From: Candidatus Yanofskybacteria bacterium | GTDB taxonomy: Bacteria; Patescibacteriota; Minisyncoccia; 2-02-FULL-40-12; GWA2-44-9 | Assembly (NCBI GenBank): GCA_020852375.1 | Contig: JADZAY010000009.1 | Span: forward strand, 12,690-76,689 | Length of the DNA stretch: 64,000 nucleotides | Direction of reading: 5' to 3' | Part shown: in pieces, positions 1 through 64,000 of the stretch | Layout: each line of letters begins with the position of its first letter | How positions within the stretch are numbered: the stretch's first letter is position 1 | Notes under the pieces: model-generated | What the model was told of the DNA's origin: nothing | What the model saw: the letters and a program-made list of their open reading frames with translations, nothing else | Database searches by the model: none | Translations under genes and position numbers: made by a program

Positions 1-297
1 GAACCGCTCACGAATTTCCCACGTCGCAGCACCAAGAAATGTTACAACGAGCACCGCAATGCTTGATTGCCACCACGCAACCGCGCCTCCGAGGAACACG
101 AGTCCCGCCATGAGCATGTAGTGACGCTGCCAGGCGCGTCCCTGCAGGGGATGATGCGCCTCCCACGAGATCGTGCGCGGCGCCACAAGACCAGCGAACA
201 CCGACGCGCTTCCCGATTCGGGAGCAGCGGTTTCCGCCCCAACCGCCTCGTCGTTGATGGTCTCCGGATTCTTGAGATCAAGCACGTTGCTCATGCG
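1..297 (-). CDS. hypothetical membrane protein, 5' part only (continues past window start)
   Basis: ATG at 295-297 on the minus strand. The frame stays open to position 1, so it is absent from the ORF track (no stop in window). Translation MSNVLDLKNPETINDEAVGAETAAPESGSASVFAGLVAPRTISWEAHHPLQGRAWQRHYMLMAGLVFLGGAVAWWQSSIAVLVVTFLGAATW contains one hydrophobic helix. Confidence 0.4.
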
Positions 298-331
298 GGT
301 AGTATACCATCATTTTTCTCCGCCTCGGCTC

Positions 332-583
332 CTACCGATGCGGGCAACCGGCCCAACAGCACGGCCGCCGCATGCCTTTGCGCATCTTATCGAGACCAAC
401 CGCAATGCGCCGCTCGCGCGTTTCCGACTGCTTCGCGGAAGTTACCCAACAGATCCACTCATTGCGGGCGAGCGGCGTGATATCCGCCCACACACTCCGA
501 GCTTTCGGGTCCGACTCGATCGCCGCGCGAAGGTCCGCCGGCGCCTTGTGAACCGCGTTGTCCCGGATGCGTCGCCTCATTGG
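332..583 (-). CDS. YdeI/OmpD-associated (OmdA, DUF1801-like) family protein
   Basis: C-terminal motif PADLRAAIESDPKARSVWADITPLARNEWICWVTSAKQSETRERRIAV is typical of the family. Start taken at the internal Met (MRRRIRD) to limit overlap with the upstream gene; the true start is uncertain. Confidence 0.45.
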   Translation of the reverse strand, partial: PMRRRIRDNAVHKAPADLRAAIESDPKARSVWADITPLARNEWICWVTSAKQSETRERRIAVGLDKMRKGMRRPCCWAGCPHR

Positions 584-1068
584 GTGAGCGCTCCCGCCAG
601 CTTTTCGAGGCACTGCTCCATGCCCATCTTGGACATCTCGGCCATCTGTCCAGGCGCCCAACCTTTTTCCGTCACCGTAAGCCTGGTCCTACCATCACCG
701 AGGTCTTTGAATGTTACGATATGAATTTGGTTCTCGGGAAAATCGGATGGCATACCGACCGACGCAGGGGAGATTGTGTTTCCATCTTTATCCGCCAAGT
801 TGTGAACGTACTCTATCCGCTCCAGAGGAACAACCCGAAGATATCGCCACGTACTGTATTGCTCCGGAAATCCTAATTTTGGTGACGCCATACTGACAAG
901 CGAAACACCACCCTCACGGACATCCATCACAGCGGTCGGACACTCAAAATTGTCCGGGCCCCACCACTGCCGCAGCGCGTCAGACTCTGTCCAGGCGCGC
1001 CACACCTTCGCAACGGGCGCGTCGAACGTGTGAGTGAATACAAGGTCTTGCGTTGGCGCGTTCGTCAT
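577..1068 (-). CDS. SRPBCC superfamily protein, AHSA1 (activator of Hsp90 ATPase) domain
   Basis: 163 aa; MTNAPTQDLVFTHTFDAPVAKVWRAWTESDALRQWWGP is a typical AHSA1/SRPBCC N-terminus. Confidence 0.7.
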   Translation of the reverse strand: MTNAPTQDLVFTHTFDAPVAKVWRAWTESDALRQWWGPDNFECPTAVMDVREGGVSLVSMASPKLGFPEQYSTWRYLRVVPLERIEYVHNLADKDGNTISPASVGMPSDFPENQIHIVTFKDLGDGRTRLTVTEKGWAPGQMAEMSKMGMEQCLEKLAGALTQ

Positions 1069-1301
1069 ATGGTTATGATGGTGATTTCACTCTCAATTTG
1101 GCGGGCAGGATTGCCGGAACTTTGAACCGGCAAAACGAATAAATTTCGGTTTAGTTGATAAAAGTATACAGAAATTAAGGAAGATTTACAGAGAAAAACC
1201 AGAATGGTTTGAAATTCCCGATTTTGCTCAAAAAGTCTACTGAATATCAAAATGTCTAACCGAAGTGAGAAAAATTCTCACTTCCATTGCACAAACTGCA
1301 T

Positions 1302-2186
1302 TTATGACCCCTCGTGAGGCCACTGGCCTCGAGCGACCATGTTAATGGAAGTAATATGGGCATCAGAAGTGAGAATACTTACAATTGCCTTTCCAACTGC
1401 CGAAGGGGGTGTACAAAAAAGGTTTGTTTTTGAGTAGTCATAGCCAAAATTCTTACCCATCATTGAAACTGTATTCTGAACCACCCTTGAGTCATACATA
1501 CCAGTATCTACAATCCCTGGTCTTACATCTGTAATAAAAATTTTATCTTTATCGAGTTCAATCATTGCCGCGTTGGTAAAACGGCTGATTGAGCCTTTGG
1601 CGGCCATGTGCATACTTCCAGAAACAACAGAACGGATCGCGCTCATTGAGGAAACGATGCAAACTCGAGTTTCTTTTTGTTTACGGAATCGCGGAAGTAA
1701 CAAGCGCAATAAACTTACGGTGTTTTTTAAAACTGAAAGTTCTGCTTCGATTAATTCTTCAGATAAATCATCGATGAGCAAATACGGATTGTCGTCTTTG
1801 AGTTGAACCGTTCCCGCGCCCAATCCGACTGACTGAACCCAATACAGTGGCAGGTCGTTTGGAATTGATTCAACTAATTTTTCCAGAGCCGATATATTAC
1901 CCAAATCAACAGCAGAATATTCTACTTTTGCTCCAGAAATTTTTTCTTCTATCCATTTCTTAACAATCTGCAATTTGCTTTCAGTGCGAGCTACGATATG
2001 AACAATGGCACCAGCTTTGGCGCATTCAAACGCTGTGGCGGCACCAATATTTGCCTTGTATTCTTTTCCATCAATATCAACTAAAGTGTGCGACGGTTCG
2101 CCGGTCGTTATGTCTTTAAAAACAAAATCGACCGGTTTTATTCCAACTCCTGTTATGAGAATTCTTTTGTTGTTTAGATTATTCAT
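1302..2186 (-). CDS. short-chain dehydrogenase/reductase (SDR) family oxidoreductase, atypical
   Basis: Rossmann motif IGAATAFECAKAGAIVHIVAR and a PG..DT motif (RPGIVDTGM). The catalytic YxxxK appears replaced by HMAAK. The gene is markedly AT-rich relative to its surroundings. Confidence 0.65.
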   Translation of the reverse strand: MNNLNNKRILITGVGIKPVDFVFKDITTGEPSHTLVDIDGKEYKANIGAATAFECAKAGAIVHIVARTESKLQIVKKWIEEKISGAKVEYSAVDLGNISALEKLVESIPNDLPLYWVQSVGLGAGTVQLKDDNPYLLIDDLSEELIEAELSVLKNTVSLLRLLLPRFRKQKETRVCIVSSMSAIRSVVSGSMHMAAKGSISRFTNAAMIELDKDKIFITDVRPGIVDTGMYDSRVVQNTVSMMGKNFGYDYSKTNLFCTPPSAVGKAIVSILTSDAHITSINMVARGQWPHEGS

Positions 2187-2289
2187 AACCTGGTTCGAAT
2201 CCCTTCGGGGTTAACCTCATTTTATCAAAATTCTTTTTCAAAAAGTAGCGTAAAATAAGGATTTTCTACTTCTCATTTTTCAAAATTAC

Positions 2290-2377
2290 TGGCGGAGGGG
2301 GTGGGATTCGAACCCACGATCCCTTACGGGATGCCGCATTTCAAGTGCGGTGGAATAAACCACTATCCGACCCCTCC
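2290..2377 (-). tRNA. tRNA-Ser (anticodon TGA), long variable arm, CCA encoded
   Basis: Cloverleaf read by eye on the minus strand: acceptor GGAGGGG/CCCCTCC, anticodon loop cTTGAaa read as UGA, long variable arm, 3' CCA present. Confidence 0.8.
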
Positions 2378-2383
2378 ATTCGC

Positions 2384-2755
2384 CTACGCTATCCGCTTCC
2401 TCAGCCAGCTTCTCTCTAGATAGTGTTCTTCATAATGACAGTTCGGGCAGATCAATGCCAGATTTGCGAGATCATTATTACTCCTATCTCTGTCTTTATG
2501 ATGCACTTGCAAGATCTCTGGCTTGTCGTATCCGCACCGCTCACAAGTGCGCCCTCGTTCTCGCAAAAGCCGCATCTTCAGGGCCTTGAGCGCCGTCACC
2601 TTATCTCTTGGCCTATTCAGTTTATACCGTATACCAGCTCGCTGCTTGTTCGCGCATCTCTTGCTACAGGTCTTCTTGTTATCCCCAGACAGAATGGAAG
2701 CACCGCATACGGGGCAGAGGATCTCCTTCCTGCAAGATATGCCGTAGCAAGTCAT
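2384..2755 (-). CDS. HNH endonuclease (zinc-ribbon N-terminus)
   Basis: C-terminal HNH motif CERCGYDKPEILQVHHKDRDRSNNDLANLALICPNCH. The ORF-track extension to 3025 runs through tRNA-Ser(CGA) and is rejected. Start set at Met 2755, but a non-ATG start up to about 2830 (adding a CLVC..C Zn motif) is possible. Confidence 0.7.
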   Translation of the reverse strand: MTCYGISCRKEILCPVCGASILSGDNKKTCSKRCANKQRAGIRYKLNRPRDKVTALKALKMRLLRERGRTCERCGYDKPEILQVHHKDRDRSNNDLANLALICPNCHYEEHYLERSWLRKRIA

Positions 2756-2935
2756 ACTACAGAACGCTCGTCCGCCAGCTCTCTGCAACTCGACCGGGCG
2801 ACGGTATATCGGCGCAGCGCACACAAGGCAAGCAGTATTCGGCTTTCTTTGATATGGCTCGACCACCCATCCACTATACCATTTCGGAGGAGAATTGCCA
2901 AAAAACCAAATAATGATATACTTTTCTCCGCACAC

Positions 2936-3022
2936 GGAGGCGTGGCAGAGTGGTCTAACGCGCCGCACTCGAAATGCGGTTGGGGAGAAATCCCCTCGGA
3001 GGTTCGAATCCTCCCGCCTCCG
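2936..3022 (+). tRNA. tRNA-Ser (anticodon CGA), long variable arm
   Basis: Acceptor GGAGGCG/CGCCTCC, anticodon loop ctCGAaa, long variable arm, T-arm GGAGGttcgaatCCTCC. Confidence 0.85.
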
Positions 3023-3024
3023 CA

Positions 3025-3192
3025 AATGATCTTCGGAATGCCGTTTGGCATTGTGAAGATCATCCGCAAGAGATGTGGGGGATTCGAAGGGCGGACCGCT
3101 GCGACATCAGCTGATGTCGCCGGGAGCCCGTGCCCAGGCCGAGGCGAGCGACGGCGAGCCGAGAGCCGAGGGAGAATCCTCCCGCCTCCGCA
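3025..3192 (+). repeat. tRNA-3'-linked structured repeat (hairpin + GC-rich core + 19-bp copy of tRNA-Ser 3' end)
   Basis: Hairpin 3029-3062; core GGGGGATTCGAAGGGCGG..CGACATCAGCTGATGTCGCC..GGCCGAGGCGAGCGACGGCGAGCCGAGAG. GAATCCTCCCGCCTCCGCA at 3174-3192 is an exact copy of tRNA 3006-3024. Confidence 0.6.
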
Positions 3193-3210
3193 GTCAGATA
3201 AGGAGGTTCC

Positions 3211-3402
3211 GTGGCGACATTGCTGTTGGACGACATGGACGACGACACGCGCCGCTTGCTCACCGAGCGAAGGCGGTACTCGTGCGGCCACTGCCAGAGC
3301 CGCTGGGAAACGCCTGCGTTCCAAAGCTCGACGGAGTGCCCGTCGTGCGGCGGACACTGGATCATCTTCGAGACCGTGCCGGACACTCAATGGGACCCGT
3401 AA
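3211..3402 (+). CDS. small zinc-ribbon protein (63 aa), hypothetical
   Basis: GTG start 4 nt after AGGAGG (3201-3206). CxxC..CxxC (CGHCQSRW...CPSCGGHW). Stop lies inside a strong terminator hairpin. Confidence 0.4.
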   Translation: MATLLLDDMDDDTRRLLTERRRYSCGHCQSRWETPAFQSSTECPSCGGHWIIFETVPDTQWDP

Positions 3403-3416
3403 GGGTCCCGTTTTTC
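3392..3416. terminator. Rho-independent terminator (bidirectional)
   Basis: GGGACCC-gtaa-GGGTCCC followed by GTTTTT. Lies between the convergent small ORF and the LOG gene. Confidence 0.6.
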
Positions 3417-3425
3417 TATTCACTA

Positions 3426-4154
3426 TTAGTAGTAGATCTCCTTGCGAGGAGGCGATGCTTTGATGATATCGAACGCCTCCTGCGCAGTGTCGACGAGATG
3501 GTAAAGTTGCATATCTTCTTTGTCGATCGCCCGGTACCGCTCGTACACCATGTCGTTGATGTAGGAAAGCAGGGGAGTCCAGAACTCTTTGCCGATCAGG
3601 ATGAGCGGCACGGTATCGCGGTCGACTTTCTTGGTCTGAACCAATGTGACCAGCTCGAAGAACTCGTCGAGCGTTCCGAATCCGCCGGGGAAGAACACAT
3701 ACGCCTGCGCAGTGTAGAAGAGCATGACCTTCCGGACAAAGAAATAATAGAAGGGCTGCTTCTTGGTAAGATACGGGTTCTCGCGCTGCTCGAACGGGAG
3801 CTTGATGTTGATGCCGATGCTCTCCCCACCGGCCTCGAACGCGCCGCGGTTACCACCCTCCATGATGCCCGGCCCGCCGCCGGTCACAACACCGATCTTC
3901 GCTTTCGCGAGCAAGACGCCCAGCTCCCGCGCGACTTGATACCACTTATTCGTCTCCTCGAATCGAGCGGAGCCCAGAATGGAAACGGTGTTCTTGTAAT
4001 CGGTGACGAACTGCCATCCGTCGACGAACTCCGCCATGATGCGAAAGACGCGCCAGTGGAAGCTGGAACGAAAGTCGAGCGGCATGTCCTGCGCCTGCTC
4101 CCATGGCAGCTTCGACGCCGGAACATTGAGCGAGCCTTTTGGATCGTCTCCCAT
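3426..4154 (-). CDS. LOG family protein (cytokinin riboside 5'-monophosphate phosphoribohydrolase / lysine decarboxylase-like)
   Basis: Motifs GVVTGGGPGIMEGGNRGA and PGGFGTLDEFFE. Start at internal Met (MGDDPKG), because the upstream extension lacks homology. Confidence 0.85.
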   Translation of the reverse strand: MGDDPKGSLNVPASKLPWEQAQDMPLDFRSSFHWRVFRIMAEFVDGWQFVTDYKNTVSILGSARFEETNKWYQVARELGVLLAKAKIGVVTGGGPGIMEGGNRGAFEAGGESIGINIKLPFEQRENPYLTKKQPFYYFFVRKVMLFYTAQAYVFFPGGFGTLDEFFELVTLVQTKKVDRDTVPLILIGKEFWTPLLSYINDMVYERYRAIDKEDMQLYHLVDTAQEAFDIIKASPPRKEIYY

Positions 4155-4243
4155 TGCGAATAGTATACCACACGCGCGACCAGTGACGGAGAATTTGGAA
4201 AACAAAAAGCTCCGCGACGGCCGCGGAGCAGGGAGTTGGAAGC

Positions 4244-5245
4244 TTAGGGGCGCTGACGGGAAAGAACGTGCGCGTGAATATCTTTGACGAACCCGTCGCC
4301 GTTGAAGCACATCGTGGGAGGGACACTGTATCGCGCCCACAGGTGGAGAAAATTGTTGTGCGCACACGCACAAAGGTAGTCGAACTCCCATGCGAGCATG
4401 ATCGCGGGATTGTACTGCCCGCTTTCGATGTCCATCCCGCGAGGAAACCAGCGGGGTATACGCCCGAGACGGACGTACACGAGACCGTCGTGATGGCGAA
4501 GCCCACCAACCACAGTTCCGGGAATGAACTCGTTCCAGTGCCTGCCGTTCACTTCGCAAGCCGCGTAGAACACGACCTTATTGCCGACGCGGAACCAGTC
4601 GTGCGGACGACGCGCCGGGAACACCGGCTTCTTCTCGGCCTGCGTACAGAGCGGTAGGAGCACCCGGATCTTCTGGTCAACGACACGCTTCGCTCCGACC
4701 GACCGCGCGCGAGCCGCCACGAGTCCGGAACGGATCTCGCCCATAAGCGCCCCGGACGCATTCGGGAGAAAACACCTCGAATCGAAGAGGTGCTCCTCGG
4801 GGCTGACGCCGGAGACCTTCTGAAATTCGCACGCTCCGCTGATAGTGTAGTTGAAGCGCTGGCGATCGCCGGTGGTATGCTCACACCAACCGCAGACATT
4901 GAAGGTGGTCGCCCCAGCAGACCGCGCCCGCGACAGGCCGTCCATCGGTTCGATGGGGCCGTCGTGCCCATTCTCCACATACCGCCCGCGGAGTGGGAAG
5001 TGGGGATCCACGAAGCGCCGCGCCAGAGCGCGGAAATCGCTCGCCGTCTTTCCGTGCAACGCCTTCAAGAGCTTGTCCGCCCGCTTGATATCCTCCGCAT
5101 GCTCCTTGGCGCGATGTCGCCAGAAGCGGACCATCTGACGGATGTTTGCCTGCCCGGTGAACAGGACGTCGTGCATGGTCAGACAGGGGAGACGCCAGTC
5201 GTCGGGAATAAGCGCCCGGACTTCGGCATTGGTAAGGTGCTCCAT
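4244..5245 (-). CDS. hypothetical protein (333 aa)
   Basis: Long ORF. AGGAGG 6 nt upstream of ATG at 5245 (MEHLTNAEV...). No family recognised. Confidence 0.6.
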   Translation of the reverse strand: MEHLTNAEVRALIPDDWRLPCLTMHDVLFTGQANIRQMVRFWRHRAKEHAEDIKRADKLLKALHGKTASDFRALARRFVDPHFPLRGRYVENGHDGPIEPMDGLSRARSAGATTFNVCGWCEHTTGDRQRFNYTISGACEFQKVSGVSPEEHLFDSRCFLPNASGALMGEIRSGLVAARARSVGAKRVVDQKIRVLLPLCTQAEKKPVFPARRPHDWFRVGNKVVFYAACEVNGRHWNEFIPGTVVGGLRHHDGLVYVRLGRIPRWFPRGMDIESGQYNPAIMLAWEFDYLCACAHNNFLHLWARYSVPPTMCFNGDGFVKDIHAHVLSRQRP

Positions 5246-5383
5246 GGGATCCTCCTGCGCGGTGCGCCCTATCACAGAGCGGAGATCCGCGCCGACCCTC
5301 GTGGCACGCATGATCGCATGCCGTCGCAACCTTACAAGTAGCCATTGTAGACGTCAACGCACCCGCCACTCGGGCGGGTGCGT

Positions 5384-5557
5384 GCTCTGTGGACCTACGG
5401 GGAGTCGGCCTCGCCTCTCGGCGCGCCGCCGCGCACCTCGGGCTGGCCACCGCCTCACGGTGCCGCCGACTGGCGGCACATCGCTCCGGCGTTCGTCTCC
5501 CCGTATATATTCGCTGTAGCAATACGGACAACCCTTGAGGGTTGTCCGTATTGCTCT
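5384..5557 (-). repeat. tRNA-3'-linked structured repeat (24-bp copy of tRNA-Ala 3' end + core + hairpin)
   Basis: GCTCTGTGGACCTACGGGGAGTCG at 5384-5407 duplicates 5553-5576. Minus-strand core ACGGGGAGACGAACGCCGGAGCGATGTGCCGCC..GAGGCGGTGGCCAGCCCGAGGTGCGCGGCGGCGCGCCGAGAGGCGAGGCC. Hairpin 5519-5554. Confidence 0.6.
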
Positions 5558-5558
5558 G

Positions 5559-5629
5559 TGGACCTACGGGGAGTCGAACCCCGACTTCATCCATGCCATG
5601 GATGCGTGATACCGCTTCACTATAGGCCC
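5559..5629 (-). tRNA. tRNA-Ala (anticodon GGC)
   Basis: G3:U70 in the acceptor (GGGCCTA/TAGGTCC). Anticodon loop atGGCat. Confidence 0.85.
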
Positions 5630-5753
5630 AAATGAGGACGGGTGGGATGCGGTCGGCATCACAGTCCGTCGGAACGACAGGCCTCTATGTAATCATATAG
5701 GCCCAAGGCGCCTGGAAAAATAGCACGAAAATGGTAGTATCGCAAGGTATTCC

Positions 5754-5825
5754 GCCCCCGTAGCTCAACGGATAGAGCAGACCCGTCCTAAGGGTACGAT
5801 GGAGGTTCGATTCCTTCCGGGGGCA
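5754..5825 (+). tRNA. tRNA-Arg (anticodon CCT)
   Basis: Acceptor GCCCCCG/CGGGGGC. Anticodon loop gtCCTaa; the first anticodon-stem pair is mismatched. Confidence 0.75.
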
Positions 5826-5839
5826 CACTACAACCATTC

Positions 5840-7273
5840 ATGGAGATCCATCCGAAGGTACGAGAGGTGCTCACAACTCTTGAGGAGCACAGCCATCGCG
5901 CGTATGCGGTGGGCGGTTGCGTGCGCGACATCATGATGGGGCGCACGCCGACCGACTGGGATATCACGACCAGCGCCACACCCGAACAGATCCAAGAGCT
6001 CTTCCCGGACAACTTCTACGACAACGCGTTCGGAACGGTCACCGTCAAAACCCGCGATGAGGATCCGCTCGTTCGCACGATCCAGATCACCCCATTCCGC
6101 ATCGAGGGGAAGTATAGCGATCAGCGCCACCCTGATGAGATCCGCTTCGCAAAAACGATCGAGGAAGACCTGTCGCGCCGCGACTTCACCGTGAACGCGA
6201 TGGCGCTGTCAGCAGACGGCACGCTTGTCGATCCGTATGACGGCCGCGCCGATCTTGCCGCCAAGGTCATCCGCGCGGTAGGGGATGCCGACGCTCGTAT
6301 CACCGAGGACGCACTCCGCATGATGCGCGCGGTACGCTTTGCAGCAACACTCGACTTCAGCATCCACGAAGCAACCCTCAAGGCCCTGACCCGTCACGCC
6401 GCGCTTCTGGAGCGCATCTCGGCGGAGCGGATACGCGATGAGCTCACGAAGATCATCAATTCGGCGCGGGCGATGGAGGGTATCCAACTCCTCGACGACA
6501 CCGGCCTTTTACGATTCATTATCCCCGAACTCCGCGAAGGGGTCGGCGTCGAGCAGAATCTCCACCACATCTACACTGTGTGGGAGCACAACCTGCGCAC
6601 CATGCACTATGCCGCCCAGAAGGGATACTCGTTCCCGGTCCGTATGGCGTGCCTCTTGCACGATGTCGGGAAGCCACGCACCAAGCGCGGACAAGGGCGC
6701 CACTGCACATTCTATGCCCACGATGCCGTGGGGGCGACCATGGCGAAAAAGATCATGGAACGTCTGCGCTACCCCGGGGAAGTCGTCGACGCCGTCGTAC
6801 GCCTGGTGCGCTACCACATGTTCTACTACAGCGTAGGGGAGGTTACCGAATCGTCCGTCCGCCGCCTTATCGCGAATGTCGGGCTCGAACACATCGACGA
6901 TCTCCTCCGCCTCCGCGAGGGCGACCGCATCGGCTCTGGGACTCCGAAGGCTGTGCCATACAAGCTTCGCCACCTAAAATACATGATCGACAAGGTCAGC
7001 CATGATCCGATCTCGGTAAAGATGCTCAAAGTGAACGGCGAGGACATTATGCAATCGCTGGGCATCCCTCCCGGTCCGAAGATTGGTCTCATCCTCAACA
7101 CGCTCCTGGCAGAGGCGCTCGATGATCCGAACATCAACACGCGCGAGCTCCTGCTCAAGCGCGCCGAGGGACTGAACACCTCCTCCGCGGCCGACCTCAA
7201 GAGCTCCCTCGAGCGGATCGAGCGGGCCCGCGACGCCGAAGAGAAGGAGCGTATGAAGAAGTACTACGTGTAG
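5840..7273 (+). CDS. cca: CCA-adding enzyme (tRNA nucleotidyltransferase, HD domain)
   Basis: GGCVRD..TPTDWDITT polymerase-beta head plus HD motif LLHDVGK; 477 aa. Most tRNAs in the window lack encoded CCA. Confidence 0.9.
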   Translation: MEIHPKVREVLTTLEEHSHRAYAVGGCVRDIMMGRTPTDWDITTSATPEQIQELFPDNFYDNAFGTVTVKTRDEDPLVRTIQITPFRIEGKYSDQRHPDEIRFAKTIEEDLSRRDFTVNAMALSADGTLVDPYDGRADLAAKVIRAVGDADARITEDALRMMRAVRFAATLDFSIHEATLKALTRHAALLERISAERIRDELTKIINSARAMEGIQLLDDTGLLRFIIPELREGVGVEQNLHHIYTVWEHNLRTMHYAAQKGYSFPVRMACLLHDVGKPRTKRGQGRHCTFYAHDAVGATMAKKIMERLRYPGEVVDAVVRLVRYHMFYYSVGEVTESSVRRLIANVGLEHIDDLLRLREGDRIGSGTPKAVPYKLRHLKYMIDKVSHDPISVKMLKVNGEDIMQSLGIPPGPKIGLILNTLLAEALDDPNINTRELLLKRAEGLNTSSAADLKSSLERIERARDAEEKERMKKYYV

Positions 7274-7354
7274 GTCGACAGAACAACGGAATCGTGCTAC
7301 AGTCTCCGGGCGTCGCGGGCTCTTATGTGTGCCTGCCCGTATGAGGCGTAGCGT

Positions 7355-7425
7355 CGGGCTGTAGTATACCGGTAGTACGCATGATTCGGGTTCATGAAGA
7401 CTGGGTTCGATTCCCAGCAGCCCGA
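7355..7425 (+). tRNA. tRNA-Pro (anticodon CGG)
   Basis: C1:G72 acceptor (CGGGCTG/CAGCCCG), typical of bacterial tRNA-Pro. Anticodon loop ttCGGgt. Confidence 0.85.
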
Positions 7426-7439
7426 CAGTGCGCCTCATC

Positions 7440-7483
7440 CAAACAACAAAACAGCACCCGGATAGGGTGCTGTTTTGTTGTTG
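7440..7483. terminator. hairpin terminator (bidirectional)
   Basis: AACAACAAAACAGCACCC-ggatag-GGTGCTGTTTTGTTGTT. Confidence 0.5.
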
Positions 7484-8080
7484 TTAGTAGAACCTTTGTG
7501 CTTGGGCCTCTTCCTCACCAAGATCACGCTCGATCCGCTGGGCTTCCCGAAGCTCCTCATCGTCGTTCGAATCGCTTTTGCGACTCCGACCGATCAGGGC
7601 CTCTTGTTCGTCGCCATCGTCCGTTGCATCATCGATCTCGACGTCTTCGTCGTCGGGTATCTGATCGTCGTCGGCTTCCTCGATCTCCTCGTGCGATTTC
7701 TCCTGCTCGAACTCTTCAAACGCATCGTCCGGTGCGCCATCTTCATCGTTCAGCTGACGCTCGATCTGACGCATCTGCACGTCGAGCCACTCGTCATCAT
7801 CGCGGGTAAATGCGGCCTCGATCCGATCGTTCACCTGCAAGCGGAAACCATAGAGCGCGTCGTCCGGGCGCGCCGAGTTCGCGGAAACCGTCACGCCGCC
7901 AAATGCCACGATTGCCACAACAGCAAAGGTCGCGGTAGCGTGCCGCATGAACCACAGGCGCGAAGGGCTCGCATGCGTGGCCGCCAGCGCGCGAATCACG
8001 CCGCCCATCCGCTCCTGCTCCGCATCATTCATCCGAATGCGGGAGAGTTCGTGTATAAATTGTTCGGAATGGTCGTTCAT
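7484..8080 (-). CDS. putative anti-sigma factor (single TM helix, acidic C-terminal domain)
   Basis: Overlaps the ECF sigma gene by 4 bp. One TM helix (ATATFAVVAIVAFGGVTV) followed by a D/E-rich tail. Function inferred from context only. Confidence 0.4.
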   Translation of the reverse strand: MNDHSEQFIHELSRIRMNDAEQERMGGVIRALAATHASPSRLWFMRHATATFAVVAIVAFGGVTVSANSARPDDALYGFRLQVNDRIEAAFTRDDDEWLDVQMRQIERQLNDEDGAPDDAFEEFEQEKSHEEIEEADDDQIPDDEDVEIDDATDDGDEQEALIGRSRKSDSNDDEELREAQRIERDLGEEEAQAQRFY

Positions 8081-8574
8081 ATCTGCATTAATTCTCGCAA
8101 CTTCTGCATACCTCTCGTAATGCGTACGGAAATGACGTTCTCGCTTTCTCCGATGATCTCCGCGATCTCCCGTGGCATCAGATCGTTCACATATCGAAGG
8201 GCAACCGCTTCTCGGTATGGCTCCTCGATACGAGCAATACAGCGAATGGCCCTGTTCGCCTCCGCGGACAGAAGGGGATCAAGGAGCGAATCGTCCCGCA
8301 CATCGAATCCAATCTCCCGGAGCGCTTCGAGCGAATCGGCGCCAGGCTTCCGCGACAGGTCGATACAGGCGTTGCGGGCTGTTCGATACAAAAATGGCTT
8401 CATATCCCGCACCGTCGTACCGCTCAGAAGCGCGCGCCAGGTCCGGGTAAACGCCTCCTGGGTCATATCAAGCGCTCGGTCGCGGTCGCCCGTATGGGCA
8501 TAGCAAAACCGGAAGATCGCATCTCCAAGCTCCCGATATGCCTCTGTCAGCTGCCGTTCTGGCGAGCGCACCAT
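8077..8574 (-). CDS. RNA polymerase sigma-70 family ECF sigma factor
   Basis: Region 2 (YRELGDAIFRFCYAHTGDRDRALDMTQEAF) and region 4 (VALRYVNDLMPREIAEIIGESENVISVRITRGMQKL). Start may be Met 8613 or 8574. Confidence 0.8.
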   Translation of the reverse strand: MVRSPERQLTEAYRELGDAIFRFCYAHTGDRDRALDMTQEAFTRTWRALLSGTTVRDMKPFLYRTARNACIDLSRKPGADSLEALREIGFDVRDDSLLDPLLSAEANRAIRCIARIEEPYREAVALRYVNDLMPREIAEIIGESENVISVRITRGMQKLRELMQI

Positions 8575-8611
8575 AGTATATGACGAACGATATCGTTGAC
8601 TCTTACTGAAC

Positions 8612-8648
8612 ACAACACCGAACGGCGTGACCCGCCGTTCGGTGTTGT
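8612..8648. terminator. hairpin terminator
   Basis: ACAACACCGAACGGCG-tgaccc-GCCGTTCGGTGTTGT, downstream of the minus-strand gene ending at 8661. Confidence 0.5.
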
Positions 8649-8660
8649 AGGGGCTCCGAC

Positions 8661-9311
8661 CTACTGACTCGGCGTCGGAGTGGGGGAAGCGGACGCAGAA
8701 GCCGACGGGGTTGGGGTTGGACTACCGCCGCCGATTCCTCGCATCGAGACGATGACCCGAATAAGCGCCTGGTGCGCCTCCCGGATCTTTCCGGTCACAC
8801 CCTTGTGCAGATCACGAATCTTCTGCATCGCATCGGAAAGCGAATTGCTCGCGATGATCGAACCGATCTGACCGGCCGCATCATCAAGCGCCTTCCTTGC
8901 GGCATCGATCTTCACGCGGGCCGCAGCAAGATCTGCCTTTTGGGTGGTCACATTCTTCCCGTTCGCCTCAGCCTTCTCCAATCGATCCTCAATGCGATCG
9001 GCGAGTTTGCGCTGGCGCTCGATCAGCTTCGCGAGACGCTCGCTGGTCTTCTTCCAAAACTTCTCGAGCCGCGTCTTCTGTTCCTCGGCCTTCTTCTGCT
9101 CACGCTCCTGACGGAGCTGTTCGCTTTTTGATGCGACCTCGTCACGCTTCTGCTCACGCTCCTGCTCGCGTTCATCGCGATTCTTCTGCCGCTCTTCACG
9201 AAGGCGCTCAAAGAACCCCTGCGAAGAGGATGAGTCGTCCGCAAGGGCGGGGGAGATGAGGCCTCCGACCATGGCGACCGTTACTGCCGCTACGAGGAAG
9301 TGTTTGTTCAT
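8661..9311 (-). CDS. secreted coiled-coil protein with Pro/Thr-rich C-terminus, hypothetical
   Basis: Signal peptide MNKHFLVAAVTVAMVGGLISPALA. Charged heptad-like region. C-terminal SPTPTPSASASPTPTPSQ. Confidence 0.55.
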   Translation of the reverse strand: MNKHFLVAAVTVAMVGGLISPALADDSSSSQGFFERLREERQKNRDEREQEREQKRDEVASKSEQLRQEREQKKAEEQKTRLEKFWKKTSERLAKLIERQRKLADRIEDRLEKAEANGKNVTTQKADLAAARVKIDAARKALDDAAGQIGSIIASNSLSDAMQKIRDLHKGVTGKIREAHQALIRVIVSMRGIGGGSPTPTPSASASASPTPTPSQ

Positions 9312-9417
9312 AACGCTAGTATATACGATATCCGCTACGCAGGGTATGACGCTCCCCGCGTCGATCTCTTACAGCACTGGCAAAAATGCGCCTTTTGTGC
9401 TATATTCCATACACTTT

Positions 9418-9488
9418 GGGCCTGTAGTTAAGTGGTATAACGGCGCATTCGCATTGCGCAAGCGGGAGTTCGATTCTCCCCAGGTCCA
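9418..9488 (+). tRNA. tRNA-Ala (anticodon CGC)
   Basis: G3:U70. Anticodon loop ttCGCat. Confidence 0.85.
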
Positions 9489-9498
9489 CCGATTGCCC

Positions 9499-11481
9499 AT
9501 GAATCCCATCCTCGACGGCCTCAATGAAAAGCAGGTCGAAGCCGTCACCACCACCGAAGGGCCCGTGCTGGTCATCTCGGGACCCGGGTCCGGGAAAACG
9601 CGCGCGCTCACGCACCGCATCGCGTACCTCATCGCGTCCGGCGTCCGCCCCGAGCATATCCTCGCCGTCACCTTCACCAACAAGGCGGCAGGGGAGATCA
9701 AAGAGCGGGTGACCTCGCTCCTCGGGCACCGTACCTCGCCGGCGGCGCGCCATCCCATTCCGACCATCGGCACGTTTCACTCAATCGGACTCCGCATACT
9801 TCGCCGACACGCGGAACGCATCGGATACGGTACGAACTTCACGATCCTCGACAGCGGAGATCAGCAGGCGCTCATTCGGCGCATCAGCGCCGATCTTGAG
9901 CTCGACTCGAAACGATACAGTCCGGGATCACTGCTCGGCAAGATCCAGAAACTCAAAACGGAACTCGTCGGACACCATCAGTACACCGGCACCGGACACA
10001 CGGAAAAGATCCTCGAGCGCGTGTACCGAGCGTACCAGGGTAGATTGGAATCGATGAACGCCGTCGACTTTGGAGACCTCATCTTCCTGACCGTCCGACT
10101 TCTCCGCGAACACCCCGATATTCTCGCGCACTATCAGGGCTTGTGGCGCTACCTCCTGGTAGACGAGTATCAGGACACCAGCCACGATCAGTACACGCTC
10201 ATCAATCTTCTTGCGGCAGGGCACGGTAACATCTTCTGCATCGGGGACGACGCGCAGTCGATCTACCTCTTTCGCCAAGCAGACATTCGGAACATCCTGA
10301 ACTTCCAGCGTGATTGGCCGAACGGAAAAGTCATCCTTCTTGAACAAAACTACCGCTCAACGAAAACCATCCTCGCGGCGGCACAGGCAGTCATCTCGAA
10401 TAACGCATCACAGATCCCGAAGGAGCTGTGGACCAACAATGCAGCGGGGGAGCAGATCACGGTTACCGAAACGGTCAGCGAGCGCCATGAGGCGCAGCAC
10501 CTTATTGAAACCCTCCGGACGCTCCAGCGCCGCCGATACACGCTGGCCGACTGCGCCGTTCTGTATCGGACCCATGCGCAGAGCCGCGCGCTCGAAGAGC
10601 AGCTCGTCCGCGCCGGCATCCCGTACCGCATCGTTGGTGGTATCCGGTTCTACGAACGAAGAGAGGTGAAGGATATTCTCGCGTATGCGCGCCTCCTCGC
10701 AAATCCGAACGACACGGTGAGCTTCGAGCGCATCGCCAATGTTCCCGCGCGCGGCATCGGGACGACGACCATCGACCGCCTCCTCGCCACTGACGCTCCG
10801 GATCGCATCTCGGCCGTCGGCATCCTCGCGCAAGAATATCCACCGACCGGAAGGGCGGGGAAGTCGCTCGATTCGCTTCATTCGCTTCTCGTGCGTCTCC
10901 AGCGCATTGCGCAAGAAAAGAAGCCGAGCGAAGTCATTCGTGCCATCCTCAAGCACACCGCATACGAAGACTATCTCCGCACTCAAAAGGGCCAGGATGC
11001 CGAGAGCGCCGAGGAGCGCGTTGAGAACGTACGCGAACTGCTGACCGTCGCGGCAAAGTACGACTCCGAAGGCTCTGCCGGTATGCGAACATTCCTCGAA
11101 GAGGTCGCGCTCCTTCAGGACACCGATCAGCTCGCCGCCGAAGACGCCGCCGTCACGCTCATGACCATGCACGCCGCAAAAGGCCTCGAGTTTCCAGTCG
11201 TATATGTTTGCGGCATGGAGGAGGGCCTCTTCCCGCACAGTCGGACCGTGTGGGCCCCGCATGAGCTCGAAGAGGAGCGCCGTCTCTGCTATGTTGCCAT
11301 TACTCGGGCTAAGGAACGCCTGTTCATCAGTCTTGCGAAGTGGCGCAACATTTTCGGTTCTCGGCAAGCGAACATTCCTTCCCGTTTTCTTTCGGAGATT
11401 CCCGCGCACCTGCTCTCGTGGCAGCGGATCGAACCCGACGACCGCTCTGCCGACGACGAGCGCATTGACTATGACTTCTAA
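9499..11481 (+). CDS. ATP-dependent DNA helicase, UvrD/PcrA/Rep family
   Basis: Walker A GPGSGKTRALTHR, motifs DEYQDTS, VGDDAQSIY, TMHAAKGLEFPVV. The ORF-track N-terminal extension through tRNA-Ala(CGC) is rejected; start at ATG 9499. Confidence 0.9.
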   Translation: MNPILDGLNEKQVEAVTTTEGPVLVISGPGSGKTRALTHRIAYLIASGVRPEHILAVTFTNKAAGEIKERVTSLLGHRTSPAARHPIPTIGTFHSIGLRILRRHAERIGYGTNFTILDSGDQQALIRRISADLELDSKRYSPGSLLGKIQKLKTELVGHHQYTGTGHTEKILERVYRAYQGRLESMNAVDFGDLIFLTVRLLREHPDILAHYQGLWRYLLVDEYQDTSHDQYTLINLLAAGHGNIFCIGDDAQSIYLFRQADIRNILNFQRDWPNGKVILLEQNYRSTKTILAAAQAVISNNASQIPKELWTNNAAGEQITVTETVSERHEAQHLIETLRTLQRRRYTLADCAVLYRTHAQSRALEEQLVRAGIPYRIVGGIRFYERREVKDILAYARLLANPNDTVSFERIANVPARGIGTTTIDRLLATDAPDRISAVGILAQEYPPTGRAGKSLDSLHSLLVRLQRIAQEKKPSEVIRAILKHTAYEDYLRTQKGQDAESAEERVENVRELLTVAAKYDSEGSAGMRTFLEEVALLQDTDQLAAEDAAVTLMTMHAAKGLEFPVVYVCGMEEGLFPHSRTVWAPHELEEERRLCYVAITRAKERLFISLAKWRNIFGSRQANIPSRFLSEIPAHLLSWQRIEPDDRSADDERIDYDF

Positions 11482-12241
11482 GATCTCTATTCCCGCAAAG
11501 CGATCGCTCGGCCAGAACTTTCTCGTCAATGAAGGCGTGCTCGACCGCATCGTCAGTGCCGCCGACATTCACCCCGGCGACACCGTGCTTGAGATCGGTC
11601 CGGGCAGGGGAGCGCTCACGCAGAAGCTCGCCGAAACCGGTGCTCGCATTGTTGCCGTTGAGAAAGACCGCCGCCTCATCGCTCCGCTCACAGAACTGTT
11701 CGCCGCGCACACGAACGTCGCCATCCGAGAGGGCGACGTCCTGAAACTTGATACCGACGACCTTTCGCTGGAGGCGGGCGCGTATAAACTGGTCGCGAAT
11801 ATTCCGTATTACCTGACCGGACACCTTTTCCGCCTCATGCTCGAAGCGTGGCCGCCACCGTCGTGCGCGGTGCTCATGGTGCAGCGCGAAGTCGCTGACC
11901 GCATCATGGCGGAACCGCCAGACATGAACCTCCTCGCGCTTTCAGTGCGCCTGCACGCGACTCCAAGCATCGTCATGCGCGTTTCTCGCGGCAGCTTCCG
12001 CCCCATTCCGGATGTCGATTCTGCGGTCGTTCGCCTCGCTCTTTCACCGCTGACAGCCGCCGAGCGCTCATCGAACAAAGATATTCTCGCTATTGCAAAG
12101 CGGGCATTCGGACAAAAGCGGAAACAACTCACTGCGAGCATCGATGAGGCCGTCCTCCAAGCCGCCGGCATCCCGCCACACGCACGACCCCAAGAGCTTT
12201 CCGTCGACGACTGGCGACGGATCGCACTGGCCTTTCATTAG
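11471..12241 (+). CDS. rsmA: 16S rRNA (adenine1518-N6/adenine1519-N6)-dimethyltransferase
   Basis: SLGQNFLVNEGVLDRIV, EIGPGRGALT, NIPYYLTGHL motifs. Overlaps the helicase stop by 11 bp. Confidence 0.9.
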   Translation: MTSKISIPAKRSLGQNFLVNEGVLDRIVSAADIHPGDTVLEIGPGRGALTQKLAETGARIVAVEKDRRLIAPLTELFAAHTNVAIREGDVLKLDTDDLSLEAGAYKLVANIPYYLTGHLFRLMLEAWPPPSCAVLMVQREVADRIMAEPPDMNLLALSVRLHATPSIVMRVSRGSFRPIPDVDSAVVRLALSPLTAAERSSNKDILAIAKRAFGQKRKQLTASIDEAVLQAAGIPPHARPQELSVDDWRRIALAFH

Positions 12242-12295
12242 ATATACACACAAGGCCTCATTTTTTGCGAAAAAAGAATGATAGAATGAGGTCAC

Positions 12296-13213
12296 ATGAG
12301 CGGAAGACTGAAATTCCTTCTCGCTGTTTTGGCTGTGGGTGCCGGCCTTCTTTTCTGGTACTTCGCAAGCTACGGCCCAGCACCCTCGAAGCAGGCGGTC
12401 TCTGCGTCGCTCTACCAGAAGACCACCGCGACGCTCCAAGACACCGATAGCGATGGCCTCGGGGATCACGAAGAGACCTATTGGGGAACGGATTTCAAAA
12501 ACCCTGACAGCGACGGCGATGGATTCTCCGACGGGGAAGAGGTGTTGAGCGGGCACAATCCCGCAAAGAAAGGTCCTGACGACTTTTTGAATGAACGCCG
12601 TAATCTGACCGAACGAACCAGCACACTTCTGTTGGGCGGCCTCGTTGCCGGAGACCTGAATCCAGAAAGCCCCCAGTACGAAGCATCAGTCACTGCACTC
12701 GTCGACCAGTTGTTCGATCAATACAGCGCGAACACCGCCGTCGAGCTCGATTCGCTCACCTACAGCGACAACTCCACGGACGCCCTTATTCGCTACGGTC
12801 TCGCCATGAGCCGGATTCTTCCGAAATTGTTCTCCGAAACCGCAGAAGGATTCGTGAAGACGCTCGGAGTCGTGGGAAGCACCCCCATCGATGCACTCTC
12901 GAAGCTTCAGAAAGAGCAACCGGAAACCTACCGCACATTCGCCGCATCCATCGACACCCAGATTGTGCTCCTGGAGACCTACGCGGCAGACCTTAAGAAG
13001 CTCAAGGTTCCACCATCCATGCGCACCGCGCACCAGAATATGCTCCTCTTCGTCCGCGGATACCAACAGCAGTACCGCGCGGTACGCGACATCAGCCGCG
13101 ACCCGCTCCAGGGCATTATCGCACTCCAGGTGCTTGAGTCGCTCACCGCGGACACCTCCATAGAAATCAGCTCTGATTTTTCAAATCGCCTCGCCCGGGC
13201 ATTCCAGCAATGA
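12296..13213 (+). CDS. membrane-anchored protein with thrombospondin type-3-like Ca-binding repeats, hypothetical
   Basis: N-terminal TM helix. DTDSDGLGDHEE and DSDGDGFSDGEE repeats. First gene of the co-directional T4SS-like operon. Confidence 0.55.
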   Translation: MSGRLKFLLAVLAVGAGLLFWYFASYGPAPSKQAVSASLYQKTTATLQDTDSDGLGDHEETYWGTDFKNPDSDGDGFSDGEEVLSGHNPAKKGPDDFLNERRNLTERTSTLLLGGLVAGDLNPESPQYEASVTALVDQLFDQYSANTAVELDSLTYSDNSTDALIRYGLAMSRILPKLFSETAEGFVKTLGVVGSTPIDALSKLQKEQPETYRTFAASIDTQIVLLETYAADLKKLKVPPSMRTAHQNMLLFVRGYQQQYRAVRDISRDPLQGIIALQVLESLTADTSIEISSDFSNRLARAFQQ

Positions 13214-14874
13214 AATCCCGCTTCATCGCAATTTCCATACTCGCAATCGCCTCGCTCTTTGCGATTGTTCTGGGAGGAGCTCGCCCCGCCACCGCTGCAT
13301 TCGACACTACCCAGCTCTCCCCAGGACAACCCGTGAGCCAGGAAACGAGCACCACGCTTTCCGATATCATAAAAAACCGCGGTCTTACCGGGGATCGCTA
13401 CAAACAGATCTGCGTCGCCGGAAACATCTTTACCCTTTTCAAGGGGAATCTTGATGAAATTGGAAAGCGAATACTGAACCAGCTTGGGGGAATACTGAAA
13501 GACGTGTTCGCGATCATGAAAAAGACTTTGGTCGCATGCGCGGCGAATAGCATTCTAAACAGATTCGGCCTCCCCTCGATCCCTTGTAGCCAGATCGTCG
13601 CATCGGAAACAACCGCATATTTGAAAGCACGCGCCGAAGTCGACTTGAAACAGAGCTTCATAGCGCGATGCGTGGTAGACCAGCAGATCAACGACATCAC
13701 CAACACCATCGACCGCATGATCCAGGAGCAGGGGCCGGAAGGCGGCCCCGCATGGGCAACCAACTGGATCGAGAACTCATACGTGAACCCCGACCGCCAG
13801 GCATACCGCCGCTTCTGGACCCTGCTCGTGAACACTGATATCTGCGAGTACATGCGGCAGGACGTATACAACTACTTCGATGTCCCGCAGTCGTACCGTG
13901 AAAATCCGCCGGTAATGAACCTCACCGAGCTCAGCGTTGACGGGGGAACCCCGTTCCCGCTATCAGCCGCATGCACTGCAAAAGGTTGGGCCCCGGGCAA
14001 GATCACCGATACCCAGACATTCGCCACGAATGGTGGCTTCGCTCTTCTGAGCCGCCTTTCAGAGCCCCAAAACAACCCTACCGGCTTCATCCGTCTCGCC
14101 GAAGCAGAGCTGAGAAAACAGCGGGCGACGATGATAGATTCGGTCACCAACCAACTCGTCAGCGGCGGTGGCGTGTTCCCGGTCTACGGAACGAAAGAGG
14201 AGAGCTGCAACATGGACCCCGATGGCAACTGCGTCACGAATGGCCGCATCCGTCAGGCGCCCGGCGTCGCTCGCGACCTCATCAACTCCTCGTTCAACGC
14301 ACAACTAACATTTCTCAATAACACCAACGGAACGACTGCGAAGGCCATGGAGGATATTTCCGCTCGCATCCGTGCGCGCATGCTCGATATGGCAAACCAG
14401 CCGCTCCCCATTAAGCTCGAACTCGGCCTTGAGGACGACCCGGACAACGTCATCACCCCAACCCCGACACCGAGCGTCTCCCCGGGCGAATATCCGCCCG
14501 ATGATCCATCCTGCACGGGCGGGAACCCACAGTGCACCTGCGTACGGAGCGAACCGAACGCCGTTGCGCTCGTCGGCTCGGTCGTCCGGAGCGCCGTCGA
14601 GCGAGCCATGCAGCTGAACCCGGCATTCTTTGATCCCCCGGGGAGCAACCGCATCGCTTCCGGCGTGAACTACCGGACCGTTCTTCAGGCGGTATGCGAT
14701 CAGATGCAGCCGCCGCAGGGAACCATCTGCAAGCCGCACCCGGGGCAAGACGATGAGATCGTACTGGTGACGCAAATCATGAGCATTTCAGTCGACGTGA
14801 TCACCGGCGACGGAGGATTGCGTTCGAACGGAGGCAACCCCGTCGCCGCATGTGAGCTTGGAGTTCAAGACTAG
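13210..14874 (+). CDS. large secreted protein, hypothetical (554 aa)
   Basis: Signal peptide. Cys-rich. PTPTPSVSP linker. 4-bp overlap with the upstream gene. Confidence 0.55.
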   Translation: MKSRFIAISILAIASLFAIVLGGARPATAAFDTTQLSPGQPVSQETSTTLSDIIKNRGLTGDRYKQICVAGNIFTLFKGNLDEIGKRILNQLGGILKDVFAIMKKTLVACAANSILNRFGLPSIPCSQIVASETTAYLKARAEVDLKQSFIARCVVDQQINDITNTIDRMIQEQGPEGGPAWATNWIENSYVNPDRQAYRRFWTLLVNTDICEYMRQDVYNYFDVPQSYRENPPVMNLTELSVDGGTPFPLSAACTAKGWAPGKITDTQTFATNGGFALLSRLSEPQNNPTGFIRLAEAELRKQRATMIDSVTNQLVSGGGVFPVYGTKEESCNMDPDGNCVTNGRIRQAPGVARDLINSSFNAQLTFLNNTNGTTAKAMEDISARIRARMLDMANQPLPIKLELGLEDDPDNVITPTPTPSVSPGEYPPDDPSCTGGNPQCTCVRSEPNAVALVGSVVRSAVERAMQLNPAFFDPPGSNRIASGVNYRTVLQAVCDQMQPPQGTICKPHPGQDDEIVLVTQIMSISVDVITGDGGLRSNGGNPVAACELGVQD

Positions 14875-14876
14875 CC

Positions 14877-17465
14877 ATGACCCTACGCCGATCCATAGTA
14901 TTTATAGGACTCCTCACCATCGCAGTCGCGGTCGTGCCGCATGCGGCGCATGCGGCATCAAGCCCTGTCGAGTTTTTGACTGACCCTGGACTGTACATCA
15001 CCGTCATGATCCGGGATGTCCTGCAGTTCGTCGCCGGCGTCTTGACGGACTTTATTGTATGGATCGGAGACCGTCTTCAAGAAATTCTAAACCTACCGCT
15101 CAGCACCGGTGGCGTCGCCGTGTATGCGGTATGGAAGATGCTCCGCGACATGTGCAACATGCTGTTCATCGTTGCATTTATCGTTATGTCATTCGCGACC
15201 ATCTTCGGGGTGTTTCTGAAAGGGGACTATTACTACAGCAACGCCATCAAGGGCGTGCTTATCGCGGCGATCACGATCAACTTTAGTCTCGCGGTTGGTC
15301 AGACGATCATTTGGGGAGGGAATGAAGCCACAAAAATGGTCCTCGATCTCCTCCCAGAAAACACCGGGGCATCGATTGCGTTAAAACTAAGGGTCCTCGA
15401 TGTCATCGGTGGGGCCCAGGAAGGCAACGCAATTTCTTCACCGAACCAAAACACTGCCCGCGGTCGACTCACGCCGGCGCAGCGGATCGTTTATGACGCG
15501 TGGAGTAAGGATGGCAACACCGATGCAAAAAAGGTTCTTGAGGACTGCTTAGCGCACAATGGAACCCCTGCACAATGCATGGAGCAGGCCACGCAGTCGA
15601 CGTCCTTCGCCGAAGACGTCTTGAGCGCGGCCGGAGCTGCCTACTCAACAACAGGGGAGGCGCTTACCGCCGGCGTCGAGGCGCTCGCCGGGCAAGTGGT
15701 GCCAGGTGGGGCAACAATCCTCCGATCGCTAACGGGAAGAGAAACTAAAGGGGATAAAGACTGGAAAACCCAGCTCGAAATAATCGAGTCGATCATCATC
15801 CAAATCCTCTTCCTGCTGGTTCTGTCACTCTCATTCCTCGCGGTGCTCGTCTTCATGATCATACGGATACCTGCGATGTGGCTCCTTCTTTCCGTATCGC
15901 CGCTCGCATTCTTCTCGCTTGCGATCCCGGGACAGAGTCGCTTCAAGGACTGGTTCAACGGTGTTCTCGCGTGGTCTATCTTCTCGCCTCTGTACCTATT
16001 CATCGTCTACATCGGCCTCTACCTCGTCGAACGCCAAGGCGCGCTCCTAGAGAGTCTCCGCGATCCAGGCGGCAACATCCCGTTTATCGCCGGGAACCTC
16101 GCATCACTTCTCTTCCTCATCATCGCAGGAGCTATCTTTATCGGTGGCGCTGGATGGGCGATGAAATACTCGTTCAGCCTCGGGAAAGGCATCGGCAACC
16201 TCGCCGTCGGAACTTGGTGGGGCGCTACCGCGGGGAGGTGGTTCGGTATGTCGGAGAAAGAGCCGGTACTATTTAGACTTGCCGGAAGCCTCACCGGCAT
16301 TACACCAAGACTCCAGGCCAGAAAAGAGCAGATCGCACAGAAATACGGGGATATCGTTGCTGGAGCCCGCGGACGATTCCCGTCGCTCCTGCGAACCGAA
16401 GAGGAGGCGCTCGCGTTGCGTCGAGAACAGCGCGGCGTACGTGGAGCGGACAAAAAATATGCAGATGCCATCGCAAAGCGCGTAGACACCCAAAAAGCCA
16501 TCATCGAATCGAACAGGCTTAAGACGGAGGACCTCAAGAAGCTCCTCAAAAGCGGCAACCGAGATGCCAAGCTTGCTGCCGGAGAGATTCTCCTCGGAAA
16601 AGGGGAGCTCACCGCCGAGGAGCGCGAAGTTGTGCTCAAGCAATACGGAGAAATATCGGGGCTTGCAAAGAAGAACTTCCAAACGAAGGTCACCGCGCAG
16701 CTCCAAAAGGAATCCGCGCGCACCTGGGCGAAATACACCGACACCGGGAAAGAGGGCGGGGCATTCGACTTCGAGAAGTTTATCGCCACCGCGCAGCAGG
16801 CGGGCGGATCCGAAGACAAACGCAAATTCCTCGAGGCGGCCATGCGCGGCGAGGTCGGTTCGCGAGCACGATTCGATGCGAGCCAACTCCAGAAACTAGC
16901 CGACACGCTCGACAACAATGAAGACAAGCGCCTCCTCTTCGAAACCGTTTCGAGGAGCGGCCGCAACAAGGTTGTCGCCATCGAAACTATGGCTGCCCTC
17001 GGACTTATCACCGATCGCGCCGGAAAACGCCTCGACGCCGCGGGAGCGATCGCCGATCGTATCGACTCTCTATCATCGCCAGACGATCTTCTAGATGCAG
17101 AAGATTATTACCAGCGATCCGGAAACCCGATGCCAACCCCAATCCAAGAAAAGTTTAATGCATCGCTATTCCGGGATCGCTCGAAGTCGGCGAAAATGCT
17201 CCGAAACGCAAACCCGGAACAAGTCGACCGGCTCTACGGTTCGCTTGTCCAGGAGGCTGAGCGCGTACGATCGGCTCAAGAGGGGATCGAATCCCAGAAG
17301 ACATCGGAGCGGCGCATCAAAAAGATCGAGGATCGCTGGCGAAGGCGCATGAAGGGGATTAAGAGCCAGCCAGCCCGAAGAAGTATTGAACGAAAAATTG
17401 AAAAACTCGGAGATATCCGCGAGAAACTTAAGCGGTCGTACGAACGCGCACGCAAAACGCTATGA
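14877..17465 (+). CDS. VirB6/TrbL-like polytopic membrane protein with long C-terminal charged coiled-coil domain
   Basis: Signal peptide, multiple TM helices interrupted by a large extracytoplasmic loop, about 400-aa K/E/R-rich tail. Assignment based on topology and its position just upstream of the VirB4 ATPase. Confidence 0.5.
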   Translation: MTLRRSIVFIGLLTIAVAVVPHAAHAASSPVEFLTDPGLYITVMIRDVLQFVAGVLTDFIVWIGDRLQEILNLPLSTGGVAVYAVWKMLRDMCNMLFIVAFIVMSFATIFGVFLKGDYYYSNAIKGVLIAAITINFSLAVGQTIIWGGNEATKMVLDLLPENTGASIALKLRVLDVIGGAQEGNAISSPNQNTARGRLTPAQRIVYDAWSKDGNTDAKKVLEDCLAHNGTPAQCMEQATQSTSFAEDVLSAAGAAYSTTGEALTAGVEALAGQVVPGGATILRSLTGRETKGDKDWKTQLEIIESIIIQILFLLVLSLSFLAVLVFMIIRIPAMWLLLSVSPLAFFSLAIPGQSRFKDWFNGVLAWSIFSPLYLFIVYIGLYLVERQGALLESLRDPGGNIPFIAGNLASLLFLIIAGAIFIGGAGWAMKYSFSLGKGIGNLAVGTWWGATAGRWFGMSEKEPVLFRLAGSLTGITPRLQARKEQIAQKYGDIVAGARGRFPSLLRTEEEALALRREQRGVRGADKKYADAIAKRVDTQKAIIESNRLKTEDLKKLLKSGNRDAKLAAGEILLGKGELTAEEREVVLKQYGEISGLAKKNFQTKVTAQLQKESARTWAKYTDTGKEGGAFDFEKFIATAQQAGGSEDKRKFLEAAMRGEVGSRARFDASQLQKLADTLDNNEDKRLLFETVSRSGRNKVVAIETMAALGLITDRAGKRLDAAGAIADRIDSLSSPDDLLDAEDYYQRSGNPMPTPIQEKFNASLFRDRSKSAKMLRNANPEQVDRLYGSLVQEAERVRSAQEGIESQKTSERRIKKIEDRWRRRMKGIKSQPARRSIERKIEKLGDIREKLKRSYERARKTL

Positions 17466-17986
17466 TCGAACCAACCGACCCACGAAGCCCGGAGGTGATC
17501 GAATATATCTCCCTGAGTCCCTACGCGGCGGCACTGCAGGGGAAAGACCCTATCGATCGGGAGTTGTTCGGTCTGGTCTTCGACGACCTCCCGGAGCCAG
17601 TGAAAGACACGCTAACCGATCCGACCACGGTGGAAACCATCAAGCAATGGGCGCGCGACGGTCTCTTTCCGGCAACACATGCTCCGGCCATCGCGAAGCT
17701 CATCGGGCTCGTCGCGCTCGACGAGGTTGCCTTCGAGGCCATCCCTCAACTCCTTGAGCGTATCGGGCTTTCCCGGGACCAAGCGGGGCGAACCACTGCC
17801 GCGATCACAAAACTCCTGCAGGCACTCACTGATGCGCGCGCGAACGAAACAGCAGAAGAGGCGGCGCCGCAGGAACTCCGTGAGCTCCCGCCGCTTACCC
17901 AACGCGTGCCTCCGCAAGGACCCCATTCTGGCACCGAGACGCCCGCGCGTAATATAATAGACTTACGCAAGAAGCCCGAAGCATGA
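17462..17986 (+). CDS. hypothetical protein (T4SS-like operon)
   Basis: 174-aa ORF translationally coupled to both neighbours. Confidence 0.45.
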   Translation: MIEPTDPRSPEVIEYISLSPYAAALQGKDPIDRELFGLVFDDLPEPVKDTLTDPTTVETIKQWARDGLFPATHAPAIAKLIGLVALDEVAFEAIPQLLERIGLSRDQAGRTTAAITKLLQALTDARANETAEEAAPQELRELPPLTQRVPPQGPHSGTETPARNIIDLRKKPEA

Positions 17987-18294
17987 AATTTCAAGTTCCT
18001 CAATTCATCGAGACGGAAACAAAGCTCATCGGGCCACTTACGCTCCGACAGTTCCTCTTCGTCGCTGGCGGCGTCAGCATGACCGCTATGGCGTATATCG
18101 CGCTGAATGGCATCTACTTTGCGATCGCCGCGATCCTCATTCTGGGATTCTTCGGAGCGCTCGCATTCGTACGGATCGACGGACAACCGTTCTTCAATTA
18201 TCTCGCCTACATGCTCGCGTACACGCTCGGCGCGAAGCGGTACATCTACCGAACCGGCGGGAACCAGAATCAATTCACACCACCTCATGCCTGA
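17983..18294 (+). CDS. PrgI-like / VirB3-like small two-TM membrane protein
   Basis: 103 aa, two TM helices (LFVAGGVSMTAMAYIALNGIYFAIAAILILGFFGALAFV), immediately upstream of VirB4. This arrangement is typical of Gram-positive and CPR T4SS loci. Confidence 0.5.
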   Translation: MKFQVPQFIETETKLIGPLTLRQFLFVAGGVSMTAMAYIALNGIYFAIAAILILGFFGALAFVRIDGQPFFNYLAYMLAYTLGAKRYIYRTGGNQNQFTPPHA

Positions 18295-18925
18295 ACCATC
18301 GACGACCGAACTGATCCAACTCCAATCCGTCTCGGACGGAGTCATCATCCTGAAGGACGACTCGCTCCGCGCTATCGTCGAGGTTACCGCCATCAACTTC
18401 GAGCTCCGAAGCGGCGAAGAACAGGCCGCCATTTTGCAACAATTCGCCGCATTTCTGAACTCCGTCGATTTCCCGGTCCAGCTCGTCGTCCACTCGCGCA
18501 GATTCGACATCAGCACCTACCTCGCCTCCGTACAGCAAGCCACCCAAGCACTGACTAATGACCTCCTGAAAGTGCAGGCGGAGGAATATATCCGGTTCGT
18601 CTCTGAGCTCTCAGACCTCGCGAACATCATGGCAAAGCGGTTCTACATCGTGCTGCCGCTTTCGGTCGTGCCGGTCGCCGCCAGCGGGGGATTTATCTCG
18701 GGAATCACCGGCCTGTTCAAAAAGAAGCCGAAAGAAACGGCGATCTCCCCAGAGCGCATCGCCCAATACAAGTCTCAGCTTCAGCAACGCGCGGAGATCG
18801 TCATCGGCGGCATCTCCGGCATGGGTTTGCGTGGGCGCATGCTCGAACAAGCGGAGGTCGTCACCCTGTTCAACGCGCTCTACAATCCGGTCATTCCCGC
18901 AACCAAGAAACCAGAAACACCGTAA
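18287..18925 (+). CDS. VirB4/TrbE-family protein, N-terminal domain fragment (split from ATPase domain)
   Basis: 213 aa starting MPEPSTTELIQLQSVSDGVIILKDDSLRAIVEVTAINFELRSGEEQ, resembling the N-terminus of conjugal-transfer ATPases. Ends with TAA 2 nt before the ATG of the ATPase ORF, in a different frame. Confidence 0.5.
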   Translation: MPEPSTTELIQLQSVSDGVIILKDDSLRAIVEVTAINFELRSGEEQAAILQQFAAFLNSVDFPVQLVVHSRRFDISTYLASVQQATQALTNDLLKVQAEEYIRFVSELSDLANIMAKRFYIVLPLSVVPVAASGGFISGITGLFKKKPKETAISPERIAQYKSQLQQRAEIVIGGISGMGLRGRMLEQAEVVTLFNALYNPVIPATKKPETP

Positions 18926-18927
18926 CC

Positions 18928-20670
18928 ATGGACGAATCCCTCTCGATCGCACAATCCATCGCACCGTCAGCGCTCCACATCACCCCGAACTACCTCCAGG
19001 TGGGGGACAAGTATGCGCGTACCATCGTGATCGCTTCGTACCCACGGTATTTGAACGCGAGTTGGCTCTCTCCGATCATCAATTTCGACAAGGTTCTCGA
19101 CATATCGATCTTCGTGAATCCGCAACAGACCTCCACAGTTCTCAAACAGTTGCGCGACAAGCTTGCACACGTCCAGGCCCAGATCATGGAGGAGGAGGCG
19201 GCTGGGAAGGTTCGGAACCCGGTACTCGAGACGGCCGCGCAAGACATCGAAGCGCTCCGCGATGAGCTTCAGCAGGGGACCGAACGCTTCTTCCAGGTTG
19301 GCCTCTATATCACCATCTACGAGAACAGCCCGCAGGAGCTGGACGAAACCGAAAAGACCATCCGCAGCATCCTCGACGGCCAGCTGGTCGTTGCCAAGCA
19401 GGCGACATTCCGTATGCTCGAGGGATTCCTGACCACATCGCCGCTCGCCGACGACCGCATTCAGGCGCTTACCGCACTCAACACGCAGCCGGTAGCATCG
19501 ATGTTCCCGTTCATATCGAGCGATCTTACCAGCGACTCCGGCATCTTGTATGGAGTGAACACGACGAACAATTCGCTCGTGCTCTTCGATCGCTTCTCGC
19601 TCGAGAACGCGAACACCGTGCTGTTCGCAAAGTCCGGTGCCGGAAAAAGCTACACCGTGAAGCTCGAGATCCTGCGTTCACTGATCATGGGGACGCAGAT
19701 CCTCGTCATCGACCCTGAGGACGAATATAAATATCTGAGCGACACGGTCGGCGGCACGAACGTGAAGATCTCGATCAACTCCGATCAGCACATCAATCCA
19801 TTCGACCTCCCGACACCAAAAGACGAGGAATCGTGGAGCGACGTGTTCAACTCACACATCCTTGGCCTCGCTGGCCTCATAAAACTGCTCATGGGAGGCC
19901 AGTTGTCACCGGAAGAGGAATCGATGATCGACCAGGCGCTCATCCAGACATACGCCCTGAAAGACATTACCCCCGATACCGACTTCTCGAATCTACCGCC
20001 GCCAGTGTTGAGCGACCTCCAAAGCATCCTCGAGGGGATGGCGGGGGCGGAACGCATGGCAACGCGCCTCAAGAAGTTCACCGAAGGAACATTCGCAGGA
20101 TTCCTCAACAATCCGACCAATGTTCCACTCGACAACCAGCTCGTCGTCTTCGGCATCAGAGACCTGGAAGACGAGCTTCGCCCGATCGCTATGTACTCGG
20201 TGCTCAACTACATCTGGACACAGGTGCGTCGCGAGCGGAAGAAGCGCATCCTCGTCGTCGATGAGGCCTGGTGGATCATGAAATTCCCGGTTGGAGCTGA
20301 CTTCTTGTTTAACATCGCGAAGCGCGGCCGAAAATATTACGTCGGACTCACCACGATCAGCCAGGACATCCCCGACTTCATGAGCGCGCCGCAAGGAAAG
20401 GCGATCGTGACGAACTCCTCCATTCAGGTGCTCATGAAGCAGTCTCCGGCGGCTATCGATATTATCCAGCAGACTTTCAACCTTACCGATTCGGAGAAAT
20501 ACTACCTCCTTGAAGCGCGCGTCGGGTTCGGGTTGTTCTTCCTCGGCGCAAACCATGTCGGGCTCCGGGTGCTCGCTTCCTACGCAGAAGACCAGATCAT
20601 CACCTCAGATCCGAAACAGCTCATCGAGATCGAAAAAGCAAAGCAAGAGTGGGCGAAGCTAAATACATAG
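18928..20670 (+). CDS. virB4: VirB4/TrbE/CagE-family type IV secretion ATPase (C-terminal and middle domains)
   Basis: Walker A FAKSGAGKSYT, Walker B ILVVDEAWWIM; 580 aa. Confidence 0.85.
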   Translation: MDESLSIAQSIAPSALHITPNYLQVGDKYARTIVIASYPRYLNASWLSPIINFDKVLDISIFVNPQQTSTVLKQLRDKLAHVQAQIMEEEAAGKVRNPVLETAAQDIEALRDELQQGTERFFQVGLYITIYENSPQELDETEKTIRSILDGQLVVAKQATFRMLEGFLTTSPLADDRIQALTALNTQPVASMFPFISSDLTSDSGILYGVNTTNNSLVLFDRFSLENANTVLFAKSGAGKSYTVKLEILRSLIMGTQILVIDPEDEYKYLSDTVGGTNVKISINSDQHINPFDLPTPKDEESWSDVFNSHILGLAGLIKLLMGGQLSPEEESMIDQALIQTYALKDITPDTDFSNLPPPVLSDLQSILEGMAGAERMATRLKKFTEGTFAGFLNNPTNVPLDNQLVVFGIRDLEDELRPIAMYSVLNYIWTQVRRERKKRILVVDEAWWIMKFPVGADFLFNIAKRGRKYYVGLTTISQDIPDFMSAPQGKAIVTNSSIQVLMKQSPAAIDIIQQTFNLTDSEKYYLLEARVGFGLFFLGANHVGLRVLASYAEDQIITSDPKQLIEIEKAKQEWAKLNT

Positions 20671-20671
20671 T

Positions 20672-21697
20672 ATGCCAGGAGAAGTATCGCCCCAAACACC
20701 AACAAACATCGTTCCACCGCCTCCGCAAAATGGTGGAGGTACACCGAAACCAGTCGATGGGGTCGGGGTGGGGGGCGCTATCGAGACGAGCGTAAACATT
20801 GCTGAGCGCCGTAAAGTCAAAAGAGATATCCGGGAAACGCGCCGCGTCTATGACATCGCAGCCGCCTCAGGAGCAACAACCCGAACCCGAGGAGCCAGAA
20901 CGGCGGGCGCCGTGCTTTCGTCGCCAGACCTTCCCCAAGAAGTCCGCGGACTCGCCGAGCGGCTCCGCTCGCTCATCTCTGACAACAAACGGAAAAGCGA
21001 AGATCGGACAAAGGAGTTCGACGCCATCCGCCGATCCATCAAGCGGTCGTTCATCGGTATCACCGGACTCGCACTGTATATCGCAATCTCCGCCGACATC
21101 CTCAGCATCTTTGACGCGGGGTGGATCATCTCGTGGGCAATTCCGATCGTGCTATTCTTCGTGGCTCGCCGCATCGGAGCGATCAATAAAGGAGCTGAGC
21201 GCGCGCAAAAGGCGTACGCAGCAACCCTCCGGGAGCTTCAGCTCATCAACCAACGCCTCGGCACCATCCCTGGGCAGCAACAGCGGCCCGTCCTTGCCGG
21301 TCTTACTGAACAGCTTCAGGGAAAAGTCGGTCAGTACATGACCCGGTTCGTCCTCGAAACCGCTGGCATACAAGGATTCGAGCTCATACCGATCCTGGAC
21401 TGGCTTCCCGCATACACCGGCGGAGTTGTGAAGGTAGCCATCGACCAGTACAACGCGTACCAAAAAGCTCAGCGCATGCTCCCGCCGCTTCAGGAGGCGT
21501 TCGCTCGCCTCGAACAGCTCGAGACGGAAGAAGTTGCGGCGCTCGAAGCGCAGCTCAGTGAAGCGCTTGCGTTGTATCAGCCGGAATTCACCGAGCGGTT
21601 TTATGTATCAGAAGAGGCCCCCCGTATCATGGATATAACCCGACCCTCGACGCGACCGCTCGAAGCGCCGTTGCTCGTACCCGAACCCGCACTATGA
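20672..21697 (+). CDS. membrane protein, hypothetical (T4SS-like operon)
   Basis: Pro-rich N-terminus, central TM pair, coiled-coil C-terminus. Coupled to VirB4. Confidence 0.5.
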   Translation: MPGEVSPQTPTNIVPPPPQNGGGTPKPVDGVGVGGAIETSVNIAERRKVKRDIRETRRVYDIAAASGATTRTRGARTAGAVLSSPDLPQEVRGLAERLRSLISDNKRKSEDRTKEFDAIRRSIKRSFIGITGLALYIAISADILSIFDAGWIISWAIPIVLFFVARRIGAINKGAERAQKAYAATLRELQLINQRLGTIPGQQQRPVLAGLTEQLQGKVGQYMTRFVLETAGIQGFELIPILDWLPAYTGGVVKVAIDQYNAYQKAQRMLPPLQEAFARLEQLETEEVAALEAQLSEALALYQPEFTERFYVSEEAPRIMDITRPSTRPLEAPLLVPEPAL

Positions 21698-22851
21698 AAC
21701 CCTTCCGCGCAAACCTGAATTTTGTCCACGAACGACGCATTGCCTCAGCCGGAGTTGTGATCGGCGCGCTTGTGGCAACCGTCGTCGTCACGGCGTTCGT
21801 GTGGAGCGGAGTAGCTCCGCGTTCTCGACAGACAGCATCGATTGCAAACATCCCGGCAGATACAACACCTCCGCAAACTTTGTCACCGAAGGCTGTTCGA
21901 GTTGCTCCAGAGCCTATCAGCGAACACGCTGTCAGCTCTGTGGCCCACAGTCGAACGCCCGATACCGTCCGCTACTACGAGCAAGAGACTGGGCGTGCGT
22001 TCCAAGTCGACCTCCGCACACTCAAGACGGAAACCCTTTCGGATCGCAAGCTCCCCGGATTCATTCAGTCGTTCTGGGTCCCGAATGCAGATGCGGTAGT
22101 CTCGTTGTTCGATGAAGCGGGGAGCAAAAAGTACCGCTACTATGACTACCAGACACGAACCGCAAAAACGATTGGGTCTGCTGTATCGACGCTCGCCGTC
22201 TCTCCAAGCGGACGCCGCATCGCGTTTATCGATACGACTGGTGAATATCAAGCTCTCTATATCGGCGACACTGATGGAACCGCGGTCCGCAAGGTATTCG
22301 ATACTCGCGCGCAGCACGTCGCTCTCTCGTGGCCCCGCGAAGACGCCTTGGTGCTCACCTCACGCAGGCCGGACCGCGCTGGAACGGATATGTCGGTCAT
22401 CGGACTGAACGGCGAGCTTCGTGTCCTCATGTCGAACCGCGAAAACCTGGAGTACACATGGTCGCCAGATGGGTCGAACCTCCTCTTCTCGTACTTCTTT
22501 CCAGGGAGGGGGATTACACTATGGTATCGCTCTCTCGATAGCGCCCTTGAGATTCCCGTCCCGCTCGCCACGAGCGCTTGGAAGTGCGCCTGGCACAACT
22601 CCAACGAAAAGATCACATGCGGCGTCCCAACCACAACGCTCTCGCGAGATGTGGCGTCCGACAAAACCGCAACGATCGACACCATCGCGACCATCGATCT
22701 TCGCAGCGGGAAGGTCTCGAATCTTTACACTGGCAGTCGGGAGCCCCTCATCGGGGTCATAAATCCCTCAATCTCATCATCGCAACGATACTTCGTCTTC
22801 ACAAACCTCTTCGACCGGCGGCTGATGGAGCTCGAGTTGCCCGCGTATTAG
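21694..22851 (+). CDS. membrane-anchored beta-propeller (TolB-like) protein, hypothetical
   Basis: N-terminal TM helix followed by a WD40/TolB-like repeat pattern. Last gene of the operon. Confidence 0.5.
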   Translation: MKPFRANLNFVHERRIASAGVVIGALVATVVVTAFVWSGVAPRSRQTASIANIPADTTPPQTLSPKAVRVAPEPISEHAVSSVAHSRTPDTVRYYEQETGRAFQVDLRTLKTETLSDRKLPGFIQSFWVPNADAVVSLFDEAGSKKYRYYDYQTRTAKTIGSAVSTLAVSPSGRRIAFIDTTGEYQALYIGDTDGTAVRKVFDTRAQHVALSWPREDALVLTSRRPDRAGTDMSVIGLNGELRVLMSNRENLEYTWSPDGSNLLFSYFFPGRGITLWYRSLDSALEIPVPLATSAWKCAWHNSNEKITCGVPTTTLSRDVASDKTATIDTIATIDLRSGKVSNLYTGSREPLIGVINPSISSSQRYFVFTNLFDRRLMELELPAY

Positions 22852-23306
22852 AGCGGCTTAATGACGACTCGGCGGTGCGGCTCCTGGCCGACACTTTCCG
22901 TGGTGAGATCGCTATACGAAGCGAGTTCTGTGTGCACGATTCTGCGCTCGTACGGACTCATCGGGTTGAGCGCTTCCGACTTCCCGGTGACGCGGACGCG
23001 TTCGGCAGTATTCCGCACGTGCGCGACAAGCTCCTGGGCGCGCTCAGCATGATAGTCGTTCACATCAACAGTGATCGCTCGCTGTTCGGGGTATTTCCGC
23101 ATCCACATCATCCGAATAATATGCTCGAGAGCCTTTAGATTTTGGCCGCCCTTCCCAATAAGAAGCCGCCCGTGCTCATCGGAACGCACCGAGACGCAAA
23201 TAGGACCGCTCTCCGGAGTGGAGACCGCCACATCGCAGGGGATCTGCAAATACTCCGTGAGCTCTTTCACGAGAGTTGTGAGACCTTCGGCATCGATGTT
23301 TTGCAT
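22848..23306 (-). CDS. jag: Jag/KhpB RNA-binding protein (KH + R3H domains)
   Basis: LIGKGGQNLKALEHI (KH) and NPMSPYERRIVH (R3H). Sits downstream of yidC in the conserved operon. Confidence 0.8.
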   Translation of the reverse strand: MQNIDAEGLTTLVKELTEYLQIPCDVAVSTPESGPICVSVRSDEHGRLLIGKGGQNLKALEHIIRMMWMRKYPEQRAITVDVNDYHAERAQELVAHVRNTAERVRVTGKSEALNPMSPYERRIVHTELASYSDLTTESVGQEPHRRVVIKPL

Positions 23307-23320
23307 GGTGACAGTATGGA

Positions 23321-23992
23321 TTATCGCCGCTTCAAATACAACTGTTCTCCGATAGACCACGCGGTAGTAACAACCCAATACAGTGCGAGACCGGCTGGGA
23401 GGCTCCAGCTCACCACAACAATGATGATCGGCAACAGGTACATCATTTGCTGGTTCATGGCGGCGGCCTGCCCGGATGCCGCTTGTCCTCCCATGGAGAC
23501 ACGCGCTTGTATGAATTGCATCGCTCCGGCAACAATGGCAAGTACGGGGCTCCGTTTACTGATATCGAACACGCCCAGCATGATGTGGTTCACCGTTCCT
23601 GGATCGGGGACGAATCGATAGAGGAGGTCGAGAGTCTCCGGCTTGAAGATGTTCAAAAAGACCCGATACACCCCAAACAGGACGGGGAGTTGCAGTACAA
23701 GCGGCAGACATCCGGCTAGCGGATTCACTCCTTTTTCTTTGTACAGCGCCATCACTGCCTCCGATTGTGCCTGCGTATTCCCTTTATGCTTCTCTTTAAT
23801 GGCCTCGATCTCCGGGGCAAGCTCGGCCATCCCACGCTGGGACCGAGCGGTCTTCAGAGAGAGCGGGGAGAGGGCTGCCCGGATAAGGATGGTCATCGCA
23901 ACAATGGCGACCCCGAGATCGGCAAATGCGACCGTTCCATAGAGGTACATCGTCAAATTCAGAATCGGTCGGTAGATGATCTCGGTAAACAT
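23321..23992 (-). CDS. yidC: membrane protein insertase YidC/Oxa1 family
   Basis: Conserved LYKEKGVNPLAGCLP and LLPIIIV..SWSLPAGLALYW motifs. Start uncertain (24046 or 23992). Confidence 0.85.
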   Translation of the reverse strand: MFTEIIYRPILNLTMYLYGTVAFADLGVAIVAMTILIRAALSPLSLKTARSQRGMAELAPEIEAIKEKHKGNTQAQSEAVMALYKEKGVNPLAGCLPLVLQLPVLFGVYRVFLNIFKPETLDLLYRFVPDPGTVNHIMLGVFDISKRSPVLAIVAGAMQFIQARVSMGGQAASGQAAAMNQQMMYLLPIIIVVVSWSLPAGLALYWVVTTAWSIGEQLYLKRR

Positions 23993-24006
23993 GCGAGGAG
24001 GGGTGA

Positions 24007-24237
24007 TTAGCGGAGTGTGGCGTGACGTATTGCGAACGGGTTGCACTTCAAAAAGCGAAGCGTTGCGACAGCAGCTCCTCGCAGAACCCCGCGTTCACTG
24101 ATCGCCCGGATCGCATAGTCAGAGCACGTAGGCCATGAACGACATCCAGAGACGGGGAGCGCGAACGGTGAGGCGCTCAGTAGGTGTCTCCCGAACCGCT
24201 GATACATTCGGATACCCTGAATGATGAGCCGCTTCAT
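24007..24237 (-). CDS. yidD: membrane protein insertion efficiency factor YidD
   Basis: YQRFGRHLLSASPFALPVSGCRSWPTCSDYAIRAI is typical of YidD. Confidence 0.85.
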   Translation of the reverse strand: MKRLIIQGIRMYQRFGRHLLSASPFALPVSGCRSWPTCSDYAIRAISERGVLRGAAVATLRFLKCNPFAIRHATLR

Positions 24238-24587
24238 CGGACTAGGATAGCAGATTTTTGGAGGAGCGACACCACCTCAGCATGAAGAGTTGCCGCGTTG
24301 GGGAGGGGGAGTTTTTTCACTGAGAACACCGCGATGGAGCCGTCCGGGATATCGCGCCGACTCACCACCCGACGGACCACCTCCGAGACGCTTCTACGAA
24401 CCGCGTTTCGAAGCACCGCTTTCGGGGCGAGTTTTACCGATACAGTCACTCCGAAGCGCGTGTTCTGTGATTCGCGTATGCGTCGTACTCTCAGCGCGAG
24501 ATGCTCCGATGAGATTGGGCGCACTTCTTTGAATACTGTTGCGTACTGCTTTGCTCCGGTGAGTCGATGTTTTGAGGGTATCGCCAT
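24234..24587 (-). CDS. rnpA: ribonuclease P protein component
   Basis: 117 aa, basic; RLTGAKQYATVF...RNAVRR motif. Between rpmH and yidD. Confidence 0.85.
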   Translation of the reverse strand: MAIPSKHRLTGAKQYATVFKEVRPISSEHLALRVRRIRESQNTRFGVTVSVKLAPKAVLRNAVRRSVSEVVRRVVSRRDIPDGSIAVFSVKKLPLPNAATLHAEVVSLLQKSAILVR

Positions 24588-24600
24588 TACACGCTACAAA

Positions 24601-24631
24601 TATCCGCCCCGACGGATCGCCGGGGCGGATA
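24601..24631. terminator. hairpin terminator after rpmH
   Basis: TATCCGCCCCG-acggatcgc-CGGGGCGGATA. Confidence 0.5.
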
Positions 24632-24634
24632 TGT

Positions 24635-24772
24635 TTAGACAGTCAGCTTTGCCCGTCCCTTGCTCCTCCGACGAGCGAGGACCTTTCTCCCGGATTTTGT
24701 CTTCGTTCGAGAGAGGAATCCGTGCTTCCGACTTCGTTTTGCTTTCTTGGGACGATAGCGAGTTATTTTCAT
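24635..24772 (-). CDS. rpmH: 50S ribosomal protein L34
   Basis: Hand translation gives [45 protein letters not shown]. Not in the ORF track because it is shorter than 60 aa. Confidence 0.9.
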
Positions 24773-24936
24773 AATAGGGGTTCGCCGGTGGCGCGCACAC
24801 GACGTTCATTCATACGGAGTTTACTATGTTTGATTGTGCAAGTCAATATTTACCCGTTTTTTCCACTTGTTATAAACACTCTATCAACGTTTTTGCGATT
24901 TCTCCCTTCTTGAGCGAGGTGCGCTGAACGGTATAC

Positions 24937-26334
24937 TTGCGGCACATGTCATCCATTCCTCCGGAAGATATTTGGAAAGCAGTGTTGGGAGAAATGGAGC
25001 TTTCTCTTTCTCGCGCGCATTTTACGACGTGGTTCAAGAACACGTCGATCGTCTCTCGTGATTCAAATTCGGTAACGGTGAGTGTTCCGAATGGTTTCGT
25101 AAAGGAATGGCTTGAGAATAAGTTCAACCGCCAAATCCTCGCTTCCGTCCGAAAGCTTTGCAATGAGATTCGAGAGGTCCGCTATATCGTCGGACAACCG
25201 AAACCAGAACCGGCACGCCAGGACATCTCTAAAATCATTATTGAGAAAGAATTCCAGGAACAGTCGGCTGTCGATCAAAGCCAAGAAATCGATAAGGTTA
25301 CCCATCTGAACAAGAAGTACTCCTTCGATTCATTCATCGTCGGCTCATCGAATGAGCTTGCCTTTGCGTGTGCCCAGTCGGTTGCCGCGAATCCTGGGAA
25401 AAACTACAACCCGCTCTTTATTTATGGTGGAGTTGGCCTAGGAAAGACGCATTTGATCCAATCCATCGGAAACAAGCTCCTCACCGATGTCCCTGAACGG
25501 AAGGTGTTGTACACATCGGGTGAGAAACTCACATCGATTATTGTGGAAGCGATCCGAAATCGAACTATCGAAGATATCAAATCGGTGTACTCCCGCCTCG
25601 ATCTCCTTGTTATTGATGACATCCAATTCATAGCCGGAAAAGACAAGACCCAAGAAGTCGTGTTCACGATCTTCAACGAGCTTCACAACCACAACAAACA
25701 GGTTGTGTGCACATCGGATCGGCCCCCGAAAGCGATCCCTGCCATCGAAGAGCGTCTTCAGTCTCGCCTCGAAGGGGGAATGTTGGTTGATATCAATATG
25801 CCCGATTTTGAAACGCGATTGGCGATTTTGAAACAAAAATCAGTTGAGCGGTCCTCACCGCTTACCGATGAAGTCCTTTCATATATAGCAACCCATATCC
25901 AAAAAAATGTTCGCGAACTCGAGGGGGCTCTTAATCGAGTGATCGCCCTGGCGCAGATCTACAACCGTCCGCCAGACCTTAAAGAGGTGAAAAACATCCT
26001 CACCGCATACTTGTCGGTTCCGTACCGAAAAACATCCCCGCAGGCTATTTTGAAAACGGTCGCCGATTTCTACAATATTTCTTCAGCCGACCTTACGAAG
26101 CGGAGTCGAAAGAAAGAGGTTGTAAAGCCGCGGCAAGTCGCCATGTTCCTTTTGCGAGAAGAAATAAAGCTTTCTTTCCCGGAAATCGGACAGAAGCTTG
26201 GTGGCCGCGACCACTCGACAGTCATCCACGCATGCGAAAAGATAAAGAAAGAAGAGGGAATCGACGAGCCACTCAAGAACGAGCTCACTATGATCCGCCA
26301 GCGTATTTACGACTCTTTCGAGCACTCGGGATAG
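24937..26334 (+). CDS. dnaA: chromosomal replication initiator protein DnaA
   Basis: AAA+ motifs [16 protein letters not shown] and [10 protein letters not shown]-terminal DNA-binding domain. Confidence 0.95.
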
Positions 26335-26564
26335 GTTGTTGAAAACCCTGTGGATGACCTTTGTGTGCGCTGTGGGTGAAATGTGTGAATTATTCCCGCC
26401 TCCGGAAACGACCCACAAACACACCCGGGAAATAAGGTTCCCGTCCACATTCGGAATCCTTGGTTTCTCCGCGAAAGGAAAGAGAAATAGCGAGCTCCAT
26501 CCCCATATCAACACCCATAATAAGATATAGTAATATAAGTTAGATTATAGAGCAGAAAAACACT
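26335..26564. promoter_or_regulatory. candidate oriC: DnaA-box-like motifs plus AT-rich unwinding region in the dnaA-dnaN spacer
   Basis: TGTGGATGA 26349-26357, TGTGGGTGA 26371-26379, TGTGTGAAT 26382-26390, GTCCACATT about 26443-26451. The run ATAATAAGATATAGTAATATAAGTTAGATTATAG 26517-26550 is nearly pure AT. Confidence 0.5.
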
Positions 26565-27659
26565 ATGAAGATCACGGTCCATAAAGAACGCTTCGCACGG
26601 GCCCTCGGGTTTGTTGAGCGGATAACCTCTCGAAATTCTTCTCTTCCGATCCTTAATAATGTTCTCTTAAAAACAGAACATGGGAGATTAAAGGTTTCCG
26701 CAACAAATCTCGAGATCGGTGTAACATCGGTTATCGGGGCGAGCGTTGAGCGTGAGGGTCAGATCGCTGTCCCCGGGAAGACGATCGCCGATTTTGTGCG
26801 AAGTGTGCCCGGAGAGACTCTTGATATCAATGTCGATCAGCATACGCTTTCTGCAAGCTCAGGGTCTTACCAGACATCGATTCTTTGTTTTGACCCGGCA
26901 GAGTATCCAATCATCCCAAAGATAGATGGAGGGGAGCAGTTTGTTGTTTCAGTCGAGACTCTCCAGCGGCTTATCGATACCGTGAGCGACTCCATCGCAA
27001 CATCGGATTCACGCCCCGAACTCTCTGGTGCGCTCCTTCGCTTTGATACCGGTATCGTTTCGATGGCGGCGACCGACATCTTTCGTCTTGCAGAACAACG
27101 AGAGGATGGTGAATTTTCGTCCTCTGGTGCCGCTATTGTGCCCCGTGGGACGATATACGAGCTTAGAAGGGTTCTCGGTGGTCTTTCGGGAGATATTACC
27201 GTTCACCTAACAGATAACCAGATCGCATTCGTCCACGAAGACTGCGAGATCGTTTCTCGTCTTATCGATGGGAAGTATCCTGATTATAAAAAAATAATCC
27301 CGGAACGAGCAAACGCTCGCGTGCTTGTCCGGAGAGAAGAAATAGAGAATGCGGTAAAAACAGCAGCTCTCTTTTCCTCAAGCATCTCGGACATCAAGCT
27401 CGAGTGCTCCGGTGCGGAGCTGAAGATCACCGGGAAGAACTCGAATAAAGGGGAAGCGTATGCAGGAGTAGAGGCGAATTTAAAGGGTGATCCGTTCGAT
27501 GTTTCGATGAACTATCATTACCTTCTTGATGGTTTGCGGGCTGTGCCAACGGAAAAAATCATCCTAGAGTTTACCGGCAAAGGAAGCCCATTTGTCCTTC
27601 GGCCGCACAGTGACGATCCTCGGACGGTGTATTTGATCATGCCTCTCCGGAGTTCCTAA
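26565..27659 (+). CDS. dnaN: DNA polymerase III subunit beta (sliding clamp)
   Basis: 364 aa; MKITVHKERFARALGFVERI...NLEIGVTS is typical of DnaN. Confidence 0.95.
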   Translation: MKITVHKERFARALGFVERITSRNSSLPILNNVLLKTEHGRLKVSATNLEIGVTSVIGASVEREGQIAVPGKTIADFVRSVPGETLDINVDQHTLSASSGSYQTSILCFDPAEYPIIPKIDGGEQFVVSVETLQRLIDTVSDSIATSDSRPELSGALLRFDTGIVSMAATDIFRLAEQREDGEFSSSGAAIVPRGTIYELRRVLGGLSGDITVHLTDNQIAFVHEDCEIVSRLIDGKYPDYKKIIPERANARVLVRREEIENAVKTAALFSSSISDIKLECSGAELKITGKNSNKGEAYAGVEANLKGDPFDVSMNYHYLLDGLRAVPTEKIILEFTGKGSPFVLRPHSDDPRTVYLIMPLRSS

Positions 27660-27660
27660 G

Positions 27661-27936
27661 ATGCTGAAACCGATCCAAGCGGCCCTTGCTCAGCGTCACG
27701 CAACACTCCAACAGAACGAGCACACCACCGCAAAGGCGCAGCGGTGTGTTCGCGAGTTTGTGCAGGAACGCTACCCGAAAGCGGTTGTTGAGGTCCTCTA
27801 CCAAGAGCGGCAACGGTGTGTCGTTGTGAAAGCGCGAGGAAAGGCTTTGGCAGGAGAGTTACTCCTCCAAGCGATTGATCTCCGTGCGCACCTTCGCACT
27901 CACGGGGTGCGGGTCGAGCGGGTTATTATTCAGTAG
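27661..27936 (+). CDS. DUF721/DciA-like protein
   Basis: 91 aa immediately after dnaN. C-terminal pattern VVVKARGKALAGELLLQAIDLRAHLRTHGVRVERVII resembles the DUF721 consensus. Confidence 0.45.
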   Translation: MLKPIQAALAQRHATLQQNEHTTAKAQRCVREFVQERYPKAVVEVLYQERQRCVVVKARGKALAGELLLQAIDLRAHLRTHGVRVERVIIQ

Positions 27937-30074
27937 CCGAGCCCAGCCTGAGCGCTCACAGCCGCTTCCCAGTTTTTGAACTGGGGGTCTTGGTCTGGAT
28001 ATGCAGGGAATGGGCCGGTTGGATCATTCCGATCCACGTACCACAGGATCGAGTGTGGTTGCGGGTATTCTTGCGAGACATACAACCCGTTCAGCATGAT
28101 CTTGTTCGTTACAATCGGATCCGGCTTAACGAACGATTCGGCGGGGGTGCTGTTCAACGCCGAGACCATAAAAGCATTCCAAAGCGGCCCGGCGGCACTA
28201 ATACCAGCTCCTGCGGCGGTCATTGATTGATTACGATTGTTTCCGATCCATACCACTGTCGCGATTGATGGGGTGTAGCCAACAACCCACGCATCCCGAT
28301 TTTCTTGCGTCGTACCGGTTTTAGCGGCGACATCGCGACCCGGCACAACAAGCGCGTTGTTAGCTCCAAACACCGCTGAGCGCGCCCCATTGTCACTCAA
28401 CACATCGTTTACAAGACGGGCTGTTTGCGCATCGAGCACACGCTCTTGCGTAGCTCTTCGTTCTTCGAGAACCGTTCCATCATTCGCTTCGATGCGCTGG
28501 ATCATACTCCACGGTGTGCGGATGCCTTCATTCGCAAACACTCCGTATGCCGAGACAAGATCGACGGGGCGAACTTCAGCGCCGCCAAGGACCAACGAAA
28601 GACCGAAGCGAGAGCGGTCGGAAAGGGTTGTGATGCCCATGCGTGTCGCAAGGTCGATCGTATCATCGACGCCAGCAAGGTAGAGCGTTTTTACCGATGT
28701 GGTGTTGAGCGAGCGAGCGAGCGATTGGCGGAGAGTGACCGGGCCAGAATATTTTCCGTTATAGTTTTGTGGATGATAACAGTCTTGTCCGGTCGAGTCT
28801 TTCTTTGCTGATGCGTCAGGTGGGCAGAGCGGGTTGAACTCTGTTTTCACATCCCATAATACCGTGGTGTCGGGGAATCCCTTCGCGAATGCCGCAGCAT
28901 ACGCGAAGGGCTTGAATGCTGACCCCGGCTGTCGCTGTGCGGTGGCAACGTTGTAGTTTCCTTCGTTTTCGGTATCAAAGTAGTTTGCGGAACCGACCAA
29001 CGCGAGCACACCACCCGTCTTGGGGTCGAGCGCAACGAGCGCTGCGTTCGAAGCCTTGTACTTTTCCTTGTTGATCGCGGCGTATTTTGCGACAAGCTCT
29101 TCCGCCTTCTTTTGCAGTTCTGCATCGAGCGTTGTGATGATCTTAAATCCGCCCGAAGAAACAATGTCGCTTCCGTATTTCTGGGTGACATACTCTCGCG
29201 CCATAACAACAAAATGAGGCGCAACGAGTGCGCTCGATTTTGGTTTGAAGGTGAGTGTCTCCGCGAGCGCCGAATTACGCGCTTGTTCGCTAATGTATCC
29301 GAGTTGGAACATTCGGCCTATGACATAATCCTTTCGAGCCATCAACTCGTCTCTGTGGCTGCCGTACGGAGAAAGGTATGATGGACGCTGAACAAGCGAT
29401 GCGAGGAGGGCTGCCTGTGCGATGGTGAGGTCGGCCGCCGGTGTGCCGAAGTATGTTTGGCTCGCCGCCTCGATCCCGTAGGCGTTCGAACCATACGGAA
29501 CTTGGTTGAGATACATTTCGAATATCTGGTCCTTGGTGAAGCGGCGCTCGACTTCGATGGCTAAGATAAGCTCCTCAACCTTTCGTGTGATCGTCTTTTC
29601 TCGGCCAACAAGAGCGTTTCCAACGAGTTGCTGGGTGAGTGTGGATCCGCCGCCCGATCCGTATCCGCGCTCAACATTGCGCAGCAGTGAACGCGCGATG
29701 CCTTTTATATCGAAACCTTTGTGTTCATAGAACCCGCTGTCTTCGACGGCGAGGGTCGCGTGTTTGATGTTTTCTCCCATCCGATCCCATGGGACAACGG
29801 TGCGCTTTTCCTCGTCGAAAATGTCGTATAAAACGACCGTACCAGTTCGGTCATAGATCTTTGTCGATTCTTTGACTTGGCGGGATACGATAGACTCGGG
29901 ATCCGGGGTTCTGCTTTTCGCATACAGAACGAACAACGAGACTCCAATAAGGCCGAGTGTGATACACCAAGCAATAATGGTAAGAAGGCCGTGTGCGCGG
30001 GCGGCGAGCGTCGTCGGAGAGTGGAACGTGTTTCGGTTGAGGGGAACGCGCCGAAAGAAAGGATGAAGTTTCAC
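27930..30074 (-). CDS. penicillin-binding protein 1A (bifunctional glycosyltransferase/transpeptidase)
   Basis: GT51 motifs EDSGFYEHKGFD and RGYGSGGGSTLTQQL; transpeptidase SAFKPF..SLN. Start set at GTG 30074 just before the TM helix, because there is no ATG upstream of the TM; the start is uncertain. Confidence 0.8.
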   Translation of the reverse strand: MKLHPFFRRVPLNRNTFHSPTTLAARAHGLLTIIAWCITLGLIGVSLFVLYAKSRTPDPESIVSRQVKESTKIYDRTGTVVLYDIFDEEKRTVVPWDRMGENIKHATLAVEDSGFYEHKGFDIKGIARSLLRNVERGYGSGGGSTLTQQLVGNALVGREKTITRKVEELILAIEVERRFTKDQIFEMYLNQVPYGSNAYGIEAASQTYFGTPAADLTIAQAALLASLVQRPSYLSPYGSHRDELMARKDYVIGRMFQLGYISEQARNSALAETLTFKPKSSALVAPHFVVMAREYVTQKYGSDIVSSGGFKIITTLDAELQKKAEELVAKYAAINKEKYKASNAALVALDPKTGGVLALVGSANYFDTENEGNYNVATAQRQPGSAFKPFAYAAAFAKGFPDTTVLWDVKTEFNPLCPPDASAKKDSTGQDCYHPQNYNGKYSGPVTLRQSLARSLNTTSVKTLYLAGVDDTIDLATRMGITTLSDRSRFGLSLVLGGAEVRPVDLVSAYGVFANEGIRTPWSMIQRIEANDGTVLEERRATQERVLDAQTARLVNDVLSDNGARSAVFGANNALVVPGRDVAAKTGTTQENRDAWVVGYTPSIATVVWIGNNRNQSMTAAGAGISAAGPLWNAFMVSALNSTPAESFVKPDPIVTNKIMLNGLYVSQEYPQPHSILWYVDRNDPTGPFPAYPDQDPQFKNWEAAVSAQAGLGY

Positions 30075-30137
30075 AGAGCGAATATACCACAAAAACACCG
30101 TATTTACAATGATTTTGAGAAACGGTACAATGCCAAC

Positions 30138-31289
30138 ATGGATGCACACGAGAGAATAGATTTCGCCAAAAAACTCCTCAGTCGCAGATCCGAAGCGCGG
30201 TATCCCTCTGATGATATTGTGCTTGAGCGCATCGCGGGAGAGAAGAAGCTCACCATCTACTTCGGTATCGACCCGACGGGAGCCGACATCCACCTCGGGC
30301 ACACGGTCGCACTCCTCCTACTCAAAGGCCTTGCCGAGCTCGGGCACGATATTGTGCTGCTCGTCGGCGACTTTACTGCGCGCATCGGGGATCCAACCGG
30401 TAAGGACGCGGCTCGCGTCGCGCTCTCCGGTGAGCAGATCGATGAGAACATGAAAACCTATCAGGAGCAGGTGGCAAAGGTTCTTCCAGCGCAACGCTTT
30501 CGAATCGCATATAACGGCGAGTGGTTGAGCGCCCTGACCATGGAGCAGGTACTAAAGCTTACGAGTATGGTAACCGTGCAGCAGATGATGCAGCGCGACA
30601 TGTTCCAACGGCGGCAAGCCGAGGGGAGGCCTATTCATGTGAGCGAATTCCTGTACCCGCTCATGCAGGGGTACGACTCGGTCGCACTTCAAACCGACGG
30701 CGAGGTTGGCGGGAACGACCAAACGTTCAACATGCTCGTTGGGCGCGAGCTTGAGCGCGAGATCATTGGGAAGGATAAGATCGTGATCACAACGCCGCTT
30801 CTAGTAGACGCGACGACCGGGAAGAAAATGAGCAAATCGGAGGGAACGCTCATTGCGCTCAGCGATTCACCGCAGGAGATCAGACGGAAGGTTCTCGATG
30901 TGGACGACAAAATGATCCGGACCCTTTTTGAGTTGTGCACGGAGCGAGACCAAGCGTGGATCGACGAACGCTGCCCGGAGGGGAGGGCCCCCAATGATCC
31001 TCGCGGGATGAAAGAGGATCTTGCGGCTGAGCTGGTCCGCATGTATCACGGCGAAGAGGCTGTTGTGGATGCCGGGAAGGCCGCCGAGGTAGCGATCAAA
31101 GAGGGTAGTATGCCGATCGCCATGTTTCTCAAAGAGTACGGTTTCGCACGCTCTATGTCGGAGGCGAAGACCCTTGTATCAGAGGGCGCGGTGCGTGTGA
31201 ATGATGAAATTCAGAAAGGGTGGGAGTATGAGGTTAAGAAGGGGGACACGATCAAGATCGGAAAGGGGCGGTTCGCGAGATTGGTCTAA
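30138..31289 (+). CDS. tyrS: tyrosine--tRNA ligase
   Basis: HIGH-type motif DIHLGHTV and KMSKS; C-terminal S4-like domain. Confidence 0.9.
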   Translation: MDAHERIDFAKKLLSRRSEARYPSDDIVLERIAGEKKLTIYFGIDPTGADIHLGHTVALLLLKGLAELGHDIVLLVGDFTARIGDPTGKDAARVALSGEQIDENMKTYQEQVAKVLPAQRFRIAYNGEWLSALTMEQVLKLTSMVTVQQMMQRDMFQRRQAEGRPIHVSEFLYPLMQGYDSVALQTDGEVGGNDQTFNMLVGRELEREIIGKDKIVITTPLLVDATTGKKMSKSEGTLIALSDSPQEIRRKVLDVDDKMIRTLFELCTERDQAWIDERCPEGRAPNDPRGMKEDLAAELVRMYHGEEAVVDAGKAAEVAIKEGSMPIAMFLKEYGFARSMSEAKTLVSEGAVRVNDEIQKGWEYEVKKGDTIKIGKGRFARLV

Positions 31290-31290
31290 A

Positions 31291-31323
31291 ACAATTCCCG
31301 GGATGTCCCGGGAATTGTTTTAT
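31291..31323. terminator. Rho-independent terminator (bidirectional)
   Basis: ACAATTCCCGGGA-tgt-CCCGGGAATTGT followed by TTTTA. Confidence 0.6.
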
Positions 31324-31457
31324 TCGAGGTCTTCCTCATCATCAGCCTCATCTTCTTCGCGCTTCTTTTTCTCATCCTCGCCCTCTTCCTCCTCATCGTC
31401 TTCCTCGTCATCCGCTTCCTCCTCTTCGTCGTAGTCCTCGTACTCGTCCTCAGCCAT
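31320..31457 (-). CDS. putative 45-aa extremely acidic peptide
   Basis: Hand translation gives MAEDEYEDYDEEEEADDEEDDEEEEGEDEKKKREEDEADDEEDLE. No obvious RBS. The opposite-strand poly-Ser ORF 31201..31434 is rejected. Confidence 0.25.
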   Translation of the reverse strand: MAEDEYEDYDEEEEADDEEDDEEEEGEDEKKKREEDEADDEEDLE

Positions 31458-31591
31458 TAAAAACATTCGAAGATCGTCCATAGCGTGCGGTGCGAGCTTC
31501 TCCCCGGGTGAATACGAGAAAGTAGTAGTTCTCCCGAGGGTTCGCGCAACACCTCGTTACGAAAGGTATTGTAGTCAGGCGGCGCTGCCTG

Positions 31592-32068
31592 TCAACGCGG
31601 TGCTCGGTGTGCGGCGCTTGAACAGAGAGCGATGGCAAGCGCGTCCGCAGCGTCATCGGGGCGGATCGTTTCCGAGATGCGAAGGATCATCCGAACCATG
31701 TGCTGCACTTGATCTTTTTTTGCGCCACCGTGCCCGCATACCTGCTGCTTTACCTGGAGGGGCGTGAACTCATAGATCGGGAGCGCTCGCTGGGCGAGGG
31801 TGAGCATGAGAACGCCGCGCATCTCACTTACTGGCATTGCCGACTTCTTATTGTTCAAGAAAAAAAGCCGCTCAATGCCTACCGCATCGGGTTTCCAGGT
31901 GTTGAGGAGCTCCAAGCACTGCTGGGCGACCGATACTTTATCGGCCTGCCCATCTTTTCCTGGTGTTGTAAGAACACCCCATGCGAGCGGGGTGAGCACC
32001 GCTCCGGAGTCTTCAATGACCCCGTATCCGATGCGTGTGGTGCCGGGGTCGATGCCGAGAAATCTCAT
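31592..32068 (-). CDS. ruvC: crossover junction endodeoxyribonuclease RuvC
   Basis: MRFLGIDPGTTRIGYGV...; catalytic DD..E..D signature. Confidence 0.9.
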   Translation of the reverse strand: MRFLGIDPGTTRIGYGVIEDSGAVLTPLAWGVLTTPGKDGQADKVSVAQQCLELLNTWKPDAVGIERLFFLNNKKSAMPVSEMRGVLMLTLAQRALPIYEFTPLQVKQQVCGHGGAKKDQVQHMVRMILRISETIRPDDAADALAIALCSSAAHRAPR

Positions 32069-32778
32069 GTGTATTCGAATGAGCGCTCGTACGTTGTGTA
32101 TACAGCCTGAACGTCGTCATGATCTTCAAGGGCGCTTACAAAAGCGTCTGCTGCAGCACGCTCAGCCTCGTTGGATATCGGAGCCGGTGTAGTGGGGATG
32201 AGGGTGATCTCCGCTGATGCGACGATGTCTCCCAACACAGAGCGGACGGCATCGAGTTTTTCTGGAGACGTGTAAATAACCGACACGCCGTCTTCATCGA
32301 GGACGTCGTCGGCGCCAGCGTCGATCGCTCGCAGCTGGAGATCCGGGGTAGCGGGTGCCGCAAGAACGATCAGCCCGATCTTCTTAAACATCCACACCAC
32401 CGATCCTTGTCCGGCAAGCCGCGCATTGTGGGACGCGGCGATCTGACGCAGCTCATTGATGGTTCTATTGCTCGAATCAGTGATCGCACGAACGACCACC
32501 CCTGCATTTCCGGGACCGATGAATTCTAGGGATAGCTCGGAGAGCGTGTCGGCCGCCTCCGTGGTCTTTCGGATCGCGCGTTCAATATTTTCGAGCGGCA
32601 TATTCACCGCGCGAGCCCGCTCAATCTCCGCCTTGAGGCGGCTATTCGTTGCGGGGTCAGTGTTTCCCCGAGCGGCGATCGTGATCGCGCGTGAGAGCTT
32701 TCCGAACAGCGCCCCCTTTTTTGCATCCGCGATCGCCTTCTTGTGCTTGATTTGTGACCACTTTGAATGTCCGGCCAT
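32065..32778 (-). CDS. YebC/PmpR family DNA-binding transcriptional regulator
   Basis: MAGHSKWSQIKHKKAIADAKKG N-terminus. Start at internal Met 32778. Confidence 0.85.
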   Translation of the reverse strand: MAGHSKWSQIKHKKAIADAKKGALFGKLSRAITIAARGNTDPATNSRLKAEIERARAVNMPLENIERAIRKTTEAADTLSELSLEFIGPGNAGVVVRAITDSSNRTINELRQIAASHNARLAGQGSVVWMFKKIGLIVLAAPATPDLQLRAIDAGADDVLDEDGVSVIYTSPEKLDAVRSVLGDIVASAEITLIPTTPAPISNEAERAAADAFVSALEDHDDVQAVYTTYERSFEYT

Positions 32779-32791
32779 GAGTGTATCCGAC

Positions 32792-33814
32792 TCAAAAATC
32801 CAATCCGAGCGTGTCGGGATCGGAGACCCCGATATGCTCGCGGCCAGCTTTGGTGATAACCCGCCCCTTCGTCGTCCTCGCAAGGAATCCAAGCCGCATG
32901 AGGTAGGGCTCGTACACGTCTTCAATGGTGGCTTCTTCTTCGGCAACCGTGGCAGCTATCGACTTTAAGCCGACGGGACCCCCGGAAAAGGTTGTGGCGA
33001 TCGCGCGGAGGATCCGGCGATCGGTCTCCTCAAGGCCCTGAGGGTCGACTTCAAGGAGTTGGAGCGCTGCTTGCGCTACGGTATTGGTGATCGTATCGAT
33101 CCCGTTCACTTGGGCATAATCGCGAACACGCTTCAAGAGGCGATTGGCGACGCGGGGGGTTGCACGGGCTGACCGGGCAATACGGGAGAGCGCCTGTGGT
33201 TCGATCGCTACTGACAGAAGACTTGCGGAGCGAGCAAGAATTCGCTCGATTTCTTCCGGTGTGTAGTACTCGAGCCGGAAGCTTGACCCGAACCGGGATC
33301 GGAACGGAGCCGACAGCATGGATATTTTTGTTGTCGCGGCGACAAGCGTAAAGCGGGGGAGATCGATTTGGAGTGTTTTTGCGGCGTTTCCTTTTCCGAT
33401 GACGATGTCCAGTTTGAAGTTCTCCATCGCGGGGTAGATGACCTCTTCAATGGTCTTGTTGAGGCGATGAACCTCGTCAATGAAAAGCACGTCACCGTCC
33501 TGGAGCCCAGTGAGAATGGAGCCGACGTCGCCAGCCTTCTCGAGGGCTGTCCCCGATGTCATGCGGACGTTCGTGTTGAGCTCGCGCGCAATAAGATACG
33601 CAAGCGTTGTTTTCCCAAGGCCGGAGGGGCCATGGAGAAGGACGTGCTCCGGAGTCTCATTGCGTTTTTTTGCCGCCCCTAATACAATACGAAGATTCTC
33701 CTTCGTTTTTTCTTGCCCGATATACTCGTCGAAGGTGCGGGGGCGAAGGGTTAGGTCGAGGACCTGGTCATCCGGGCCGGTCTGTGGCCCGGTTTGTGGG
33801 CTCTTGACATTCAT
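32792..33814 (-). CDS. ruvB: Holliday junction branch migration DNA helicase RuvB
   Basis: Walker A GPSGLGKTT, Walker B VLFIDEVHR, sensor motifs. Confidence 0.95.
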   Translation of the reverse strand: MNVKSPQTGPQTGPDDQVLDLTLRPRTFDEYIGQEKTKENLRIVLGAAKKRNETPEHVLLHGPSGLGKTTLAYLIARELNTNVRMTSGTALEKAGDVGSILTGLQDGDVLFIDEVHRLNKTIEEVIYPAMENFKLDIVIGKGNAAKTLQIDLPRFTLVAATTKISMLSAPFRSRFGSSFRLEYYTPEEIERILARSASLLSVAIEPQALSRIARSARATPRVANRLLKRVRDYAQVNGIDTITNTVAQAALQLLEVDPQGLEETDRRILRAIATTFSGGPVGLKSIAATVAEEEATIEDVYEPYLMRLGFLARTTKGRVITKAGREHIGVSDPDTLGLDF

Positions 33815-33864
33815 TACAAAATAGAATAAAATAGTTTCACGATAGCAGCAGAACGGTTGAGTGT

Positions 33865-34037
33865 GAGAGGACCTCTATAATCTGTAGGCAACTGAGCTCA
33901 GTGCCCTTAGCACCCCGGGCTCAGTCGGGATATTATCTTAGCTTGGAAGGTCTGGTTCCGACTGGATCTCTCCTCGGAATTATCCTGTCCCACGTCCCTA
34001 TGGATGTGGATATTGCCTACAGGTTATAAAGGTCCTC
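33865..34037. repeat. about 170-bp element bounded by 25-bp near-perfect inverted repeats (candidate MITE or structured ncRNA)
   Basis: GAGGACCTCTATAATCTGTAGGCAA at 33867-33891 against TTGCCTACAGGTTATAAAGGTCCTC at 34013-34037 (2 mismatches). Nested internal palindromes (CTGAGC..GCTCAG, CAGTCGG..CCGACTG). Followed by CTTTTC. Confidence 0.4.
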
Positions 34038-34061
34038 TTTTCGTATCTGACACCGTGCTCG

Positions 34062-35750
34062 CTATCCCAACACCCGGCGGACCTCCTCTAAGGATGTGGC
34101 TCCTTCCAGCATCTTCAGGTATCCGTCCTGGAGCATGGTGACCATTCCTTCTTGTATCGCCATGTCTCGGATGTCGGTCACCGATGGGGCCGTGAGGATG
34201 AGGCGCTCCATCTCACGGGTCACCTCGAACACTTCGTACACGCCGACGCGCCCCTTATACCCGATGCCGTTGCACTCCTGACATCCGACCGGCTCCCATA
34301 CAGAGGTATCCGGTCCGATGGCTTTCAGGCCGAATCGTTCAGCGATGGGGGAAATCTCGGCGCCGATCCTTTTTTGATCTTCCGCGGAAAGCCGCCCCTC
34401 TTTCTTACATGCTTGGCATAACCGGCGCACGAGCCGCTGTCCCATCGCCATAGTGAGCGCCGGGGCTATGGTTTCGGGCTTCACTCCGAGCGCCAGAAGG
34501 CGGGGGATGGTGCCCGCGGCGTCATTCGTGTGAATGGTCGAGAGGACCAGGTGGCCGGTGAGGGCCGCCTCCATTGCGATGTCGGCTGTTTCGAGGTCGC
34601 GAATCTCACCGATGAGAATGATGTCGGGGTCCTGACGAACGATCGCCCGAAGTCCGCCAGCGAAGGTGTAGCCCTTTTCCGGTTCGACTTGGGTCTGGTT
34701 GATGCCCTTGATGTGGTATTCGATCGGATCCTCGACGGTGATGATCTTTGTGTCGGGCGTGTTCAGCTCGTTCACGAATGCGTAGAGCGTGGTCGTTTTC
34801 CCTGAACCGGTCGGTCCGGTCGTCAGGAATGTCCCTTGCGGCTTCTTGATGAGCTCGCGAACGCGCTCAAGTACGTCGGGGCGCATGCCGAGATCCTCTA
34901 TGGATGCGCGGACGCTCCGCGGATCAAGAAGGCGCATGACGATGGACTCCCCATACTCGCTCGGGAGCACCGAAACGCGAACCTCGATTTCCACATCACT
35001 CTGGCGGATCGTGAAGCGGCCATCTTGGGGCGCTGCAGTGATGTTCAGCTTCAGTTTCGAGAGCACCTTTATCCGGTTTAGAACCCGATGATAGCGTGGC
35101 GACGCAAGCACGAGAACGTCGTGGAGTAGGCCGTCGAGGCGATACCGGAGACGCGTTCCGTCAACTTCCGGTTCGAAGTGAATATCCGAGGCGCTCAACG
35201 AGAGGGCTCCGGCGACGAGTATCTCAAGAAGTTGGGTATCCGAGACCGATGAGACCGAACCCTTCAGGTCTTCGATGCTTTGGATACGCTCCTGTGCCTG
35301 AGCCATAGCGGCGTCATCAACGCGGATAGAGCCGACCTCGAACGCAGTCGCTGATTTAATGGTCGCGTAGCGCTCAAGAACCTGGTCGAACGTCTCTTGG
35401 GAAACGATGAGTGTGACGAGTGCCGGAAAGCGGCTCCCGAGGGTCTCGAGGGTTTGCTTTGCTGCCGGAGTTCGAGGGTCGACGGTGATGGCGACTGCTG
35501 GGCCACCGGACGACTGAATGAGGGCGACGCCGGACGCTCGAGAATCGCTTTCGGGGAGCCCGGCAAGCGCTTCCGGATCGACAACGAGGTCTTTCAGCTC
35601 AGCGAACGGGAGAGAAAGTTCTTGGGCGAGCGACTGGGCGGACAGAGCGCGCCCTTTCGCGCCGATCTCCGAGAGCTTTTTCTCAAGCTCCGCGGCTGCG
35701 GTGTCTGCAGGCTTCGTTCCCGATGATGTCGACATATCTGCATGCACCAT
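34062..35750 (-). CDS. pilB: type IV pilus assembly ATPase PilB / GspE family
   Basis: Walker A GPTGSGKTTT, Asp box, Walker B IILIGEIRD, His box, C-terminal tetracysteine (CQAC..CQEC). Confidence 0.85.
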   Translation of the reverse strand: MVHADMSTSSGTKPADTAAAELEKKLSEIGAKGRALSAQSLAQELSLPFAELKDLVVDPEALAGLPESDSRASGVALIQSSGGPAVAITVDPRTPAAKQTLETLGSRFPALVTLIVSQETFDQVLERYATIKSATAFEVGSIRVDDAAMAQAQERIQSIEDLKGSVSSVSDTQLLEILVAGALSLSASDIHFEPEVDGTRLRYRLDGLLHDVLVLASPRYHRVLNRIKVLSKLKLNITAAPQDGRFTIRQSDVEIEVRVSVLPSEYGESIVMRLLDPRSVRASIEDLGMRPDVLERVRELIKKPQGTFLTTGPTGSGKTTTLYAFVNELNTPDTKIITVEDPIEYHIKGINQTQVEPEKGYTFAGGLRAIVRQDPDIILIGEIRDLETADIAMEAALTGHLVLSTIHTNDAAGTIPRLLALGVKPETIAPALTMAMGQRLVRRLCQACKKEGRLSAEDQKRIGAEISPIAERFGLKAIGPDTSVWEPVGCQECNGIGYKGRVGVYEVFEVTREMERLILTAPSVTDIRDMAIQEGMVTMLQDGYLKMLEGATSLEEVRRVLG

Positions 35751-35924
35751 ACTGGAGGGCGGCCTTTTGTAAACGACGGAATGTGGACAACAACTCGCCG
35801 ACGGACCCGACTTTGCGGAGAGGGGTTGACTTTGTGGATATTTTTGATACCATGTCCTTATTCATTCGAGGTCCGCATACGCGGGCCTCGAAGTGTATCG
35901 TACCAACAATTTCATATCGGAAGC

Positions 35925-37178
35925 ATGATAGACATCAAGCAGTTTATGTCTGCTATCAAGCAGATCGCAGAGGAGAAGGGTATCTCCCAGGAGAACGTCC
36001 TGGAGACCGTTGAGGCGGCGCTCGCAGCCGCGTACAAGCGCGACTACGGCAAGAAGGGACAGATCATCAAGGTGAAGCTCAACGCCGATTCTGGCGAGAT
36101 GGATATCACTCAGACCCACTTCGTGGTGGAGGGGGTTGATGAGGAGGGGTATATCACCGGACAGCTTCCCGAAAAAGTTGCACAGGATCGCATCGATATC
36201 GTCGACATTCAGCGCCAGCGCGAAGCTGGGCAGGCGATTGTCGGGGATCACGTTGTCACCGAGGAGGGGACCCTTCGTGTGAAGTTCAACCCGGAGAAGC
36301 ACATCACCATCGAAGACGCGCGTGCAAAGAAGAAGGACGCTGCCGTTGGCGACGAGATCATCGAGACGCTCGAGGCGAAGAGCGACTTCGGGCGCATTGC
36401 CGCGCAGACGGCGAAACAGGTGGTCATCCAGCGTCTCCGAGAAGCTGAGCGCGGCGCGGTAATGACCGAATATAAAGGCAAAGAAGGGACCCTGATCAGT
36501 GGCGTTGTGCAGCGCCGTGAAGGGCCGCTGGTGTTCATCGATCTCGGGAAGGTGAGCGGAATTCTCCCGGTGGCCGAGCAGATGCCGAGTGACCATTATC
36601 GTATCGGCCAGCGCCTTCGCTTCTATGTCGTGAAGGTCGAGGATACCGTTCGCGGTCCTGCGATCATCTTGTCGCGCGCACATCCGAACCTGGTCCGTGA
36701 GCTGTTCCGCATGGAGGTTCCGGAGATCGACAGCGGCGCCGTCAAAGTTCTCGGCATTGCTCGTGAGGCGGGGAGCCGGACGAAGATCGCCGTCGCATCG
36801 GCGGAGGACGGCGTTGATCCGATCGGATCGCTCGTCGGGCAGCGTGGGGTACGCGTCCAGACCGTGATCAACGATCTCGCCGGTGAGAAGATCGATATCA
36901 TCCAGTACGACGAAGACGCGGCGCGATACATCGCGAACGCGCTGTCTCCGGCGAAGATCCTTCAGGTGAATCTGACCGATATGGAGCACCGCATCGCCCT
37001 CGCCGAAGTCGCCGATGATCAATTCTCACTTGCGATCGGGAAGGGCGGACAGAACGTCCGTCTTGCCGCCAAGCTGACCGGATGGAAGATCGATGTGCGG
37101 AGCCCGAAGGAGACCGCATCATCGGAGGTCTCGACCGAGCAAGGCGCCGCCGAAGAGGCCGCTCCGGCTGCGGAGTAA
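35925..37178 (+). CDS. nusA: transcription termination/antitermination factor NusA
   Basis: S1 and tandem KH domains (LAIGKGGQNVRLAAKLTGWKIDV). Start at internal Met 35925. Confidence 0.9.
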   Translation: MIDIKQFMSAIKQIAEEKGISQENVLETVEAALAAAYKRDYGKKGQIIKVKLNADSGEMDITQTHFVVEGVDEEGYITGQLPEKVAQDRIDIVDIQRQREAGQAIVGDHVVTEEGTLRVKFNPEKHITIEDARAKKKDAAVGDEIIETLEAKSDFGRIAAQTAKQVVIQRLREAERGAVMTEYKGKEGTLISGVVQRREGPLVFIDLGKVSGILPVAEQMPSDHYRIGQRLRFYVVKVEDTVRGPAIILSRAHPNLVRELFRMEVPEIDSGAVKVLGIAREAGSRTKIAVASAEDGVDPIGSLVGQRGVRVQTVINDLAGEKIDIIQYDEDAARYIANALSPAKILQVNLTDMEHRIALAEVADDQFSLAIGKGGQNVRLAAKLTGWKIDVRSPKETASSEVSTEQGAAEEAAPAAE

Positions 37179-37198
37179 TCGGATCTCCGCATCATCCT

Positions 37199-38482
37199 AT
37201 GAACATTACTCCGAAACCGTCGGGTGACTATCAGTACGATGTTGTCGTCGAGCTGTCCGCGGAAGATCTTACTGGGTACGTTGATGAGGCGCGCCGCCGT
37301 ATTGGGGCGGAGGTGACCATCGATGGATTCCGAAAGGGTAAGGCACCGCAGGCGCTTGTAGAGAAGAAGATCACTCCATCCGCGATACAGAGTGAGGCTC
37401 TTGAGCTCGCGCTGGAGGGGAGCTTCGAGCAGGTGGTTCGCGAACAAGGGTGGGACGTGCTGCGCACCACCGATCTCAAAGTCGAAAAGAATGACACAAC
37501 CGGGCTTCGGTACTCGATCCACGTTGCCGTGTGGCCAGAAGTGAAACTTCCCGACCTCACGACCATTCGAGTGTCGCGCGCGCCAATCGAGGTTTCGGAA
37601 GCCGACATCGATGAGGCGATCGATACGCTATGCAATATGCGGGCGACGTTCATGGAGAAGAGCGCGCCGGCTATGACCGGTGACCGCGTCGAAGTCGATT
37701 TTGACGCTTCCGTCGGCGGTGCCGTCGTAGAGGGAGGATCGAGCCGAAACCACCCGCTTGTCATTGGCGGAAAGAGCTTTATGCCGGGATTCGAAGATGA
37801 ACTCGTCGGTCTCGCTCCCGGGCAGGAAAAACGATTCACCATCATCGCGCCTGCCGATTATTATGAACCGAAGCTCGCGGGGAAGAACGTCGATTTCACG
37901 GTCACCATGCGGCGGGTGCAGTCGGTGCTGAAACCCGCGGCTGATGATGCATTTGCAAAGTCGTTGGGGCGGTTCAATGCCATTGAGGAGCTCCGAGCAA
38001 ATGTTCGCGAGGGACTTATGAACGAGAAACGAGCGAGCGAGCAACGACGGATCCGGCTGGCCATTCTCGATGCCATGGCGGCGGCAGTATCGGTGCCCGC
38101 GCCTGCGGAGATGGTTACGAGTGAGCTCGACGATATGATCCATCGGTTTCGGCACGACCTCCAGAACCAAGGGATCGATCTCAGCATGTACCTCGCGCGC
38201 ATGAAGAAGACGGAAGATGAGCTTCGACGCGACTGGACGCCGGAGGCGCAGCGACAGGTTCGAATGACCTTGCTGATCCGAGCGACGGCGAAAGAAAAGA
38301 GTATCGTCGTTTCTCCCGAGGAGCTGGATGTTGCGATGAACGGCGTGATCGCGGAGATGGTTCGGCAGGGGCGCGCGACCGAGTCGCAGGCGGACCCTCA
38401 GCGGATCCGGACAGCGTTGCTCGACCGCATGCTGACCGATCGCGCACTCGAGTTCCTCGAGGGAGTGTGCGCGACGGGGTAG
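37199..38482 (+). CDS. tig: trigger factor
   Basis: N-terminal ribosome-binding motif GFRKGKAP; PPIase and C-terminal arm domains. Confidence 0.9.
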   Translation: MNITPKPSGDYQYDVVVELSAEDLTGYVDEARRRIGAEVTIDGFRKGKAPQALVEKKITPSAIQSEALELALEGSFEQVVREQGWDVLRTTDLKVEKNDTTGLRYSIHVAVWPEVKLPDLTTIRVSRAPIEVSEADIDEAIDTLCNMRATFMEKSAPAMTGDRVEVDFDASVGGAVVEGGSSRNHPLVIGGKSFMPGFEDELVGLAPGQEKRFTIIAPADYYEPKLAGKNVDFTVTMRRVQSVLKPAADDAFAKSLGRFNAIEELRANVREGLMNEKRASEQRRIRLAILDAMAAAVSVPAPAEMVTSELDDMIHRFRHDLQNQGIDLSMYLARMKKTEDELRRDWTPEAQRQVRMTLLIRATAKEKSIVVSPEELDVAMNGVIAEMVRQGRATESQADPQRIRTALLDRMLTDRALEFLEGVCATG

Positions 38483-38528
38483 CTATGCACATTCACCAGC
38501 GCGGCGGCGCCGCGTATACTGGTGATGT

Positions 38529-38906
38529 ATGTTCGAGTCGCTGCGCTACTCTCAGCTGTCGCTTCGCATCGGATTAGCATTCGTGTTCCTTTGGTTCGGT
38601 GTCGATGCCTTTCTGCAGCCGGCGTATTGGGTTCAGGCCTGGATGCCCGACTTTGTGCAGCGATTGACCGTGGGTGTCGGCATGGGGACCGAGAATGCGA
38701 TGTTCTTGTTCGGGATGTTCGAGGTGATCGTCGCGGTGAGCATTGCAACGGGATTCTTTATGCGGTATTTCGCTGCTGCCGCGGCGGCGTTCTTGCTTGG
38801 TATCCTTGTGACACATGGCCTGAACGAGGTCGTCGTCCGCGATGTCGGCATCATTGCCGGGCTCATCGCTCTTGTGCTGTGGCCTGAGCGGCGATACTTC
38901 TCGTAG
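38529..38906 (+). CDS. DoxX family membrane protein
   Basis: 125 aa, 4 TM helices; LRIGLAFVFLWFGVDAF. Confidence 0.6.
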   Translation: MFESLRYSQLSLRIGLAFVFLWFGVDAFLQPAYWVQAWMPDFVQRLTVGVGMGTENAMFLFGMFEVIVAVSIATGFFMRYFAAAAAAFLLGILVTHGLNEVVVRDVGIIAGLIALVLWPERRYFS

Positions 38907-38955
38907 TGTGGTTCGCTTCGGAGACGCCTATGCGCCGTCTGGGCGCAGTGTTCGT

Positions 38956-40113
38956 ATGGCAAAACATATTTATCTCGACAACGCAGCTGCAACGCCGATC
39001 GATCCGGCAGTCGTCCGGGAGGTTGTTGCTGCGTCAAAGACCGTGGGAAATCCCTCGGCCTTCAACGCCGCAGGTCGCGATGCGGCTGCGGTCGTACATC
39101 GCGCGCGACAGGTCGTCGCCACATTTCTGCATGCGCATCCGAGCGAGATCGTCTTCTGCGCTTCCGGCTCCGAGGCGAACACCCTTGCTCTACTGGGAAG
39201 CTTTCCGGCGGGGGAGACGGGAGGCGTCGTTACGACGCCGATCGAGCACCGCTCGGTGCTCGAAGCGGTTCGGAAGCTGAGAGCCGCGGGGGCCGACGTC
39301 GCGACCGTTCAAGTTGGTCCCGACGGGGTTGTTCGGGCTGAGGACGTTGTTGCCGCGATCACGCCGCATACGCGAATCGTCTCAGTGATGTACGCGAACA
39401 ACGAGGTCGGTGCGCTCCAGCCGGTCGCCCGGATCGGTGCCATGATCGCGAGGTGGCGCCGAGAGCGCAAATCCCGGTTTCCGATCTTTCATGTAGACGC
39501 ATGCCAGGCCGCTGGGTATGAACGGATGGACGTTCAGCGTCTCGGGGTTGATCTCCTGACATTCAATGGGACGAAAATCTACGGGCCGAGAGGGTGTGCG
39601 GTACTGTTCGTGCGCCGGGGGATCACCGTTGAGCCGCGCGTTCTGGGAGGGGTGCAGGAGGGTGGAAGGCGAGCCGGAACCGAGGATGTCGCGAACATTG
39701 CCGGTCTCGCTGCCGCTGTCCAGCGGGTGTCGGCCGTTCCTGCTGCTCGGATTGCCCGACTTCGCGACCGACTCGCGGAGGGTATTCTGAAGGCCGTTCC
39801 GGATGCTCGCATACACGGACCAGCGGAGGGCGCCCGGCTTCCGAATATCGTAAGCGTTTCGATTCCCGGAGCGCACAGCGAACGATTGTTGTTGGAGCTT
39901 GATCGGTTCGGCATTTCGGCCGGCTCCGGATCGGCGTGTACGGCTCATAGTGTGGAGTCTTCCCACGTATTGCGGGCCATGGGGGTTCCGAAGCGCTTTC
40001 TGGAAGGGGTCTTGCGATTCTCTCTCTCGAAGTACACGACCCGGCAGGACATCGACCGCGTGATCCAGGCGTTCCCGGAGGTTGTTGCGCGGGCCCGCAG
40101 AACCCGAGGATAG
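38956..40113 (+). CDS. cysteine desulfurase (class V aminotransferase, NifS/IscS family)
   Basis: PLP lysine motif LTFNGTKIYGPRG. Active-site Cys in SAGSGSACTAHS. Start at internal Met 38956. Confidence 0.85.
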   Translation: MAKHIYLDNAAATPIDPAVVREVVAASKTVGNPSAFNAAGRDAAAVVHRARQVVATFLHAHPSEIVFCASGSEANTLALLGSFPAGETGGVVTTPIEHRSVLEAVRKLRAAGADVATVQVGPDGVVRAEDVVAAITPHTRIVSVMYANNEVGALQPVARIGAMIARWRRERKSRFPIFHVDACQAAGYERMDVQRLGVDLLTFNGTKIYGPRGCAVLFVRRGITVEPRVLGGVQEGGRRAGTEDVANIAGLAAAVQRVSAVPAARIARLRDRLAEGILKAVPDARIHGPAEGARLPNIVSVSIPGAHSERLLLELDRFGISAGSGSACTAHSVESSHVLRAMGVPKRFLEGVLRFSLSKYTTRQDIDRVIQAFPEVVARARRTRG

Positions 40114-40119
40114 CGGTTC

Positions 40120-40148
40120 TTGAGTCTGGGGCCCTTTTGTGCTAGAAT
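40120..40148 (+). promoter_or_regulatory. sigma-70-like promoter for the tRNA-Arg/tRNA-Lys unit
   Basis: TTGAGT (40120-40125), 17-bp spacer, TAGAAT (40143-40148). tRNA-Arg begins 23 nt downstream. Confidence 0.5.
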
Positions 40149-40171
40149 ATCTGCGTTTCGAGGAGAGTTGC

Positions 40172-40243
40172 GTCCCCGTAGCTCAACGGATAGAGCAGCA
40201 GCCTTCGAAGCTGTTGATGGGGGTTCGATTCCCTCCGGGGACA
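40172..40243 (+). tRNA. tRNA-Arg (anticodon TCG)
   Basis: Acceptor GTCCCCG/CGGGGAC. Anticodon loop ctTCGaa. Confidence 0.85.
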
Positions 40244-40300
40244 CAGCAAAGCTGTGGACCCGAGCGAACCACCTGCGTGGTTCCCGTTTAGAGAAAATAT

Positions 40301-40373
40301 CCGCCCTTAGCTCAGTTGGTAGAGCTGCTCCCTCTTAAGGAGAAGGTCGTAGGTTCGAATCCTACAGGGCGGA
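40301..40373 (+). tRNA. tRNA-Lys (anticodon CTT)
   Basis: Acceptor CCGCCCT/AGGGCGG. Anticodon loop ctCTTaa. Confidence 0.8.
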
Positions 40374-40378
40374 CCGAT

Positions 40379-40416
40379 ACAGAAAAGCAACACCCGTTTG
40401 GGTGTTGCTTTTCTGT
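40379..40416. terminator. perfect 15-bp hairpin
   Basis: AGAAAAGCAACACCC-gttt-GGGTGTTGCTTTTCT. Confidence 0.5.
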
Positions 40417-40424
40417 ATATTGGT

Positions 40425-40555
40425 GGCCCGCTGTAGGGTTTGAAGCCCGGAGCGATGTGGCGGCAGCGGCCGACACCGCGAGGGCCGGAGCCCGGAGGCG
40501 GACGGCTCAGACCGGGGGCCGTTCGACCGGAGGGTGAATCCTACAGGGCGGACCA
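40425..40555 (+). repeat. tRNA-3'-linked structured repeat (core + 19-bp copy of tRNA-Lys 3' end)
   Basis: CTGTAGGGTTTGAAGCCCGGAGCGATGTGGCGGCAGC..GAGGGCCGGAGCCCGGAGG..GACCGGAGGGT, then GAATCCTACAGGGCGGACC 40536-40554, which equals 40357-40375. Followed by hairpin 40560-40590. Confidence 0.6.
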
Positions 40556-40597
40556 CATAAACCAAAACACCCCGCGAGGGGTGTTTTGGTTGAGGCC

Positions 40598-41143
40598 TTA
40601 CTGGATGACCTCGATCTGGACGAGGCGGCGACCCAGCTTGAGTGCGGCGGCCTTATCGGCAAACCACACGTCAACGTTCTTCTGGTACCGGGTGTTCATG
40701 CGGTCCTCGACAACGAAGATCTTGTCACCGAACAGTGACGGGATCTTGATGACGGTACCGAACGGGAACATGTTCGTGGCGACGATACCGTCACGCACGT
40801 GGGTACCCTTTGCGGTAATGAACGGGCTGTCGTCGGTCTGAGCGGCCTCGGAGTTGTACGCAGACACCTCAACAAGGTAGGTCTTTCGCAGAGCCTTCTT
40901 CGTACCGCCGACCGGCGAGTTTGCCGGGACCACGGCATTTGCCATGAGCATCGGCCTCTCGTCGTCGGTAGCTCCCGAAGAGAGCACCGAAGCGTACAGT
41001 TGGTCGAAGGATCCCTCGTGGGCAACCTGGGAGCTAGCACCGTTTGAGCGGAACCAGTCCATAAGGCCTGCCTGGGCTGACAGGGAGGTCGACAGTGTGA
41101 TGGCAATGAGCGTAGCTACCAGAATCAGCTTGCGCGTCTTCAT
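40598..41143 (-). CDS. 3D domain-containing (MltA-like fold) cell-wall protein
   Basis: C-terminal 3D motif VATNMFPFGTVIKIPSLFGDKIFVVEDRMNTRYQKNVDVWF. Signal peptide/TM helix. Start at internal Met (MKTRKLIL). Confidence 0.6.
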   Translation of the reverse strand: MKTRKLILVATLIAITLSTSLSAQAGLMDWFRSNGASSQVAHEGSFDQLYASVLSSGATDDERPMLMANAVVPANSPVGGTKKALRKTYLVEVSAYNSEAAQTDDSPFITAKGTHVRDGIVATNMFPFGTVIKIPSLFGDKIFVVEDRMNTRYQKNVDVWFADKAAALKLGRRLVQIEVIQ

Positions 41144-41436
41144 GGTGATGCCGTCTCCGATATCCGCAGATGAGCCGCAGTTGGCTTTCGCTGGGCAGCT
41201 CACGGACAACGCAGAGGGCGGTATTGCAATCCGGCTCAGGTACGGGGGAGGGATGAAAAAATGGCCTATCAAGCCATTCCTGCATTTGCCTCATCTACAC
41301 GCTGGATTGTACATACAGTATAGCAAAACCGGCTCAAAAAGTCAATAGCCAAAAAGCCCTTAAAATAGGCTTAAAATAAGAAAAAAATGAACATTTTTGC
41401 CCAGAGATCAGCGGATTCTTCCGGAGGGGTAGGGGG

Positions 41437-41464
41437 TTGATTTTCGGCGTGTTCAGGCTATACT
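41437..41464 (+). promoter_or_regulatory. candidate promoter for tRNA-Gly
   Basis: TTGATT, 16-bp spacer, TATACT. tRNA begins 9 nt after the -10. Confidence 0.4.
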
Positions 41465-41473
41465 AGGCAATAC

Positions 41474-41544
41474 GCGGGCATCGTATAGTGGTAATACGCG
41501 ACCTTGCCAAGGTCGAGCCAGGGGTCCGATTCCCCTTGCCCGCT
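41474..41544 (+). tRNA. tRNA-Gly (anticodon GCC)
   Basis: Acceptor GCGGGCA/TGCCCGC with U73. Anticodon loop ttGCCaa. Followed by terminator GCCCCCCG-cac-GGGGGTTTTCT at 41556-41582. Confidence 0.85.
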
Positions 41545-41793
41545 CAGACCAGAGAAAGCCCCCCGCACGGGGGTTTTCTGTTGGGGGAGGTGGTTGTGTC
41601 GCAAAATACATACTTCGCACAATATCGCACTGAGTGGATCGGTGTGGATATGCCCGGTGATTACGGCCGTGTCGCACAACCGTATCGCGGACGGTTCCCG
41701 TGTGGATATCGAGCGGGGATATCGAGAATGTCGCACAACCATTTGAGAAGCGGCGGCCTTGCGTGGCGCGATGGACGGTGCCACAATAAGGCC

Positions 41794-42159
41794 ATGGATA
41801 AACTACTGTTCGTCTATGGGACCCTCATGCAAGGCATGCGGAACCATGTGTACCTGGAAAAAGCGACCCTTGTGGGACCGGCTGAAACGAAGCCGGAGTA
41901 CGAGCTTCTGTATAACGGATCGATCCCTGCCATGCGCCCGGGTAGCGAGTCCGTAAAGGGAGAGTTGTACGAGGTGAATGACGAGATACTCGCGGGCCTC
42001 GATGTGGTGGAGGATGTCGCGGCAAACCTTTATGAACGGCATGAGATCGAGGTTGGGGGGAAAACGGCGATAGCATACCTGGGAGGGAATATCTTCAACC
42101 AGGATTCCTGGGAGCATGTCCCGAATGGGGACTACCGGGCCCTCATGGAGGCAAAATAG
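41794..42159 (+). CDS. gamma-glutamylcyclotransferase (AIG2/GGCT-like) family protein
   Basis: MDKLLFVYGTLMQGMRNH...GELYEV. The ORF-track extension back through tRNA-Gly is rejected. Confidence 0.7.
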   Translation: MDKLLFVYGTLMQGMRNHVYLEKATLVGPAETKPEYELLYNGSIPAMRPGSESVKGELYEVNDEILAGLDVVEDVAANLYERHEIEVGGKTAIAYLGGNIFNQDSWEHVPNGDYRALMEAK

Positions 42160-42197
42160 GAGCCGACTGCACCGCGCTTTCGGGCCGCGTTCCCGCC

Positions 42198-42226
42198 TTG
42201 AAAATGCGGGCAAAATGGTGTAGGAT
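42198..42226 (+). promoter_or_regulatory. candidate promoter for tRNA-Leu
   Basis: TTGAAA, 17-bp spacer, TAGGAT. tRNA begins 12 nt downstream. Confidence 0.45.
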
Positions 42227-42238
42227 ATGCCTGCTAAT

Positions 42239-42322
42239 GCGCGGGTGGCGAAACTGGCAGACGCACTACCTTGAGGTGGTAGCGCCCGCAAGGGCATGGA
42301 GGTTCGAGTCCTCTCCCGCGCA
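42239..42322 (+). tRNA. tRNA-Leu (anticodon GAG), long variable arm
   Basis: Acceptor GCGCGGG/CCCGCGC. Anticodon loop ttGAGgt. Variable arm CGCCCGCAAGGGCAT. Confidence 0.85.
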
Positions 42323-42405
42323 CACTTGGCCACTCCTTATTCTGCATGTATGAAGGAAGTGGCTGGCCAAGTGTCCTGAGCGCATAGGCGCGAAGGACTA
42401 CAGTG
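42323..42405 (+). promoter_or_regulatory. conserved hairpin + -10 module (copy 1 of 3) upstream of tRNA-Val(GAC)
   Basis: CACTTGGCCACTCCTTATTCTGCATGTATGAAGGAAGTGGCTGGCCAAGTG hairpin, then TCCTGAGCGCATAGG..., then TACAGT 11 nt before the tRNA. Confidence 0.4.
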
Positions 42406-42478
42406 GTTGCGGTATGCGCGCTTAGCTCAGTTGGTAGAGCATCTCATTGACGTTGAGAGGGTCGTAGGTTCGAGTCCT
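42406..42478 (+). tRNA. tRNA-Val (anticodon GAC)
   Basis: Acceptor GCGCGCT/AGCGCGC. Anticodon loop ttGACgt. Confidence 0.85.
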
Positions 42479-42496
42479 ACAGCGCGCACAAATTTG

Positions 42497-42871
42497 TTAG
42501 TTTTTTAGTCTCTTCCCCCGATAGTGAGCCGCTTCGGCGAGGAATCGTTCGTCATCTTTTGTGCTATGCCTGACGGCGTGGCAATTCGCACAGAGAAGAG
42601 TGCATTTCAGGATCTCTGCCCGGATGCTCTCCCAGCTCTTGTTCGCGACATTACCGAGAGTGAAGTCTTTCTTTTGTGGATCAAGATGATGGAATTGAAG
42701 GGCGGCCTGATGGCCCCTCCAGCCACAATCCACGCACTTTCCGCCGAGGATGCGTATGGCAGCCGCCTTGGTTCGATAGCGCCGGATCTTGGTGTTGCAG
42801 GCCCCGCATCTGGCGCGCATTTTCCCCTGGTAATCGTTGTACTCTTTGCCGCATAGTTTACAGATCGTCAT
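42497..42871 (-). CDS. HNH endonuclease (free-standing, zinc-ribbon N-terminus)
   Basis: CKLCGKEY..CGAC N-terminus. HNH core CVDCGWRGHQAALQFHHLDP...LLCANCHAVRH. Paralogous in architecture to the HNH gene at 2384-2755. Confidence 0.75.
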   Translation of the reverse strand: MTICKLCGKEYNDYQGKMRARCGACNTKIRRYRTKAAAIRILGGKCVDCGWRGHQAALQFHHLDPQKKDFTLGNVANKSWESIRAEILKCTLLCANCHAVRHSTKDDERFLAEAAHYRGKRLKN

Positions 42872-42945
42872 GCCTTGAGTATAGCAAAATGCGCTCTACC
42901 AAGAGAGATTGCAGGGGGACGGATTTTGTGATACCGTATACACAT

Positions 42946-43223
42946 GCCGCGGTAGCTCAGTGGTAGAGCGCAGCCCTAAATCTTTGGGGCTTTCCGCAGG
43001 AATGCGGATTGAGAAATCGGGTGAATTCGGGGGAACTCCGGAACGGTCTGGACAATCCCGAGCCGAGCTCCGTGGGGTATCCAAAACGGAGAAGGTGTAG
43101 AGACTAGCGGGTGAGCCCAACAATACTCCCGCACAAGCGCCCGACCTCCAGAACGGAGGATGATATAGTCCAATTCAGCTTCGGAAGAGGCTGGCGTCGG
43201 GGGTTCAATTCCCTCCCGCGGCA
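42946..43223 (+). tRNA. intron-containing tRNA, most likely tRNA-Phe (anticodon GAA); exons 42946-42977 and 43184-43223
   Basis: 5' exon GCCGCGGTAGCTCAGTGGTAGAGCGCAGCCCT and 3' exon GAAGAGGCTGGCGTCGGGGGTTCAATTCCCTCCCGCGGCA together give a 72-nt cloverleaf with anticodon loop ctGAAga. Identity rests on the splice-junction assignment, including an unusual G37. Confidence 0.7.
42978..43183 (+). ncRNA. group I self-splicing intron (Azoarcus-type) in tRNA anticodon loop
   Basis: 206 nt. Internal guide GGGGCT (42986-42991) pairs with exon end AGCCCU with a U.G pair at the splice site. P2 hairpin CCGCAGGAATGCGG. Core GAAGGTGTAGAGACTAGCGGGTGAGCCC closely resembles the Azoarcus tRNA-Ile intron P7 region, with ATATAGTCC as the P7 3' strand. 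The intron ends in G. Confidence 0.75.
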
Positions 43224-43224
43224 C

Positions 43225-43267
43225 AAAGTAAACTAAAACCGCCCCTCAGGGCGGTTTTAGTTTACTT
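43225..43267. terminator. perfect 20-bp hairpin after tRNA-Phe
   Basis: AAAGTAAACTAAAACCGCCC-ctca-GGGCGGTTTTAGTTTACTTT. Confidence 0.5.
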
Positions 43268-43411
43268 TCCTGCTCGCGGCCGGGAATTGAAGGGCATCGA
43301 GCCGAGCGAACTGCTTCGCTCGGTGAGAGCCCGGGCTCCGGGGGAGCATCGAAGCGTCCGCCGAAGGCGGCTGCGAAGATGCGGAGGAGGAGAATTCCCT
43401 CCCGCGGCACA
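43268..43411 (+). repeat. tRNA-3'-linked structured repeat, unit 1 of tandem pair (divergent core + 19-bp copy of tRNA-Phe 3' end)
   Basis: AATTCCCTCCCGCGGCACA at 43393-43411 equals tRNA 43207-43225. 5' flank GCGGCCGGGAATTGAAGGGC is roughly complementary to the T-arm. Followed by hairpin 43414-43449. Confidence 0.55.
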
Positions 43412-43452
43412 GAAGCAAAAGCCGACCCCATGTGGGGCCGGTTTTTGCTTTT

Positions 43453-43588
43453 ACGTATCGTGGCGGGAGGGAATTGAACGCCGGAGCGATGCGGTATCAG
43501 CTGATATCGCCGCGAGGCGGTGGCCAGCCCGAGCGTCGCGACGGCGCCGCGAGAGGCGAGGCCAATGACTGACCCCTCCCGCGGCACC
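43453..43588 (+). repeat. tRNA-3'-linked structured repeat, unit 2 of tandem pair (canonical core)
   Basis: CGTGGCGGGAGGGAATTGAACGCCGGAGCGATGCGGTATCAGCTGATATCGCCGCGAGGCGGTGGCCAGCCCGAGCGTCGCGACGGCGCCGCGAGAGGCGAGGCC, then CCCTCCCGCGGCAC (a partial copy of the tRNA 3' end). Followed by hairpin 43595-43623. Confidence 0.6.
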
Positions 43589-43594
43589 GGTACA

Positions 43595-43623
43595 CAAAGC
43601 CCCCGAGAATCGGGGGCTTTGGT
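43595..43623. terminator. hairpin terminator (bidirectional, also serves rplS)
   Basis: CAAAGCCCCCG-agaat-CGGGGGCTTTG. Confidence 0.5.
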
Positions 43624-43631
43624 TTGGAGCA

Positions 43632-44048
43632 TTACTCGGTGGCAGCCTCTTCGGGTGCCGATTCCTCGGCCTCGACCGCTTTGGCGGCGACCGCCTCGGC
43701 GCGGGTCTTCTTGCGGATCTCCTTGGCGCTCTTCTCGCGGAGGTAGTACATCTTCGAGCGGCGGGTGCGGCCGGTCTTTACGACCTCAACCTTCTCGATG
43801 GAGGGGAGGCGGATGGGGTAGACCTTCTCGACGCCATATCCTCCGGCTGAGCGGCGAACGGTGATGGTGCCGCCGGCCTCGGTGCCATGCTTGCGGGCGA
43901 TGACGATACCCTCAAAAACGCTCGCCTTGCCCTTTTCGCCCTGCTTGAGCTTCTGGTGGACGCGAACGGTCATACCAACGGAAACACCCGTGAAGCGGTC
44001 TTCAGGGTTATGCTTTGCCGAGAATGCAGAAATGACGTGTTGAGACAT
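43632..44048 (-). CDS. rplS: 50S ribosomal protein L19 (with Ala/Glu-rich C-terminal extension)
   Basis: Core RFTGVSVGMTVRVHQKL..GIVIARKHGTEAGGTITVRRSAGGYGVEKVYPIRLPSIEKVEVV. Confidence 0.9.
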   Translation of the reverse strand: MSQHVISAFSAKHNPEDRFTGVSVGMTVRVHQKLKQGEKGKASVFEGIVIARKHGTEAGGTITVRRSAGGYGVEKVYPIRLPSIEKVEVVKTGRTRRSKMYYLREKSAKEIRKKTRAEAVAAKAVEAEESAPEEAATE

Positions 44049-44063
44049 GGGGGAGTTGCAAAC

Positions 44064-44765
44064 TTAAACGCCGGAAGATTCTAGCATATCCAAGGTTTTT
44101 TGCAAGTCCTGGGGGAGGTCGGCTTCCAGGGCAAGGGCTTTGCCGTCCGGGCTTGTGAGGCGGAGCTTCCAGGCGTGCAGGAAGAGGCGCTCAAGGCCCG
44201 GCGGGAGAGGCTTCTTTGCCGCGTAGAGCTTGTCGCCGGCGAGGGGGCAACCGATATGCTTTAGATGTACCCGGATCTGGTGGGTGCGGCCCGTTTTTGG
44301 CATGGCGCGCACGAGTGTGTAGTCGGGGTACGAGCGGAGGACCTCATAGTCGGTGACGGCATCCCGGACAACGAGCTCGCGCTTGCCTTTGATCTGGGTG
44401 GTCTGCTTGGTGCCCAGTTTTCCCAGCGGGGCGTCGATGGTTCCCGATGCCTGCGCGGGGCGTCCGTGCACAAGGGCGAGGTATTCTTTTTGGGTCTGCC
44501 GGGTCTGGAAGAGGTTCTTGAGGTACTCGAATGTCGGCTGGTCCTTCGCGATGACCATGATGCCCGACGTCTCCTTATCCAAGCGATGCACGATGCCGGG
44601 GCGGAGCGGGGATTCGCCAACGCCGGCGAGGTACGGTCGTTCGGCGACGAGCATATCCGCCACCGTGATCTGGGGGTCGGTGGGGCTTACTTTGTGCACC
44701 GCAATGCCATACGGTTTGTTGATGGCAAAGAGATGTGCGTCTTCATAGATGACGGGGAGGGTCAT
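44064..44765 (-). CDS. RluA family pseudouridine synthase
   Basis: Catalytic motif HRLDKETSGIMVIAK. Lacks an N-terminal S4 domain. Confidence 0.85.
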   Translation of the reverse strand: MTLPVIYEDAHLFAINKPYGIAVHKVSPTDPQITVADMLVAERPYLAGVGESPLRPGIVHRLDKETSGIMVIAKDQPTFEYLKNLFQTRQTQKEYLALVHGRPAQASGTIDAPLGKLGTKQTTQIKGKRELVVRDAVTDYEVLRSYPDYTLVRAMPKTGRTHQIRVHLKHIGCPLAGDKLYAAKKPLPPGLERLFLHAWKLRLTSPDGKALALEADLPQDLQKTLDMLESSGV

Positions 44766-45190
44766 GCGTTCAATGCTTTCTTGAACATTGAGAGAGCGAG
44801 GTCTGCGCTGATAAGGTTGACGGGGATTTCATTGAGTCCGAACCACTGCCACTTCTCAAACTTCTCGGGTTCCATGAGCTTTGGTTCTTGGTCGGTTGCT
44901 ACCTCGAACACGAATACATGGTCGCGTCCGGTCTCATCAATGTATGCGCCCGGATACTCACCGAGCTTCCGGACAATGCGAGCGTCCGTGACCCCGATTT
45001 CCTCCTCGATTTCTCGGATGACGGTGGACTCGGGAGCTTCACCGGCGTCGCATCTGCCACCGGGAGCGACCCATAGTGAGGTATCGTGGTAGTGGCGAAG
45101 ACCGAGTAGAATCTTCCCATTTCGAATGATGACCGATGATGTGCAGTTGTGGTTCTTTGGGGAATGAGATTCGTAGAATTTCGGCGACAT
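44762..45190 (-). CDS. NUDIX hydrolase
   Basis: Nudix box GGRCDAGEAPESTVIREIEEEIG. Confidence 0.8.
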   Translation of the reverse strand: MSPKFYESHSPKNHNCTSSVIIRNGKILLGLRHYHDTSLWVAPGGRCDAGEAPESTVIREIEEEIGVTDARIVRKLGEYPGAYIDETGRDHVFVFEVATDQEPKLMEPEKFEKWQWFGLNEIPVNLISADLALSMFKKALNA

Positions 45191-45221
45191 GGCGATGAGA
45201 AGGTGGTAAATACGTTTCTTG

Positions 45222-45330
45222 TGGCGGAATTATTGTAACTCTCCGCGCCTGCCTGCCGGTAGGCAGGCCCATGCGCTCGGGGCACTTGGCCAGCCACCCC
45301 CTTCATACATGCAGGATAAGGAATGGCTAA
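45222..45330 (-). promoter_or_regulatory. conserved hairpin + TACAAT module (copy 2 of 3) upstream of the NUDIX gene
   Basis: Minus-strand reading: CACTTAGCCATTCCTTATCCTGCATGTATGAAGGGGGTGGCTGGCCAAGTG hairpin, then CCCCGAGCGCATGGG.., GCCTGCC-hairpin, then GAGAGT-TACAAT-AATTCC. ATG 40 nt downstream. Confidence 0.4.
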
Positions 45331-45332
45331 GT

Positions 45333-45455
45333 GTGGGCGGTAGAGGACTCGGCTTTGTCTCTCGCGTCGCCGTTGCGACGCTCGGATTAGCCACCGCCTC
45401 GCGGCGCCACCTACTGGCGGCGCATCGCTCCGGCGTTCGAGCCTCTACCATTCGC
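45333..45455 (-). repeat. tRNA-3'-linked structured repeat (core + 19-bp copy of tRNA-Val(TAC) 3' end)
   Basis: Minus-strand reading: GGTAGAGGCTCGAACGCCGGAGCGATGCGCCGCCAGTAGGTGGCGCCGCGAGGCGGTGGCTAATCCGAGCGTCGCAACGGCGACGCGAGAGACAAAGCCGAGTCCTCTACCGCCCACAC. The 19-bp copy at 45333-45351 equals 45502-45520. Hairpin 45457-45500 separates it from the tRNA. Confidence 0.6.
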
Positions 45456-45502
45456 TAACTGTATCAAATACAACATGCCAAATGGCATCTTGTATTTGAT
45501 AG

Positions 45503-45576
45503 TGGGCGGTAGAGGACTCGAACCCCTGACCCTCGCTGTGTAAAAGCGATGCTCTACCAACTGAGCTAACCGCCCG
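45503..45576 (-). tRNA. tRNA-Val (anticodon TAC)
   Basis: Acceptor GGGCGGT/ACCGCCC. Anticodon loop ttTACac. Confidence 0.85.
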
Positions 45577-45660
45577 GAATTATTGTAGCCCCGCGAACCC
45601 ATGTTCTCGGGACACTTCGCCAGCCAACTCCTTCATACATACAGAATAAGGAGTGGCGAA
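45577..45660 (-). promoter_or_regulatory. conserved hairpin + TACAAT module (copy 3 of 3) upstream of tRNA-Val(TAC)
   Basis: Minus-strand reading: CACTTCGCCACTCCTTATTCTGTATGTATGAAGGAGTTGGCTGGCGAAGTG hairpin, TCCCGAGAACATGGG.., then GGGGC-TACAAT-AATTCC directly abutting the tRNA 5' end. Confidence 0.45.
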
Positions 45661-45790
45661 GTGTGGGGGGAGCCTGGATTCACCCTCCGGTCAGGCCTGC
45701 GCCGTCGCTTGGCCTGCCTTCGGGCTCCGGCCCTCACGGTCGCGCCTGCTGGCGCGACATCGCTCCGGGCTTCGAATCCTATCACTCCAA
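45661..45790 (-). repeat. tRNA-3'-linked structured repeat (Lys-type core + diverged copy of tRNA-Ile 3' end)
   Basis: Minus-strand reading: GATAGGATTCGAAGCCCGGAGCGATGTCGCGCCAGCAGGCGCGACCGTGAGGGCCGGAGCCCGAAGG..GACCGGAGGGTGAATCCAGGCTCCCCCCACAC. Hairpin 45791-45836 separates it from tRNA-Ile. Confidence 0.55.
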
Positions 45791-45838
45791 CTACTACTTG
45801 AAACCGACCCGCCGCAGGGGCGGCTCGATTTCAAGATG

Positions 45839-45912
45839 TGGGGGAGCTAGGATTCGAACCTAGGACCACCAAGGTATAAGCTTGGCGCTCTAACCAGCTG
45901 AGCTACTCCCCC
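45839..45912 (-). tRNA. tRNA-Ile (anticodon TAT)
   Basis: Reverse complement folds as GGGGGAG-UA-GCUC..CCAAG-CUUAUAC-CUUGG..CUCCCCC-A. The loop CUUAUAC gives anticodon UAU, which is unusual. Confidence 0.7.
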
Positions 45913-46145
45913 TGAATCAATTGTAGTTTGTACGCTTTTCCCTGACGTTTGATCTGCTGCTCTCGCTTGGTTGCCGAACCGCGATCCGGATGTCGCTCAG
46001 TATACAGCAGGGTGAACGGGCCGCGCCCTCGGGTGTACTTTGCCCCCGTACCCGCTCGATGCTGTGCGATGCGCGCGGCGATGTCGGTCGTGATCCCGGT
46101 GTACAGCGTACCATCACCGCACTTCAGGATGTAGACGACGTACAT
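45903..46145 (-). CDS. GIY-YIG nuclease family protein (free-standing, 80 aa)
   Basis: MYVVYILKCGDGTLYTGITTDIAARIAQH...E (GIY-YIG core with Arg and Glu). The last 10 nt overlap the 5' end of tRNA-Ile. Confidence 0.7.
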   Translation of the reverse strand: MYVVYILKCGDGTLYTGITTDIAARIAQHRAGTGAKYTRGRGPFTLLYTERHPDRGSATKREQQIKRQGKAYKLQLIQGE

Positions 46146-46149
46146 GCGC

Positions 46150-48000
46150 TTACGCGGATGCCGGAGCTGGGGCCGGCATGCCTATGAGCGCATAGAACTG
46201 CTCCTGCTCCAGCGTCTCCGTGGTGATGAGCTCCTGCGCAACCTTCTTCAGGGTGTCCATGTGTTCGGTGATGACGCTTCGGGCGGTCGCTGCGGCTCGC
46301 TCGACGATCGCGCGAACTTCCGCATCGATCTGCTGGGCAACCTGCTCGCTGTAGGTTCGGTCATGCATCAACTCTCGGCCCAGGAAGATGCTCTCATGGC
46401 TCTCGCCATAGGCGAGCGGACCCATCGCATCGCTCATACCGTACTGCGTGACCATGCGGCGGGCAAGCTCGGATGCGACCTTCAGGTCGTTGCTTGCGCC
46501 GGTCGTAAGTTCGTCGTATACCAGGCGTTCCGCCGAATACCCTCCCATGAGCACTGCAAGCTCTGCTTCGAATTCGCTTTTCGTCTTGAGGTATTTGTCT
46601 TGGCTCGGAAGCTTGAGCGTATATCCGCCCGCGCGGCCGCGGGATATGATGCTTACCTTATGGACCGGATCGCTGTGCGGGAGATGTGCGGCCACGATAG
46701 CGTGTCCCGCTTCGTGATGGGCGGTGACCGCTTTTTCCTTCGCGGAGAGCACATGGCTTCGACGTTCAGGACCGAGCATAACCTTTTCGATCGACTCGAG
46801 GAGGTTGTCTTGGGTGATGGTCTTTTGTCCTTTCCGTGCCGCGAGGATAGCCGCTTCATTCAAGAGGTTTGCCAAGTCTGCGCCGGAGAATCCAGGGGTC
46901 CGCTCGGCGACGACCCGAAAGTTCACATTCTTTGCCACGGGCTTACCGACGGCGTGAACGGTGAGCACATCGATGCGGTCGTTGAGCGACGGCTCGTCCA
47001 AAATGATGCGGCGGTCGAAGCGGCCGGGACGCAGGAGTGCGGGATCAAGGATGTCGGGGCGATTGGTGGCGGCCATCACGATAACGGCATCGTTCGTATC
47101 AAACCCGTCCATCTCGACGAGAATCTGGTTGAGGGTTTGTTCGCGCTCATCATGGCCGCCGCCGATACCGGCGCCGCGCTGTCGTCCGACCGCGTCGATC
47201 TCATCGACAAACACGATCGCGGGAGCCGCCTGCTTCGCCGTTTCGAACGTGTCGCGGACGCGATTCGCGCCGACGCCCACGAACATCTCAACAAACTCCG
47301 AACCCGATACATAGAAGAAGGGAACGCGAGCTTCGTTGGCGACTGCCTTGGCGAGGAGGGTTTTTCCGGTGCCCGGTGATCCAACCAGGAGAATGCCGCG
47401 AGGAATGCGTGCGCCGAGGCGGTGGAATTTCGCAGGATCCTTCAGGAATTCGACGACTTCACTGACTTCCTCTTTTGCTTCGTGCAACCCGGCGACATCT
47501 CGAAACGTGATTTTGCGGTCGTCGGCGTTCATGCCGGCGAGCTTTGCGCGCGACTTTCCGAAACTGAACGCCTGCATGGATCCCTGACGTGCCTGGCGAT
47601 ACATGTACCAGAACATACCGAGCACCAAGAGGAACGGAAGCAGGAACGGAAGAACACTGCTCACGAGCACGGAAGCTCCCGACGGGTCTTTCACTTCGAT
47701 CGTGGTTGCGGCGATCTTCTCTTCGGGGACACCCGTATTTGCGAGCGTCTCGAAGATCGAAACGCCCGGCTCTTTCTGTGCCGTGAATGCCGCGCCGTCG
47801 CCGGCGGTCGCCGACACGGTTTCGCCGCGGACCGTGATGGTCTTGATGGCGCCATCCCGCACTTTCGCGGCGAGTTCGCTGATGGCGATGTCGGTCGGGC
47901 GCGGACCATTGTCGGCGAATAGCGACACCGCGAACGCGAGGCTAATAAGGAGGGCGAAGACGAGTGTGGTTGAGCGAAGAATGTGGCGCATACGTAGCAT
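46150..48000 (-). CDS. ftsH: ATP-dependent zinc metalloprotease FtsH
   Basis: AAA+ Walker [12 protein letters not shown] region, zinc motif HEAGHA. Two N-terminal TM helices. Start Met uncertain (48024, 48000 or 47991). Confidence 0.9.
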
Positions 48001-48115
48001 GCAATGTACCACGAAAATGGGCACCGGGCAACTGCGCGATCATTGACAGAATGCAGGATTCACGATACTTTCGCGCGGTACGTCCGCTGTTTCACAATCA
48101 ATCCGAGGAGGCTTG

Positions 48116-49396
48116 ATGTCAGCGGTTTCCTTCGAGTCGTGGGGGAGTGCGGACACTATCGGTCCGAGCTGTCAGACGCTTCGGTTTGGTGATTTCCGAG
48201 TCGGTGTCGATTTCGGTGCCGCCGTGAAGGGAGAGCAACGAGCGCCTATCATCAATGGGAGGCTCGACGCGCTGTTCGTGACGCATGGTCACATGGATCA
48301 CCACGGGATGGTTCCCTGTGCGCTTCGCGAGTGGCCAAACCTGCGCGTATGGGCGACCTTCGAAACGAAGCGGTTCATGGCATGGGCCTGGGATGACCAA
48401 CTTCGCATCTGTGCGACCGACGGCAAGGAGCCGCCGTTCACGCGAGCCGAGGCGGATCTCGCCCTCCGTCGAACGCGGGCGATGTCCGTTGGAACAACGA
48501 TCCAGCTCGCGGAAGACCTGACGGTAACCCCGTATTATGCGGGGCACATCCTTGGAGCGGTCTCACTCTTGTTCTGCTACCGCGGCGAATACATCTTCGT
48601 GACCGGTGACATCGGCCTTCTGGATCACTGGTTTGTTCCGAGGGCCCAGCCGCCCACACTCGATCGCTGCGCGCTCCTTGTGCGCGAGTCCACCTACGCG
48701 GGGCTGCGGTGGGAGCAGGCTCGCGACGAGATCGAAGACGACCTTGTCGGGTCCATTCTGGAGGTGCTCTGCGGTGGTGGGCGTGTTGTCATTCCGACGC
48801 TTGCCATAGATCGCATGCCGAACATCTGCCAGATTCTCCGGCAGTCCTGCATTGGCAAAGACTGGCCTGTGTGGGTGACCGGCGGCGTCGAGCCGACGAA
48901 CATCTACGCGCGGCTTGCCCCAGAGGCGGCTTGGCTCGGAACGGTGAATCGGTTTAGGTCGTCGTGGCACGAACGAGAGGTGATGTGGTCCGGAAAGCCG
49001 CTCGTCGTCATCGCCAGCTCGGGGATGGTGATGCCGCACACGCCGTCGCATCGATGGGTCACGAGCGTTATCCAAGATCTGCGGAGCGCTATCTTCATGG
49101 TGAACTACCAAGATCCGACGGCACCGGGCGGCCTCATTCTCAAGAGTAAGCTCGGGGAACGGATCGAGCTTGAGCCGGGGTCCGGCCGCACGCGCCAGCG
49201 CCTCTGTGCGGTTCGGCGATTCGATCTCTCGACGCACGCGAAAGAAGATGAGATGGCCGAGCTCGAGCGTATGCTCAATCCCGACCTCATTGCCCATGTG
49301 CATGGAGAAGGCGACCGCATCCAAGCGTTCATCGATGCGCAGACGAGCGGTCCCCAGCGCGTCCGCACGCGCGTTGGCCAAGAGATCAAGCTCTGA
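48116..49396 (+). CDS. MBL-fold metallo-hydrolase, beta-CASP family (RNA-metabolising type)
   Basis: HGHMDHHG motif, downstream Asp/His motifs. GAGGAGG RBS upstream. Confidence 0.7.
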   Translation: MSAVSFESWGSADTIGPSCQTLRFGDFRVGVDFGAAVKGEQRAPIINGRLDALFVTHGHMDHHGMVPCALREWPNLRVWATFETKRFMAWAWDDQLRICATDGKEPPFTRAEADLALRRTRAMSVGTTIQLAEDLTVTPYYAGHILGAVSLLFCYRGEYIFVTGDIGLLDHWFVPRAQPPTLDRCALLVRESTYAGLRWEQARDEIEDDLVGSILEVLCGGGRVVIPTLAIDRMPNICQILRQSCIGKDWPVWVTGGVEPTNIYARLAPEAAWLGTVNRFRSSWHEREVMWSGKPLVVIASSGMVMPHTPSHRWVTSVIQDLRSAIFMVNYQDPTAPGGLILKSKLGERIELEPGSGRTRQRLCAVRRFDLSTHAKEDEMAELERMLNPDLIAHVHGEGDRIQAFIDAQTSGPQRVRTRVGQEIKL

Positions 49397-49453
49397 ACGG
49401 ACACCGCCCTCTCCAGTGGAGAGGGCGGTTTTTCATATTCTCGGAAGCGCTGG

Positions 49454-50530
49454 CTACGCCTTCTGCTCGAGCGTCAGAATCAGCTTGTGGTCCTTCGGAT
49501 CGATGCTGACGATGGCGAACGTGTATACGGTGCCGACCGTGACGACATCCGCAGCCGGACGACCACCGAACTCTGCCGTTGGGAGAAGTCCGACGATGTC
49601 GTCGTTGAGTTGGACGAATGCGCCGTTCGAGCGGATCTTGATGACGGTTCCCTTGACCTTCTGGCCGACCGAGAAGGTCTCGTTGACCGTAAGCCACGGG
49701 TCGGGGCGGAGCGCCTTCAGCGACAGCGCTACGCGGCCACCGTCGAGAGAGATGACCTTGGCGGTCACAGTGTCCCCGCTGTGGAGGATCTGCCGAGGAT
49801 CTTCGACGAACTTCCAGTCGATCTCGCTCGAGTGGATAAGGCCATCGAGATTCTCCGACAATCGGACGAATGCGCCGAAGTCGGTCACCTCGGTGATGAC
49901 GCCCTCGACCGTTTCTCCGACGGTAAGCTTCGCAAGCTCACCCTTCGCGGCTTCCTCCTGGATCGCGCGCTCGGAGACGATAAGCTTGCCTTCTTGTTCG
50001 TTGTAGTCGAGCACCTTCACCTTGAAGGCCTGCCCCTTGAACTTCTGGAGCGCCTGGACGATCTTCGTGGTGTCGCCGCCCTCAACCTTCGGGTAGTGCT
50101 CGCTGGAGAGCTGGGAGAGCGGGAGGAATCCCTGCACGCCCTCGACCTGCACGATGAGGCCGCCTTTGTTGATGTTCTGAATGATGGTCGTGAGCACTGA
50201 GCTGGTGTCGCGGAGTTCCTTGATACGCTGCCACGCGGTGGTCAGCTGAGCCGCCTTCAAGGAGAGCTCGCGATAACCGTCTTCATTCTCGAGCTCAAGA
50301 AGCACTGCGGTCACTTCCTCACCCGGCTTCAATGCGCGGACTCGGTCCGGATTGTCGTAGAACTGGCCAGGGTACACGATGCCGATACCGGCAGAGCCAA
50401 GGTCAAGCATGACATTGGACTTCGACACGCTGATGACCCGCCCGGTGAGAATCTGCCCTGCACGGGGGAGCTGGAACTCCTCTTTTGCGAGGAGGTCCTT
50501 CATGGTTTTCGCTGGAGATGCGGTTGCCAT
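49454..50530 (-). CDS. rpsA: 30S ribosomal protein S1 (four S1 domains)
   Basis: Repeated S1 OB-fold pattern (GxV..V..G.FV.L..G..G..H.S). Start uncertain (50557 or 50530). Confidence 0.8.
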   Translation of the reverse strand: MATASPAKTMKDLLAKEEFQLPRAGQILTGRVISVSKSNVMLDLGSAGIGIVYPGQFYDNPDRVRALKPGEEVTAVLLELENEDGYRELSLKAAQLTTAWQRIKELRDTSSVLTTIIQNINKGGLIVQVEGVQGFLPLSQLSSEHYPKVEGGDTTKIVQALQKFKGQAFKVKVLDYNEQEGKLIVSERAIQEEAAKGELAKLTVGETVEGVITEVTDFGAFVRLSENLDGLIHSSEIDWKFVEDPRQILHSGDTVTAKVISLDGGRVALSLKALRPDPWLTVNETFSVGQKVKGTVIKIRSNGAFVQLNDDIVGLLPTAEFGGRPAADVVTVGTVYTFAIVSIDPKDHKLILTLEQKA

Positions 50531-50650
50531 AGCAATAAAAATGTCTCTCCGTCGCACTTTGGCGACCCTTGAGACTGGACTCTACTATACCTGAGGCGAC
50601 CGGGAAAATCAAGGCTTGAAAGAAGCCATTTTTCGGGTATCATAGAGGGG

Positions 50651-51289
50651 ATGAATATCTCCTGGTACGGGCATCGATGCATCCGAATCGAGTGCAAAGA
50701 GGGCACAGTGCTCATTGATCCGTTCGACCCAAAAAAGGTCGGGCTTCGCGGCCCCAATGTGGGCGACGATCTTGTGCTTATCAGTGAAGCCGACCCGGGC
50801 TCTGCCGTTCTCGAGCGCATCGGGGACGCCTCGTTCGTGGTTCGAGGCCCCGGGGAATATGAACGAAAAGGGATCGCAGTGCGAGGCCTACAGGCGTGGC
50901 AGGATACCCAGAAGGGGCACGAGCTCGGGCTGTGCACGATCTATAGCATCGTGGCGGAAGACATTTCCGTGTGCCATCTCGGTGCGATCGGCCAGGATAA
51001 GCTTACCAGCGAGCAGCTCGAAGCGATTGGAGACCCTGACATCCTCATTGTGCCCGTGGGTGTGCAGAGCGCGTTCGACGTGAAGGCGGCAGCGGCGCTG
51101 GTGACCGATGTCGAACCGAAGATCGTTATCCCTATTCAGTTCTCGTTGCCGAACGCATCGTATGAAGCGGCCGCACTCGAGAAGTTCGTCAAAGAGATCG
51201 GATTACAGCCTGAGCGAGTAGATACCTTCCGCGTCGCGAAGAAGCAGCTTCCAGTCGATCGAACTCAACTTGTTGTGCTTGAAGCATAG
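50651..51289 (+). CDS. MBL-fold metal-dependent hydrolase (UPF0173-like)
   Basis: MNISWYGHRCIRIE...LIDPF pattern and conserved His residues. Confidence 0.7.
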   Translation: MNISWYGHRCIRIECKEGTVLIDPFDPKKVGLRGPNVGDDLVLISEADPGSAVLERIGDASFVVRGPGEYERKGIAVRGLQAWQDTQKGHELGLCTIYSIVAEDISVCHLGAIGQDKLTSEQLEAIGDPDILIVPVGVQSAFDVKAAAALVTDVEPKIVIPIQFSLPNASYEAAALEKFVKEIGLQPERVDTFRVAKKQLPVDRTQLVVLEA

Positions 51290-51293
51290 TTCC

Positions 51294-51638
51294 ATGTCGT
51301 TGATCCACGAGATACACGCGCAGAAGCCGGCGGTCCGATACACACTGTTCGGGCTCTCGCTGCTCATCGCACTGTCGCTGGTCGGCATATTCGGGCTCTC
51401 GGCGTTGCAGCGGCAGGCGTACCTGGCGCTGCATACTGACCCGGGAGATCAGCAGGCATATGACGAAGCGGTCGCGGCGCGTCGTCCGAAGCCGATTGCG
51501 GCATTCGTTCGGGCCGCGTCGTCGCTGACGGCGAGCATCGGTTCGGTGTTCGGATGGAAATCCGATGCTGGCTTTGACACTGGCGGGCGACTCGGTAATG
51601 ATCAGGGCGGCGTGCATCCGCTTCCGCTTTCGGAGTAG
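51294..51638 (+). CDS. small membrane protein, hypothetical
   Basis: One TM helix ([23 protein letters not shown]). Coding status uncertain. Confidence 0.3.
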
Positions 51639-51658
51639 GGCATTTTTCATGTTGTAGC

Positions 51659-54124
51659 ATGGCGACAAAATCAAAACCTTCCACAACCGAATCGCTTCCG
51701 CAGGTGGCGCCTCGGCGCGAGATCACCGAAGAGATCCAAAAGTCCTATCTCGAATACGCCATGAGCGTGATCATGGCGCGTGCGCTGCCGGATGTGCGCG
51801 ACGGACTCAAGCCGGTCAATCGCCGCATCCTGTACGTCATGCACAAGCTGGGCCTGACGTTCGGCGCAAAGCTCCGCAAGTCCGCCGCAGTGGTCGGTGA
51901 TGTGCTGGGCAATTATCATCCGCATGGCGACACGGCCGTATACGACGCCATGGTGCGCATGGCGCAGGACTTTTCGATGCGATACCCCCTCGTGCACGGA
52001 CAGGGGAACTTCGGTTCGGTCGACGGCGACAGTCCTGCGGCGATGCGGTACACGGAAGCGAAGATGGCGCGCATTACCGATGAGGTGCTTGCCGACATTG
52101 AAAAGGATACGGTCGAATTCCGGCCGAACTACGATGGCACCAAGCAGGAGCCCGCGGTGCTTCCTACGCGCATTCCGAACCTGCTGGTGAACGGGACCAC
52201 GGGCATCGCGGTCGGTATGGCGACGAACATCCCCCCGCACAATCTGGGGGAGGTGCTGGATGGTCTTATTCATCTGATCGAAGAGCCTGATGCCGACGTG
52301 AAAGACCTCATGCAGTATGTGAAGGGCCCTGACTTTCCGACGGGCGGCTCGATCTTCAACGAGAAGGATATTCTGAATGCATACGCGACCGGGCGCGGTC
52401 CGGTTGTCATGCGCGGCACCGCCGAGATCCTCGAAGGAAAGCGGGGGCAGCAAATCGTTATCACCGAGATCCCGTATCAGGTGAACAAGGCGGAGCTCAT
52501 CGTGAAGATCGCTGACCTGGTCAAAGAGAAGCGCATCGATGGTATTCGGGACATTCGCGACGAATCGGACCGGCAGGGCATGCGCATCGTCATCGAGCTC
52601 AAGCAGGATGCGTTCCCAAAGAAGGTGTTGAACGCGCTCTACAAGATGACCGAGCTGCAGAAGACCTTCCACTTCAATATGATCGCGCTGGTGGACGGCA
52701 TTCAGCCGCAGATCCTCGGCTTGAAGACGATCCTGGAGAAGTTCGTTGAGCACCGCCAAGTCGTCGTCCGTCGTCGCAGCATGTACGAGCTCGAGCGGGC
52801 TCTGGAGCGCGCACATATCCTGGAGGGGCTCTCGAAGGCGCTCGATCACATTGACGAGATCATCAAGACGATTAAGCAGTCGCCGACTCGCGAGGAAGCG
52901 TTTACGAACTTGATGAAGAAGTTCAAGTTCTCGGATCGGCAGGCGAACGCCATCCTTGAGATGCGACTCCAGTCGCTTGCCGGCCTTGAACGCAAGAAGA
53001 TCGAGGACGAATTGGAAGAGAAGCGCGCGTTGATCGCCGAACTCGAGGAGCTTCTCAAGTCCGCGAAGAAGCTGCTTGGCGTGGTGAAAAAAGAGTTCAC
53101 CGAGCTTCGCGAGCGCTATGCGGACGAGCGGCGAACGCGTGTCGTAAAGACCGCGTTGCGCGAGATCGGGGACGAAGAGCTGGTTCCCGAAGAGGATGCG
53201 CTCTTCATGATCACGCTCGGCGGCTATATCAAACGGCTACCGCCCGACGAGCTGCGCGCGCAGAAGCGCGGCGGAAAGGGCGTCGGCGGCATGGCGACGA
53301 AAGAAGAGGATGTCATCAACCACTTCTTCCTTGCGAACACGCACGACAACATTCTCTTCTTCACGAACTCGGGCAAGGTGTTTCAGATCAGGGGATACGA
53401 GGTGCCTGAGGCGAGTCGACAGAGCAAAGGACGAGCGATCACGAACTTCCTCCAGGTCACCGCAAACGACAGCATCACCGCGGTGGTGCCGCTCCCCAAA
53501 GAGAAGGAGCAGAAGGGGCGGTTTCTGTTCATGGCGACCACGAACGGCATCATCAAGAAGGTTGCCATGGATGCGTTCGCGAACGTTCGGAAGAACGGAT
53601 TGCTCGCTATCAACCTGAAAGGCGGAGATCGCTTGGGTTGGGTATTCGGAACCTCGGGTGACGACCAGGTGGTCATGACGACCGCATCAGGTTCCGCGAT
53701 CCGCTTCAGCGAGGCGGATGTGCGCCCGATGGGGCGGGCTGCCGCCGGGGTCATGGGCATGCGCCTCGAGGCAGGAGATCGGGTGGTGGGCGCCGATGTT
53801 ATTCGCGCAGGAACCGAGAAGGGCCTTACGCTCATGGCGCTCATGGCGAATGGATACGGCAAACGGACCCAGCTCAAGGAATATAAGCTCCAGCATCGCG
53901 GCGGTGTCGGTATTTTGACCGCGAATATCACCTCGAAGACAGGACAATTGGTGTCCGCACATGTAACGGGCGAGGAGAACGAAGAGCTCATCGCCGTGTC
54001 CAAGAAGGGCCAGGTCATTCGGACATCCATTAAGGAGGTTCCCATTCTCGGCCGCGCCACGCAGGGTGTTCGCATCATGCGTCTCGACTCCGGAGACCAC
54101 ATCGCCTCCGTGGTGCTCTTCTAG
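51659..54124 (+). CDS. gyrA: DNA gyrase subunit A
   Basis: Active-site region [10 protein letters not shown] with Tyr, GyrA box, C-terminal beta-pinwheel repeats; 821 aa. Confidence 0.95.
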
Positions 54125-54181
54125 TAGCCCGTTTTCCACTCGAGCGCACCACGCCGAGCGGCGGTGTGCTAAAATAGGGGC

Positions 54182-54730
54182 ATGACGAACCTTCCCGGAC
54201 CTGGGGCGTTTCTTGATACGCGACGCATCGTTGCGTCGCTTGGTTCTCTGACTGGATCCCGTATTGCTGACCTCGGGTGCGGCTCCGGATACTTTACGAT
54301 TGATCTTGCGCGGGCTGTCGGCAAGGACGGCGTCGTTACCGCGGTCGATGTCATGGAAGAGCCCCTCCAGGCGGTGCAGGCGAAGGCGTCTGCTGCTGGG
54401 CTTAAGAATGTCCGGCCTGTTCGTGCAGACCTCGAAGTGCTCGGAGGTACGAAGATCCCGGACGGCAGTCAGGACATGGTGCTGGTTGCGAACGTCTTGT
54501 TTCAGTCACAGAAGAAAGAGGCGATCCTCGCCGAAGCGGTGCGGATGCTGAAGTCCGGTGGGCGGCTACTGGTTATCGATTGGAAGCGGGGTGCCAGAGG
54601 GTTCGGCCCTCCCGAACAACTCCGGACTGATGAAGCCACCATGCAGGGACTTGTTGTTGCGGCCGGAGCCCGATTCGAGCGCGCGGTTGATGCGGGATCG
54701 TTTTATTACGGACTTCTTTTCATCAAATGA
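54182..54730 (+). CDS. class I SAM-dependent methyltransferase
   Basis: Motif I ADLGCGSGYFT. Motif post-I VTAVDVME. Confidence 0.8.
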   Translation: MTNLPGPGAFLDTRRIVASLGSLTGSRIADLGCGSGYFTIDLARAVGKDGVVTAVDVMEEPLQAVQAKASAAGLKNVRPVRADLEVLGGTKIPDGSQDMVLVANVLFQSQKKEAILAEAVRMLKSGGRLLVIDWKRGARGFGPPEQLRTDEATMQGLVVAAGARFERAVDAGSFYYGLLFIK

Positions 54731-56058
54731 ACATCTCCTCATTCGTTACCGATTCGCGGAAGCTCACCTATGTCCTCGGGGGAGCCATTGCTTTCATGGT
54801 ATTCATCGCGTTCATTTTCATCCTCCGGAATGTTGGCGGACAGCAGACCGGCGGTGATGTAACGCTGAAGGTGTGGGGCGTGTTCGACGATCGGGCGGTG
54901 TTCAGCGCCGCGTTCAAGGCATTTGAGACCGCCAACAAGGGAGTGCACATCGACTATCAGGTGTTCCCGCCGCAGGAATATGAGGCTGCGGTCATCAACG
55001 CCCTTGCCGCAGGACGGGGGCCGGATGTCTGGATGATGCATCACACATGGCTCCCCAAGCATATCGACAAGATACAGCCCATGCCTGAACGGCTGACGGG
55101 TGACAAAGAGCCGCTCATGACCATCAAGCAGTTCAAGGATCTGTTCGTGGATGTCGCCGCATATGATCTCGTGAACAACGGAAAGATCTATGGGCTGCCG
55201 CTCTATGTCGATACGCTTGCGCTGTACTACAACAAAGACATGTTCTCGAGCGCCGGCATCGCACAACCGCCGCGCACGTGGAACGACTTCATGGATGATG
55301 TGAAGAAGATCACGCAGTATGATGCGAATCGCAATATCACGCGGTTGGGTGCTGCAATGGGCTCGGCAAGGAACATCAACCGCTCTACGGATATCCTCAT
55401 GATGCTCATGCTCCAGTCGGGCGTGCAGATGACGAATGCCGATGGGACCCAAGCCACGTTCTCTCGTTCGGTTGATGGGCAGAATGTCGGCGAGCGCGCG
55501 CTTATGTTCTACACGGACTTCACGAATCCGCAGAAAGAGGTCTATACCTGGAACGATGCGATGGATTACTCCATCGATGCATTTGCTGAGGGGTCAACGG
55601 CGATGATGATCAACTATGCTCACCAGGTTTCCGTTATTCGCAGTAAGGCGCCGCGCCTGAACTGGGCCGTTGCCGCGGTTCCGCAGGCGAGTACGGTGGA
55701 TGCCCGAACCTACGCCAACTATTGGCCACTGGTCGTTTCGCTGAAATCGGAGCATCCCGAGACTGCATGGCGATTGGTGCATTACCTTGCTGCCGGAGAG
55801 GGAACCGTTCCCTACCTGAACGCGGCGAATCGTCCGTCGGCGCGGCGCGATCTCATCGAACAACAGAAGAGCGACCCCGATCTTGGCGTGTTTGCGTTGC
55901 AGGCTCTGACGGCACGTTCCTGGCTCCAAGCGAACAATCAGACCATTGAGACTATTTTTGCCGACATGATCGACGCGGTGAATCTTGGGCGGCAATCCAT
56001 TACGAATGCGCTTCGAGATGCGGAGACAAAGGTGTCGGTGCTCATGAGCGGCCGGTGA
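54727..56058 (+). CDS. ABC transporter substrate-binding protein (family 1, sugar-type), membrane-anchored
   Basis: N-terminal TM helix, then an SBP fold (KVWGVFDD..., LPLYVDTLALYYNKDMF). Confidence 0.75.
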   Translation: MNISSFVTDSRKLTYVLGGAIAFMVFIAFIFILRNVGGQQTGGDVTLKVWGVFDDRAVFSAAFKAFETANKGVHIDYQVFPPQEYEAAVINALAAGRGPDVWMMHHTWLPKHIDKIQPMPERLTGDKEPLMTIKQFKDLFVDVAAYDLVNNGKIYGLPLYVDTLALYYNKDMFSSAGIAQPPRTWNDFMDDVKKITQYDANRNITRLGAAMGSARNINRSTDILMMLMLQSGVQMTNADGTQATFSRSVDGQNVGERALMFYTDFTNPQKEVYTWNDAMDYSIDAFAEGSTAMMINYAHQVSVIRSKAPRLNWAVAAVPQASTVDARTYANYWPLVVSLKSEHPETAWRLVHYLAAGEGTVPYLNAANRPSARRDLIEQQKSDPDLGVFALQALTARSWLQANNQTIETIFADMIDAVNLGRQSITNALRDAETKVSVLMSGR

Positions 56059-56065
56059 TACCACG

Positions 56066-57184
56066 ATGTTGCGCATTCTCCGAAAACGGATAGGCCCTGT
56101 GATCGCGCTTACCTGGATTGCTGCGGTTTTCTTGCTCCCACATATCGCTCGGGCTGAATTCTTCCCGCTCATACCGTGTGGATCCGAGGCGGCAGGGCAG
56201 GTGCCGTGCACCCCATGTGATCTGTTCAAGACCGCAAAGAATCTCATTGACCTGGTACTCTACGGCGTCACGGGGCCAATCGCGGCGTTCATGATCGTGA
56301 TCGCCGGTGGCATGATCCTCTTGGGTGGCGAATACCCGGATCGCCTCAAGCAGGGAAAGGAGCTACTCCGGAACACACTGATCGGGGTCGCGATCATCTT
56401 ATTCTCGTGGGTTGCCGTAACGACGCTCATTAAGATGTTGGGTGCAGGGAGCAAGTATGACGCGTGGTACGAGTTTAGCTGTCCGATCGGGCTATCGAAT
56501 ATTCCGCCCATCGTGACCGCTACCCCAACGTCCACGGCCGTGGTCCTCCCGCCGCGGCCGGTGGCGACTCCGCCGCCAAATGTCGGCGCTCGAACGATGG
56601 CTGATGTGCTTCCGATCTGCGGGACGACGGGGGCGAACGGGAAACCATTTCAGTGCGGGGACTGCACACAGAAGGTGGATCTGGCGACCGGGAAGACATA
56701 CGGGAGCATTATGCAGCAGTATGCGGGTGGTCCGGTCACGGCTAGCCTGCTCGACGCGATCATGTATCAGGAGTCACGGTGTCAGACCGGTCTCGCAAGC
56801 AAGGCGGGAGCGTATGGCATCATGCAGATACTTCCGAGTACCGCGAACGGCTTTCGTGGCGCGTGCGGCGTTTCAGAGCGCATTAATGCCGGGTGGCTTA
56901 TGAGCGAGGTAAATACTGAGAAGAGCATTTGTATCGCCGCTGCGTATCTGAAATCGCTGGTCGGTGCTTGTGGGAACAGCCCGGTTCACCTGGCGGCAAA
57001 CTACAACGGAAGCAATGCATGCGCACCGAGCAGGGATTGCGCGAATGTGCAGAGCTGCACGGGAGAAGGAGCGATGCGCCGCTGGGAATGCCCGTGGAAC
57101 GACCCGCAACACACCAGTTCGAACACGGGGTTTATCGAGACGCGCAAATACGCACCGAATGTTGGGTACTGTGCATCACGCTAA
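56066..57184 (+). CDS. fusion protein: VirB2/TrbC-like pilin domain + lytic transglycosylase (SLT/VirB1-like) domain
   Basis: N-terminus: signal peptide, Cys pair CGSEAAGQVPCTPCDLF, then two TM helices (the pilin-like pattern also seen in the downstream paralogs). C-terminus: SLT motifs ESRCQ..AYGIMQILPSTA. Confidence 0.55.
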   Translation: MLRILRKRIGPVIALTWIAAVFLLPHIARAEFFPLIPCGSEAAGQVPCTPCDLFKTAKNLIDLVLYGVTGPIAAFMIVIAGGMILLGGEYPDRLKQGKELLRNTLIGVAIILFSWVAVTTLIKMLGAGSKYDAWYEFSCPIGLSNIPPIVTATPTSTAVVLPPRPVATPPPNVGARTMADVLPICGTTGANGKPFQCGDCTQKVDLATGKTYGSIMQQYAGGPVTASLLDAIMYQESRCQTGLASKAGAYGIMQILPSTANGFRGACGVSERINAGWLMSEVNTEKSICIAAAYLKSLVGACGNSPVHLAANYNGSNACAPSRDCANVQSCTGEGAMRRWECPWNDPQHTSSNTGFIETRKYAPNVGYCASR

Positions 57185-57187
57185 TTT

Positions 57188-57775
57188 ATGCGACACATCA
57201 TTATTCTCTTCACGATGCTCGTAGTTGCCGGTGGCGGAGTAGTTGGGTTTGCCCGCGCTGACGACATCACCCCACAGGAGTTCTTGTACGCATTTCACCT
57301 TCGGTGGGCCGGCGGCGTTCCGACGTGGGCCGAGTCGTATGAGCTGACGACTGGCGGGCAGGTGACTCCGGAGCCGGGCGCTTGGAGACTTCGCATTATT
57401 GCTTCGAATGGGACGGTGCTCGAGGAGTACCCGGTGAACCAGCAGCAGGATGGGAAGGAAGATATGATTCTGGCCTATACCGGTCGCGGAGCGCGTGCGG
57501 TGTTGCTTGATGCGCAAGGAGTGTCGCGTTTGGAGGTGGATCTTTCTGGGAGTCAGGTGTGTAACGATGATGGTGTGTGCGATGGGCAATATGGGGAGGA
57601 CGGACGAAACTGTCCCGTAGATTGCGCCGGGAGCGTCGGCTCCGCCACGATCAGCGAGCAGGGATCGTTTGGGCGACAGGTGGGCGCATGGATGATGCGG
57701 GTGAGCTTTGCGCTTGTCGGCGTGCTCTTGCTTGGAGCCGCCCTGCGGACGCTAGACAGTCGTAGGCGAGCATAG
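57188..57775 (+). CDS. secreted protein with C-terminal membrane anchor, hypothetical
   Basis: Signal peptide. Cys-rich motif CNDDGVCDGQYGEDGRNCPVDC. C-terminal TM helix. Confidence 0.45.
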   Translation: MRHIIILFTMLVVAGGGVVGFARADDITPQEFLYAFHLRWAGGVPTWAESYELTTGGQVTPEPGAWRLRIIASNGTVLEEYPVNQQQDGKEDMILAYTGRGARAVLLDAQGVSRLEVDLSGSQVCNDDGVCDGQYGEDGRNCPVDCAGSVGSATISEQGSFGRQVGAWMMRVSFALVGVLLLGAALRTLDSRRRA

Positions 57776-57779
57776 GATA

Positions 57780-58061
57780 ATGCACGATATGGCCGAAGTC
57801 TTTCCTATCAGAAACCCCATCGGTGTCGACAATCTGCAGGATCTGTTTGCGATGCTCAGCGAGCGCATTCTTGATATTGTCATCCCTATCGCAGTGCTCA
57901 TGTATGTTTGGGCGGGAGTGAACCTTCTGATCGCCGCGGGCGATACGGGCAAGATCAAGAAAGCGAAGGACATTATGAAGTGGACGACGGCCGGCCTGCT
58001 TATCATTTTTATCGGAGGCGGGTTCGTCGATCTGATCCGTAGTATTCTGAACGCCGGGTGA
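57780..58061 (+). CDS. VirB2/TrbC-like pilin paralog 1
   Basis: 93 aa, two TM helices separated by a short charged loop (AAGDTGKIKKAKD). Confidence 0.5.
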   Translation: MHDMAEVFPIRNPIGVDNLQDLFAMLSERILDIVIPIAVLMYVWAGVNLLIAAGDTGKIKKAKDIMKWTTAGLLIIFIGGGFVDLIRSILNAG

Positions 58062-58330
58062 TCATGGACACGACGAACACATTCGGATTCGATCGGGTGG
58101 TTGCAGTGCTGAACTACCTTGCCGATACGGCTCTTCTGCTCGCCGGACTCCTGGCGGTCGTCATGATCATATGGTTCGGGCTTCGCATGGCGACCGCAAA
58201 GGGCGATCCGAAGGTATTCGATGATGCGAAGAATCACCTCATCAAGGCCGTCATCGGGGCGATGATCATCTTTGGCGTGTATACTATCATCAACACCATT
58301 GGCGGCGCAGCAGAGACGCTCACTCAATAA
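58058..58330 (+). CDS. VirB2/TrbC-like pilin paralog 2
   Basis: 90 aa, two TM helices, loop TAKGDPKVFDDAKNH. Overlaps paralog 1 by 4 bp. Confidence 0.5.
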   Translation: MIMDTTNTFGFDRVVAVLNYLADTALLLAGLLAVVMIIWFGLRMATAKGDPKVFDDAKNHLIKAVIGAMIIFGVYTIINTIGGAAETLTQ

Positions 58331-58354
58331 GGACTTATCTGGTATACTTGCTCT

Positions 58355-58717
58355 ATGAGGCTTCCAAAACCACTCGCCAAGCTTGTCGTAATTCTCGGCT
58401 CATCTTCTCCGCTGCTCGCTGTGGCGCAGTCGGTTCCTGTTCCAATTGATGGAGACACCCTGACTCTTTCGAAGGTTGTAGTGCTGGTGGAAGATCTTAT
58501 TAATACGTTTTTCATCCTTGTTTCGGTGGTCATCGTGGGTGTTATGGTGTTCGCCGGCTTGAAAATGGCGACTGCACGAGGAGACGAGAAAGAGTTTGCT
58601 AAAGCGAAGCTTATGCTGAGGCAGGCAGTTATTGGTGCCGTTATCGTATTCGGGGTAGGTGTCATCATTAAAACGATCGCGGACTTTGCAACGAATCCTA
58701 CGCAAATCCTGCGCTAG
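58355..58717 (+). CDS. VirB2/TrbC-like pilin paralog 3 (with signal peptide)
   Basis: 120 aa. Signal peptide plus two TM helices, loop TARGDEKEFAKAK. Confidence 0.5.
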   Translation: MRLPKPLAKLVVILGSSSPLLAVAQSVPVPIDGDTLTLSKVVVLVEDLINTFFILVSVVIVGVMVFAGLKMATARGDEKEFAKAKLMLRQAVIGAVIVFGVGVIIKTIADFATNPTQILR

Positions 58718-58732
58718 AAAGGGGGTGTCGCT

Positions 58733-59110
58733 ATGAAACGAACTATTCAGAAATACGGAGCAGCTGCAGCATTGTTCGCGCTGATGGTCGCACCGACCGT
58801 TGCGCTTGCGATCACGCAGCCGACGATCCCGCCGGGTGTTTCGGGGCAGACCATTAAGGGGTCTGATGTGGTGCGCATCATCAATGATGTGGTGCAGACT
58901 CTCATCACGATCAGTGTGGTTGTCGCCATCGGATACTTCATCCTTGGTGCGATCAACTACGCAACTGGGCAGAAGTTTTTGGCGGGAGATAAGGGTGATG
59001 GGAAGAGCATGATGAAGAACGCGGTGTGGGGCATCGCCCTCATGCTGGCTATCGGGCTCATCATCAACACGGTCGCCGGATTCATCAATCGCGGTCTCAA
59101 TCTCGGCTAG
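58733..59110 (+). CDS. VirB2/TrbC-like pilin paralog 4 (with signal peptide)
   Basis: 125 aa. Signal peptide plus two TM helices, loop FLAGDKGDGKSMMKN. Followed by terminator 59131-59160. Confidence 0.5.
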   Translation: MKRTIQKYGAAAALFALMVAPTVALAITQPTIPPGVSGQTIKGSDVVRIINDVVQTLITISVVVAIGYFILGAINYATGQKFLAGDKGDGKSMMKNAVWGIALMLAIGLIINTVAGFINRGLNLG

Positions 59111-59130
59111 TCCATCCGTGGCCACGGATA

Positions 59131-59160
59131 CCACAAACCCCCGGAATCGGGGGTTTGTGG
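59131..59160. terminator. hairpin terminator after the pilin array
   Basis: CCACAAACCCCCG-gaat-CGGGGGTTTGTGG. Confidence 0.55.
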
Positions 59161-59167
59161 TAGGGAG

Positions 59168-59248
59168 TGCGCCCGGAGGGAGTTGAACCCCCACGCCTTA
59201 CGGCACCGCCTCCTAAGGGCGGCGTGTCTGCCAATTCCACCACGGGCG
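59168..59248 (-). tRNA. tRNA-Leu (anticodon TAG), long variable arm
   Basis: Acceptor GCGCCCG/CGGGCGC. Anticodon loop ctTAGga. Variable arm TGCCGTAAGGCGT. Confidence 0.85.
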
Positions 59249-59283
59249 CGTGCTCGGTATTGTACCGTCGGAGCGACAAAAAT

Positions 59284-59313
59284 GAAAGCCGGTACCTACG
59301 GGTGCCGGCTTTC
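59284..59313. terminator. hairpin terminator after hsp20
   Basis: GAAAGCCGG-tacctacgggtg-CCGGCTTTC, with a T-run on the minus strand. Confidence 0.5.
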
Positions 59314-59321
59314 TGGTGGGG

Positions 59322-59723
59322 CTACTTCAATTCTATCTTCAGCCGCTTGGTCTTTGCTTTTTCGAGTGTCGGGAGGCGGATCGTGAGGATGCCGTTCTTC
59401 ATGCTTGCCTTGGCGCCGTCGGCGTCGACTTCTTCGGGAAGAATGATCGAGCGTGAGAACGGACCCCAGTAGAGCTCTTGGTAGTAGTAATTCTGGGAGC
59501 GCACCTTGGATTCAGGGGAGCGGGAGCCCTTAATGGTCACCATGTCATTCAGGATGCTGATGTCGATGTCGGCGGCAGTCGCGCCAGCGATCGTGGACTG
59601 GATGACAATGTCGCCTTCGTCGCGATAGACATCAACGGTGAGCGAGCCCTCGGGCTGTTCTTGGTCTTTCCGTGATGCGGCGAGCTGGATGTCGAGCTCT
59701 TCGTCGTTTGGGGTGTAGGGCAT
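59322..59723 (-). CDS. Hsp20/alpha-crystallin family small heat shock protein
   Basis: ACD motifs; GILTIRLP near the C-terminus. Confidence 0.85.
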   Translation of the reverse strand: MPYTPNDEELDIQLAASRKDQEQPEGSLTVDVYRDEGDIVIQSTIAGATAADIDISILNDMVTIKGSRSPESKVRSQNYYYQELYWGPFSRSIILPEEVDADGAKASMKNGILTIRLPTLEKAKTKRLKIELK

Positions 59724-59726
59724 AGA

Positions 59727-60452
59727 TCACGCAACGCTCGGGGTTACCCGGTCGCCTCGTTCTTTGATTTTATCAAATAACACCGATATAAGGAAAGCCA
59801 TACCCATCAACAGGGCAGTGGAGAAGAGGAGGCTTACCGAGCGGTGCATCTGCGAGATGAACAGATTGAATGTCCAATGGAATACGGTTGCAAGCGCGAA
59901 TCCGATGGCAAAGAGGGTCTTCCGGTTGGTGAAGTAGAACCATGCGAGGGCGATGAAGTATCCGAGGAGGGCGGATGATAGTGCGTGGAGCAGGGTGGCA
60001 CCGGCAAAGCGGAGCGACCAAATGCCGAGCGTTGCCGAGAGCCCATCCCCAATGACTCGGTTGATGACGAGGATGTTTTCCATTGCTGCGAATCCCATGG
60101 CCGCGGTGAGCATATAGATCATCGCATCCACTGGCTCATCGAAGTCAGGCGAGCGAAGGACTACAAAGAATACGGCGAGGTACTTTACCGCCTCCTCGAC
60201 CGCTGCGGCCCATAAATAGAATCCCGGGGTTCCTGATAGCGTTGCCGGATCTCCGCCGAACATCTTCGCGATGAGCTGGACGAAAAGGAGCTGGAACATG
60301 ATGGCAAGCGGCGACAACATGATGCCCAGGAGCAGCACCTTCGTGATGAGAACTTTCGGCTCCGGATGGCAGTCTTTGCGCAGCCAATACGCAAGCCAAA
60401 TCAGGCTAGGGAGCGAGCCAACGAATACGAGCAAGAGGTATGACCCCATCAC
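59727..60452 (-). CDS. PrsW family intramembrane metalloprotease
   Basis: Multi-TM protein with EEAVKY, FAAMEN and HALSSALLGY motifs. Confidence 0.7.
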   Translation of the reverse strand: MMGSYLLLVFVGSLPSLIWLAYWLRKDCHPEPKVLITKVLLLGIMLSPLAIMFQLLFVQLIAKMFGGDPATLSGTPGFYLWAAAVEEAVKYLAVFFVVLRSPDFDEPVDAMIYMLTAAMGFAAMENILVINRVIGDGLSATLGIWSLRFAGATLLHALSSALLGYFIALAWFYFTNRKTLFAIGFALATVFHWTFNLFISQMHRSVSLLFSTALLMGMAFLISVLFDKIKERGDRVTPSVA

Positions 60453-60455
60453 TCT

Positions 60456-62633
60456 CTATGGTAGCACGACCGGCCATGGTTGAACCATGAGGAGATCCTT
60501 CGGGTCGGTGGCTTCCGTGACGCGGCCCCAAAGCTCTTCGGTCACGAATGGGGCGAACGGGTGGGCGAGTTTGAGAGTTGTAGTGATGACCCATAGCAGG
60601 ATCCGAAGCGTGTTCTCCTTGAGCGCGGGATCCTGGAGCTGCGTCTTGCTGGCTTCAAGGTAGACATCAGCAAGCTCGTGCCACGCGAACTGATAGACTT
60701 GCTGGGACGCCTCGTGAAGGACGAATCGGTCGAGGTTTCCGGTGACCGCCGTGGTAACCTCTGAGAGCTTTGCCAGGATGTCCCGGTCGGCATCGGTGCG
60801 GGCTTCCGGCGCGCTCTTTGGAATGAGCGCTGCGGTGTTGTCGCAGTTCGTGTGCACGAACCGGATGATGTTCCAGAGCTTGTTCGCGAAGTACTTGTAT
60901 GCTCGGATCTTATCTTCGCTGATGCGGCTGTCGGTTCCCGGTGTGTTCCCGACGACCAGCGCCATGCGTGCGGCATCGGCGCCGTACTTTGCGGCGACTT
61001 CGATGGGATCGATGCCGTTCCCCAGCGACTTGGACATCTTGCGGCCCTGGGCGTCGCGGACAGTGCCGTGAAGGTAGACCGTCGAGAACGGGATGGTATC
61101 GAGCGCGTATCCGGTCATGAGGATCATGCGGGCGACCCAGAAGAACAAGATCTCGTACCCGGTCTCGAGGACCGCGGTCGGGTGATACGCCTGCAGATCG
61201 GCGGTCGCGTCCGGCCAGCCGAGCGTGGAGAACGTCCAGAGTGCGGAGCTGAACCAGGTGTCGAGGGTGTCGGAATCCTGCTCCCATCCGTCTCCTGCAG
61301 GCGCCTCGCCGACAGCGATCTCGTCTCCGCGGTACCAAACCGGAATGCGATGTCCGTACCAGATCTGCCGACTGATACACCAGTCGCGGAGGTTGTCGAT
61401 CCAGTGGAAGTATGTCTTTCCGAAGTGCTCGGGGATAATGCGAATGCGTCCGTCGGCGACGGGTGTGCGCATGATGTCTTTCAGGGTCGCACCGCGTCCT
61501 GGAATCTCTTTGTTCACATTCACGAACCATTGGAGCTTGGGAAGCGGCTCGATGATCCCGCCGGTGCGCTCGGCGGTTGCCACGCTCTGCGCGACCGCCT
61601 CCTCTTTTTCTAGGAGGCTTTGTTCGCGGAGCCACGCGACCACAACCTCGCGAGCTTCTGCAACTTTCTTATCCTTCAGCTCCGGTCCACCGACCGTCAT
61701 GCGAGCGTATTCATTGATGACCTGACGCGCCGGGAGATTGTGGCGCTGAGCGATCTCCCAGTCGGTCATGCTGTGGGCGGGTGTGACGCCGACGGCACCG
61801 GTTCCGAATGTTGGGTCGGCAGCCGGGTCACCGACGACCGTGATGTGCAGGGGGACGCCGCAGAATTCGACATCGTACTCCTTGCCGATGTAGGCGCGGT
61901 AGCGCTCGTCGTCCGGGTGCACGGCGACCGCGGTGTCGCCGACCTTTGTTTCGGGACGGGTCGTTGAGATAGGGATGGGGAAGTCCTTGGAGTATTTGAA
62001 CGTGTAGAGCGTTGCGGAGCGTTCTTCGTAGACGATCTCATCATCGGAAATGGTGGTTTGCCCCTTGGGGTCCCAGTTGACGATGCGGTTTCCGCGATAG
62101 ATAAGGCCATCATCATACATGCGCTTGAACACGGTGCGCACGGCGCGGGAGCGAGCGTCGTCGAGCGTGAACGCTTCTCGGTTCCAGTCGCATGACGCCC
62201 CCATAACCTTGATCTGTTCGGTGATGACGTCGTGATGGTGCCCGACGAACGCATCAATGCGTCGGAGGAGCTCTTCTCGCCCGAGATCGTGACGACTCTT
62301 TCCTTCCTTTTTCGCAATATCTTTTTCGACGACCGCTTGCGTAGCGATGGCGGCATGATCGGTGCCGGGGAGCCACAGTGTGCGGAGCCCTCGCATGCGA
62401 GCAAAGCGGATCATGATATCTTCGACCGTCAGCATGAGCGCGTGCCCCATATGCAGAACGCCGGTGACGTTCGGGGGCGGCATGATCATTGAGAACGTCG
62501 GGGCATCGGGCTTCGTAACGCCGGCGGCGATGCAAGTGTCCGGATCGAAGAAGCCGCTGGATTCCCAGCGGGCATAGATGGCCTTTTCGGCCGAGGCGGG
62601 ATCGTAGTTTTTTGGGAACTCTGACTGGTTCAT
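60456..62633 (-). CDS. valS: valine--tRNA ligase (short form lacking C-terminal coiled coil)
   Basis: PPPNVTGVLHMGHA (ValRS-type HIGH region) and KMSKSLGN. Confidence 0.9.
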   Translation of the reverse strand: MNQSEFPKNYDPASAEKAIYARWESSGFFDPDTCIAAGVTKPDAPTFSMIMPPPNVTGVLHMGHALMLTVEDIMIRFARMRGLRTLWLPGTDHAAIATQAVVEKDIAKKEGKSRHDLGREELLRRIDAFVGHHHDVITEQIKVMGASCDWNREAFTLDDARSRAVRTVFKRMYDDGLIYRGNRIVNWDPKGQTTISDDEIVYEERSATLYTFKYSKDFPIPISTTRPETKVGDTAVAVHPDDERYRAYIGKEYDVEFCGVPLHITVVGDPAADPTFGTGAVGVTPAHSMTDWEIAQRHNLPARQVINEYARMTVGGPELKDKKVAEAREVVVAWLREQSLLEKEEAVAQSVATAERTGGIIEPLPKLQWFVNVNKEIPGRGATLKDIMRTPVADGRIRIIPEHFGKTYFHWIDNLRDWCISRQIWYGHRIPVWYRGDEIAVGEAPAGDGWEQDSDTLDTWFSSALWTFSTLGWPDATADLQAYHPTAVLETGYEILFFWVARMILMTGYALDTIPFSTVYLHGTVRDAQGRKMSKSLGNGIDPIEVAAKYGADAARMALVVGNTPGTDSRISEDKIRAYKYFANKLWNIIRFVHTNCDNTAALIPKSAPEARTDADRDILAKLSEVTTAVTGNLDRFVLHEASQQVYQFAWHELADVYLEASKTQLQDPALKENTLRILLWVITTTLKLAHPFAPFVTEELWGRVTEATDPKDLLMVQPWPVVLP

Positions 62634-63676
62634 GCTGTTGTATTCTGCCCCAACCGGAGGTTTGCGTCCATGGCTGGCTGCTCTGGCGTCGGGGATGAGT
62701 AGTATCCCGCGACTGCGATCATAGCGGCGTTGTCGGTTGTGTAGCGCAGCTCAGGAAGGATGCAGATCATGCCATTGGCCTGGCATGCGGCGGCGAGGCG
62801 TTCGCGAAGCAGGGCATTCGCGCTCACCCCTCCGGAAAGCAGGAGGGTGCCGATGCCGTGGTGTGTAGCAGCGCGGATCGCTTTTTGGACCACGACGTCG
62901 ATCGCCGCTTCTTGGAACGATGCCGCAATGTCCGCCTTCTCCTGATCGGTCAGTGGCCGCGCGTTGTTCGTGATGTCTCGGATCAGGTAGAGGACGGCGG
63001 TCTTCAGCCCGCTGTAGGAGAAATTGAACGTGTCGGATTTGAGCATGGGGCGAGGGAGCTGATAGCGCATCGGATCTCCGGAGCGGGCGAGCGCCGATAT
63101 CTTCGGGCCGCCCGGGTATGACAATCCGAGCAGGCGAGCGACCTTGTCGAATGCTTCACCAATGGCGTCGTCGAGTGTTTCTCCGACGATCTCATATGAG
63201 CCATGGTCGCGCATGAGAACGAGGTCCGTGTGGCCTCCCGATACGATGAGATTGAGCGCTGGAAAGCGGATGTCGGCAGCCGGGAAGTGCTCCGAGAGCC
63301 AGTTCGAGTGGATGTGCCCGTCCATGTGGTCCACGCCGACAACGGGAATCTCAAGTTTCCACGAGAGCGCTCGTGCGAATGTAAGACCCACTAGGAGGGC
63401 GGGAGCGAGGCCCGGGCCGCGAGTGACGGCGATGCGATCGATGTGCGGATGTCCGGCTTCTGCGAGCGCGCGCTCAACAACGGGTCCGATATTTGCCGCA
63501 TGCTCTCGCGCGGCGAGCGCCGGAACGACACCGCCGTATTGTTCGTGCAGTGCCACCTGCGATGAGACGACGTTCGCGTGCACCCGAACGTCAGCTCCCC
63601 CGTCGGTGCGGGGGAGGAGCTCAACGACAGCCGCTGCCGTCTCATCACATGATGTCTCGATGCCGAGTATCTTCAT
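62630..63676 (-). CDS. tsaD: tRNA N6-adenosine threonylcarbamoyltransferase TsaD
   Basis: MKILGIETSCDETAAAVV N-terminus. Overlaps valS by 4 bp. Confidence 0.9.
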   Translation of the reverse strand: MKILGIETSCDETAAAVVELLPRTDGGADVRVHANVVSSQVALHEQYGGVVPALAAREHAANIGPVVERALAEAGHPHIDRIAVTRGPGLAPALLVGLTFARALSWKLEIPVVGVDHMDGHIHSNWLSEHFPAADIRFPALNLIVSGGHTDLVLMRDHGSYEIVGETLDDAIGEAFDKVARLLGLSYPGGPKISALARSGDPMRYQLPRPMLKSDTFNFSYSGLKTAVLYLIRDITNNARPLTDQEKADIAASFQEAAIDVVVQKAIRAATHHGIGTLLLSGGVSANALLRERLAAACQANGMICILPELRYTTDNAAMIAVAGYYSSPTPEQPAMDANLRLGQNTTA

Positions 63677-63679
63677 TTG

Positions 63680-63754
63680 TAGCGCCGACGGGATTTGAAC
63701 CCGTGTTACTGGGATGAAAACCCAGCGTCCTAGACCGGGCTAGACGACGGCGCC
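63680..63754 (-). tRNA. tRNA-Glu (anticodon TTC)
   Basis: Acceptor GGCGCCG/CGGCGCT. Anticodon loop ttTTCat. Confidence 0.85.
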
Positions 63755-63803
63755 ATTTGACAACAATTTATTTTAACAGAATTATTGGTTTTTTCAATAC
63801 TTC

Positions 63804-63841
63804 CTCACGAAAAATCCCCCGTGTGGGGGATTTTTCGTGAG
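63804..63841. terminator. hairpin terminator after rplT
   Basis: CTCACGAAAAATCCCCC-gtgt-GGGGGATTTTTCGTGAG. Confidence 0.55.
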
Positions 63842-63846
63842 ACATA

Positions 63847-64000
63847 CTACTTTGTTGCGAGGATCTGGGAGAAGATCTCGGGGTGCTTCGCGGCGAGAAC
63901 CGAGAGGACTTTTCGATCGAGGGCAATGTTCGCCGCTTTGAGCTGGGCGATGAGCTTCGAGTACGAGACGCCATTCTCCTGAGCAGCCGCATTCACGCGG
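63847..64000 (-). CDS. rplT: 50S ribosomal protein L20, C-terminal part only (gene continues past window end)
   Basis: Translation ...RVNAAAQENGVSYSKLIAQLKAANIALDRKVLSVLAAKHPEIFSQILATK* matches the conserved L20 C-terminus. Confidence 0.8.
   Translation of the reverse strand, partial: RVNAAAQENGVSYSKLIAQLKAANIALDRKVLSVLAAKHPEIFSQILATK

Follow-up and report, generated by a model that had tools for sequence, protein, structure and literature searches.

Structured repeat units behind tRNA and other gene 3' ends in Patescibacteria: a candidate family of small non-autonomous mobile elements

Genes for tRNA and tmRNA are classic integration sites. Islands and prophages driven by tyrosine integrases insert in the 3' part of such a gene, leave it intact and are bounded by a copy of its 3' end; the repeat begins in the T-loop, and tandem arrays occur at a single tRNA. 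Miniature inverted-repeat elements (MITEs, such as Correia, Rickettsia palindromic elements and REPINs) are short, structured, multi-copy, non-coding and strain-polymorphic, and they often lie in terminators or create them. The bridge or seek RNAs of IS110/IS1111, the omega RNAs of TnpB/IscB and the crRNAs of CRISPR-associated transposons combine a structured scaffold with target-matching segments and are directed to conserved gene ends or tRNA genes; in omega RNA, the guide is the flank that adjoins the element end. Tn7 and CRISPR-associated transposons have conserved, safe-harbour gene ends as homing sites. The integron attC site and the attP hairpin of CTX phage show a strand-specific fold, an inverted-repeat stem round a variable centre and a structure more conserved than its sequence. 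Finally, in diversity-generating retroelements (VR/TR), which are common in the CPR, a gene has its 3' end repeated close downstream, and a hairpin stands behind the gene end.

Traits of these systems recur in the units described here, which were first noticed behind an intron-containing tRNA gene of Candidatus Yanofskybacteria, in a 64-kb stretch of DNA (hereafter the window). These units are ~110-190 bp long and are best read as small, structured, non-autonomous mobile elements of a new kind, which land at gene 3' ends.

The tRNA-Phe array and its counterparts in the window

Read outwards from the gene, the layout of a unit comprises the gene end itself (X1), an optional terminator-like hairpin (T1) with a short spacer, an inverted copy of ~13-25 nt of X1 (X'), the core, a direct copy of the gene end of 18-25 nt or more (X2) and the native flank. 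The original prediction had placed three hairpins and two units carrying copies of the tRNA 3' end behind the intron-containing tRNA, and both the coordinates and the repeats bear this out (Table 1). The intron of this tRNA-Phe matches Rfam RF00028 (Intron_gpI) at 42968-43193 with 72 bits; an intron at position 33/34 of tRNA-Phe(GAA) is on record for Patescibacteria (PMC13011429), and the tRNA-Phe genes of relatives are intron-less.

At this locus X1, the source of the unit flanks, corresponds to the final 18 nt of the tRNA, from the T-loop to the discriminator (43206-43223). The 19-mer AATTCCCTCCCGCGGCACA, present inside the tRNA at 43207-43225, has an exact second copy at 43393-43411 and a degenerate one at 43570-43588, while GCGGGAGGGAATTGAAC (43463-43479) is the reverse complement of the T-loop and the 3' strand of the T-stem. 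Hairpin T1 is terminator-like, with an A-rich 5' arm and a U-rich 3' arm, and X1, T1 and X' together fold as a single long hairpin (-60 kcal/mol).

Unit 1 is composed of X' (43276-43291, a partial complement of the tRNA T-arm), a core (43292-43392) and X2 (43393-43411), which reproduces 19 nt of the tRNA 3' end exactly. Its core is different from that of unit 2 and is not detected by our covariance model R1, whereas the layout is equal and the minimum free energy fold has the same Y shape. An orthologue of unit 1, 93% identical, lies behind the intron-less tRNA-Phe in the relatives L120 and L121. In unit 2, X' occupies 43463-43479 and is the reverse complement of tRNA positions 53-69; the core, a three-way junction, lies at 43480-43569 and X2 at 43570-43588. 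The whole unit 2 block is absent from L120, where T2 is kept and adjoins rplS, which points either to an insertion in the window or to a deletion in L120. A simple promoter scan of 42850-43700 found none, and promoter and terminator scans are uninformative on long A/U-flanked hairpins of this sort. For the L19 protein of the window, an exact look-up gave no record.

Table 1. Position of the tRNA-Phe array and of the other units in the 64-kb window
Feature	Position	Strand	Remarks
Unit at tRNA-Ser(cga) (2936-3023)	3077-3185	+	R1 74.9 bits; left out of R1 training
Unit at tRNA-Ala(ggc) (5558-5629)	5395-5503	-	R1 73.2 bits
Unit at tRNA-Lys(ctt) (40301-40375)	40433-40547	+	subfamily B; R1 54.3 bits
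tRNA-Phe(GAA), target gene	42946-43223	+	interrupted by group I intron at position 33/34; cloverleaf read by hand
Hairpin T1	43225-43268	+	20-bp arms, 100% complementary, 4-nt loop; adjoins the tRNA 3' end
Unit 1	43276-43411	+	second core family; X', core of two hairpin domains, X2
Hairpin T2	~43412-43453	+	terminator-like; directly 3' of the tRNA-end copy of unit 1
Unit 2	43463-43588	+	widespread family; R1 match 43467-43575, 87 bits, E = 1.6e-25
Hairpin T3	~43593-43622	+	terminator-like; last element before the rplS stop codon
rplS	43632-44048	-	convergent with the tRNA-Phe array; identified by Pfam PF01245
Unit at tRNA-Val(tac) (45502-45575)	45339-45447	-	R1 87.3 bits
Unit at tRNA-Ile(tat) (45838-45912)	45670-45782	-	subfamily B; R1 72.6 bits

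The core of unit 2 had been said to recur beside other tRNAs of the window. Model R1, whose training set came mostly from other genomes, indeed recovers six units in the window, all with E <= 3e-15; the next match reaches only 10 bits, against 54 bits for the weakest unit. A 20-nt core probe gave three matches in the window where 0.04 are expected by chance. All six units stand behind a tRNA of the same strand, and 6 of the 16 tRNAs of the window carry one. The single family of seven units that had been proposed is thus reduced to six, with unit 1 belonging to a second family, and the unit-bearing tRNA-Val proves to be Val(tac), where Val(gac) had been stated. The Ser(cga) unit shows compensatory changes within stems that are invariant elsewhere, and the X2 of the Ala(ggc) unit is an exact 24-nt copy of the tRNA end together with 6 nt of trailer.

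Fold, layout and targets of the family

Beyond the window, the core family occupies 118 or more genome loci, and almost all of these carry a Patescibacteria or CPR label. These loci are matches to a pattern of 37 positions, about 20 of which have a specified base; separately, R1 finds 130 units in 0.8 Mb, of which 92 lie directly behind a tRNA of the same strand. In the pattern-matched set (n=120), the upstream tRNAs represent 37 different anticodons, and one metagenome-assembled genome has six units within 8 kb. The family is without an Rfam counterpart, as the original prediction had supposed: a scan of the window at gathering threshold returned the tRNAs and the group I intron and nothing else, nothing relevant came from scans by E-value of 43200-43640, L016 and L039, the last two being the best-scoring members, and IS605-orfB and HEARO had no matches in the window or in 43200-43640. 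The literature that we searched, literal motif strings included, contains no description of the family.

The core folds on the gene-sense strand, as RNA or single-stranded DNA, into a three-way junction with a 5' and a 3' hairpin domain, the former containing invariant G-A-rich internal loops. Pairing holds in 95.6% of cells of the model-fitted alignment, where 17 of 18 pairs have changed on both sides; its covariation score of 0.58 compares with 0.15 for shuffled alignments (none of 500 as high) and 0.05-0.08 for slid controls. A plain MAFFT alignment of the full junction agrees, with 92.9% of cells paired and covariation in 25 of 34 pairs. The gene-sense strand is favoured by 56 G-U against 12 A-C pairs, and 21 columns are invariant over 107 copies. 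The compensatory covariation claimed for the hairpins therefore withstands formal alignment and, together with the R1 matches, supports a genuine family of repeats whose secondary structure is under selection. A classic kink-turn in the 5' domain was considered and rejected by eye, the GGA/GA internal loop having a one-base bulge instead of three. Across phylum-level lineages, the core is far more conserved than is usual for decaying insertions, which implies a function or a binding partner. Such conservation is left unaccounted for if the element is simply selfish, and the invariant core implies an RNA- or DNA-binding partner common to the whole radiation.

The core stands immediately downstream of a conserved gene's functional 3' end, always in the orientation of that gene, and most units have a terminator-like hairpin upstream. 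X' has two possible partners: with X1 it can form a long hairpin behind the gene, and with X2 it can close the junction; it reaches 2-3 nt past the start of X2, in the manner of a toehold, and sits between two conserved parts of the element, the mini-hairpin of the spacer and the core. The direct repeat of the gene end has a median of 19.5 nt (46 loci) and ranges from ~5 nt in subfamily C, through 15-31 nt, up to 47-55 nt where it spans the terminator. It had been proposed that every unit closes into a long stem, which is true of the units of T-arm type and fails for this third subfamily, in which the closing stem has only ~5 bp, the gene end is hardly duplicated and the unit terminates in ..GACCACAA irrespective of the tRNA. 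Just 5' of the start of X2 we found GGTTC in tRNAs and GGGA or GGGAC in rpsR and the topoisomerase-like gene, the non-tRNA targets being few.

Degraded copies of X2 or X' occur. An early impression that X' is the better conserved of the two came from a biased score and was abandoned, since a position-matched count of identity to the target gives 6.8/10 for X' and 7.8/10 for X2. X' thus matches the target no better than X2, and selection on X' as a guide is unsupported. CCA follows X2 in 12 of 39 cases and the gene's own copy in 7 of 39, a difference that is not significant; in Lys(ctt), X2 is followed by CCA and the gene's own copy by CCG. An origin of X2 from mature tRNA, with its post-transcriptional CCA, was also tried and set aside: the discordant cases (6 versus 1) are suggestive, not significant, and relatives have CCA-encoding alleles.

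The same core with unchanged flank geometry is found behind tmRNA, rpsR, rpsI and a topoisomerase-like gene. At the three protein genes, what the flanks reproduce is the final codons together with the stop codon, at which X2 ends. A specificity of the units for tRNA was accordingly rejected. Of the three readings offered in the original prediction, miniature mobile elements moved in trans fit best, and those centred on tRNA, namely a targeting of tRNA as such or a mimic of the tRNA 3' end serving as substrate of the CCA enzyme or RNase P, are not supported in view of these targets.

A structured non-coding RNA that serves the host is a rival reading that we judge unlikely. It would be co-transcribed with the gene or produced by read-through and processed at its 3' end, the pairing of X' would act as a switch or protective cap, the core would recruit a conserved protein, and the repeats would exist because the RNA must match its neighbour gene. 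The strong conservation of the internal loops across CPR lineages, the sense-strand structure, the invariant orientation to the gene and the toehold-like overhang of X' all speak for it, as does subfamily C, where the gap between the tRNA hairpin and the core is too small for a separate promoter. However, most units are preceded by a terminator-like hairpin, the targets are a mixture of tRNA, tmRNA and a few protein genes, and only a minority of the tRNAs of the window have a unit; the distribution among close relatives, examined below, is also difficult to reconcile with a host function.

Presence, absence and possible mechanism of insertion

Empty sites, which the original prediction had suggested to look for in relatives, exist: related Yanofskybacteria have orthologous tRNAs without unit. 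The genomes L119 and L122 have no units at tRNAs that are filled in the window, L120 or L123, and in L119 four orthologous tRNAs are all empty. The Val(tac) orthologue lacks a unit in L119 and L122 and has one in L120 and L123; the Ile(tat) orthologue is empty in L119, L122 and L123. An empty Val(tac) site reads tRNA|ATG(rluA), without terminator, and a filled one tRNA|T1-spacer-X'-core-X2|ATG. T1 therefore arrives together with the element, and the entire insert is a block of ~170 bp. The apparent phase of the insert differs between comparisons, being T1-spacer-X'-core-X at Val(tac) and spacer-X'-core-X-T when unit 2 is compared with L120. We infer mobility from this presence and absence among genomes with 76-86% RluA identity; a deletion across the X1/X2 repeat would yield an equal pattern.

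Other observations bear on copying and retargeting. Tandem identical units occur in L085 and L086. Cores 88-94% identical, their variable stems included, are found at His versus Arg, Asp versus Ser and Tyr versus Pro tRNAs, and the Val(tac) unit of L123 closely resembles the Ile(tat) unit of the window in T1, spacer and core while the flanks of each fit its own target. Gene conversion between units could imitate such retargeting. For the host RNA set out above, near relatives lacking the unit at the same tRNAs, identical tandem copies and decayed X2 or X' are all unexpected.

Scars of integrase-driven islands or prophages, that is attL/attR-like repeats around short remnants, might also leave direct repeats of the tRNA 3' end from the T-loop on, in tandem at a single tRNA, and integrating elements do favour tRNA and tmRNA genes; L122 has a large serine recombinase close to the syntenic region. 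Against this origin, the same ~85-nt covarying structure stands between the repeats at more than 100 loci and more than 37 targets, the inverted copy X' is always there, an integrase is missing within 3.5 kb, and the empty-site comparison makes the ~170-bp block the whole insert. We consider it close to refuted and very improbable.

The search for a partner enzyme covered the open reading frames within 3.5 kb of the units at 118 loci; all-against-all clustering gave housekeeping genes and one spurious frame spanning the unit only, with no recurrent enzyme, integrase or reverse transcriptase. The same core pattern had zero matches in viral contigs. The clustering result weighs against the possibility that the unit serves a trans-encoded recombinase, nuclease or reverse transcriptase as programmable guide. 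In that case, the core would be the protein-binding scaffold and X' (antisense) and X2 (sense) would read both target strands, by analogy with the two-sided guides of IS110 bridge RNAs or the tandem spacers of TIGR systems. The target-matching flanks do change with the target around a constant scaffold, X' is embedded between the spacer mini-hairpin and the core, and the targets resemble the safe-harbour gene ends mentioned above for Tn7. Nevertheless, besides the lack of an associated protein gene, a conserved PAM/TAM-like motif is not seen when tRNA targets are compared with the few others (rpsR and the topoisomerase-like gene), the intact X1 adjoining every unit would itself be matched by the guide, and no Rfam guide or scaffold family was matched, so that we rate this possibility as decidedly unlikely.

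We return to mobile elements moved in trans, for which orthologous sites empty in one genome and filled in another, tandem arrays and the lack of a nearby enzyme gene argue together. Our leading explanation, held with about even confidence, is an undescribed family of ~110-190 bp non-autonomous mobile elements, almost confined to Patescibacteria, that target gene 3' ends. The insertion mechanism is a matter of inference. The element would be mobilised in trans by host machinery. At the same target, it could spread between genomes by homologous recombination with the conserved gene as left arm and X2 as short right arm, which would account for the repeat usually ending exactly at the gene end. 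The appearance of X' and X2 at a new target is beyond homologous recombination alone; there, the flanks would be templated from the target itself, because the sequence of the X'/X stem equals the target duplex. The gene would be kept intact and gain a terminator, making the site a safe harbour.

A further and rather speculative possibility, to which we give little weight, is a self-programming homing device in which the X'/X2 stem, a copy of the target duplex, would swap partners with the target strands and a widely conserved enzyme of Patescibacteria would insert or copy the element, rewriting its flanks. The enzyme would bind the G-A-rich junction core, the folded form being RNA or single-stranded DNA. 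If true, this guide-like choice of insertion site at the ends of essential genes, by an enzyme acting in trans, would be new.

Several consequences follow for the family as a whole. Genomes of Patescibacteria are among the smallest bacterial ones, yet they tolerate many copies of the element. Any tRNA, tmRNA or ribosomal-protein gene may acquire it, which alters the annotation of their intergenic DNA and also that of tRNA gene ends, terminators and apparent tRNA fragments. The units are handy markers of recombination and gene flow among uncultured lineages. Should each insertion write the flanks anew from its target, this would represent a new, homology-defined selection of sites that leaves the gene undisrupted, of interest for the biology of mobile elements and possibly as a tool.

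Comparison with known systems

Diversity-generating retroelements differ from the units at several levels: the unit repeats are of 18-25 nt, mostly identical and free of differences specific to adenine, they derive from tRNAs and housekeeping genes as targets, and neither a reverse transcriptase nor avd lies nearby. TIGR-Tas arrays, whose units have 36 nt, are unrelated to the present elements. Unlike scaffold-plus-guide RNAs, the units have no adjacent recombinase, TnpB or Cas gene and no Rfam match; their guide-like segments (13-25 nt) are mutually complementary, and no target-adjacent motif was seen, the non-tRNA targets being few.

In comparison with integrase-driven islands, the units are only ~110-190 bp long, have neither integrase nor cargo and possess a covarying core fold. 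Moreover, one core family serves dozens of targets, protein genes included, and an extra, inverted copy of the target is present. The units share with MITEs a presence/absence polymorphism at orthologous sites, whereas they are without element-borne terminal inverted repeats, X' and X2 being copied from the target and different at each site. Their "target duplication" runs from 5 to more than 50 nt instead of having a short fixed length, gene 3' ends strictly dictate where they lie and which way they point, and a parent insertion sequence is not known.

As in structured non-coding RNAs, the units have a conserved, strand-specific fold with compensatory changes. Finally, the stem of attC and of the CTX attP hairpin belongs to the element itself, and IntI or XerCD recognise it at a fixed site, whereas the stem of the units is a copy of whichever gene end is upstream.

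Units of the window and their core family

Here, X1 denotes the last bases of a target gene, X' an inverted copy of part of X1, X2 a direct copy of the gene end and core the structured sequence between X' and X2; T1 to T3 are terminator-like hairpins. As the original prediction had described, three hairpins, two units, terminal copies of the tRNA end and T-arm-complementary starts are all found behind the tRNA-Phe gene. Each unit opens with the T-loop and the 3' strand of the T-stem in reverse complement; unit 1 terminates in an exact 19-nt copy of the tRNA-Phe 3' end and unit 2 in a degenerate one. The tRNA gene was missed by ARAGORN in a scan of the window. Its exons, read by hand, give an anticodon stem CAGCC/GGCTG and a loop CU plus GAAGA, and on this reading the gene is tRNA-Phe(GAA) with an intron between positions 33 and 34, as reported for tRNA-Phe(GAA) of Patescibacteria (PMC13011429). 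This group I intron was seen in the window only, the orthologues of three relatives being ordinary 73-75-nt genes according to ARAGORN, and it is therefore polymorphic among close lineages.

A 20-nt stretch of the unit 2 core has three matches in the window for 0.04 expected; the pattern described is genuine, and chance falls far short of explaining it. A filters-off search of the window with R1, a covariance model of the widespread family trained on 107 sequences (other genomes supplied 102), detected six units (54-87 bits; next match 10 bits), located behind tRNA-Ser(cga), Ala(ggc), Lys(ctt), Phe (unit 2), Val(tac) and Ile(tat), all on the strand of the tRNA. Ten further tRNAs of the window have no unit. 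The family proposed to be shared by several tRNAs thus holds for these six and excludes unit 1, which the same search did not detect and whose core differs from that of unit 2, its predicted fold having the same Y shape. The Ser(cga) unit, absent from the R1 training set, carries compensatory swaps (GGC..GCC for GCC..GGC and CCG..CGG for GCG..CGC) in stems that are elsewhere invariant.

Coordinates of the features discussed (L-numbers are loci fetched from other genomes)
Source	Feature	Position	Strand	Remark
window	low-GC island	1001-3000		
window	tRNA-Ser(tga)	2290-2377		inside low-GC island; AT-rich sequence follows
window	second repeat family	42324-42412	+	
window	Cys-rich ORF	42497-42871	-	124 aa; between tRNA-Val(gac) and intron-containing tRNA-Phe
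window	group I intron-containing tRNA	42946-43223	+	intron 42968-43193 (Rfam RF00028, 72 bits)
window	hairpin T1	43225-43268		perfect 20 bp; first element 3' of tRNA-Phe
window	unit 1	43276-43411	+	between T1 and T2
window	hairpin T2	~43412-43453		between units 1 and 2
window	unit 2	43463-43588	+	between T2 and T3
window	hairpin T3	~43593-43622		between unit 2 and rplS stop codon
window	rplS	stop codon at 43632	convergent	Pfam L19
window	second repeat family	45268-45340	-	
window	second repeat family	45598-45670	-	
L120	second repeat family	4835-4935		
L119	intron-less tRNA-Phe	6396-6468		ARAGORN
L120	intron-less tRNA-Phe	6389-6461		ARAGORN
L123	intron-less tRNA-Phe	8549-8623		ARAGORN
L119	tRNA-Ile(tat)	4610-4700 (with the junction to the GIY-YIG ORF)		
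L119	tRNA-Val(tac)	4925-5004 (with the overlap with the rluA start)		CCA encoded
L119	selfish-element ORF	4689-4934		
L120	selfish-element ORF	3705-3947		
L122	selfish-element ORFs	6183-8607		
L014	tandem/clustered units	2386-2771		
L084	tandem/clustered units	4224-7959		
L085	tandem/clustered units	7253-7511		
L086	tandem/clustered units	3066-3440, 6307-6894		
L018	orphan unit	315-423		
L023	orphan unit	7039-7147		
L049	orphan unit	2282-2390		
L108	orphan unit	5789-5899		

Fold of the core

RNAalifold and single-sequence folds agree on a three-way junction, the closing stem of which is predicted to be X' paired with X2. The 5' domain comprises, in order, N-CC/GG-N, an internal loop GGA/GA, GCG/CGC, a two-base bulge and a 7-8-bp hairpin with an AGYA loop, and the 3' domain contains two short helices, tandem G-A/A-G positions and the tip ..GC-GACG-GC... 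In the model-fitted alignment of 130 units, which is biased towards its own structure, standard pairs fill 95.6% of cells, both sides have changed in 17 of 18 pairs (492 cells) and the covariation score is 0.58, versus 0.15 when shuffled (0/500 reach the observed value) and 0.05-0.08 with partners slid. Because of this bias, the 34-pair structure was also counted on 35 units in a plain MAFFT alignment, in which 92.9% of cells are paired and 25 of the 34 pairs have changed on both sides (for the 3' domain, 95.5% paired and 11 of 12 pairs covarying). Formal counts on both alignments therefore bear out the compensatory covariation earlier noticed in the hairpins.

Wobble pairs favour the gene-sense strand (56 G-U versus 12 A-C) and, together with the covariation, this excess indicates that the fold is under selection on the sense strand, with which RNA and single-stranded DNA are both compatible. 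Across 107 copies 21 columns, mostly in internal loops, are invariant, suggesting a conserved binding partner. The units could alternatively be RNAs serving the host, which is partly compatible with their being mobile elements; the extreme conservation of the core requires a partner under both views.

Targets, distribution and polymorphism

The species-representative genome collection was scanned with the pattern CCGGAGCGATG-N7-AG-N9-CCGYGAGG, which matched at least 118 DNA stretches; viral contigs gave no match to it. The matches listed come nearly all from metagenome-assembled genomes (MAGs) of Patescibacteria (Candidate Phyla Radiation, CPR), including Kaiser-, Yanofsky-, Adler-, Uhr-, Taylor- and Nomurabacteria, Paceibacterota and Parcubacteria, and the few non-CPR MAG labels among them may reflect mis-binning. 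RluA of the window is 100% identical to that of a Candidatus Yanofskybacteria MAG. R1 retrieved 130 units across 100 sources, with up to six in 8 kb (L084) and six in L086. The tandem copies of L085 are identical, with a period of ~148 nt, and such clusters suggest amplification by unequal recombination or multimeric intermediates.

A same-strand tRNA ends less than 250 nt upstream of 89 of 120 pattern-matched units (37 anticodons), 92 of the 130 R1 units lie directly behind a tRNA, and none was found behind an opposite-strand tRNA. However, the tRNA-specific interpretation first advanced is too narrow: four units follow rpsR (S18), X2 reproducing the gene's final 24 nt, stop codon included, three follow rpsI (S9), two a topoisomerase-like zinc-ribbon C-terminus and two tmRNA genes (Rfam RF00023, 106-110 bits). 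In one rpsR case (L112), X2 departs from the gene copy at synonymous positions only; in the topoisomerase-like cases X2 and its continuation are in frame, with differences mostly at third codon positions. The geometry is constant: X' repeats, in inverted orientation, the initial 13-25 nt of X together with 2-3 nt farther upstream, and in all target types X2 extends to the functional gene end. The target rule is thus the gene 3' end rather than the tRNA. The minimal layout (L096) consists of gene end, immediate fold-back X', core and X2; subfamily C, a variant found behind tRNAs, has ~5 nt of common end sequence and a long hairpin which takes in the last bases of the tRNA. CCA follows X2 in 12 of 39 units versus 7 of 39 gene copies (discordant 6 versus 1), an enrichment that is not significant. 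A tRNA 3'-end mimic was rejected in view of the protein-gene targets.

Four orphan units have an X2 resembling a tRNA-Ser-type 3' end with CCA (..CTCCGCCA), and upstream of them neither ARAGORN nor Rfam found an RNA gene, tRNA or other; the tRNA may be undetected, perhaps intron-containing, or the unit may have parted from its target.

The syntenic rluA-rplS loci of four relatives (RluA identity 76-86%) reveal a polymorphism of presence. In L119, tRNA-Ile(tat), Val(tac), Phe and Lys(ctt) are all unit-free; L122 has no units, L123 a single one behind Val(tac), and L120/L121 carry units behind Ile(tat) and Val(tac) and unit 1 behind an intron-less tRNA-Phe. At Val(tac), the empty site of L119 joins the tRNA directly to the rluA start codon, and the filled site of L123 reads tRNA, T1, spacer, X', core, X2, then rluA start, so that T1 arrives with the element and the native flank lies 3' of X2. 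L120 is without the unit 2 block (spacer-X'-core-X-T3), T2 adjoining rplS there, which reflects either insertion in the lineage of the window or deletion in L120. In unit-free L119, tRNA-Val(tac) overlaps the rluA start codon and tRNA-Ile(tat) joins a GIY-YIG ORF directly, with no terminator between tRNA and next gene at either site; units loosen this very tight packing by supplying a hairpin.

The L123 Val(tac) and window Ile(tat) units have T1, spacer and core in common (3' hairpin identical), while X' and X2 fit the local tRNA at each. In the whole data set, His/Arg, Asp/Ser and Tyr/Pro tRNAs are followed by cores that share 88-94% identity even when variable stems are counted. Change in the flanks therefore outpaces divergence of the core, through either movement to new targets with target-templated flanks or gene conversion between units. 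At tRNA-Ile in the window and L120, X' fits the resident allele and X2 that of the other genome; these two cases fit joint arrival of X1 and X', with X2 as the displaced original end.

This tRNA-rich region is a selfish-element hotspot. In L122 it also houses a large serine recombinase together with a LAGLIDADG-like ORF, and in L119, L120 and L122 a small GIY-YIG ORF adjoins tRNA-Ile(tat). A second repeat family forms a long imperfect hairpin (ACTTGGCCACTCCTT..AAGGAGTGGCTGGCCAAGTG) followed by GTCCYGAGCGCATRGGC.., and its end ..CTACAATAATTCCG abuts the 5' end of the next tRNA. Its TACAAT resembles a -10 box, so each copy may combine a terminator with a promoter as one cassette; in the Val(tac) unit of L120, a copy takes the place of the 5' domain. 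The Cys-rich ORF (two CxxC pairs, HH and a ..CANCH.. motif) is reminiscent, by its motifs, of free-standing HNH nucleases and has no Pfam match at E <= 0.001. The low-GC island (41-48% versus 57% overall), which holds the only window tRNA gene with an encoded CCA, could be of foreign origin or result from an assembly join.

Nature of the units

Rfam scans found no family matching the units, the literature searched gave no description of the element, and comparison of neighbouring ORFs found no recurrent ORF and no enzyme gene beside the units. The element lies outside every family tested. We consider it about an even chance that the units are mobile insertion elements, and our confidence in any particular mechanism is low. 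They would be non-autonomous and moved through host functions. Since the X'/X stem carries the sequence of the target duplex, exchange of pairing partners with the target or template switching at the hairpin is plausible as the way in which X' and X2 come to be written at a fresh site. Between genomes, spread at a given target would proceed by homologous recombination, with the conserved gene and the short X2 as arms, and units would be lost or amplified by recombination of X1 with X2. The direct repeats are of two kinds: most stop exactly at the tRNA 3' end, as would be expected from between-genome transfer by recombination inside the conserved gene, and others continue to the far end of the terminator (47-55 identical nt) or make up tandem units that are identical (L085, L086).

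An integrase scar was rejected on account of the conserved, covarying fold between the repeats and the dozens of different targets. A conventional MITE was also rejected: unlike in a MITE, the terminal repeats of the units are copied from each target and the length of the duplication varies.

Follow-up and report, generated by a model that had tools for sequence, protein, structure and literature searches.

The tRNA-Ile(TAT) and tRNA-Val(TAC) genes of this stretch of DNA (the window, 64,000 nucleotides in all) are each followed by a small structured unit, and both units are members of a large, previously undescribed family of small non-coding elements found in Patescibacteria; a literature search returned no published description of them. 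A unit is placed just behind the 3' end of a highly expressed gene, mostly a tRNA gene, and consists, in this order, of a hairpin (hairpin A), an arm (F) that is antisense to the last ~12–20 nt of the preceding gene (nt 54–73 of a tRNA), a core that forms a conserved, Y-shaped three-way junction with many tandem G-A motifs, and a second, direct copy (X2) of the last nucleotides of the gene, which pairs with F and thereby closes the junction. We regard the chances as evenly balanced that the units are a non-autonomous, guide-bearing mobile element that targets highly expressed genes at their 3' ends.

The order and position of the blocks on the minus strand, from tRNA-Ile through to the NUDIX gene, agree with a preliminary description of the sequence. 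They are as follows (X1 is the 3' end of the gene itself; L122 is a related locus considered below):

45838..45912, minus strand: tRNA-Ile(TAT) (ARAGORN; Rfam tRNA, 74.7 bits)
45838-45855, minus strand: X1 of tRNA-Ile, its last 18 nt, copied downstream
45797..45835, minus strand: Ile-unit hairpin A (loop CCUGCG); part of the inserted block, missing in L122
45771..45788, minus strand: Ile-unit arm F, antisense to tRNA-Ile over the T-loop, the T-stem and the 3' strand of the acceptor
45682..45770, minus strand: core of the Ile unit, conserved and Y-shaped, Ile/Lys subtype, with a P2-P2b-P3 arm and a P4-P5 arm
45663..45681, minus strand: Ile-unit X2, repeating the 3' end of tRNA-Ile in direct but diverged form, with the CCAGG T-stem allele
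45576..45662, minus strand: spacer module copy 1, with a hairpin (45613-45662), a second small hairpin and TACAAT
45502..45575, minus strand: tRNA-Val(TAC) (ARAGORN; Rfam, 69.5 bits)
45502-45520, minus strand: X1 of tRNA-Val
45462..45501, minus strand: hairpin A of the Val unit, terminator-like; missing in L122
45436..45449, minus strand: Val-unit arm F (GGTAGAGGCTCGAA), antisense to 3 nt of the acceptor as well as to the T-stem and T-loop
45352..45435, minus strand: core of the Val unit, 'canonical' CGCC/GGCG subtype
45333..45351, minus strand: Val-unit X2, repeating the 3' end of tRNA-Val exactly over 19 nt from T-loop C56
45226..45332, minus strand: spacer module copy 2, with a hairpin (45283-45332), a GC-rich hairpin and TACAAT before the NUDIX leader
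44762-45190, minus strand: NUDIX gene (Pfam NUDIX, E 7e-22)

The same three-way junction is predicted for both units (fold z -4.22 for Ile and -4.52 for Val vs shuffles), and both are matched by R1, a covariance model built from other copies: the Ile unit at 45674-45784 with 59 bits (E 7e-14) and the Val unit at 45342-45449 with 89.4 bits (E 4e-22). The 19-bp Val copy that had been reported is exact (45333-45351 = 45502-45520). By our own arithmetic, 64 kb should contain ~4e-4 exact 19-mer repeats whose copies lie no more than 400 nt apart, which places this one far beyond chance, and its offset of -19 is common to most copies elsewhere. The duplicate of the tRNA-Ile 3' end has diverged in the way previously quoted (GAATCCAGGCTCCCCCC versus GAATCCTAGCTCCCCC). 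Arm F of the Ile unit gives a duplex energy of -22.1 kcal/mol with X1 vs -16.5 kcal/mol with X2, and that of the Val unit -25.5 and -22.2 kcal/mol, respectively. The GCGAA immediately 5' of the Val arm may be a remnant of an older arm.

Across the family, units measure ~110–130 nt, or ~150–190 nt including the hairpin, and the hairpin-A loop has the form NCUGCN in 45 of 115 units. In most tRNA cases X2 begins at T-loop C56; exact identity with the gene runs for 15–55 nt and sometimes extends through the trailer and terminator. Short-stem units (class B) terminate in GUGACCACA. Arm F is weak though X2 is exact in L036 and L037, the opposite case also occurs, and -10-like hexamers are often located just 5' of arm F. 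In an alignment that had been fitted to the covariance model, 91.3% of cells were paired, compared with 64.6% when shuffled and 23–51% with slid partners, and compensatory changes were found in 35 of the 36 pairs. Since G-U/U-G pairs outnumber A-C/C-A pairs in the core by 184 to 38, the sense (tRNA) strand is the folding strand. The hairpin next to orthologous cores likewise varies by compensated substitutions.

Both building blocks recur, as the preliminary view of them as modules had implied: the spacer pattern was found 3 times in the window (0.00 expected), and R1 gave 118 matches in 100 loci, almost all of them in Patescibacteria. Because this locus sample was seeded with one core pattern, sequence conservation is overstated. 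A same-strand tRNA end lies within 320 nt upstream of 82 of the 118 units, against 4.4 expected (P ~1e-87), and four units lie behind tmRNA. Further units follow the stop codons of rpsR (S18) and rpsI (S9), where F and X2 match those gene ends, indicating that the closing helix is programmable and independent of tRNA shape. One core serves >20 tRNA species, tmRNA and two ribosomal-protein genes, with arms matched to each target, and units fill the tRNA-Lys(CTT) site of many distant lineages. No family in Rfam 15 matches the unit, the gathering score being reached only by tRNA, tmRNA, SSU rRNA and Intron_gpI; in a scan of 45200-45950 at E<=10, only spurious miRNA and YrlA matches below 20 bits fell over the units, and no Rfam model of a self-cleaving ribozyme matches them. 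No protein family recurs among the 497 unit-adjacent ORFs, no transposase, integrase or reverse transcriptase was found among the 18 window ORFs and the unit neighbours, and no TnpA was seen in the sequences examined (the window and loci, not whole genomes). A 124-aa HNH ORF (42497-42871) scored 18.2 bits vs a Pfam cut-off of 21.4, and its position is unrelated to the units. In the viral contigs scanned for the core, the one match was unconfirmed by R1, and no unit was found there. Core-pattern matches in Streptomyces, Kitasatospora, Planctomycetota and others were set aside as chance hits in coding DNA.

R1 identified 6 copies in the 64-kb window, and 6 of its 16 tRNA genes bear units. In addition to the Ile and Val units, the units of the window are:

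40431..40554, plus strand: sister unit after tRNA-Lys(CTT); X2 = 40536-40554, an exact 19-mer (R1)
43270..43410, plus strand: variant-core unit after tRNA-Phe; exact 3'-end copy at 43392-43410 (fold z -3.13)
43465..43587, plus strand: second (distal) unit after the intron-containing tRNA-Phe; X2 degenerate (R1, 88.9 bits)
5383..5505, minus strand: sister unit after tRNA-Ala(GGC) (R1, 87.3 bits)
3075..3192, plus strand: sister unit after tRNA-Ser(CGA); X2 = 3174-3192, exact (R1, 80.2 bits)

The variant-core Phe unit has the same architecture, with a AACUGCUU loop on one arm, and is not matched by R1 on its own strand. The Ala unit carries an exact copy of 25 nt (5383-5407 = 5552-5576), and the Ser core is divergent, with compensated P2/P2b. 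The predicted folds of the Val and Ala units leave the acceptor part unpaired.

Comparison with relatives provided occupied and empty versions of the same sites. L122, whose FtsH is 87% identical to that of the window, shows the order tRNA-Ile, spacer, tRNA-Val, spacer, with the spacer orthologs directly behind the tRNAs and neither hairpins nor units. Since both hairpin and unit are absent from L122 while the spacer remains, hairpin and unit constitute one insertion/deletion. L123, a conspecific of L122 (FtsH 610/613; flanks 98% identical in nucleotides), carries units, and the divergence between the two begins exactly at the tRNA-Ile 3' end; this difference may reflect gain, loss or recombinational replacement, all of which are compatible with it. 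The Ile, Val(TAC) and Lys sites are all filled in the window, and only the Lys site is filled in L122 and L125. In L126 the Ile and Val(TAC) sites are both empty, and in L127 and L128 the Ile site is empty and the Val(TAC) site filled (the Lys site was not seen in these three). The core of the L127 tRNA-Val(TAC) unit is of the Ile/Lys type and that of the window of the other subtype, so the two units are independent insertions; on this comparison of cores, two subfamilies evidently colonised one tRNA independently. The L127 Val unit and the window Ile unit have homologous hairpins (~80% alike), but their arms differ, and the P5 arm of the L127 unit is Lys-type. Sequence comparison thus indicates mosaicism between units, and the L127 arm looks like an old remnant joined to 12 new nt.

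Not all copies are intact. Tandem arrays exist in which the most decayed copy is the distal one, and truncated or degenerate copies occur, as in L123. The second Phe unit of the window is missing in L122. Orthologous units are, by comparison, well conserved between the window and L122: the Lys unit is ~91% identical (X2, 19/19) and the Phe variant ~94%, vs 82–83% genome-wide. A purely selfish non-autonomous insertion should decay, raising the possibility of a benefit to the host.

The allele at the Ile site bears on how the copies arose. The CCAGG of the window Ile X2 is the T-stem allele of the L123 tRNA-Ile, and the downstream copy in L123 carries the window's tRNA-Ile allele, CCTAG. This reciprocal pattern looks like recombination between alleles or units, not simple decay, and the previous interpretation of the diverged Ile copy as an older event is accordingly doubtful. 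In three cases (window Ile, L123 Ile and L110 Ser) another bona fide allele of the same tRNA end forms the downstream copy. Three single models were considered: site-specific insertion strictly at the T-loop, strict duplication of the target site, and insertion behind the terminator. None explains every case; conflicts arise from the reciprocal alleles of the T-stem, from the window's second Phe unit when set against L122, and from 54–55-nt duplications that include terminators.

The hairpin+TACAAT spacer has a history of its own. Copies 1 and 2 form a repeat family (D7) with 85% identity, and a third copy, devoid of a unit, lies between two other tRNA genes:

42324..42415, plus strand: spacer module copy 3, between tRNA-Leu(GAG) and tRNA-Val(GAC), without a unit

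At this position L122 has a 16-nt spacer in place of the module, and because the module is found there in the window and not in L122, the spacer, which is lineage-specific, is an insertion/deletion in its own right. Metagenome contigs scanned for the spacer module gave only 2 matches, both AT-rich and attributable to chance. TACAAT, which had been put forward as a promoter, is located 6 nt upstream of tRNA-Val and a second time in front of the NUDIX leader, and a -10-like hexamer likewise stands a comparably short way from other tRNA genes in the window. A sigma-70 scan of 45100-46000 gave zero promoter sites (-35 plus -10), and the assignment of a promoter draws on this -10-like hexamer only.

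How might such units arise? The architecture, the sense-strand structure, the association with targets, the presence/absence differences, the independent arrival of two subfamilies at one tRNA and the mosaicism of units are demonstrated by the comparisons above. If the units are a guide-bearing mobile element, arm F would act as a base-pairing guide that chooses the insertion site, and insertion would leave the target 3' end on either side of the element, so that the tRNA stays intact. The core would serve as a handle for an enzyme encoded elsewhere, the sense strand would be the active form, as RNA or single-stranded DNA, and units would recombine with each other and with incoming alleles. 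We infer the guide role of F, and likewise the enzyme, the nature of the intermediate and which 3'-end copy is borne by the element; F could be either a pre-existing guide or partly copied from the target at insertion. A bolder form of this proposal, which we think unlikely, is that the units represent a new class of guide-directed element, separate from group II introns, IS605, IS110 and OMEGA systems: a programmable module free of protein genes, in which the 12–20-nt F guides an enzyme encoded elsewhere to a site just upstream of the terminators of highly expressed genes and the unit copies itself there. The core-proximal part of the arm would then possibly be re-templated from every new target.

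The principal alternative is that the unit serves the host, as a structured RNA gene or as an RNA module of the 3' flank, and acts on the 3' end of the preceding transcript, for example in fail-safe termination, processing of read-through RNA, 3'-end protection or protein binding via the tandem G-A motifs, and that its spread is secondary. We hold this to be a tentative possibility. It would account for the strong sense-strand covariation and G-U asymmetry, the conservation of orthologous cores above the genome average with compensated changes in the adjacent hairpin, and the filled tRNA-Lys(CTT) site in distant lineages; in the Lys unit of the window, the substitutions within arm F remain compatible with wobble pairing, and the -10-like hexamers frequently found just 5' of F also fit. 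A host function does not sit well with units at only 6 of 16 window tRNA genes, with close relatives in which the same tRNA is filled or empty and filled by different subfamilies, with the toleration of truncated and degenerate copies, or with tandem arrays. Exact duplications of up to 55 nt, moreover, include non-functional trailers and therefore point to recent DNA events rather than selection.

Two further explanations were considered. The units could be scars or miniature, CIME-like derivatives of integrative elements or prophages at tRNA 3' ends, the duplicated 3' end being attL/attR and the core a former attP arm region. The duplication does run from the T-loop to or past the tRNA end, as in T-loop-type att sites (a class reportedly described by Williams in 2002), elements accrete in tandem at one tRNA, and different bona fide alleles downstream, as in the three cases above, are expected if the element's copy displaces the resident one. 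This origin is nonetheless very improbable: no integrase or recurrent gene lies beside units and no unit was found in the viral contigs scanned, protein-binding att arms would not give RNA-type covariation with G-U over A-C at 5:1, and integrases do not retarget one core to such a range of tRNA, tmRNA and ribosomal-protein genes. A crossover in the T-loop would also not leave the 5' strand of the T-stem matching the proximal copy, as it does in the reciprocal-allele cases. Even less credible is that 'tRNA - hairpin - unit - promoter' duplicates or moves as one block with TACAAT as working promoters, although the blocks do appear twice in one order, in tandem, the two spacers have 85% identity and TACAAT lies at the distance typical of -10-like hexamers before window tRNA genes. 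The spacer is present without the unit in L122 and at 42324-42415, the unit without the spacer at the Ser, Ala, Lys and Phe sites of the window and in all other genomes, the Ile and Val units differ in core subtype, the tRNAs are fixed, syntenic single-copy genes and no sigma-70 promoter is predicted. The idea that blocks move or duplicate as units therefore holds insofar as blocks recur and are gained or lost as blocks, but as one composite module it is largely refuted by L122, which splits the pieces.

The units share features with several known systems. Like integrative elements and CIMEs, they use the 3' part of tRNA/tmRNA from the T-loop on, keep the gene intact through a duplicated 3' end (the exact 15–55-nt direct repeats from C56 are of att type) and accrete in tandem; they differ in having no integrase or cargo, a length of 110–190 nt, an RNA-type folded core and a target-antisense arm, in residing also behind protein genes, and in directing one core family to dozens of targets. 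With IS200/IS605, PATEs and REP/RAYT they have in common a small, structured, strand-specific form with hairpins at the ends. In the IS200/IS605 group, pairing of an internal guide with the flanking target is established and excision is precise and scarless, but the guides are 4–5 nt compared with 12–20 nt in the units and the target is not duplicated; the core is also different, and no TnpA or RAYT gene was seen. Group IIC introns likewise home behind the terminator hairpins of unrelated genes via RNA structure and short flank pairing. The units are 5–20 times smaller, duplicate the target and have no reverse-transcriptase ORF, and they differ from group II introns in showing no Rfam match and no domain V/VI, the 107-position model having two arms only. 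A compact scaffold with a programmable site-matching stretch is also found in the bridge (seek) RNAs of IS110/IS1111 and the OMEGA RNAs of TnpB/IscB, whereas the units have no DEDD recombinase, TnpB or IscB nearby, consist of one closing helix and two arms, and pair the programmable stretch in cis with the target copy. MITE-like repeats (Correia, ERIC, RPE, BOX) are similarly multicopy, non-coding, ~100–200 bp, foldable, intergenic and patchy among strains. Their terminal inverted repeats are constant and their target duplication short and fixed, in contrast to units, in which the termini F/X2 vary with the target, the duplication is 15–55 nt and the inner core is constant. The T-shaped hairpins of parvoviruses (AAV ITR) match in size and topology, with a long stem closed by two short arms; this likeness is one of shape only, as the unit stem is host-gene specific and no Rep/HUH gene or linear replicon was seen.

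If F is indeed a guide, the units would be a very compact retargetable insertion system that, without carrying a gene, has spread to most tRNA species, to tmRNA and to operons of ribosomal proteins throughout a bacterial superphylum, and would be relevant to mobile-element biology and genome engineering. If they instead serve the host, they would be a widespread new structured RNA at the 3' ends of the most abundant transcripts of minimal genomes. Either way, they account for many 'orphan' fragments of tRNA 3' ends and unusual intergenic structures in assemblies of Patescibacteria, a covariance model is available for annotating them, and the filled and empty sites (window vs L122, L123 and L125–L128) make the question directly testable.

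L079, where 4.1 kb separate tRNA-Ser from a downstream unit whose arms are Ser-type, was considered as a possible cargo-carrying or autonomous version and discarded; the interval contains guaA and ordinary genes and no recombinase. A kissing contact of the CUGC in the hairpin-A loop with the GCAG in the P3 loop was rejected because their co-occurrence (10 vs ~9.4 expected) is near expectation and thus shows no covariation. Mimicry of tRNA fails as a general principle, given that the core replaces the T-loop and that the rpsR and rpsI units close with protein-gene sequence, and it is also contradicted by the short-stem units. As to termination, a scan of 45100-46000 for intrinsic terminators was passed by hairpin A of the Val unit as the sole site, hairpin A of the Ile unit failing; in other genomes, a separate terminator is often found upstream of hairpin A.

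Reading the minus strand from 45912 to 45222, we found the order tRNA, hairpin, unit (the small structured repeat behind gene ends) and spacer module (a hairpin+TACAAT stretch distinct from the unit) twice in tandem, as the preliminary description had proposed:

45838–45912, minus strand, tRNA-Ile(TAT)
45797–45835, minus strand, 39-nt hairpin behind tRNA-Ile
45663–45788, minus strand, Ile unit
45576–45662, minus strand, spacer module between the Ile unit and tRNA-Val
45502–45575, minus strand, tRNA-Val(TAC)
45462–45501, minus strand, 40-nt hairpin behind tRNA-Val
45333–45449, minus strand, Val unit
45226–45332, minus strand, second spacer module, behind the Val unit

A NUDIX gene (Pfam) follows. 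The window belongs to a Candidatus Yanofskybacteria MAG, its FtsH being 100% identical to protein P0001. Both units close with X2, a direct copy of the gene 3' end, which is an exact 19-mer of the tRNA-Val 3' end in the Val unit and a diverged tRNA-Ile 3'-end copy, also quoted in that description, in the Ile unit.

The further proposal that tRNA, hairpin, unit and promoter form one composite module is not supported, since the spacer is a separate, lineage-specific piece that occurs without units in the relative L122 (FtsH 87% identical to that of the window, nucleotide identity about 82%). The orthologous order there is GIY-YIG, tRNA-Ile, spacer, tRNA-Val, spacer, next gene, with neither hairpin nor unit at the Ile/Val locus; the L122 spacer begins immediately past ...CAC and the window spacer likewise immediately past X2. 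Besides the two copies listed, the window holds a third at 42324–42415, and L122 has two (8154–8253 and 8328–8418). Between tRNA-Leu and tRNA-Val(GAC) of L122 the spacer is absent, indicating that it is itself an indel, and it was not found in the metagenome contigs scanned for it. L125, L126 and L123 have only the initial ∼18 nt of it (ACTTCGCCACTC...) behind the tRNA, with the next gene directly after. The part of the spacer beyond these ∼18 nt carries an arm complementary to the preceding flank, with which it forms a hairpin; this part thus has the appearance of an insertion paired back to that flank. Such a flank-complementary arm is a theme common to arm F, the 5' arm of the unit, which is antisense to the gene end. 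The TACAAT modules had also been read as promoters; a full sigma-70 promoter was not predicted, and TACAAT is plausibly a –10 element only, its placement matching that seen at other tRNA genes in the window.

Presence and absence of units differ even between conspecific genomes. L123 and L122 (FtsH 610/613, flanks 98.1–98.3% identical in nucleotides) begin to differ exactly at the tRNA-Ile 3' end, from which point L123 carries a degenerate Ile unit, another gene and a Val unit truncated at its 5' end. More distant relatives vary from one to the next: both units are absent from L125 and L126, and the tRNA-Val(TAC) unit of L127 and L128 has a core of the Ile/Lys subtype whereas the window Val unit is of the other subtype, and one tRNA has therefore been colonised independently. 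Moreover, in hairpin and spacer the L127 Val unit and the window Ile unit are ∼80% alike, while the L127 unit has arms that fit tRNA-Val and a P5 arm of Lys type, which indicates one element lineage at different tRNAs with re-fitted arms, the units being mosaics. The arm in L127 resembles the remnant of an older one, after which come 12 new nt that fit the new target. The Lys unit and a variant Phe unit, common to the window and L122, are 91–94% identical with X2 unchanged, and the hairpin beside them has diverged to ∼70% with compensated changes.

Trained on 15 copies, a covariance model detected exactly six window units, each just 3' of a tRNA and on the same strand (Ser-CGA, Ala-GGC, Lys-CTT, the intron-containing tRNA-Phe, Val-TAC and Ile-TAT). 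A seventh unit with a variant core (43270–43410, plus strand), not detected by this model, lies between tRNA-Phe and the other Phe unit, and its L122 counterpart is at 10130–10270 (minus strand). The variant-core units make up a second element family with a different core and the same layout of arm, two-armed core and exact tRNA-end copy; one arm has the AACUGCUU loop elsewhere typical of hairpin A, the hairpin ahead of F.

All seven window units share a common fold (z –3.1 to –4.8 versus shuffles). In the predicted fold, F pairs with X2 in the closing helix P1; F is antisense to tRNA positions 54–73 (T-loop, T-stem 3' strand and acceptor 3' strand) and X2 starts at T-loop C56. The first arm comprises P2, a GGA/GA internal loop, P2b, an AU bulge and P3, often with an AGNN cap, and the second P4–P5 with two further tandem G-A motifs and often a GACG loop. 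The hairpin stands ahead of F or interrupts it, giving two halves, and has the loop NCUGCN in 45 of 115 cases among the matches listed. X2 of long-stem units is an exact copy of 15–55 nt that can extend through trailer and terminator; short-stem units end in GUGACCACA, and their F pairs with only the final ∼5 nt of the tRNA. Across the covariance-model alignment, which is fitted to that model and derives from a sample seeded by a sequence pattern, 91.3% of cells are paired (64.6% in shuffles, 23–51% with slid partners), compensatory changes occur in 35 of 36 pairs, and G-U/U-G outnumber A-C/C-A in the core by 184:38. This excess argues that the tRNA-sense strand folds, as RNA or single-stranded DNA.

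Scanning one genome per species for the core pattern gave at least 118 stretches. Nearly all matches listed are from Patescibacteria (Saccharibacteria, Kaiser-, Yanofsky-, Adler-, Uhr- and Falkowbacteria, Paceibacterota), with a few MAGs labelled Elusimicrobia or Gammaproteobacteria; matches in high-GC actinomycetes and similar genomes were rejected by the covariance model as chance. Among the matches listed, the model gave 118 hits in 100 sources; for 82 of the 118 units a tRNA on the same strand ends no more than 320 nt upstream (4.4 expected, P ∼1e-87), and four more lie behind tmRNA genes (L024, L087, L100, L113). Others follow the stop codon of rpsR (S18; L033, L040, L101, L114) or rpsI (S9; L013, L026, L049), the last genes of ribosomal-protein operons, where F and X2 match the final ∼24 coding nt. 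What these targets have in common, therefore, is sequence immediately ahead of the terminator in a highly expressed transcription unit. With P1 programmable, tRNA mimicry drops out as the general principle. In L002, L034 and L069 the duplicated target is at least 33 nt (CAAAAACGATACCGGAGAGGTGCAGCAACAAAA). Rfam held no matching family, and a full-text literature search found no description of the units. In L079 (1020–1128 and 5260–5350, both minus strand), a unit whose arms are of tRNA-Ser type and whose exact copy is 22 nt long is 4.1 kb from the only tRNA-Ser of that locus, with guaA and three other genes between; a promoter-like TATAAT and a structured stretch lie immediately upstream of the unit.

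Several lines of evidence favour a non-autonomous mobile element: presence or absence in close relatives, independent colonisation of one tRNA, arms re-fitted on a common backbone, tandem arrays in which the most decayed copy is the distal one, truncated copies, and long exact duplications of non-functional trailers. Consistent with this, no protein or gene recurred among the unit neighbours and no unit was found in the viral contigs searched. Arm F would then pick the insertion target by base pairing, and the core would be a handle for an enzyme encoded elsewhere. Scars of classical integrase att sites would account for the 3'-end duplication but leave the RNA-type covariation, the many targets and the missing integrase unexplained. 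The in situ conservation of orthologous cores and of X2, the main counter-evidence to mobility, makes a serious rival of an RNA that would serve the host by acting at abundant transcripts' 3' ends; the mobile-element and host-RNA readings are compatible, not exclusive.

The tRNA-Ile T-stem is CTAGG/CCTAG in the window and L122 and CCTGG/CCAGG in L123, and the Ile-unit X2 carries the reciprocal allele (CCAGG in the window, CCTAG in L123). F matches the tRNA's own end, not X2, in both the window and L123, and comparing L110 with L029 gave a third 'foreign but bona fide' X2. Recombination within the conserved core may have given the proximal block (tRNA end, hairpin, F, 5' core part) and the distal block (3' core part, X2) different histories, which is plausible because units are mosaics. 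Alternatively, the element may carry its own tRNA-end copy, displacing the resident one. T-loop crossover, target-site duplication and insertion after the terminator were considered, and none fits all cases as a single model.

The tRNA-Phe(GAA) at 42947–43225 (plus strand) contains a group I intron at about 42978–43183, between positions 33 and 34 (Rfam Intron_gpI, 72 bits; the interrupted tRNA was missed by ARAGORN), and its L122 ortholog has none (CU|GAA|GA); this insertion class has been described in Patescibacteria (PMC13011429). A 124-aa ORF (42497–42871, minus strand) between tRNA-Val(GAC) and this tRNA-Phe has a weak HNH match (18.2 bits, under the Pfam cut-off); since the two tRNAs are 26 nt apart in L122, the ORF is an insertion and possibly encodes a free-standing homing endonuclease associated with the intron. 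Upstream of tRNA-Lys, L122 (12540–12616, minus strand) has a duplicated 15-nt 5' fragment of tRNA-Lys (CCGCCCTTAGCTCAG), which a 46-nt insert with two hairpins separates from TGGTAGAG. The arrangement resembles a D-loop copy interrupted by a small inserted element; the corresponding place in the window has nothing similar. Co-oriented large ORFs at 13210–22851 (plus strand), including a TraG/VirB4-like ATPase (18928–20667) and two big ORFs with no Pfam match, possibly form a cluster for type IV secretion or a pilus-like structure. A replication origin probably lies within the window, where dnaA and dnaN (24937–27656) are in a lower-GC stretch and GC skew changes sign at about 24–28 kb. Directly behind tRNA-Arg(CCT) is a CCA-adding enzyme gene (5840–7270, plus strand; PolyA_pol head and HD domain), which fits with most tRNA genes here not encoding CCA.

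Follow-up and report, generated by a model that had tools for sequence, protein, structure and literature searches.

What does a run of small pilin-like genes do in an ultra-small bacterium when it is headed by a gene that joins a pilin module to a peptidoglycan-cutting enzyme, and which machine does it serve? The question is raised by a 64,000-nt stretch of DNA (the window) from a MAG of Candidatus Yanofskybacteria (Patescibacteria, Parcubacteria group), an ultra-small CPR genome. An earlier note on the window had claimed a pilin-SLT fusion followed by small-protein genes at 56066-59110, and the ORF list places six close-packed forward-strand ORFs exactly there. These genes, two domains of the first and the gene upstream are as follows.

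54727-56058, + strand: SBP_bac_1 solute-binding protein (SBP), membrane-anchored (Pfam PF01547, 1.7e-34)
56066-57184, + strand: A, 372 aa, pilin-like hairpin plus SLT lytic transglycosylase (ORF, Pfam, alignment, AF2, Foldseek)
56231-56440, + strand: hairpin of A, aa 56-125 (pairwise identity, hhalign)
56678-57181, + strand: SLT domain of A, aa 205-372 (Pfam, alignment, AF2, Foldseek, profile alignment)
57188-57775, + strand: B, 195 aa, membrane-anchored protein (hydropathy, alignment)
57780-58061, + strand: C, 93 aa, pilin paralog p1 (PF18895)
58058-58330, + strand: D, 90 aa, pilin paralog p2 (PF18895)
58355-58717, + strand: E, 120 aa, pilin paralog p3 (PF18895)
58733-59110, + strand: F, 125 aa, pilin paralog p4 (PF18895 below cutoff, hhalign)

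The spacers A-B, B-C, C-D, D-E and E-F measure 3, 4, -4, 24 and 15 nt, respectively, and p2 begins with a GTG start in a 4-nt overlap with the p1 stop. The SBP gene ends 7 nt 5' of A; it is a conserved neighbour, found immediately 5' of the fusion in most Yanofskybacteria-like loci and missing where the fusion adjoins virB4. The block is flanked by housekeeping genes, with gyrA, a methyltransferase and the SBP on one side, HSP20, PrsW and ValRS on the other, and TsaD also nearby. Its order and sequence are kept at the same chromosomal place in approximately 40 related species genomes, and the fusion proteins of these syntenic relatives are 34-75% identical to A. This conservation is well above chance expectation, and the block is vertically inherited.

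Protein A is composed of a signal peptide (aa 1-30, ..ARA/EF), a Cys-bearing segment (31-55), helix 1, a short charged loop and helix 2 (56-125), a Pro/Thr linker (148-204) and a Cys-rich SLT domain (205-372). Against the T4SS_pilin family PF18895, A scored 25.9 bits over residues 65-120, slightly under the Pfam cutoff of 26.6, and its homologs P0037, P0032 and L022 scored above it (27.1, 29.9 and 39.4 bits). The AF2 model of A (pLDDT 79.7 overall) places the hairpin helices at 50-86 and 91-125. The N-terminal part had previously been described as a two-TM pilin-like domain with a Cys pair; the two-TM pilin stands, and the pair gives way to three Cys before helix 1 (C38, C48 and C51), which are conserved together with C139 after helix 2 among the 16 Cys of the protein.

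The enzyme domain announced in the earlier note, with its GIMQ motif, was borne out by Pfam, a structure model and profile comparison. Pfam assigned residues 224-316 to SLT (PF01464; 50.9 bits, E 1.3e-13, cutoff 21.3 bits), and the characteristic motifs were found as the catalytic E236-S237, G251-I-M-Q and Y313-N314-G. In a 27-member alignment, E236, S237, G251, Y313 and N314 were invariant and 15 Cys were conserved. The AF2 model exceeded pLDDT 90 in the SLT domain (residues 200-372), and its best Foldseek matches were Slt, MltE, MltF and MltC with a probability of 1.00, placing it in the goose-lysozyme-like fold; in a profile alignment, the E-S and GxMQ motifs line up with those of MltC (9vi7) and Slt70. 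The SLT domain is predicted to be extracytoplasmic, and A probably acts as a lytic transglycosylase. The hairpin is the part of A that varies least: mean pairwise identity reached 64% there, against 49% for the SLT domain and 30% for the linker, and such conservation above the enzyme is atypical for a passive anchor.

Both domains occurred together in at least 134 database proteins (134 of 188 retrieved), with the pilin module N-terminal of SLT every time, and the fusion family comprised 79 representatives at E<=1e-30, certain of its members carrying extra large domains of 500-1100 aa. The fusion had been called unusual; this holds for the published literature, in which we found no description of a VirB2-like/VirB1-like fusion, but not for nature, where at least 134 proteins share the architecture. 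In a sister clade, the SLT domain at the same chromosomal site has been exchanged for another Cys-rich domain, with the hairpin retained and no B. In this C-terminal domain (P0037 family), H253, D267 and H339-x-H341 are invariant. Searches of Pfam, PDB sequences, PDB structures by Foldseek and phage sequences by tblastn gave no match, and the best BFVD match was a phage 'Peptidase M15', which was weak (Foldseek E 0.037, probability 0.93). The domain is possibly an M15-like peptidase.

The four small proteins each consist of two hydrophobic helices and a short charged loop, as does the hairpin of A, which is the VirB2-type shape (hydropathy, alignment). Scores against PF18895 make C, D and E members (36.1, 39.7 and 30.4 bits), and F falls below the cutoff at 20.9 bits. 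The best TrbC/VirB2 (PF04956) scores were 22.5 bits for D (E 1.3e-4) and 13.6 bits for A, and none passed the cutoff of 27.9; the pilin-like proteins resemble PF04956 without being members. The description of the four as VirB2/TrbC-like pilins was right as to pilin type, the match being to PF18895 (for C, D and E) rather than to PF04956. The best NCBIfam match of C, D and E was NF045849 (Mbov_0395 family; 21.6-28.3 bits), of which they are not members because all scores lie below its 40-bit cutoff. Profile-profile comparison (hhalign) linked all five pilin-like modules, that is, the A hairpin and p1-p4, at 88-99.6% probability, including 88-98% for the A hairpin against the four small-pilin orthogroups and 99.6% for F against p3, values to be read with caution, given how simple a fold the helical hairpin is and that profile scores can be raised by hydrophobic composition.

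Signal-peptide-like N-terminal segments were seen by hydropathy in A, B, E and F, with AxA sites in A, E (..AVA/QS) and F (..ALA/IT); E and F are the two of the four small proteins with putative signal peptides, as had been reported. C and D have none, and an upstream in-frame extension is impossible for either. In this respect C and D are unlike classical VirB2 propilins.

The paralogs are only 19-29% identical to one another within the array. Across genomes, by comparison, 835 of 840 best matches fell at the same array position, so that each small pilin forms a positional orthogroup. Positional orthologs are 48-82% identical for p1, the best conserved of the four, which keeps the N-terminal motif I-x-NP[LI]G[VS] and ends in ..GGGFVDLIRSILNAG; 36-70% identical for p2; and 35-89% identical for p4, which keeps a P-T-x-P-P motif and the C-terminus ..NRGLNLG. 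The four thus appear to be old specialised paralogs, each predating the divergence of the compared genomes. Positional orthology points to fixed, distinct roles and argues against antigenic variants, and the antigenic diversification once proposed for these paralogs finds no support in the best matches.

Gene B had been described as coding for a secreted Cys-rich protein. It has a signal peptide, a domain of approximately 100 aa and, at its C-terminus, a TM helix followed by a basic RRRA tail (hydropathy, alignment), and the last two features indicate a membrane-anchored rather than a freely secreted protein; it has only four Cys, all in the invariant motif C-x5-C-x4-GE-x4-C-x2-DC. It matched nothing in Pfam, NCBIfam, PDB or PHROG and is identical (100%) to 'hypothetical protein IT406_02505 [Candidatus Yanofskybacteria bacterium]'. 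Of 39 loci with the SLT-type fusion, 34 have B after it, whereas none of the four loci with the alternative-domain fusion does; this co-occurrence of B and SLT amounts to about one evolutionary event because those four loci are probably a single clade. On this distribution, B appears to be a partner conserved along with the SLT-type fusion.

The window also contains a cluster with a VirB4-like ATPase. It lies beside dnaA, in an oriC-proximal position 35 kb from the block.

14877-17465, + strand: 862-aa polytopic membrane protein, VirB6-like candidate, judged solely from its position and topology (at least six hydrophobic segments), with no Pfam match
17983-18294, + strand: PrgI/VirB3-like T4SS protein (Pfam PrgI PF12666, 1.3e-11)
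~18287-18925, + strand: TrsD-like ORF, ~212 aa (position; visual likeness to the ORF between prgI and virB4 in the relative L049)
18928-20670, + strand: VirB4-like ATPase, presumed motor (Pfam P-loop_TraG 1.4e-19, AAA_10; CagE_TrbE_VirB weak)

No pilin match was obtained near this virB4, and neither a relaxase nor a coupling protein is evident within the window. Since the block lies 35 kb from virB4 here and has housekeeping and SBP neighbours, the link between the two is drawn from other lineages. In L049, a more distant relative, the fusion comes immediately after virB4. In L022, L045 and L047, likewise more distant relatives, it lies approximately 4 kb downstream of virB4 and is followed by B, beside dnaA; a large pilin, the fusion and B end the virB4 cluster there, adjoining khpB-yidC-rnpA-dnaA, and this site is the chromosomal site of the window's own VirB4 cluster. 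The placement of the fusion within these four virB4 clusters supports the proposal of the earlier note that the locus supplies the VirB4 machine 35 kb off, and the block most likely serves that T4SS.

Taken together, we give a probability of roughly 0.6 to the reading that the block provides, from a separate site, the pilins and the wall hydrolase of a chromosomal MPF-FATA-like T4SS whose core lies beside dnaA. A would be exported via its own signal peptide, its VirB2-like hairpin would enter the cytoplasmic membrane so that its short charged loop faces the cytoplasm, and its disulfide-rich C-terminal SLT domain would end up outside the membrane on the flexible Pro/Thr linker. Owing to its pilin-type anchor, A would partition with the membrane pilin pool and the machine that handles pilins, and cleavage of glycan strands in the cell's own wall would therefore take place at the very spot through which the pilus or channel has to go. 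VirB1-type work would thus be performed through a VirB2-type anchor. The products of p1-p4 would be distinct, non-interchangeable pilin-like subunits, for example, major and minor or initiating ones, and B, anchored in the membrane, would partner the SLT version specifically, perhaps as a regulator or adaptor. We infer the enzymatic activity of A, its targeting through the hairpin, the formation of a pilus and the role of B.

The same features can be turned outward. The fusion may be a minor pilin, at the tip of the T4SS pilus or sparsely along it, that carries its enzyme to host peptidoglycan, whose breach would allow attachment, the insertion of a channel or the release of nutrients in epibiosis, with a peptidase version in the sister clade. 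A hairpin conserved above its enzyme is what fitting into a polymer lattice would require, and the enzyme comes after helix 2, set apart from it by a long flexible linker. In solved conjugative pili (F and T pilus structures), the pilin termini point outward, which suits an enzyme in this position. The many conserved extracellular Cys suggest disulfide stabilisation outside the cell, the extra 500-1100-aa domains of some relatives and the exchange of the enzymatic head between clades on a constant hairpin fit such a role, and the T4SS is essential to epibiotic growth in Saccharibacteria (PMC10633639). However, a 25-kDa head may clash sterically with a pilin lattice, save at its terminus, and the classical VirB1 role on the own wall is a simpler account of the same data, and we consider this outward use possible but unlikely. 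More doubtful again is its extension to the Paceibacteria at large, in which the PF18895 hairpin would be a general 'pilin handle' that loads interchangeable wall-degrading enzymes and large adhesin-like domains onto the T4SS filament, the fusion an enzymatic minor pilin drilling the host wall, and B a cognate inhibitor or chaperone that protects the producer.

Less probable than either is that A is an ordinary anchored lytic transglycosylase for growth or division in a cell with very few autolysins, the hairpin being a recruited anchor and the small proteins unrelated to type IV secretion. The co-directional housekeeping string around the block (gyrA, methyltransferase, SBP), its distance from virB4 and its vertical inheritance would suit wall remodelling of this kind. 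Against this stand the fusion inside the virB4 clusters of four other lineages, with B in three of them, the conservation of the anchor above the enzyme, the joint retention of five PF18895-type modules and the pilin array of Southlakia, which is essential and lies within a T4SS cluster (PMC10633639). A prophage-type lysis cassette, with A as a signal-anchored endolysin and the small proteins as holins or antiholins, is effectively refuted, for despite the match of the SLT domain to phage lytic proteins in PHROGs (e.g., phrog_342, 1.5e-08) and the superficial resemblance of two-TM proteins beside a muramidase, B-F have no PHROG match, the small proteins match T4SS_pilin instead of proving holin-like, which the earlier note had named as grounds for rejection, no phage genes lie nearby, housekeeping genes make up the chromosomal flanks, and synteny persists even with fusions just 34-75% identical.

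If the block is indeed the pilin and wall-hydrolase module of the dnaA-proximal T4SS, the missing wall-cutting function is, in a large Paceibacteria lineage, joined to a pilin module in one protein. Among T4SSs, that of Patescibacteria is alone in having been shown to be essential to its owner's growth (PMC10633639; discussed in PMC12857230). The fusion is inherited jointly with four fixed pilin paralogs and partner B, which gives a defined six-gene parts list and grounds for annotating these genes as T4SS components even when they are far from virB4. The general picture of the Patescibacteria T4SS is unchanged by this locus, and the finding rests on sequence inference; pilin arrays and oriC-proximal T4SSs have already been published, whereas for the VirB2-like/VirB1-like fusion we found no description.

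MPF-FATA-like T4SSs near dnaA and VirB2-like pilin arrays have been described in Patescibacteria (Quinonero-Coronel et al., 2025; PMC12102498), and in Southlakia epibionticum epibiotic growth requires both the array (SEML1_0006-0019; PMC12102498, PMC10633639) and the T4SS (Wang et al., 2023; PMC10633639). The pilus itself is described as 'potential' (PMC12857230), and none has been seen in any Patescibacterium. The present array shares with the published ones its tandem, divergent PF18895/PF04956-type pilins (approximately 25% mean identity in PMC12102498 and 19-29% here), a VirB4 of MPF-FATA-like type encoded on the chromosome close to dnaA, neither a relaxase nor a coupling protein being evident across the window, and pilin genes away from virB4, as in approximately 40% of assemblies (PMC12102498). 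It differs in being headed by a pilin-lytic transglycosylase fusion with a dedicated partner B, and in its housekeeping context 35 kb from virB4. Host-range or antigenic versatility was suggested for such arrays (PMC12102498), whereas positional orthogroups were found here. In the same survey, most genomes with VirB2-like pilins were without VirB1, from which it was concluded that pilus biogenesis needs no VirB1; in the present lineage, in contrast, a pilin module and a VirB1-type domain share one protein.

Tandem virB2 copies are also present in Bartonella and Anaplasma; according to work cited in PMC12102498, they are considered young and variable and to serve immune evasion, whereas the copies here appear older and fixed in position. 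The Mbov_0395 family of Mycoplasma ICEs (NF045849) likewise consists of small two-helix pilin-like proteins of a monoderm T4SS, but has no fused enzyme. VirB1 of Agrobacterium and other MPF-T systems shares with A the fold and motifs of family-1 lytic transglycosylases and has an accessory role in building the T4SS and the pilus; it is, however, a soluble periplasmic protein of diderms that is unfused to VirB2, and its C-terminal part, VirB1*, is without counterpart in A. PrgK (pCF10), TraG (pIP501), TcpG, CD419 and TrsG are, like A, extracytoplasmic SLT-type muramidases tethered to a monoderm cytoplasmic membrane; they are encoded with VirB4/VirB6/PrgI-type T4SSs and are thought to open the wall locally (PMC12102498 and references therein). 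These enzymes are tethered by a plain TM helix at the N-terminus and usually bear CHAP/NlpC or LytM as a second domain, whereas A is predicted to combine a cleaved signal peptide and a VirB2-like hairpin with just one Cys-rich SLT domain, and B comes next in the block.

Six open reading frames on the plus strand (56066–59110) were present exactly as the earlier note had described them, with intergenic spacers of 3, 4, −4, 24, and 15 nt:

54727–56058: membrane-anchored SBP_bac_1 solute-binding protein, ending 7 nt 5' of A
56066–57184, plus strand: A, 372 aa, pilin-type hairpin fused to an SLT lytic transglycosylase domain
57188–57775, plus strand: B, 195 aa, membrane-anchored protein
57780–58061, plus strand: C (p1), 93 aa, small pilin paralog
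58058–58330, plus strand: D (p2), 90 aa, small pilin paralog
58355–58717, plus strand: E (p3), 120 aa, small pilin paralog
58733–59110, plus strand: F (p4), 125 aa, small pilin paralog
59167–59249, minus strand: tRNA-Leu(tag), directly 3' of the last pilin gene, closing the block

The tRNA gene also marks the end of a co-directional gene string starting at gyrA (51659). Promoter and terminator counts over 54000–59800 were no higher than in shuffled sequence and were thus uninformative.

According to Pfam analysis, A contains an SLT domain (residues 224–316; 50.9 bits; E value, 1.3e-13) and matches the T4SS_pilin family PF18895 at residues 65–120 with 25.9 bits, below the cutoff of 26.6. The same cutoff was passed by p1, p2, and p3 (36.1, 39.7, and 30.4 bits, respectively), and p4 scored 20.9 bits. 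The cutoff of the classical TrbC/VirB2 family PF04956 (27.9 bits) was reached by no protein, the top score being 22.5 bits for p2. Sub-threshold NCBIfam matches linked p1–p3 to a Mycoplasma ICE pilin-like family and A to several lytic transglycosylases. The pilin modules are mutually 19–29% identical, and profile–profile comparison joined all five at 88–99.6% probability. In hydropathy analysis, each pilin module showed a pair of hydrophobic helices, and signal-peptide-like N-termini were present in A, B, p3, and p4 but not in p1 and p2.

The architecture of A was resolved by an alignment of 27 full-length homologs. The family has a cleavable leader (..ARA/EF), conserved C38, C48, and C51 N-terminal to helix 1, C139 after helix 2, a hairpin conserved to a striking degree (..NxIDLVLYGITGPIAAFMIVxAGGMMLLGG.. 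/ ..NTLIGVxIIL..), a variable Pro/Thr linker, and an SLT domain in which E236-S237, G251 (GxMQ), and Y313-N314 (YNG) are invariant and approximately ten further Cys are conserved. Mean pairwise identity was 64% in the hairpin, 49% in the enzyme domain, and 30% in the linker. The AlphaFold2 model (pLDDT 79.7 overall; above 90 for residues 200–372) showed helices at 50–86 and 91–125 and a lysozyme-like C-terminal domain. Against the PDB, Foldseek matched this model only to family-1 lytic transglycosylases (Slt, MltE, MltF, MltC, and Slt70; probability 1.00 each), and in a profile search the E-S and GLMQ motifs aligned to MltC and Slt70. Cleavage of the leader and two passages through the membrane would place the SLT domain outside the cell. 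The conserved Cys flanking the hairpin (C38, C48, and C51, window 56177–56218; C139, window 56480–56482) could disulfide-link its two extracellular ends, an arrangement reminiscent of head-to-tail cyclisation in certain VirB2/TrbC pilins; Cys is absent from all four small pilins.

A word-indexed search returned approximately 30 full-length homologs of A, many with PF18895 and PF01464 in precomputed Pfam annotation, and the nearest fusion-bearing genome was Candidatus Yanofskybacteria SJ168 (fusion 75% identical); the lineage belongs to the Parcubacteria group of the Patescibacteria. An exhaustive search of 1.84 billion representatives gave 3546 hits at E ≤ 1e-3, of which 575 reached E ≤ 1e-10 and 79 reached E ≤ 1e-30. 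Both domains occurred in 134 of the 188 retrieved proteins, with the pilin module first in every case, and some two-domain proteins reached 500–1100 aa with extra domains. A scan of GTDB species genomes yielded 44 loci in Yanofsky-, Taga-, Lloyd-, and Doudnabacteria and further Paceibacterota. The fusion thus forms a well-populated, lineage-wide family and is not peculiar to one genome. Fusion homologs of 750–1130 aa carry long N-terminal or linker insertions (loci L035, 4048–7062; L050, 3766–6525; L031, 4186–6468; proteins P0166, P0113, and P0072), and protein P0043 has He_PIG Ig-like repeats ahead of its pilin module.

Relatives whose fusions are 34–75% identical have the block at the same chromosomal site, in the order gyrA, methyltransferase, solute-binding protein, fusion, B, and three or four pilins, followed by HSP20, PrsW, and ValRS on the opposite strand. 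This shared housekeeping site marks the block as vertically inherited chromosomal DNA and neither a mobile element nor a prophage. A conjugative island was likewise rejected, given that site and as no relaxase or integrase was seen. The solute-binding gene, an orphan with neither an ABC permease nor an ATPase as neighbour, lies directly 5' of the fusion in this window, as it does in most related loci, and is absent where the fusion adjoins virB4. Its position could reflect synteny alone, or its product could bind released wall fragments.

[quoted passage not shown]

within 12296–22851: TSP3-repeat protein and 554-aa Cys-rich secreted protein
14877–17465: polytopic membrane protein, 862 aa
17983–18294: PrgI (Pfam, 1.3e-11)
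about 18287–18925: TrsD-like ORF
18928–20670: VirB4
after VirB4: 341-aa membrane protein and PD40 beta-propeller protein
beyond the cluster, minus strand: khpB-yidC-yidD-rnpA; then dnaA (24937) and dnaN

GC skew switches sign near 24–26 kb. Two home-made HMMs detected no further pilin genes elsewhere in the window, including near virB4. A 124-aa Cys-rich ORF (CxxC...CxxC) at 42497–42871 on the minus strand, among tRNA genes, looks like a zinc-ribbon.

In four more distant genomes, a homologous fusion was found inside the T4SS cluster. In L049, prgI, a trsD-like gene, and virB4 come in this order, with the fusion directly after virB4; in L022, L045, and L047, the order is virB4, two to three membrane-protein genes, the gene of a large pilin, fusion, B, and khpB-yidC-rnpA-dnaA-dnaN, a site corresponding to that of the window's own VirB4 cluster. 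By Pfam, the L022 fusion passed both cutoffs (PF18895, 39.4 bits; SLT, 31.1 bits), that of L045 scored 32.4 bits for PF18895 and 17.3 bits, below cutoff, for SLT, and that of L049 reached a sub-cutoff 24.0 bits for PF18895 with no SLT hit, its SLT assignment resting on local searches. The pilin/hydrolase module has evidently been relocated by approximately 35 kb in the Yanofskybacteria-like lineage. The presence of the fusion within virB4 clusters supports the earlier suggestion that this locus serves the distant VirB4 machine.

Loci with four small pilins numbered 15, of which L003 and L007 duplicate L002 and L001, leaving 13 distinct genomes. In 835 of 840 cross-locus comparisons, a pilin found its best match in the protein at its own position, and identity was 35–89% within a position across genomes versus 19–29% between positions within a genome. 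Each position also has its own characteristics: p1 lacks a leader, starts with I-x-NPLGV, and ends with GGGFVDLIRSILNAG; p2 lacks a leader; p3 has one; and p4 combines a leader with a P-T-x-P-P motif and an NRGLNLG end. This positional orthology and these signatures indicate that the four paralogs are ancient and non-interchangeable. Of the two kinds of diversification once proposed, an antigenic-variation array is rejected on the positional orthology, and the differences among p1–p4 argue for distinct structural roles. Position 1 is held in other lineages by 300–600-aa proteins with the same pilin module. In many relatives, this first pilin after B joins PF18895 to a large extra domain (L017, 7840–9387; L019, 7884–9491; L033, 1822–3627; L026, 1801–3288; L038, 6047–7882); at this position the window lineage has a minimal 93-aa pilin.

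B consists of a leader, a domain of approximately 100 aa, an invariant C-x5-C-x4-GE-x4-C-x2-DC motif, a C-terminal TM helix, and a basic RRRA tail. It matched nothing in Pfam, NCBIfam, PHROGs, or a PDB profile search, and a word-indexed protein search returned only two Yanofskybacteria "hypothetical" matches; B and hypothetical protein IT406_02505 of Candidatus Yanofskybacteria bacterium share 100% identity. In 34 of the 39 loci with enough downstream sequence, the gene for B comes after the SLT-type fusion. In a sister clade at the same chromosomal site (P0030–P0042, labelled "pilin" by NCBI; L005, 10001–11089; also L018, L020, and L025), the hairpin is retained at 55–66% identity, a different Cys-rich domain, in which H253, D267, and H339-x-H341 are invariant, stands in place of SLT, and all four loci lack B; BLASTP found no similarity that would indicate fusion of B into the sister-clade protein. 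Pfam, PDB profile, phage tblastn, and protein database searches returned nothing for the replacement domain. Its model (pLDDT 72) had no significant Foldseek match in the PDB, and the best BFVD match, to a phage "Peptidase M15", was weak (E value, 0.037; probability, 0.93). We consider a peptidoglycan peptidase plausible, though unproven; in that case, the pilin hairpin would be a carrier of wall hydrolases that can be exchanged for one another.

Taken together, we consider it probable (roughly 60%) that the Patescibacterial T4SS has its pilin and VirB1-like module in this block. Through the pilin-type hairpin, a lytic transglycosylase, predicted to be active, would join the membrane pool and machine of the pilins, and opening of the cell's own wall would be confined to the exit point of the filament or channel; p1–p4 would polymerise as specialised subunits, and B may be a partner specific to the transglycosylase. 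The same hairpin and extracellular enzyme could also make A an enzymatic minor pilin, shown on the filament and breaching a host wall, which we regard as unlikely. A transglycosylase that has a housekeeping role and a recruited anchor, unconnected to the T4SS, is less probable still; conservation within A is highest in the hairpin, which is unusual for a simple anchor. A holin or prophage lysis cassette is hardly credible, as the five non-enzymatic proteins (B and p1–p4) have no PHROG match and the synteny of the block is conserved.

The pilin array and T4SS context are already known. Patescibacteria carry a chromosomal MPF-FATA-like T4SS, often adjoining dnaA; of the 1,948 assemblies with VirB2-like pilins, 1,135 have them near virB4, and 441 arrays contain 2–11 divergent pilin genes (PMC12102498). 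Epibiotic growth of Southlakia requires both its pilin series and its T4SS (PMC10633639; reviewed in PMC12857230). VirB1 homologues were few and tied to virB4 mainly in Paceibacteria, and pilus biogenesis was proposed to proceed probably without need of VirB1 (PMC12102498). The main text and searched supplements of that survey do not mention a pilin/SLT fusion, no SLT or PF01464 entries were found in the text of its supplementary tables, and a literature search on PF18895 and Patescibacteria lytic transglycosylases found no other description. As far as found, the VirB2-like/VirB1-like fusion, accompanied by its partner B and the four fixed paralogs, represents a common yet undescribed variant. 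The observation of the earlier note thus stands and its interpretation was essentially right. Read from sequence, the finding does not overturn current views; what it offers is a defined list of parts, together with hypotheses open to test, for a machine that is essential yet still mysterious. The closest functional analogues of A are the TM-anchored muramidases of Gram-positive conjugation (PrgK, TraG-pIP501, TcpG, CD419, and TrsG), which differ in having a plain TM helix and usually a second hydrolase domain.
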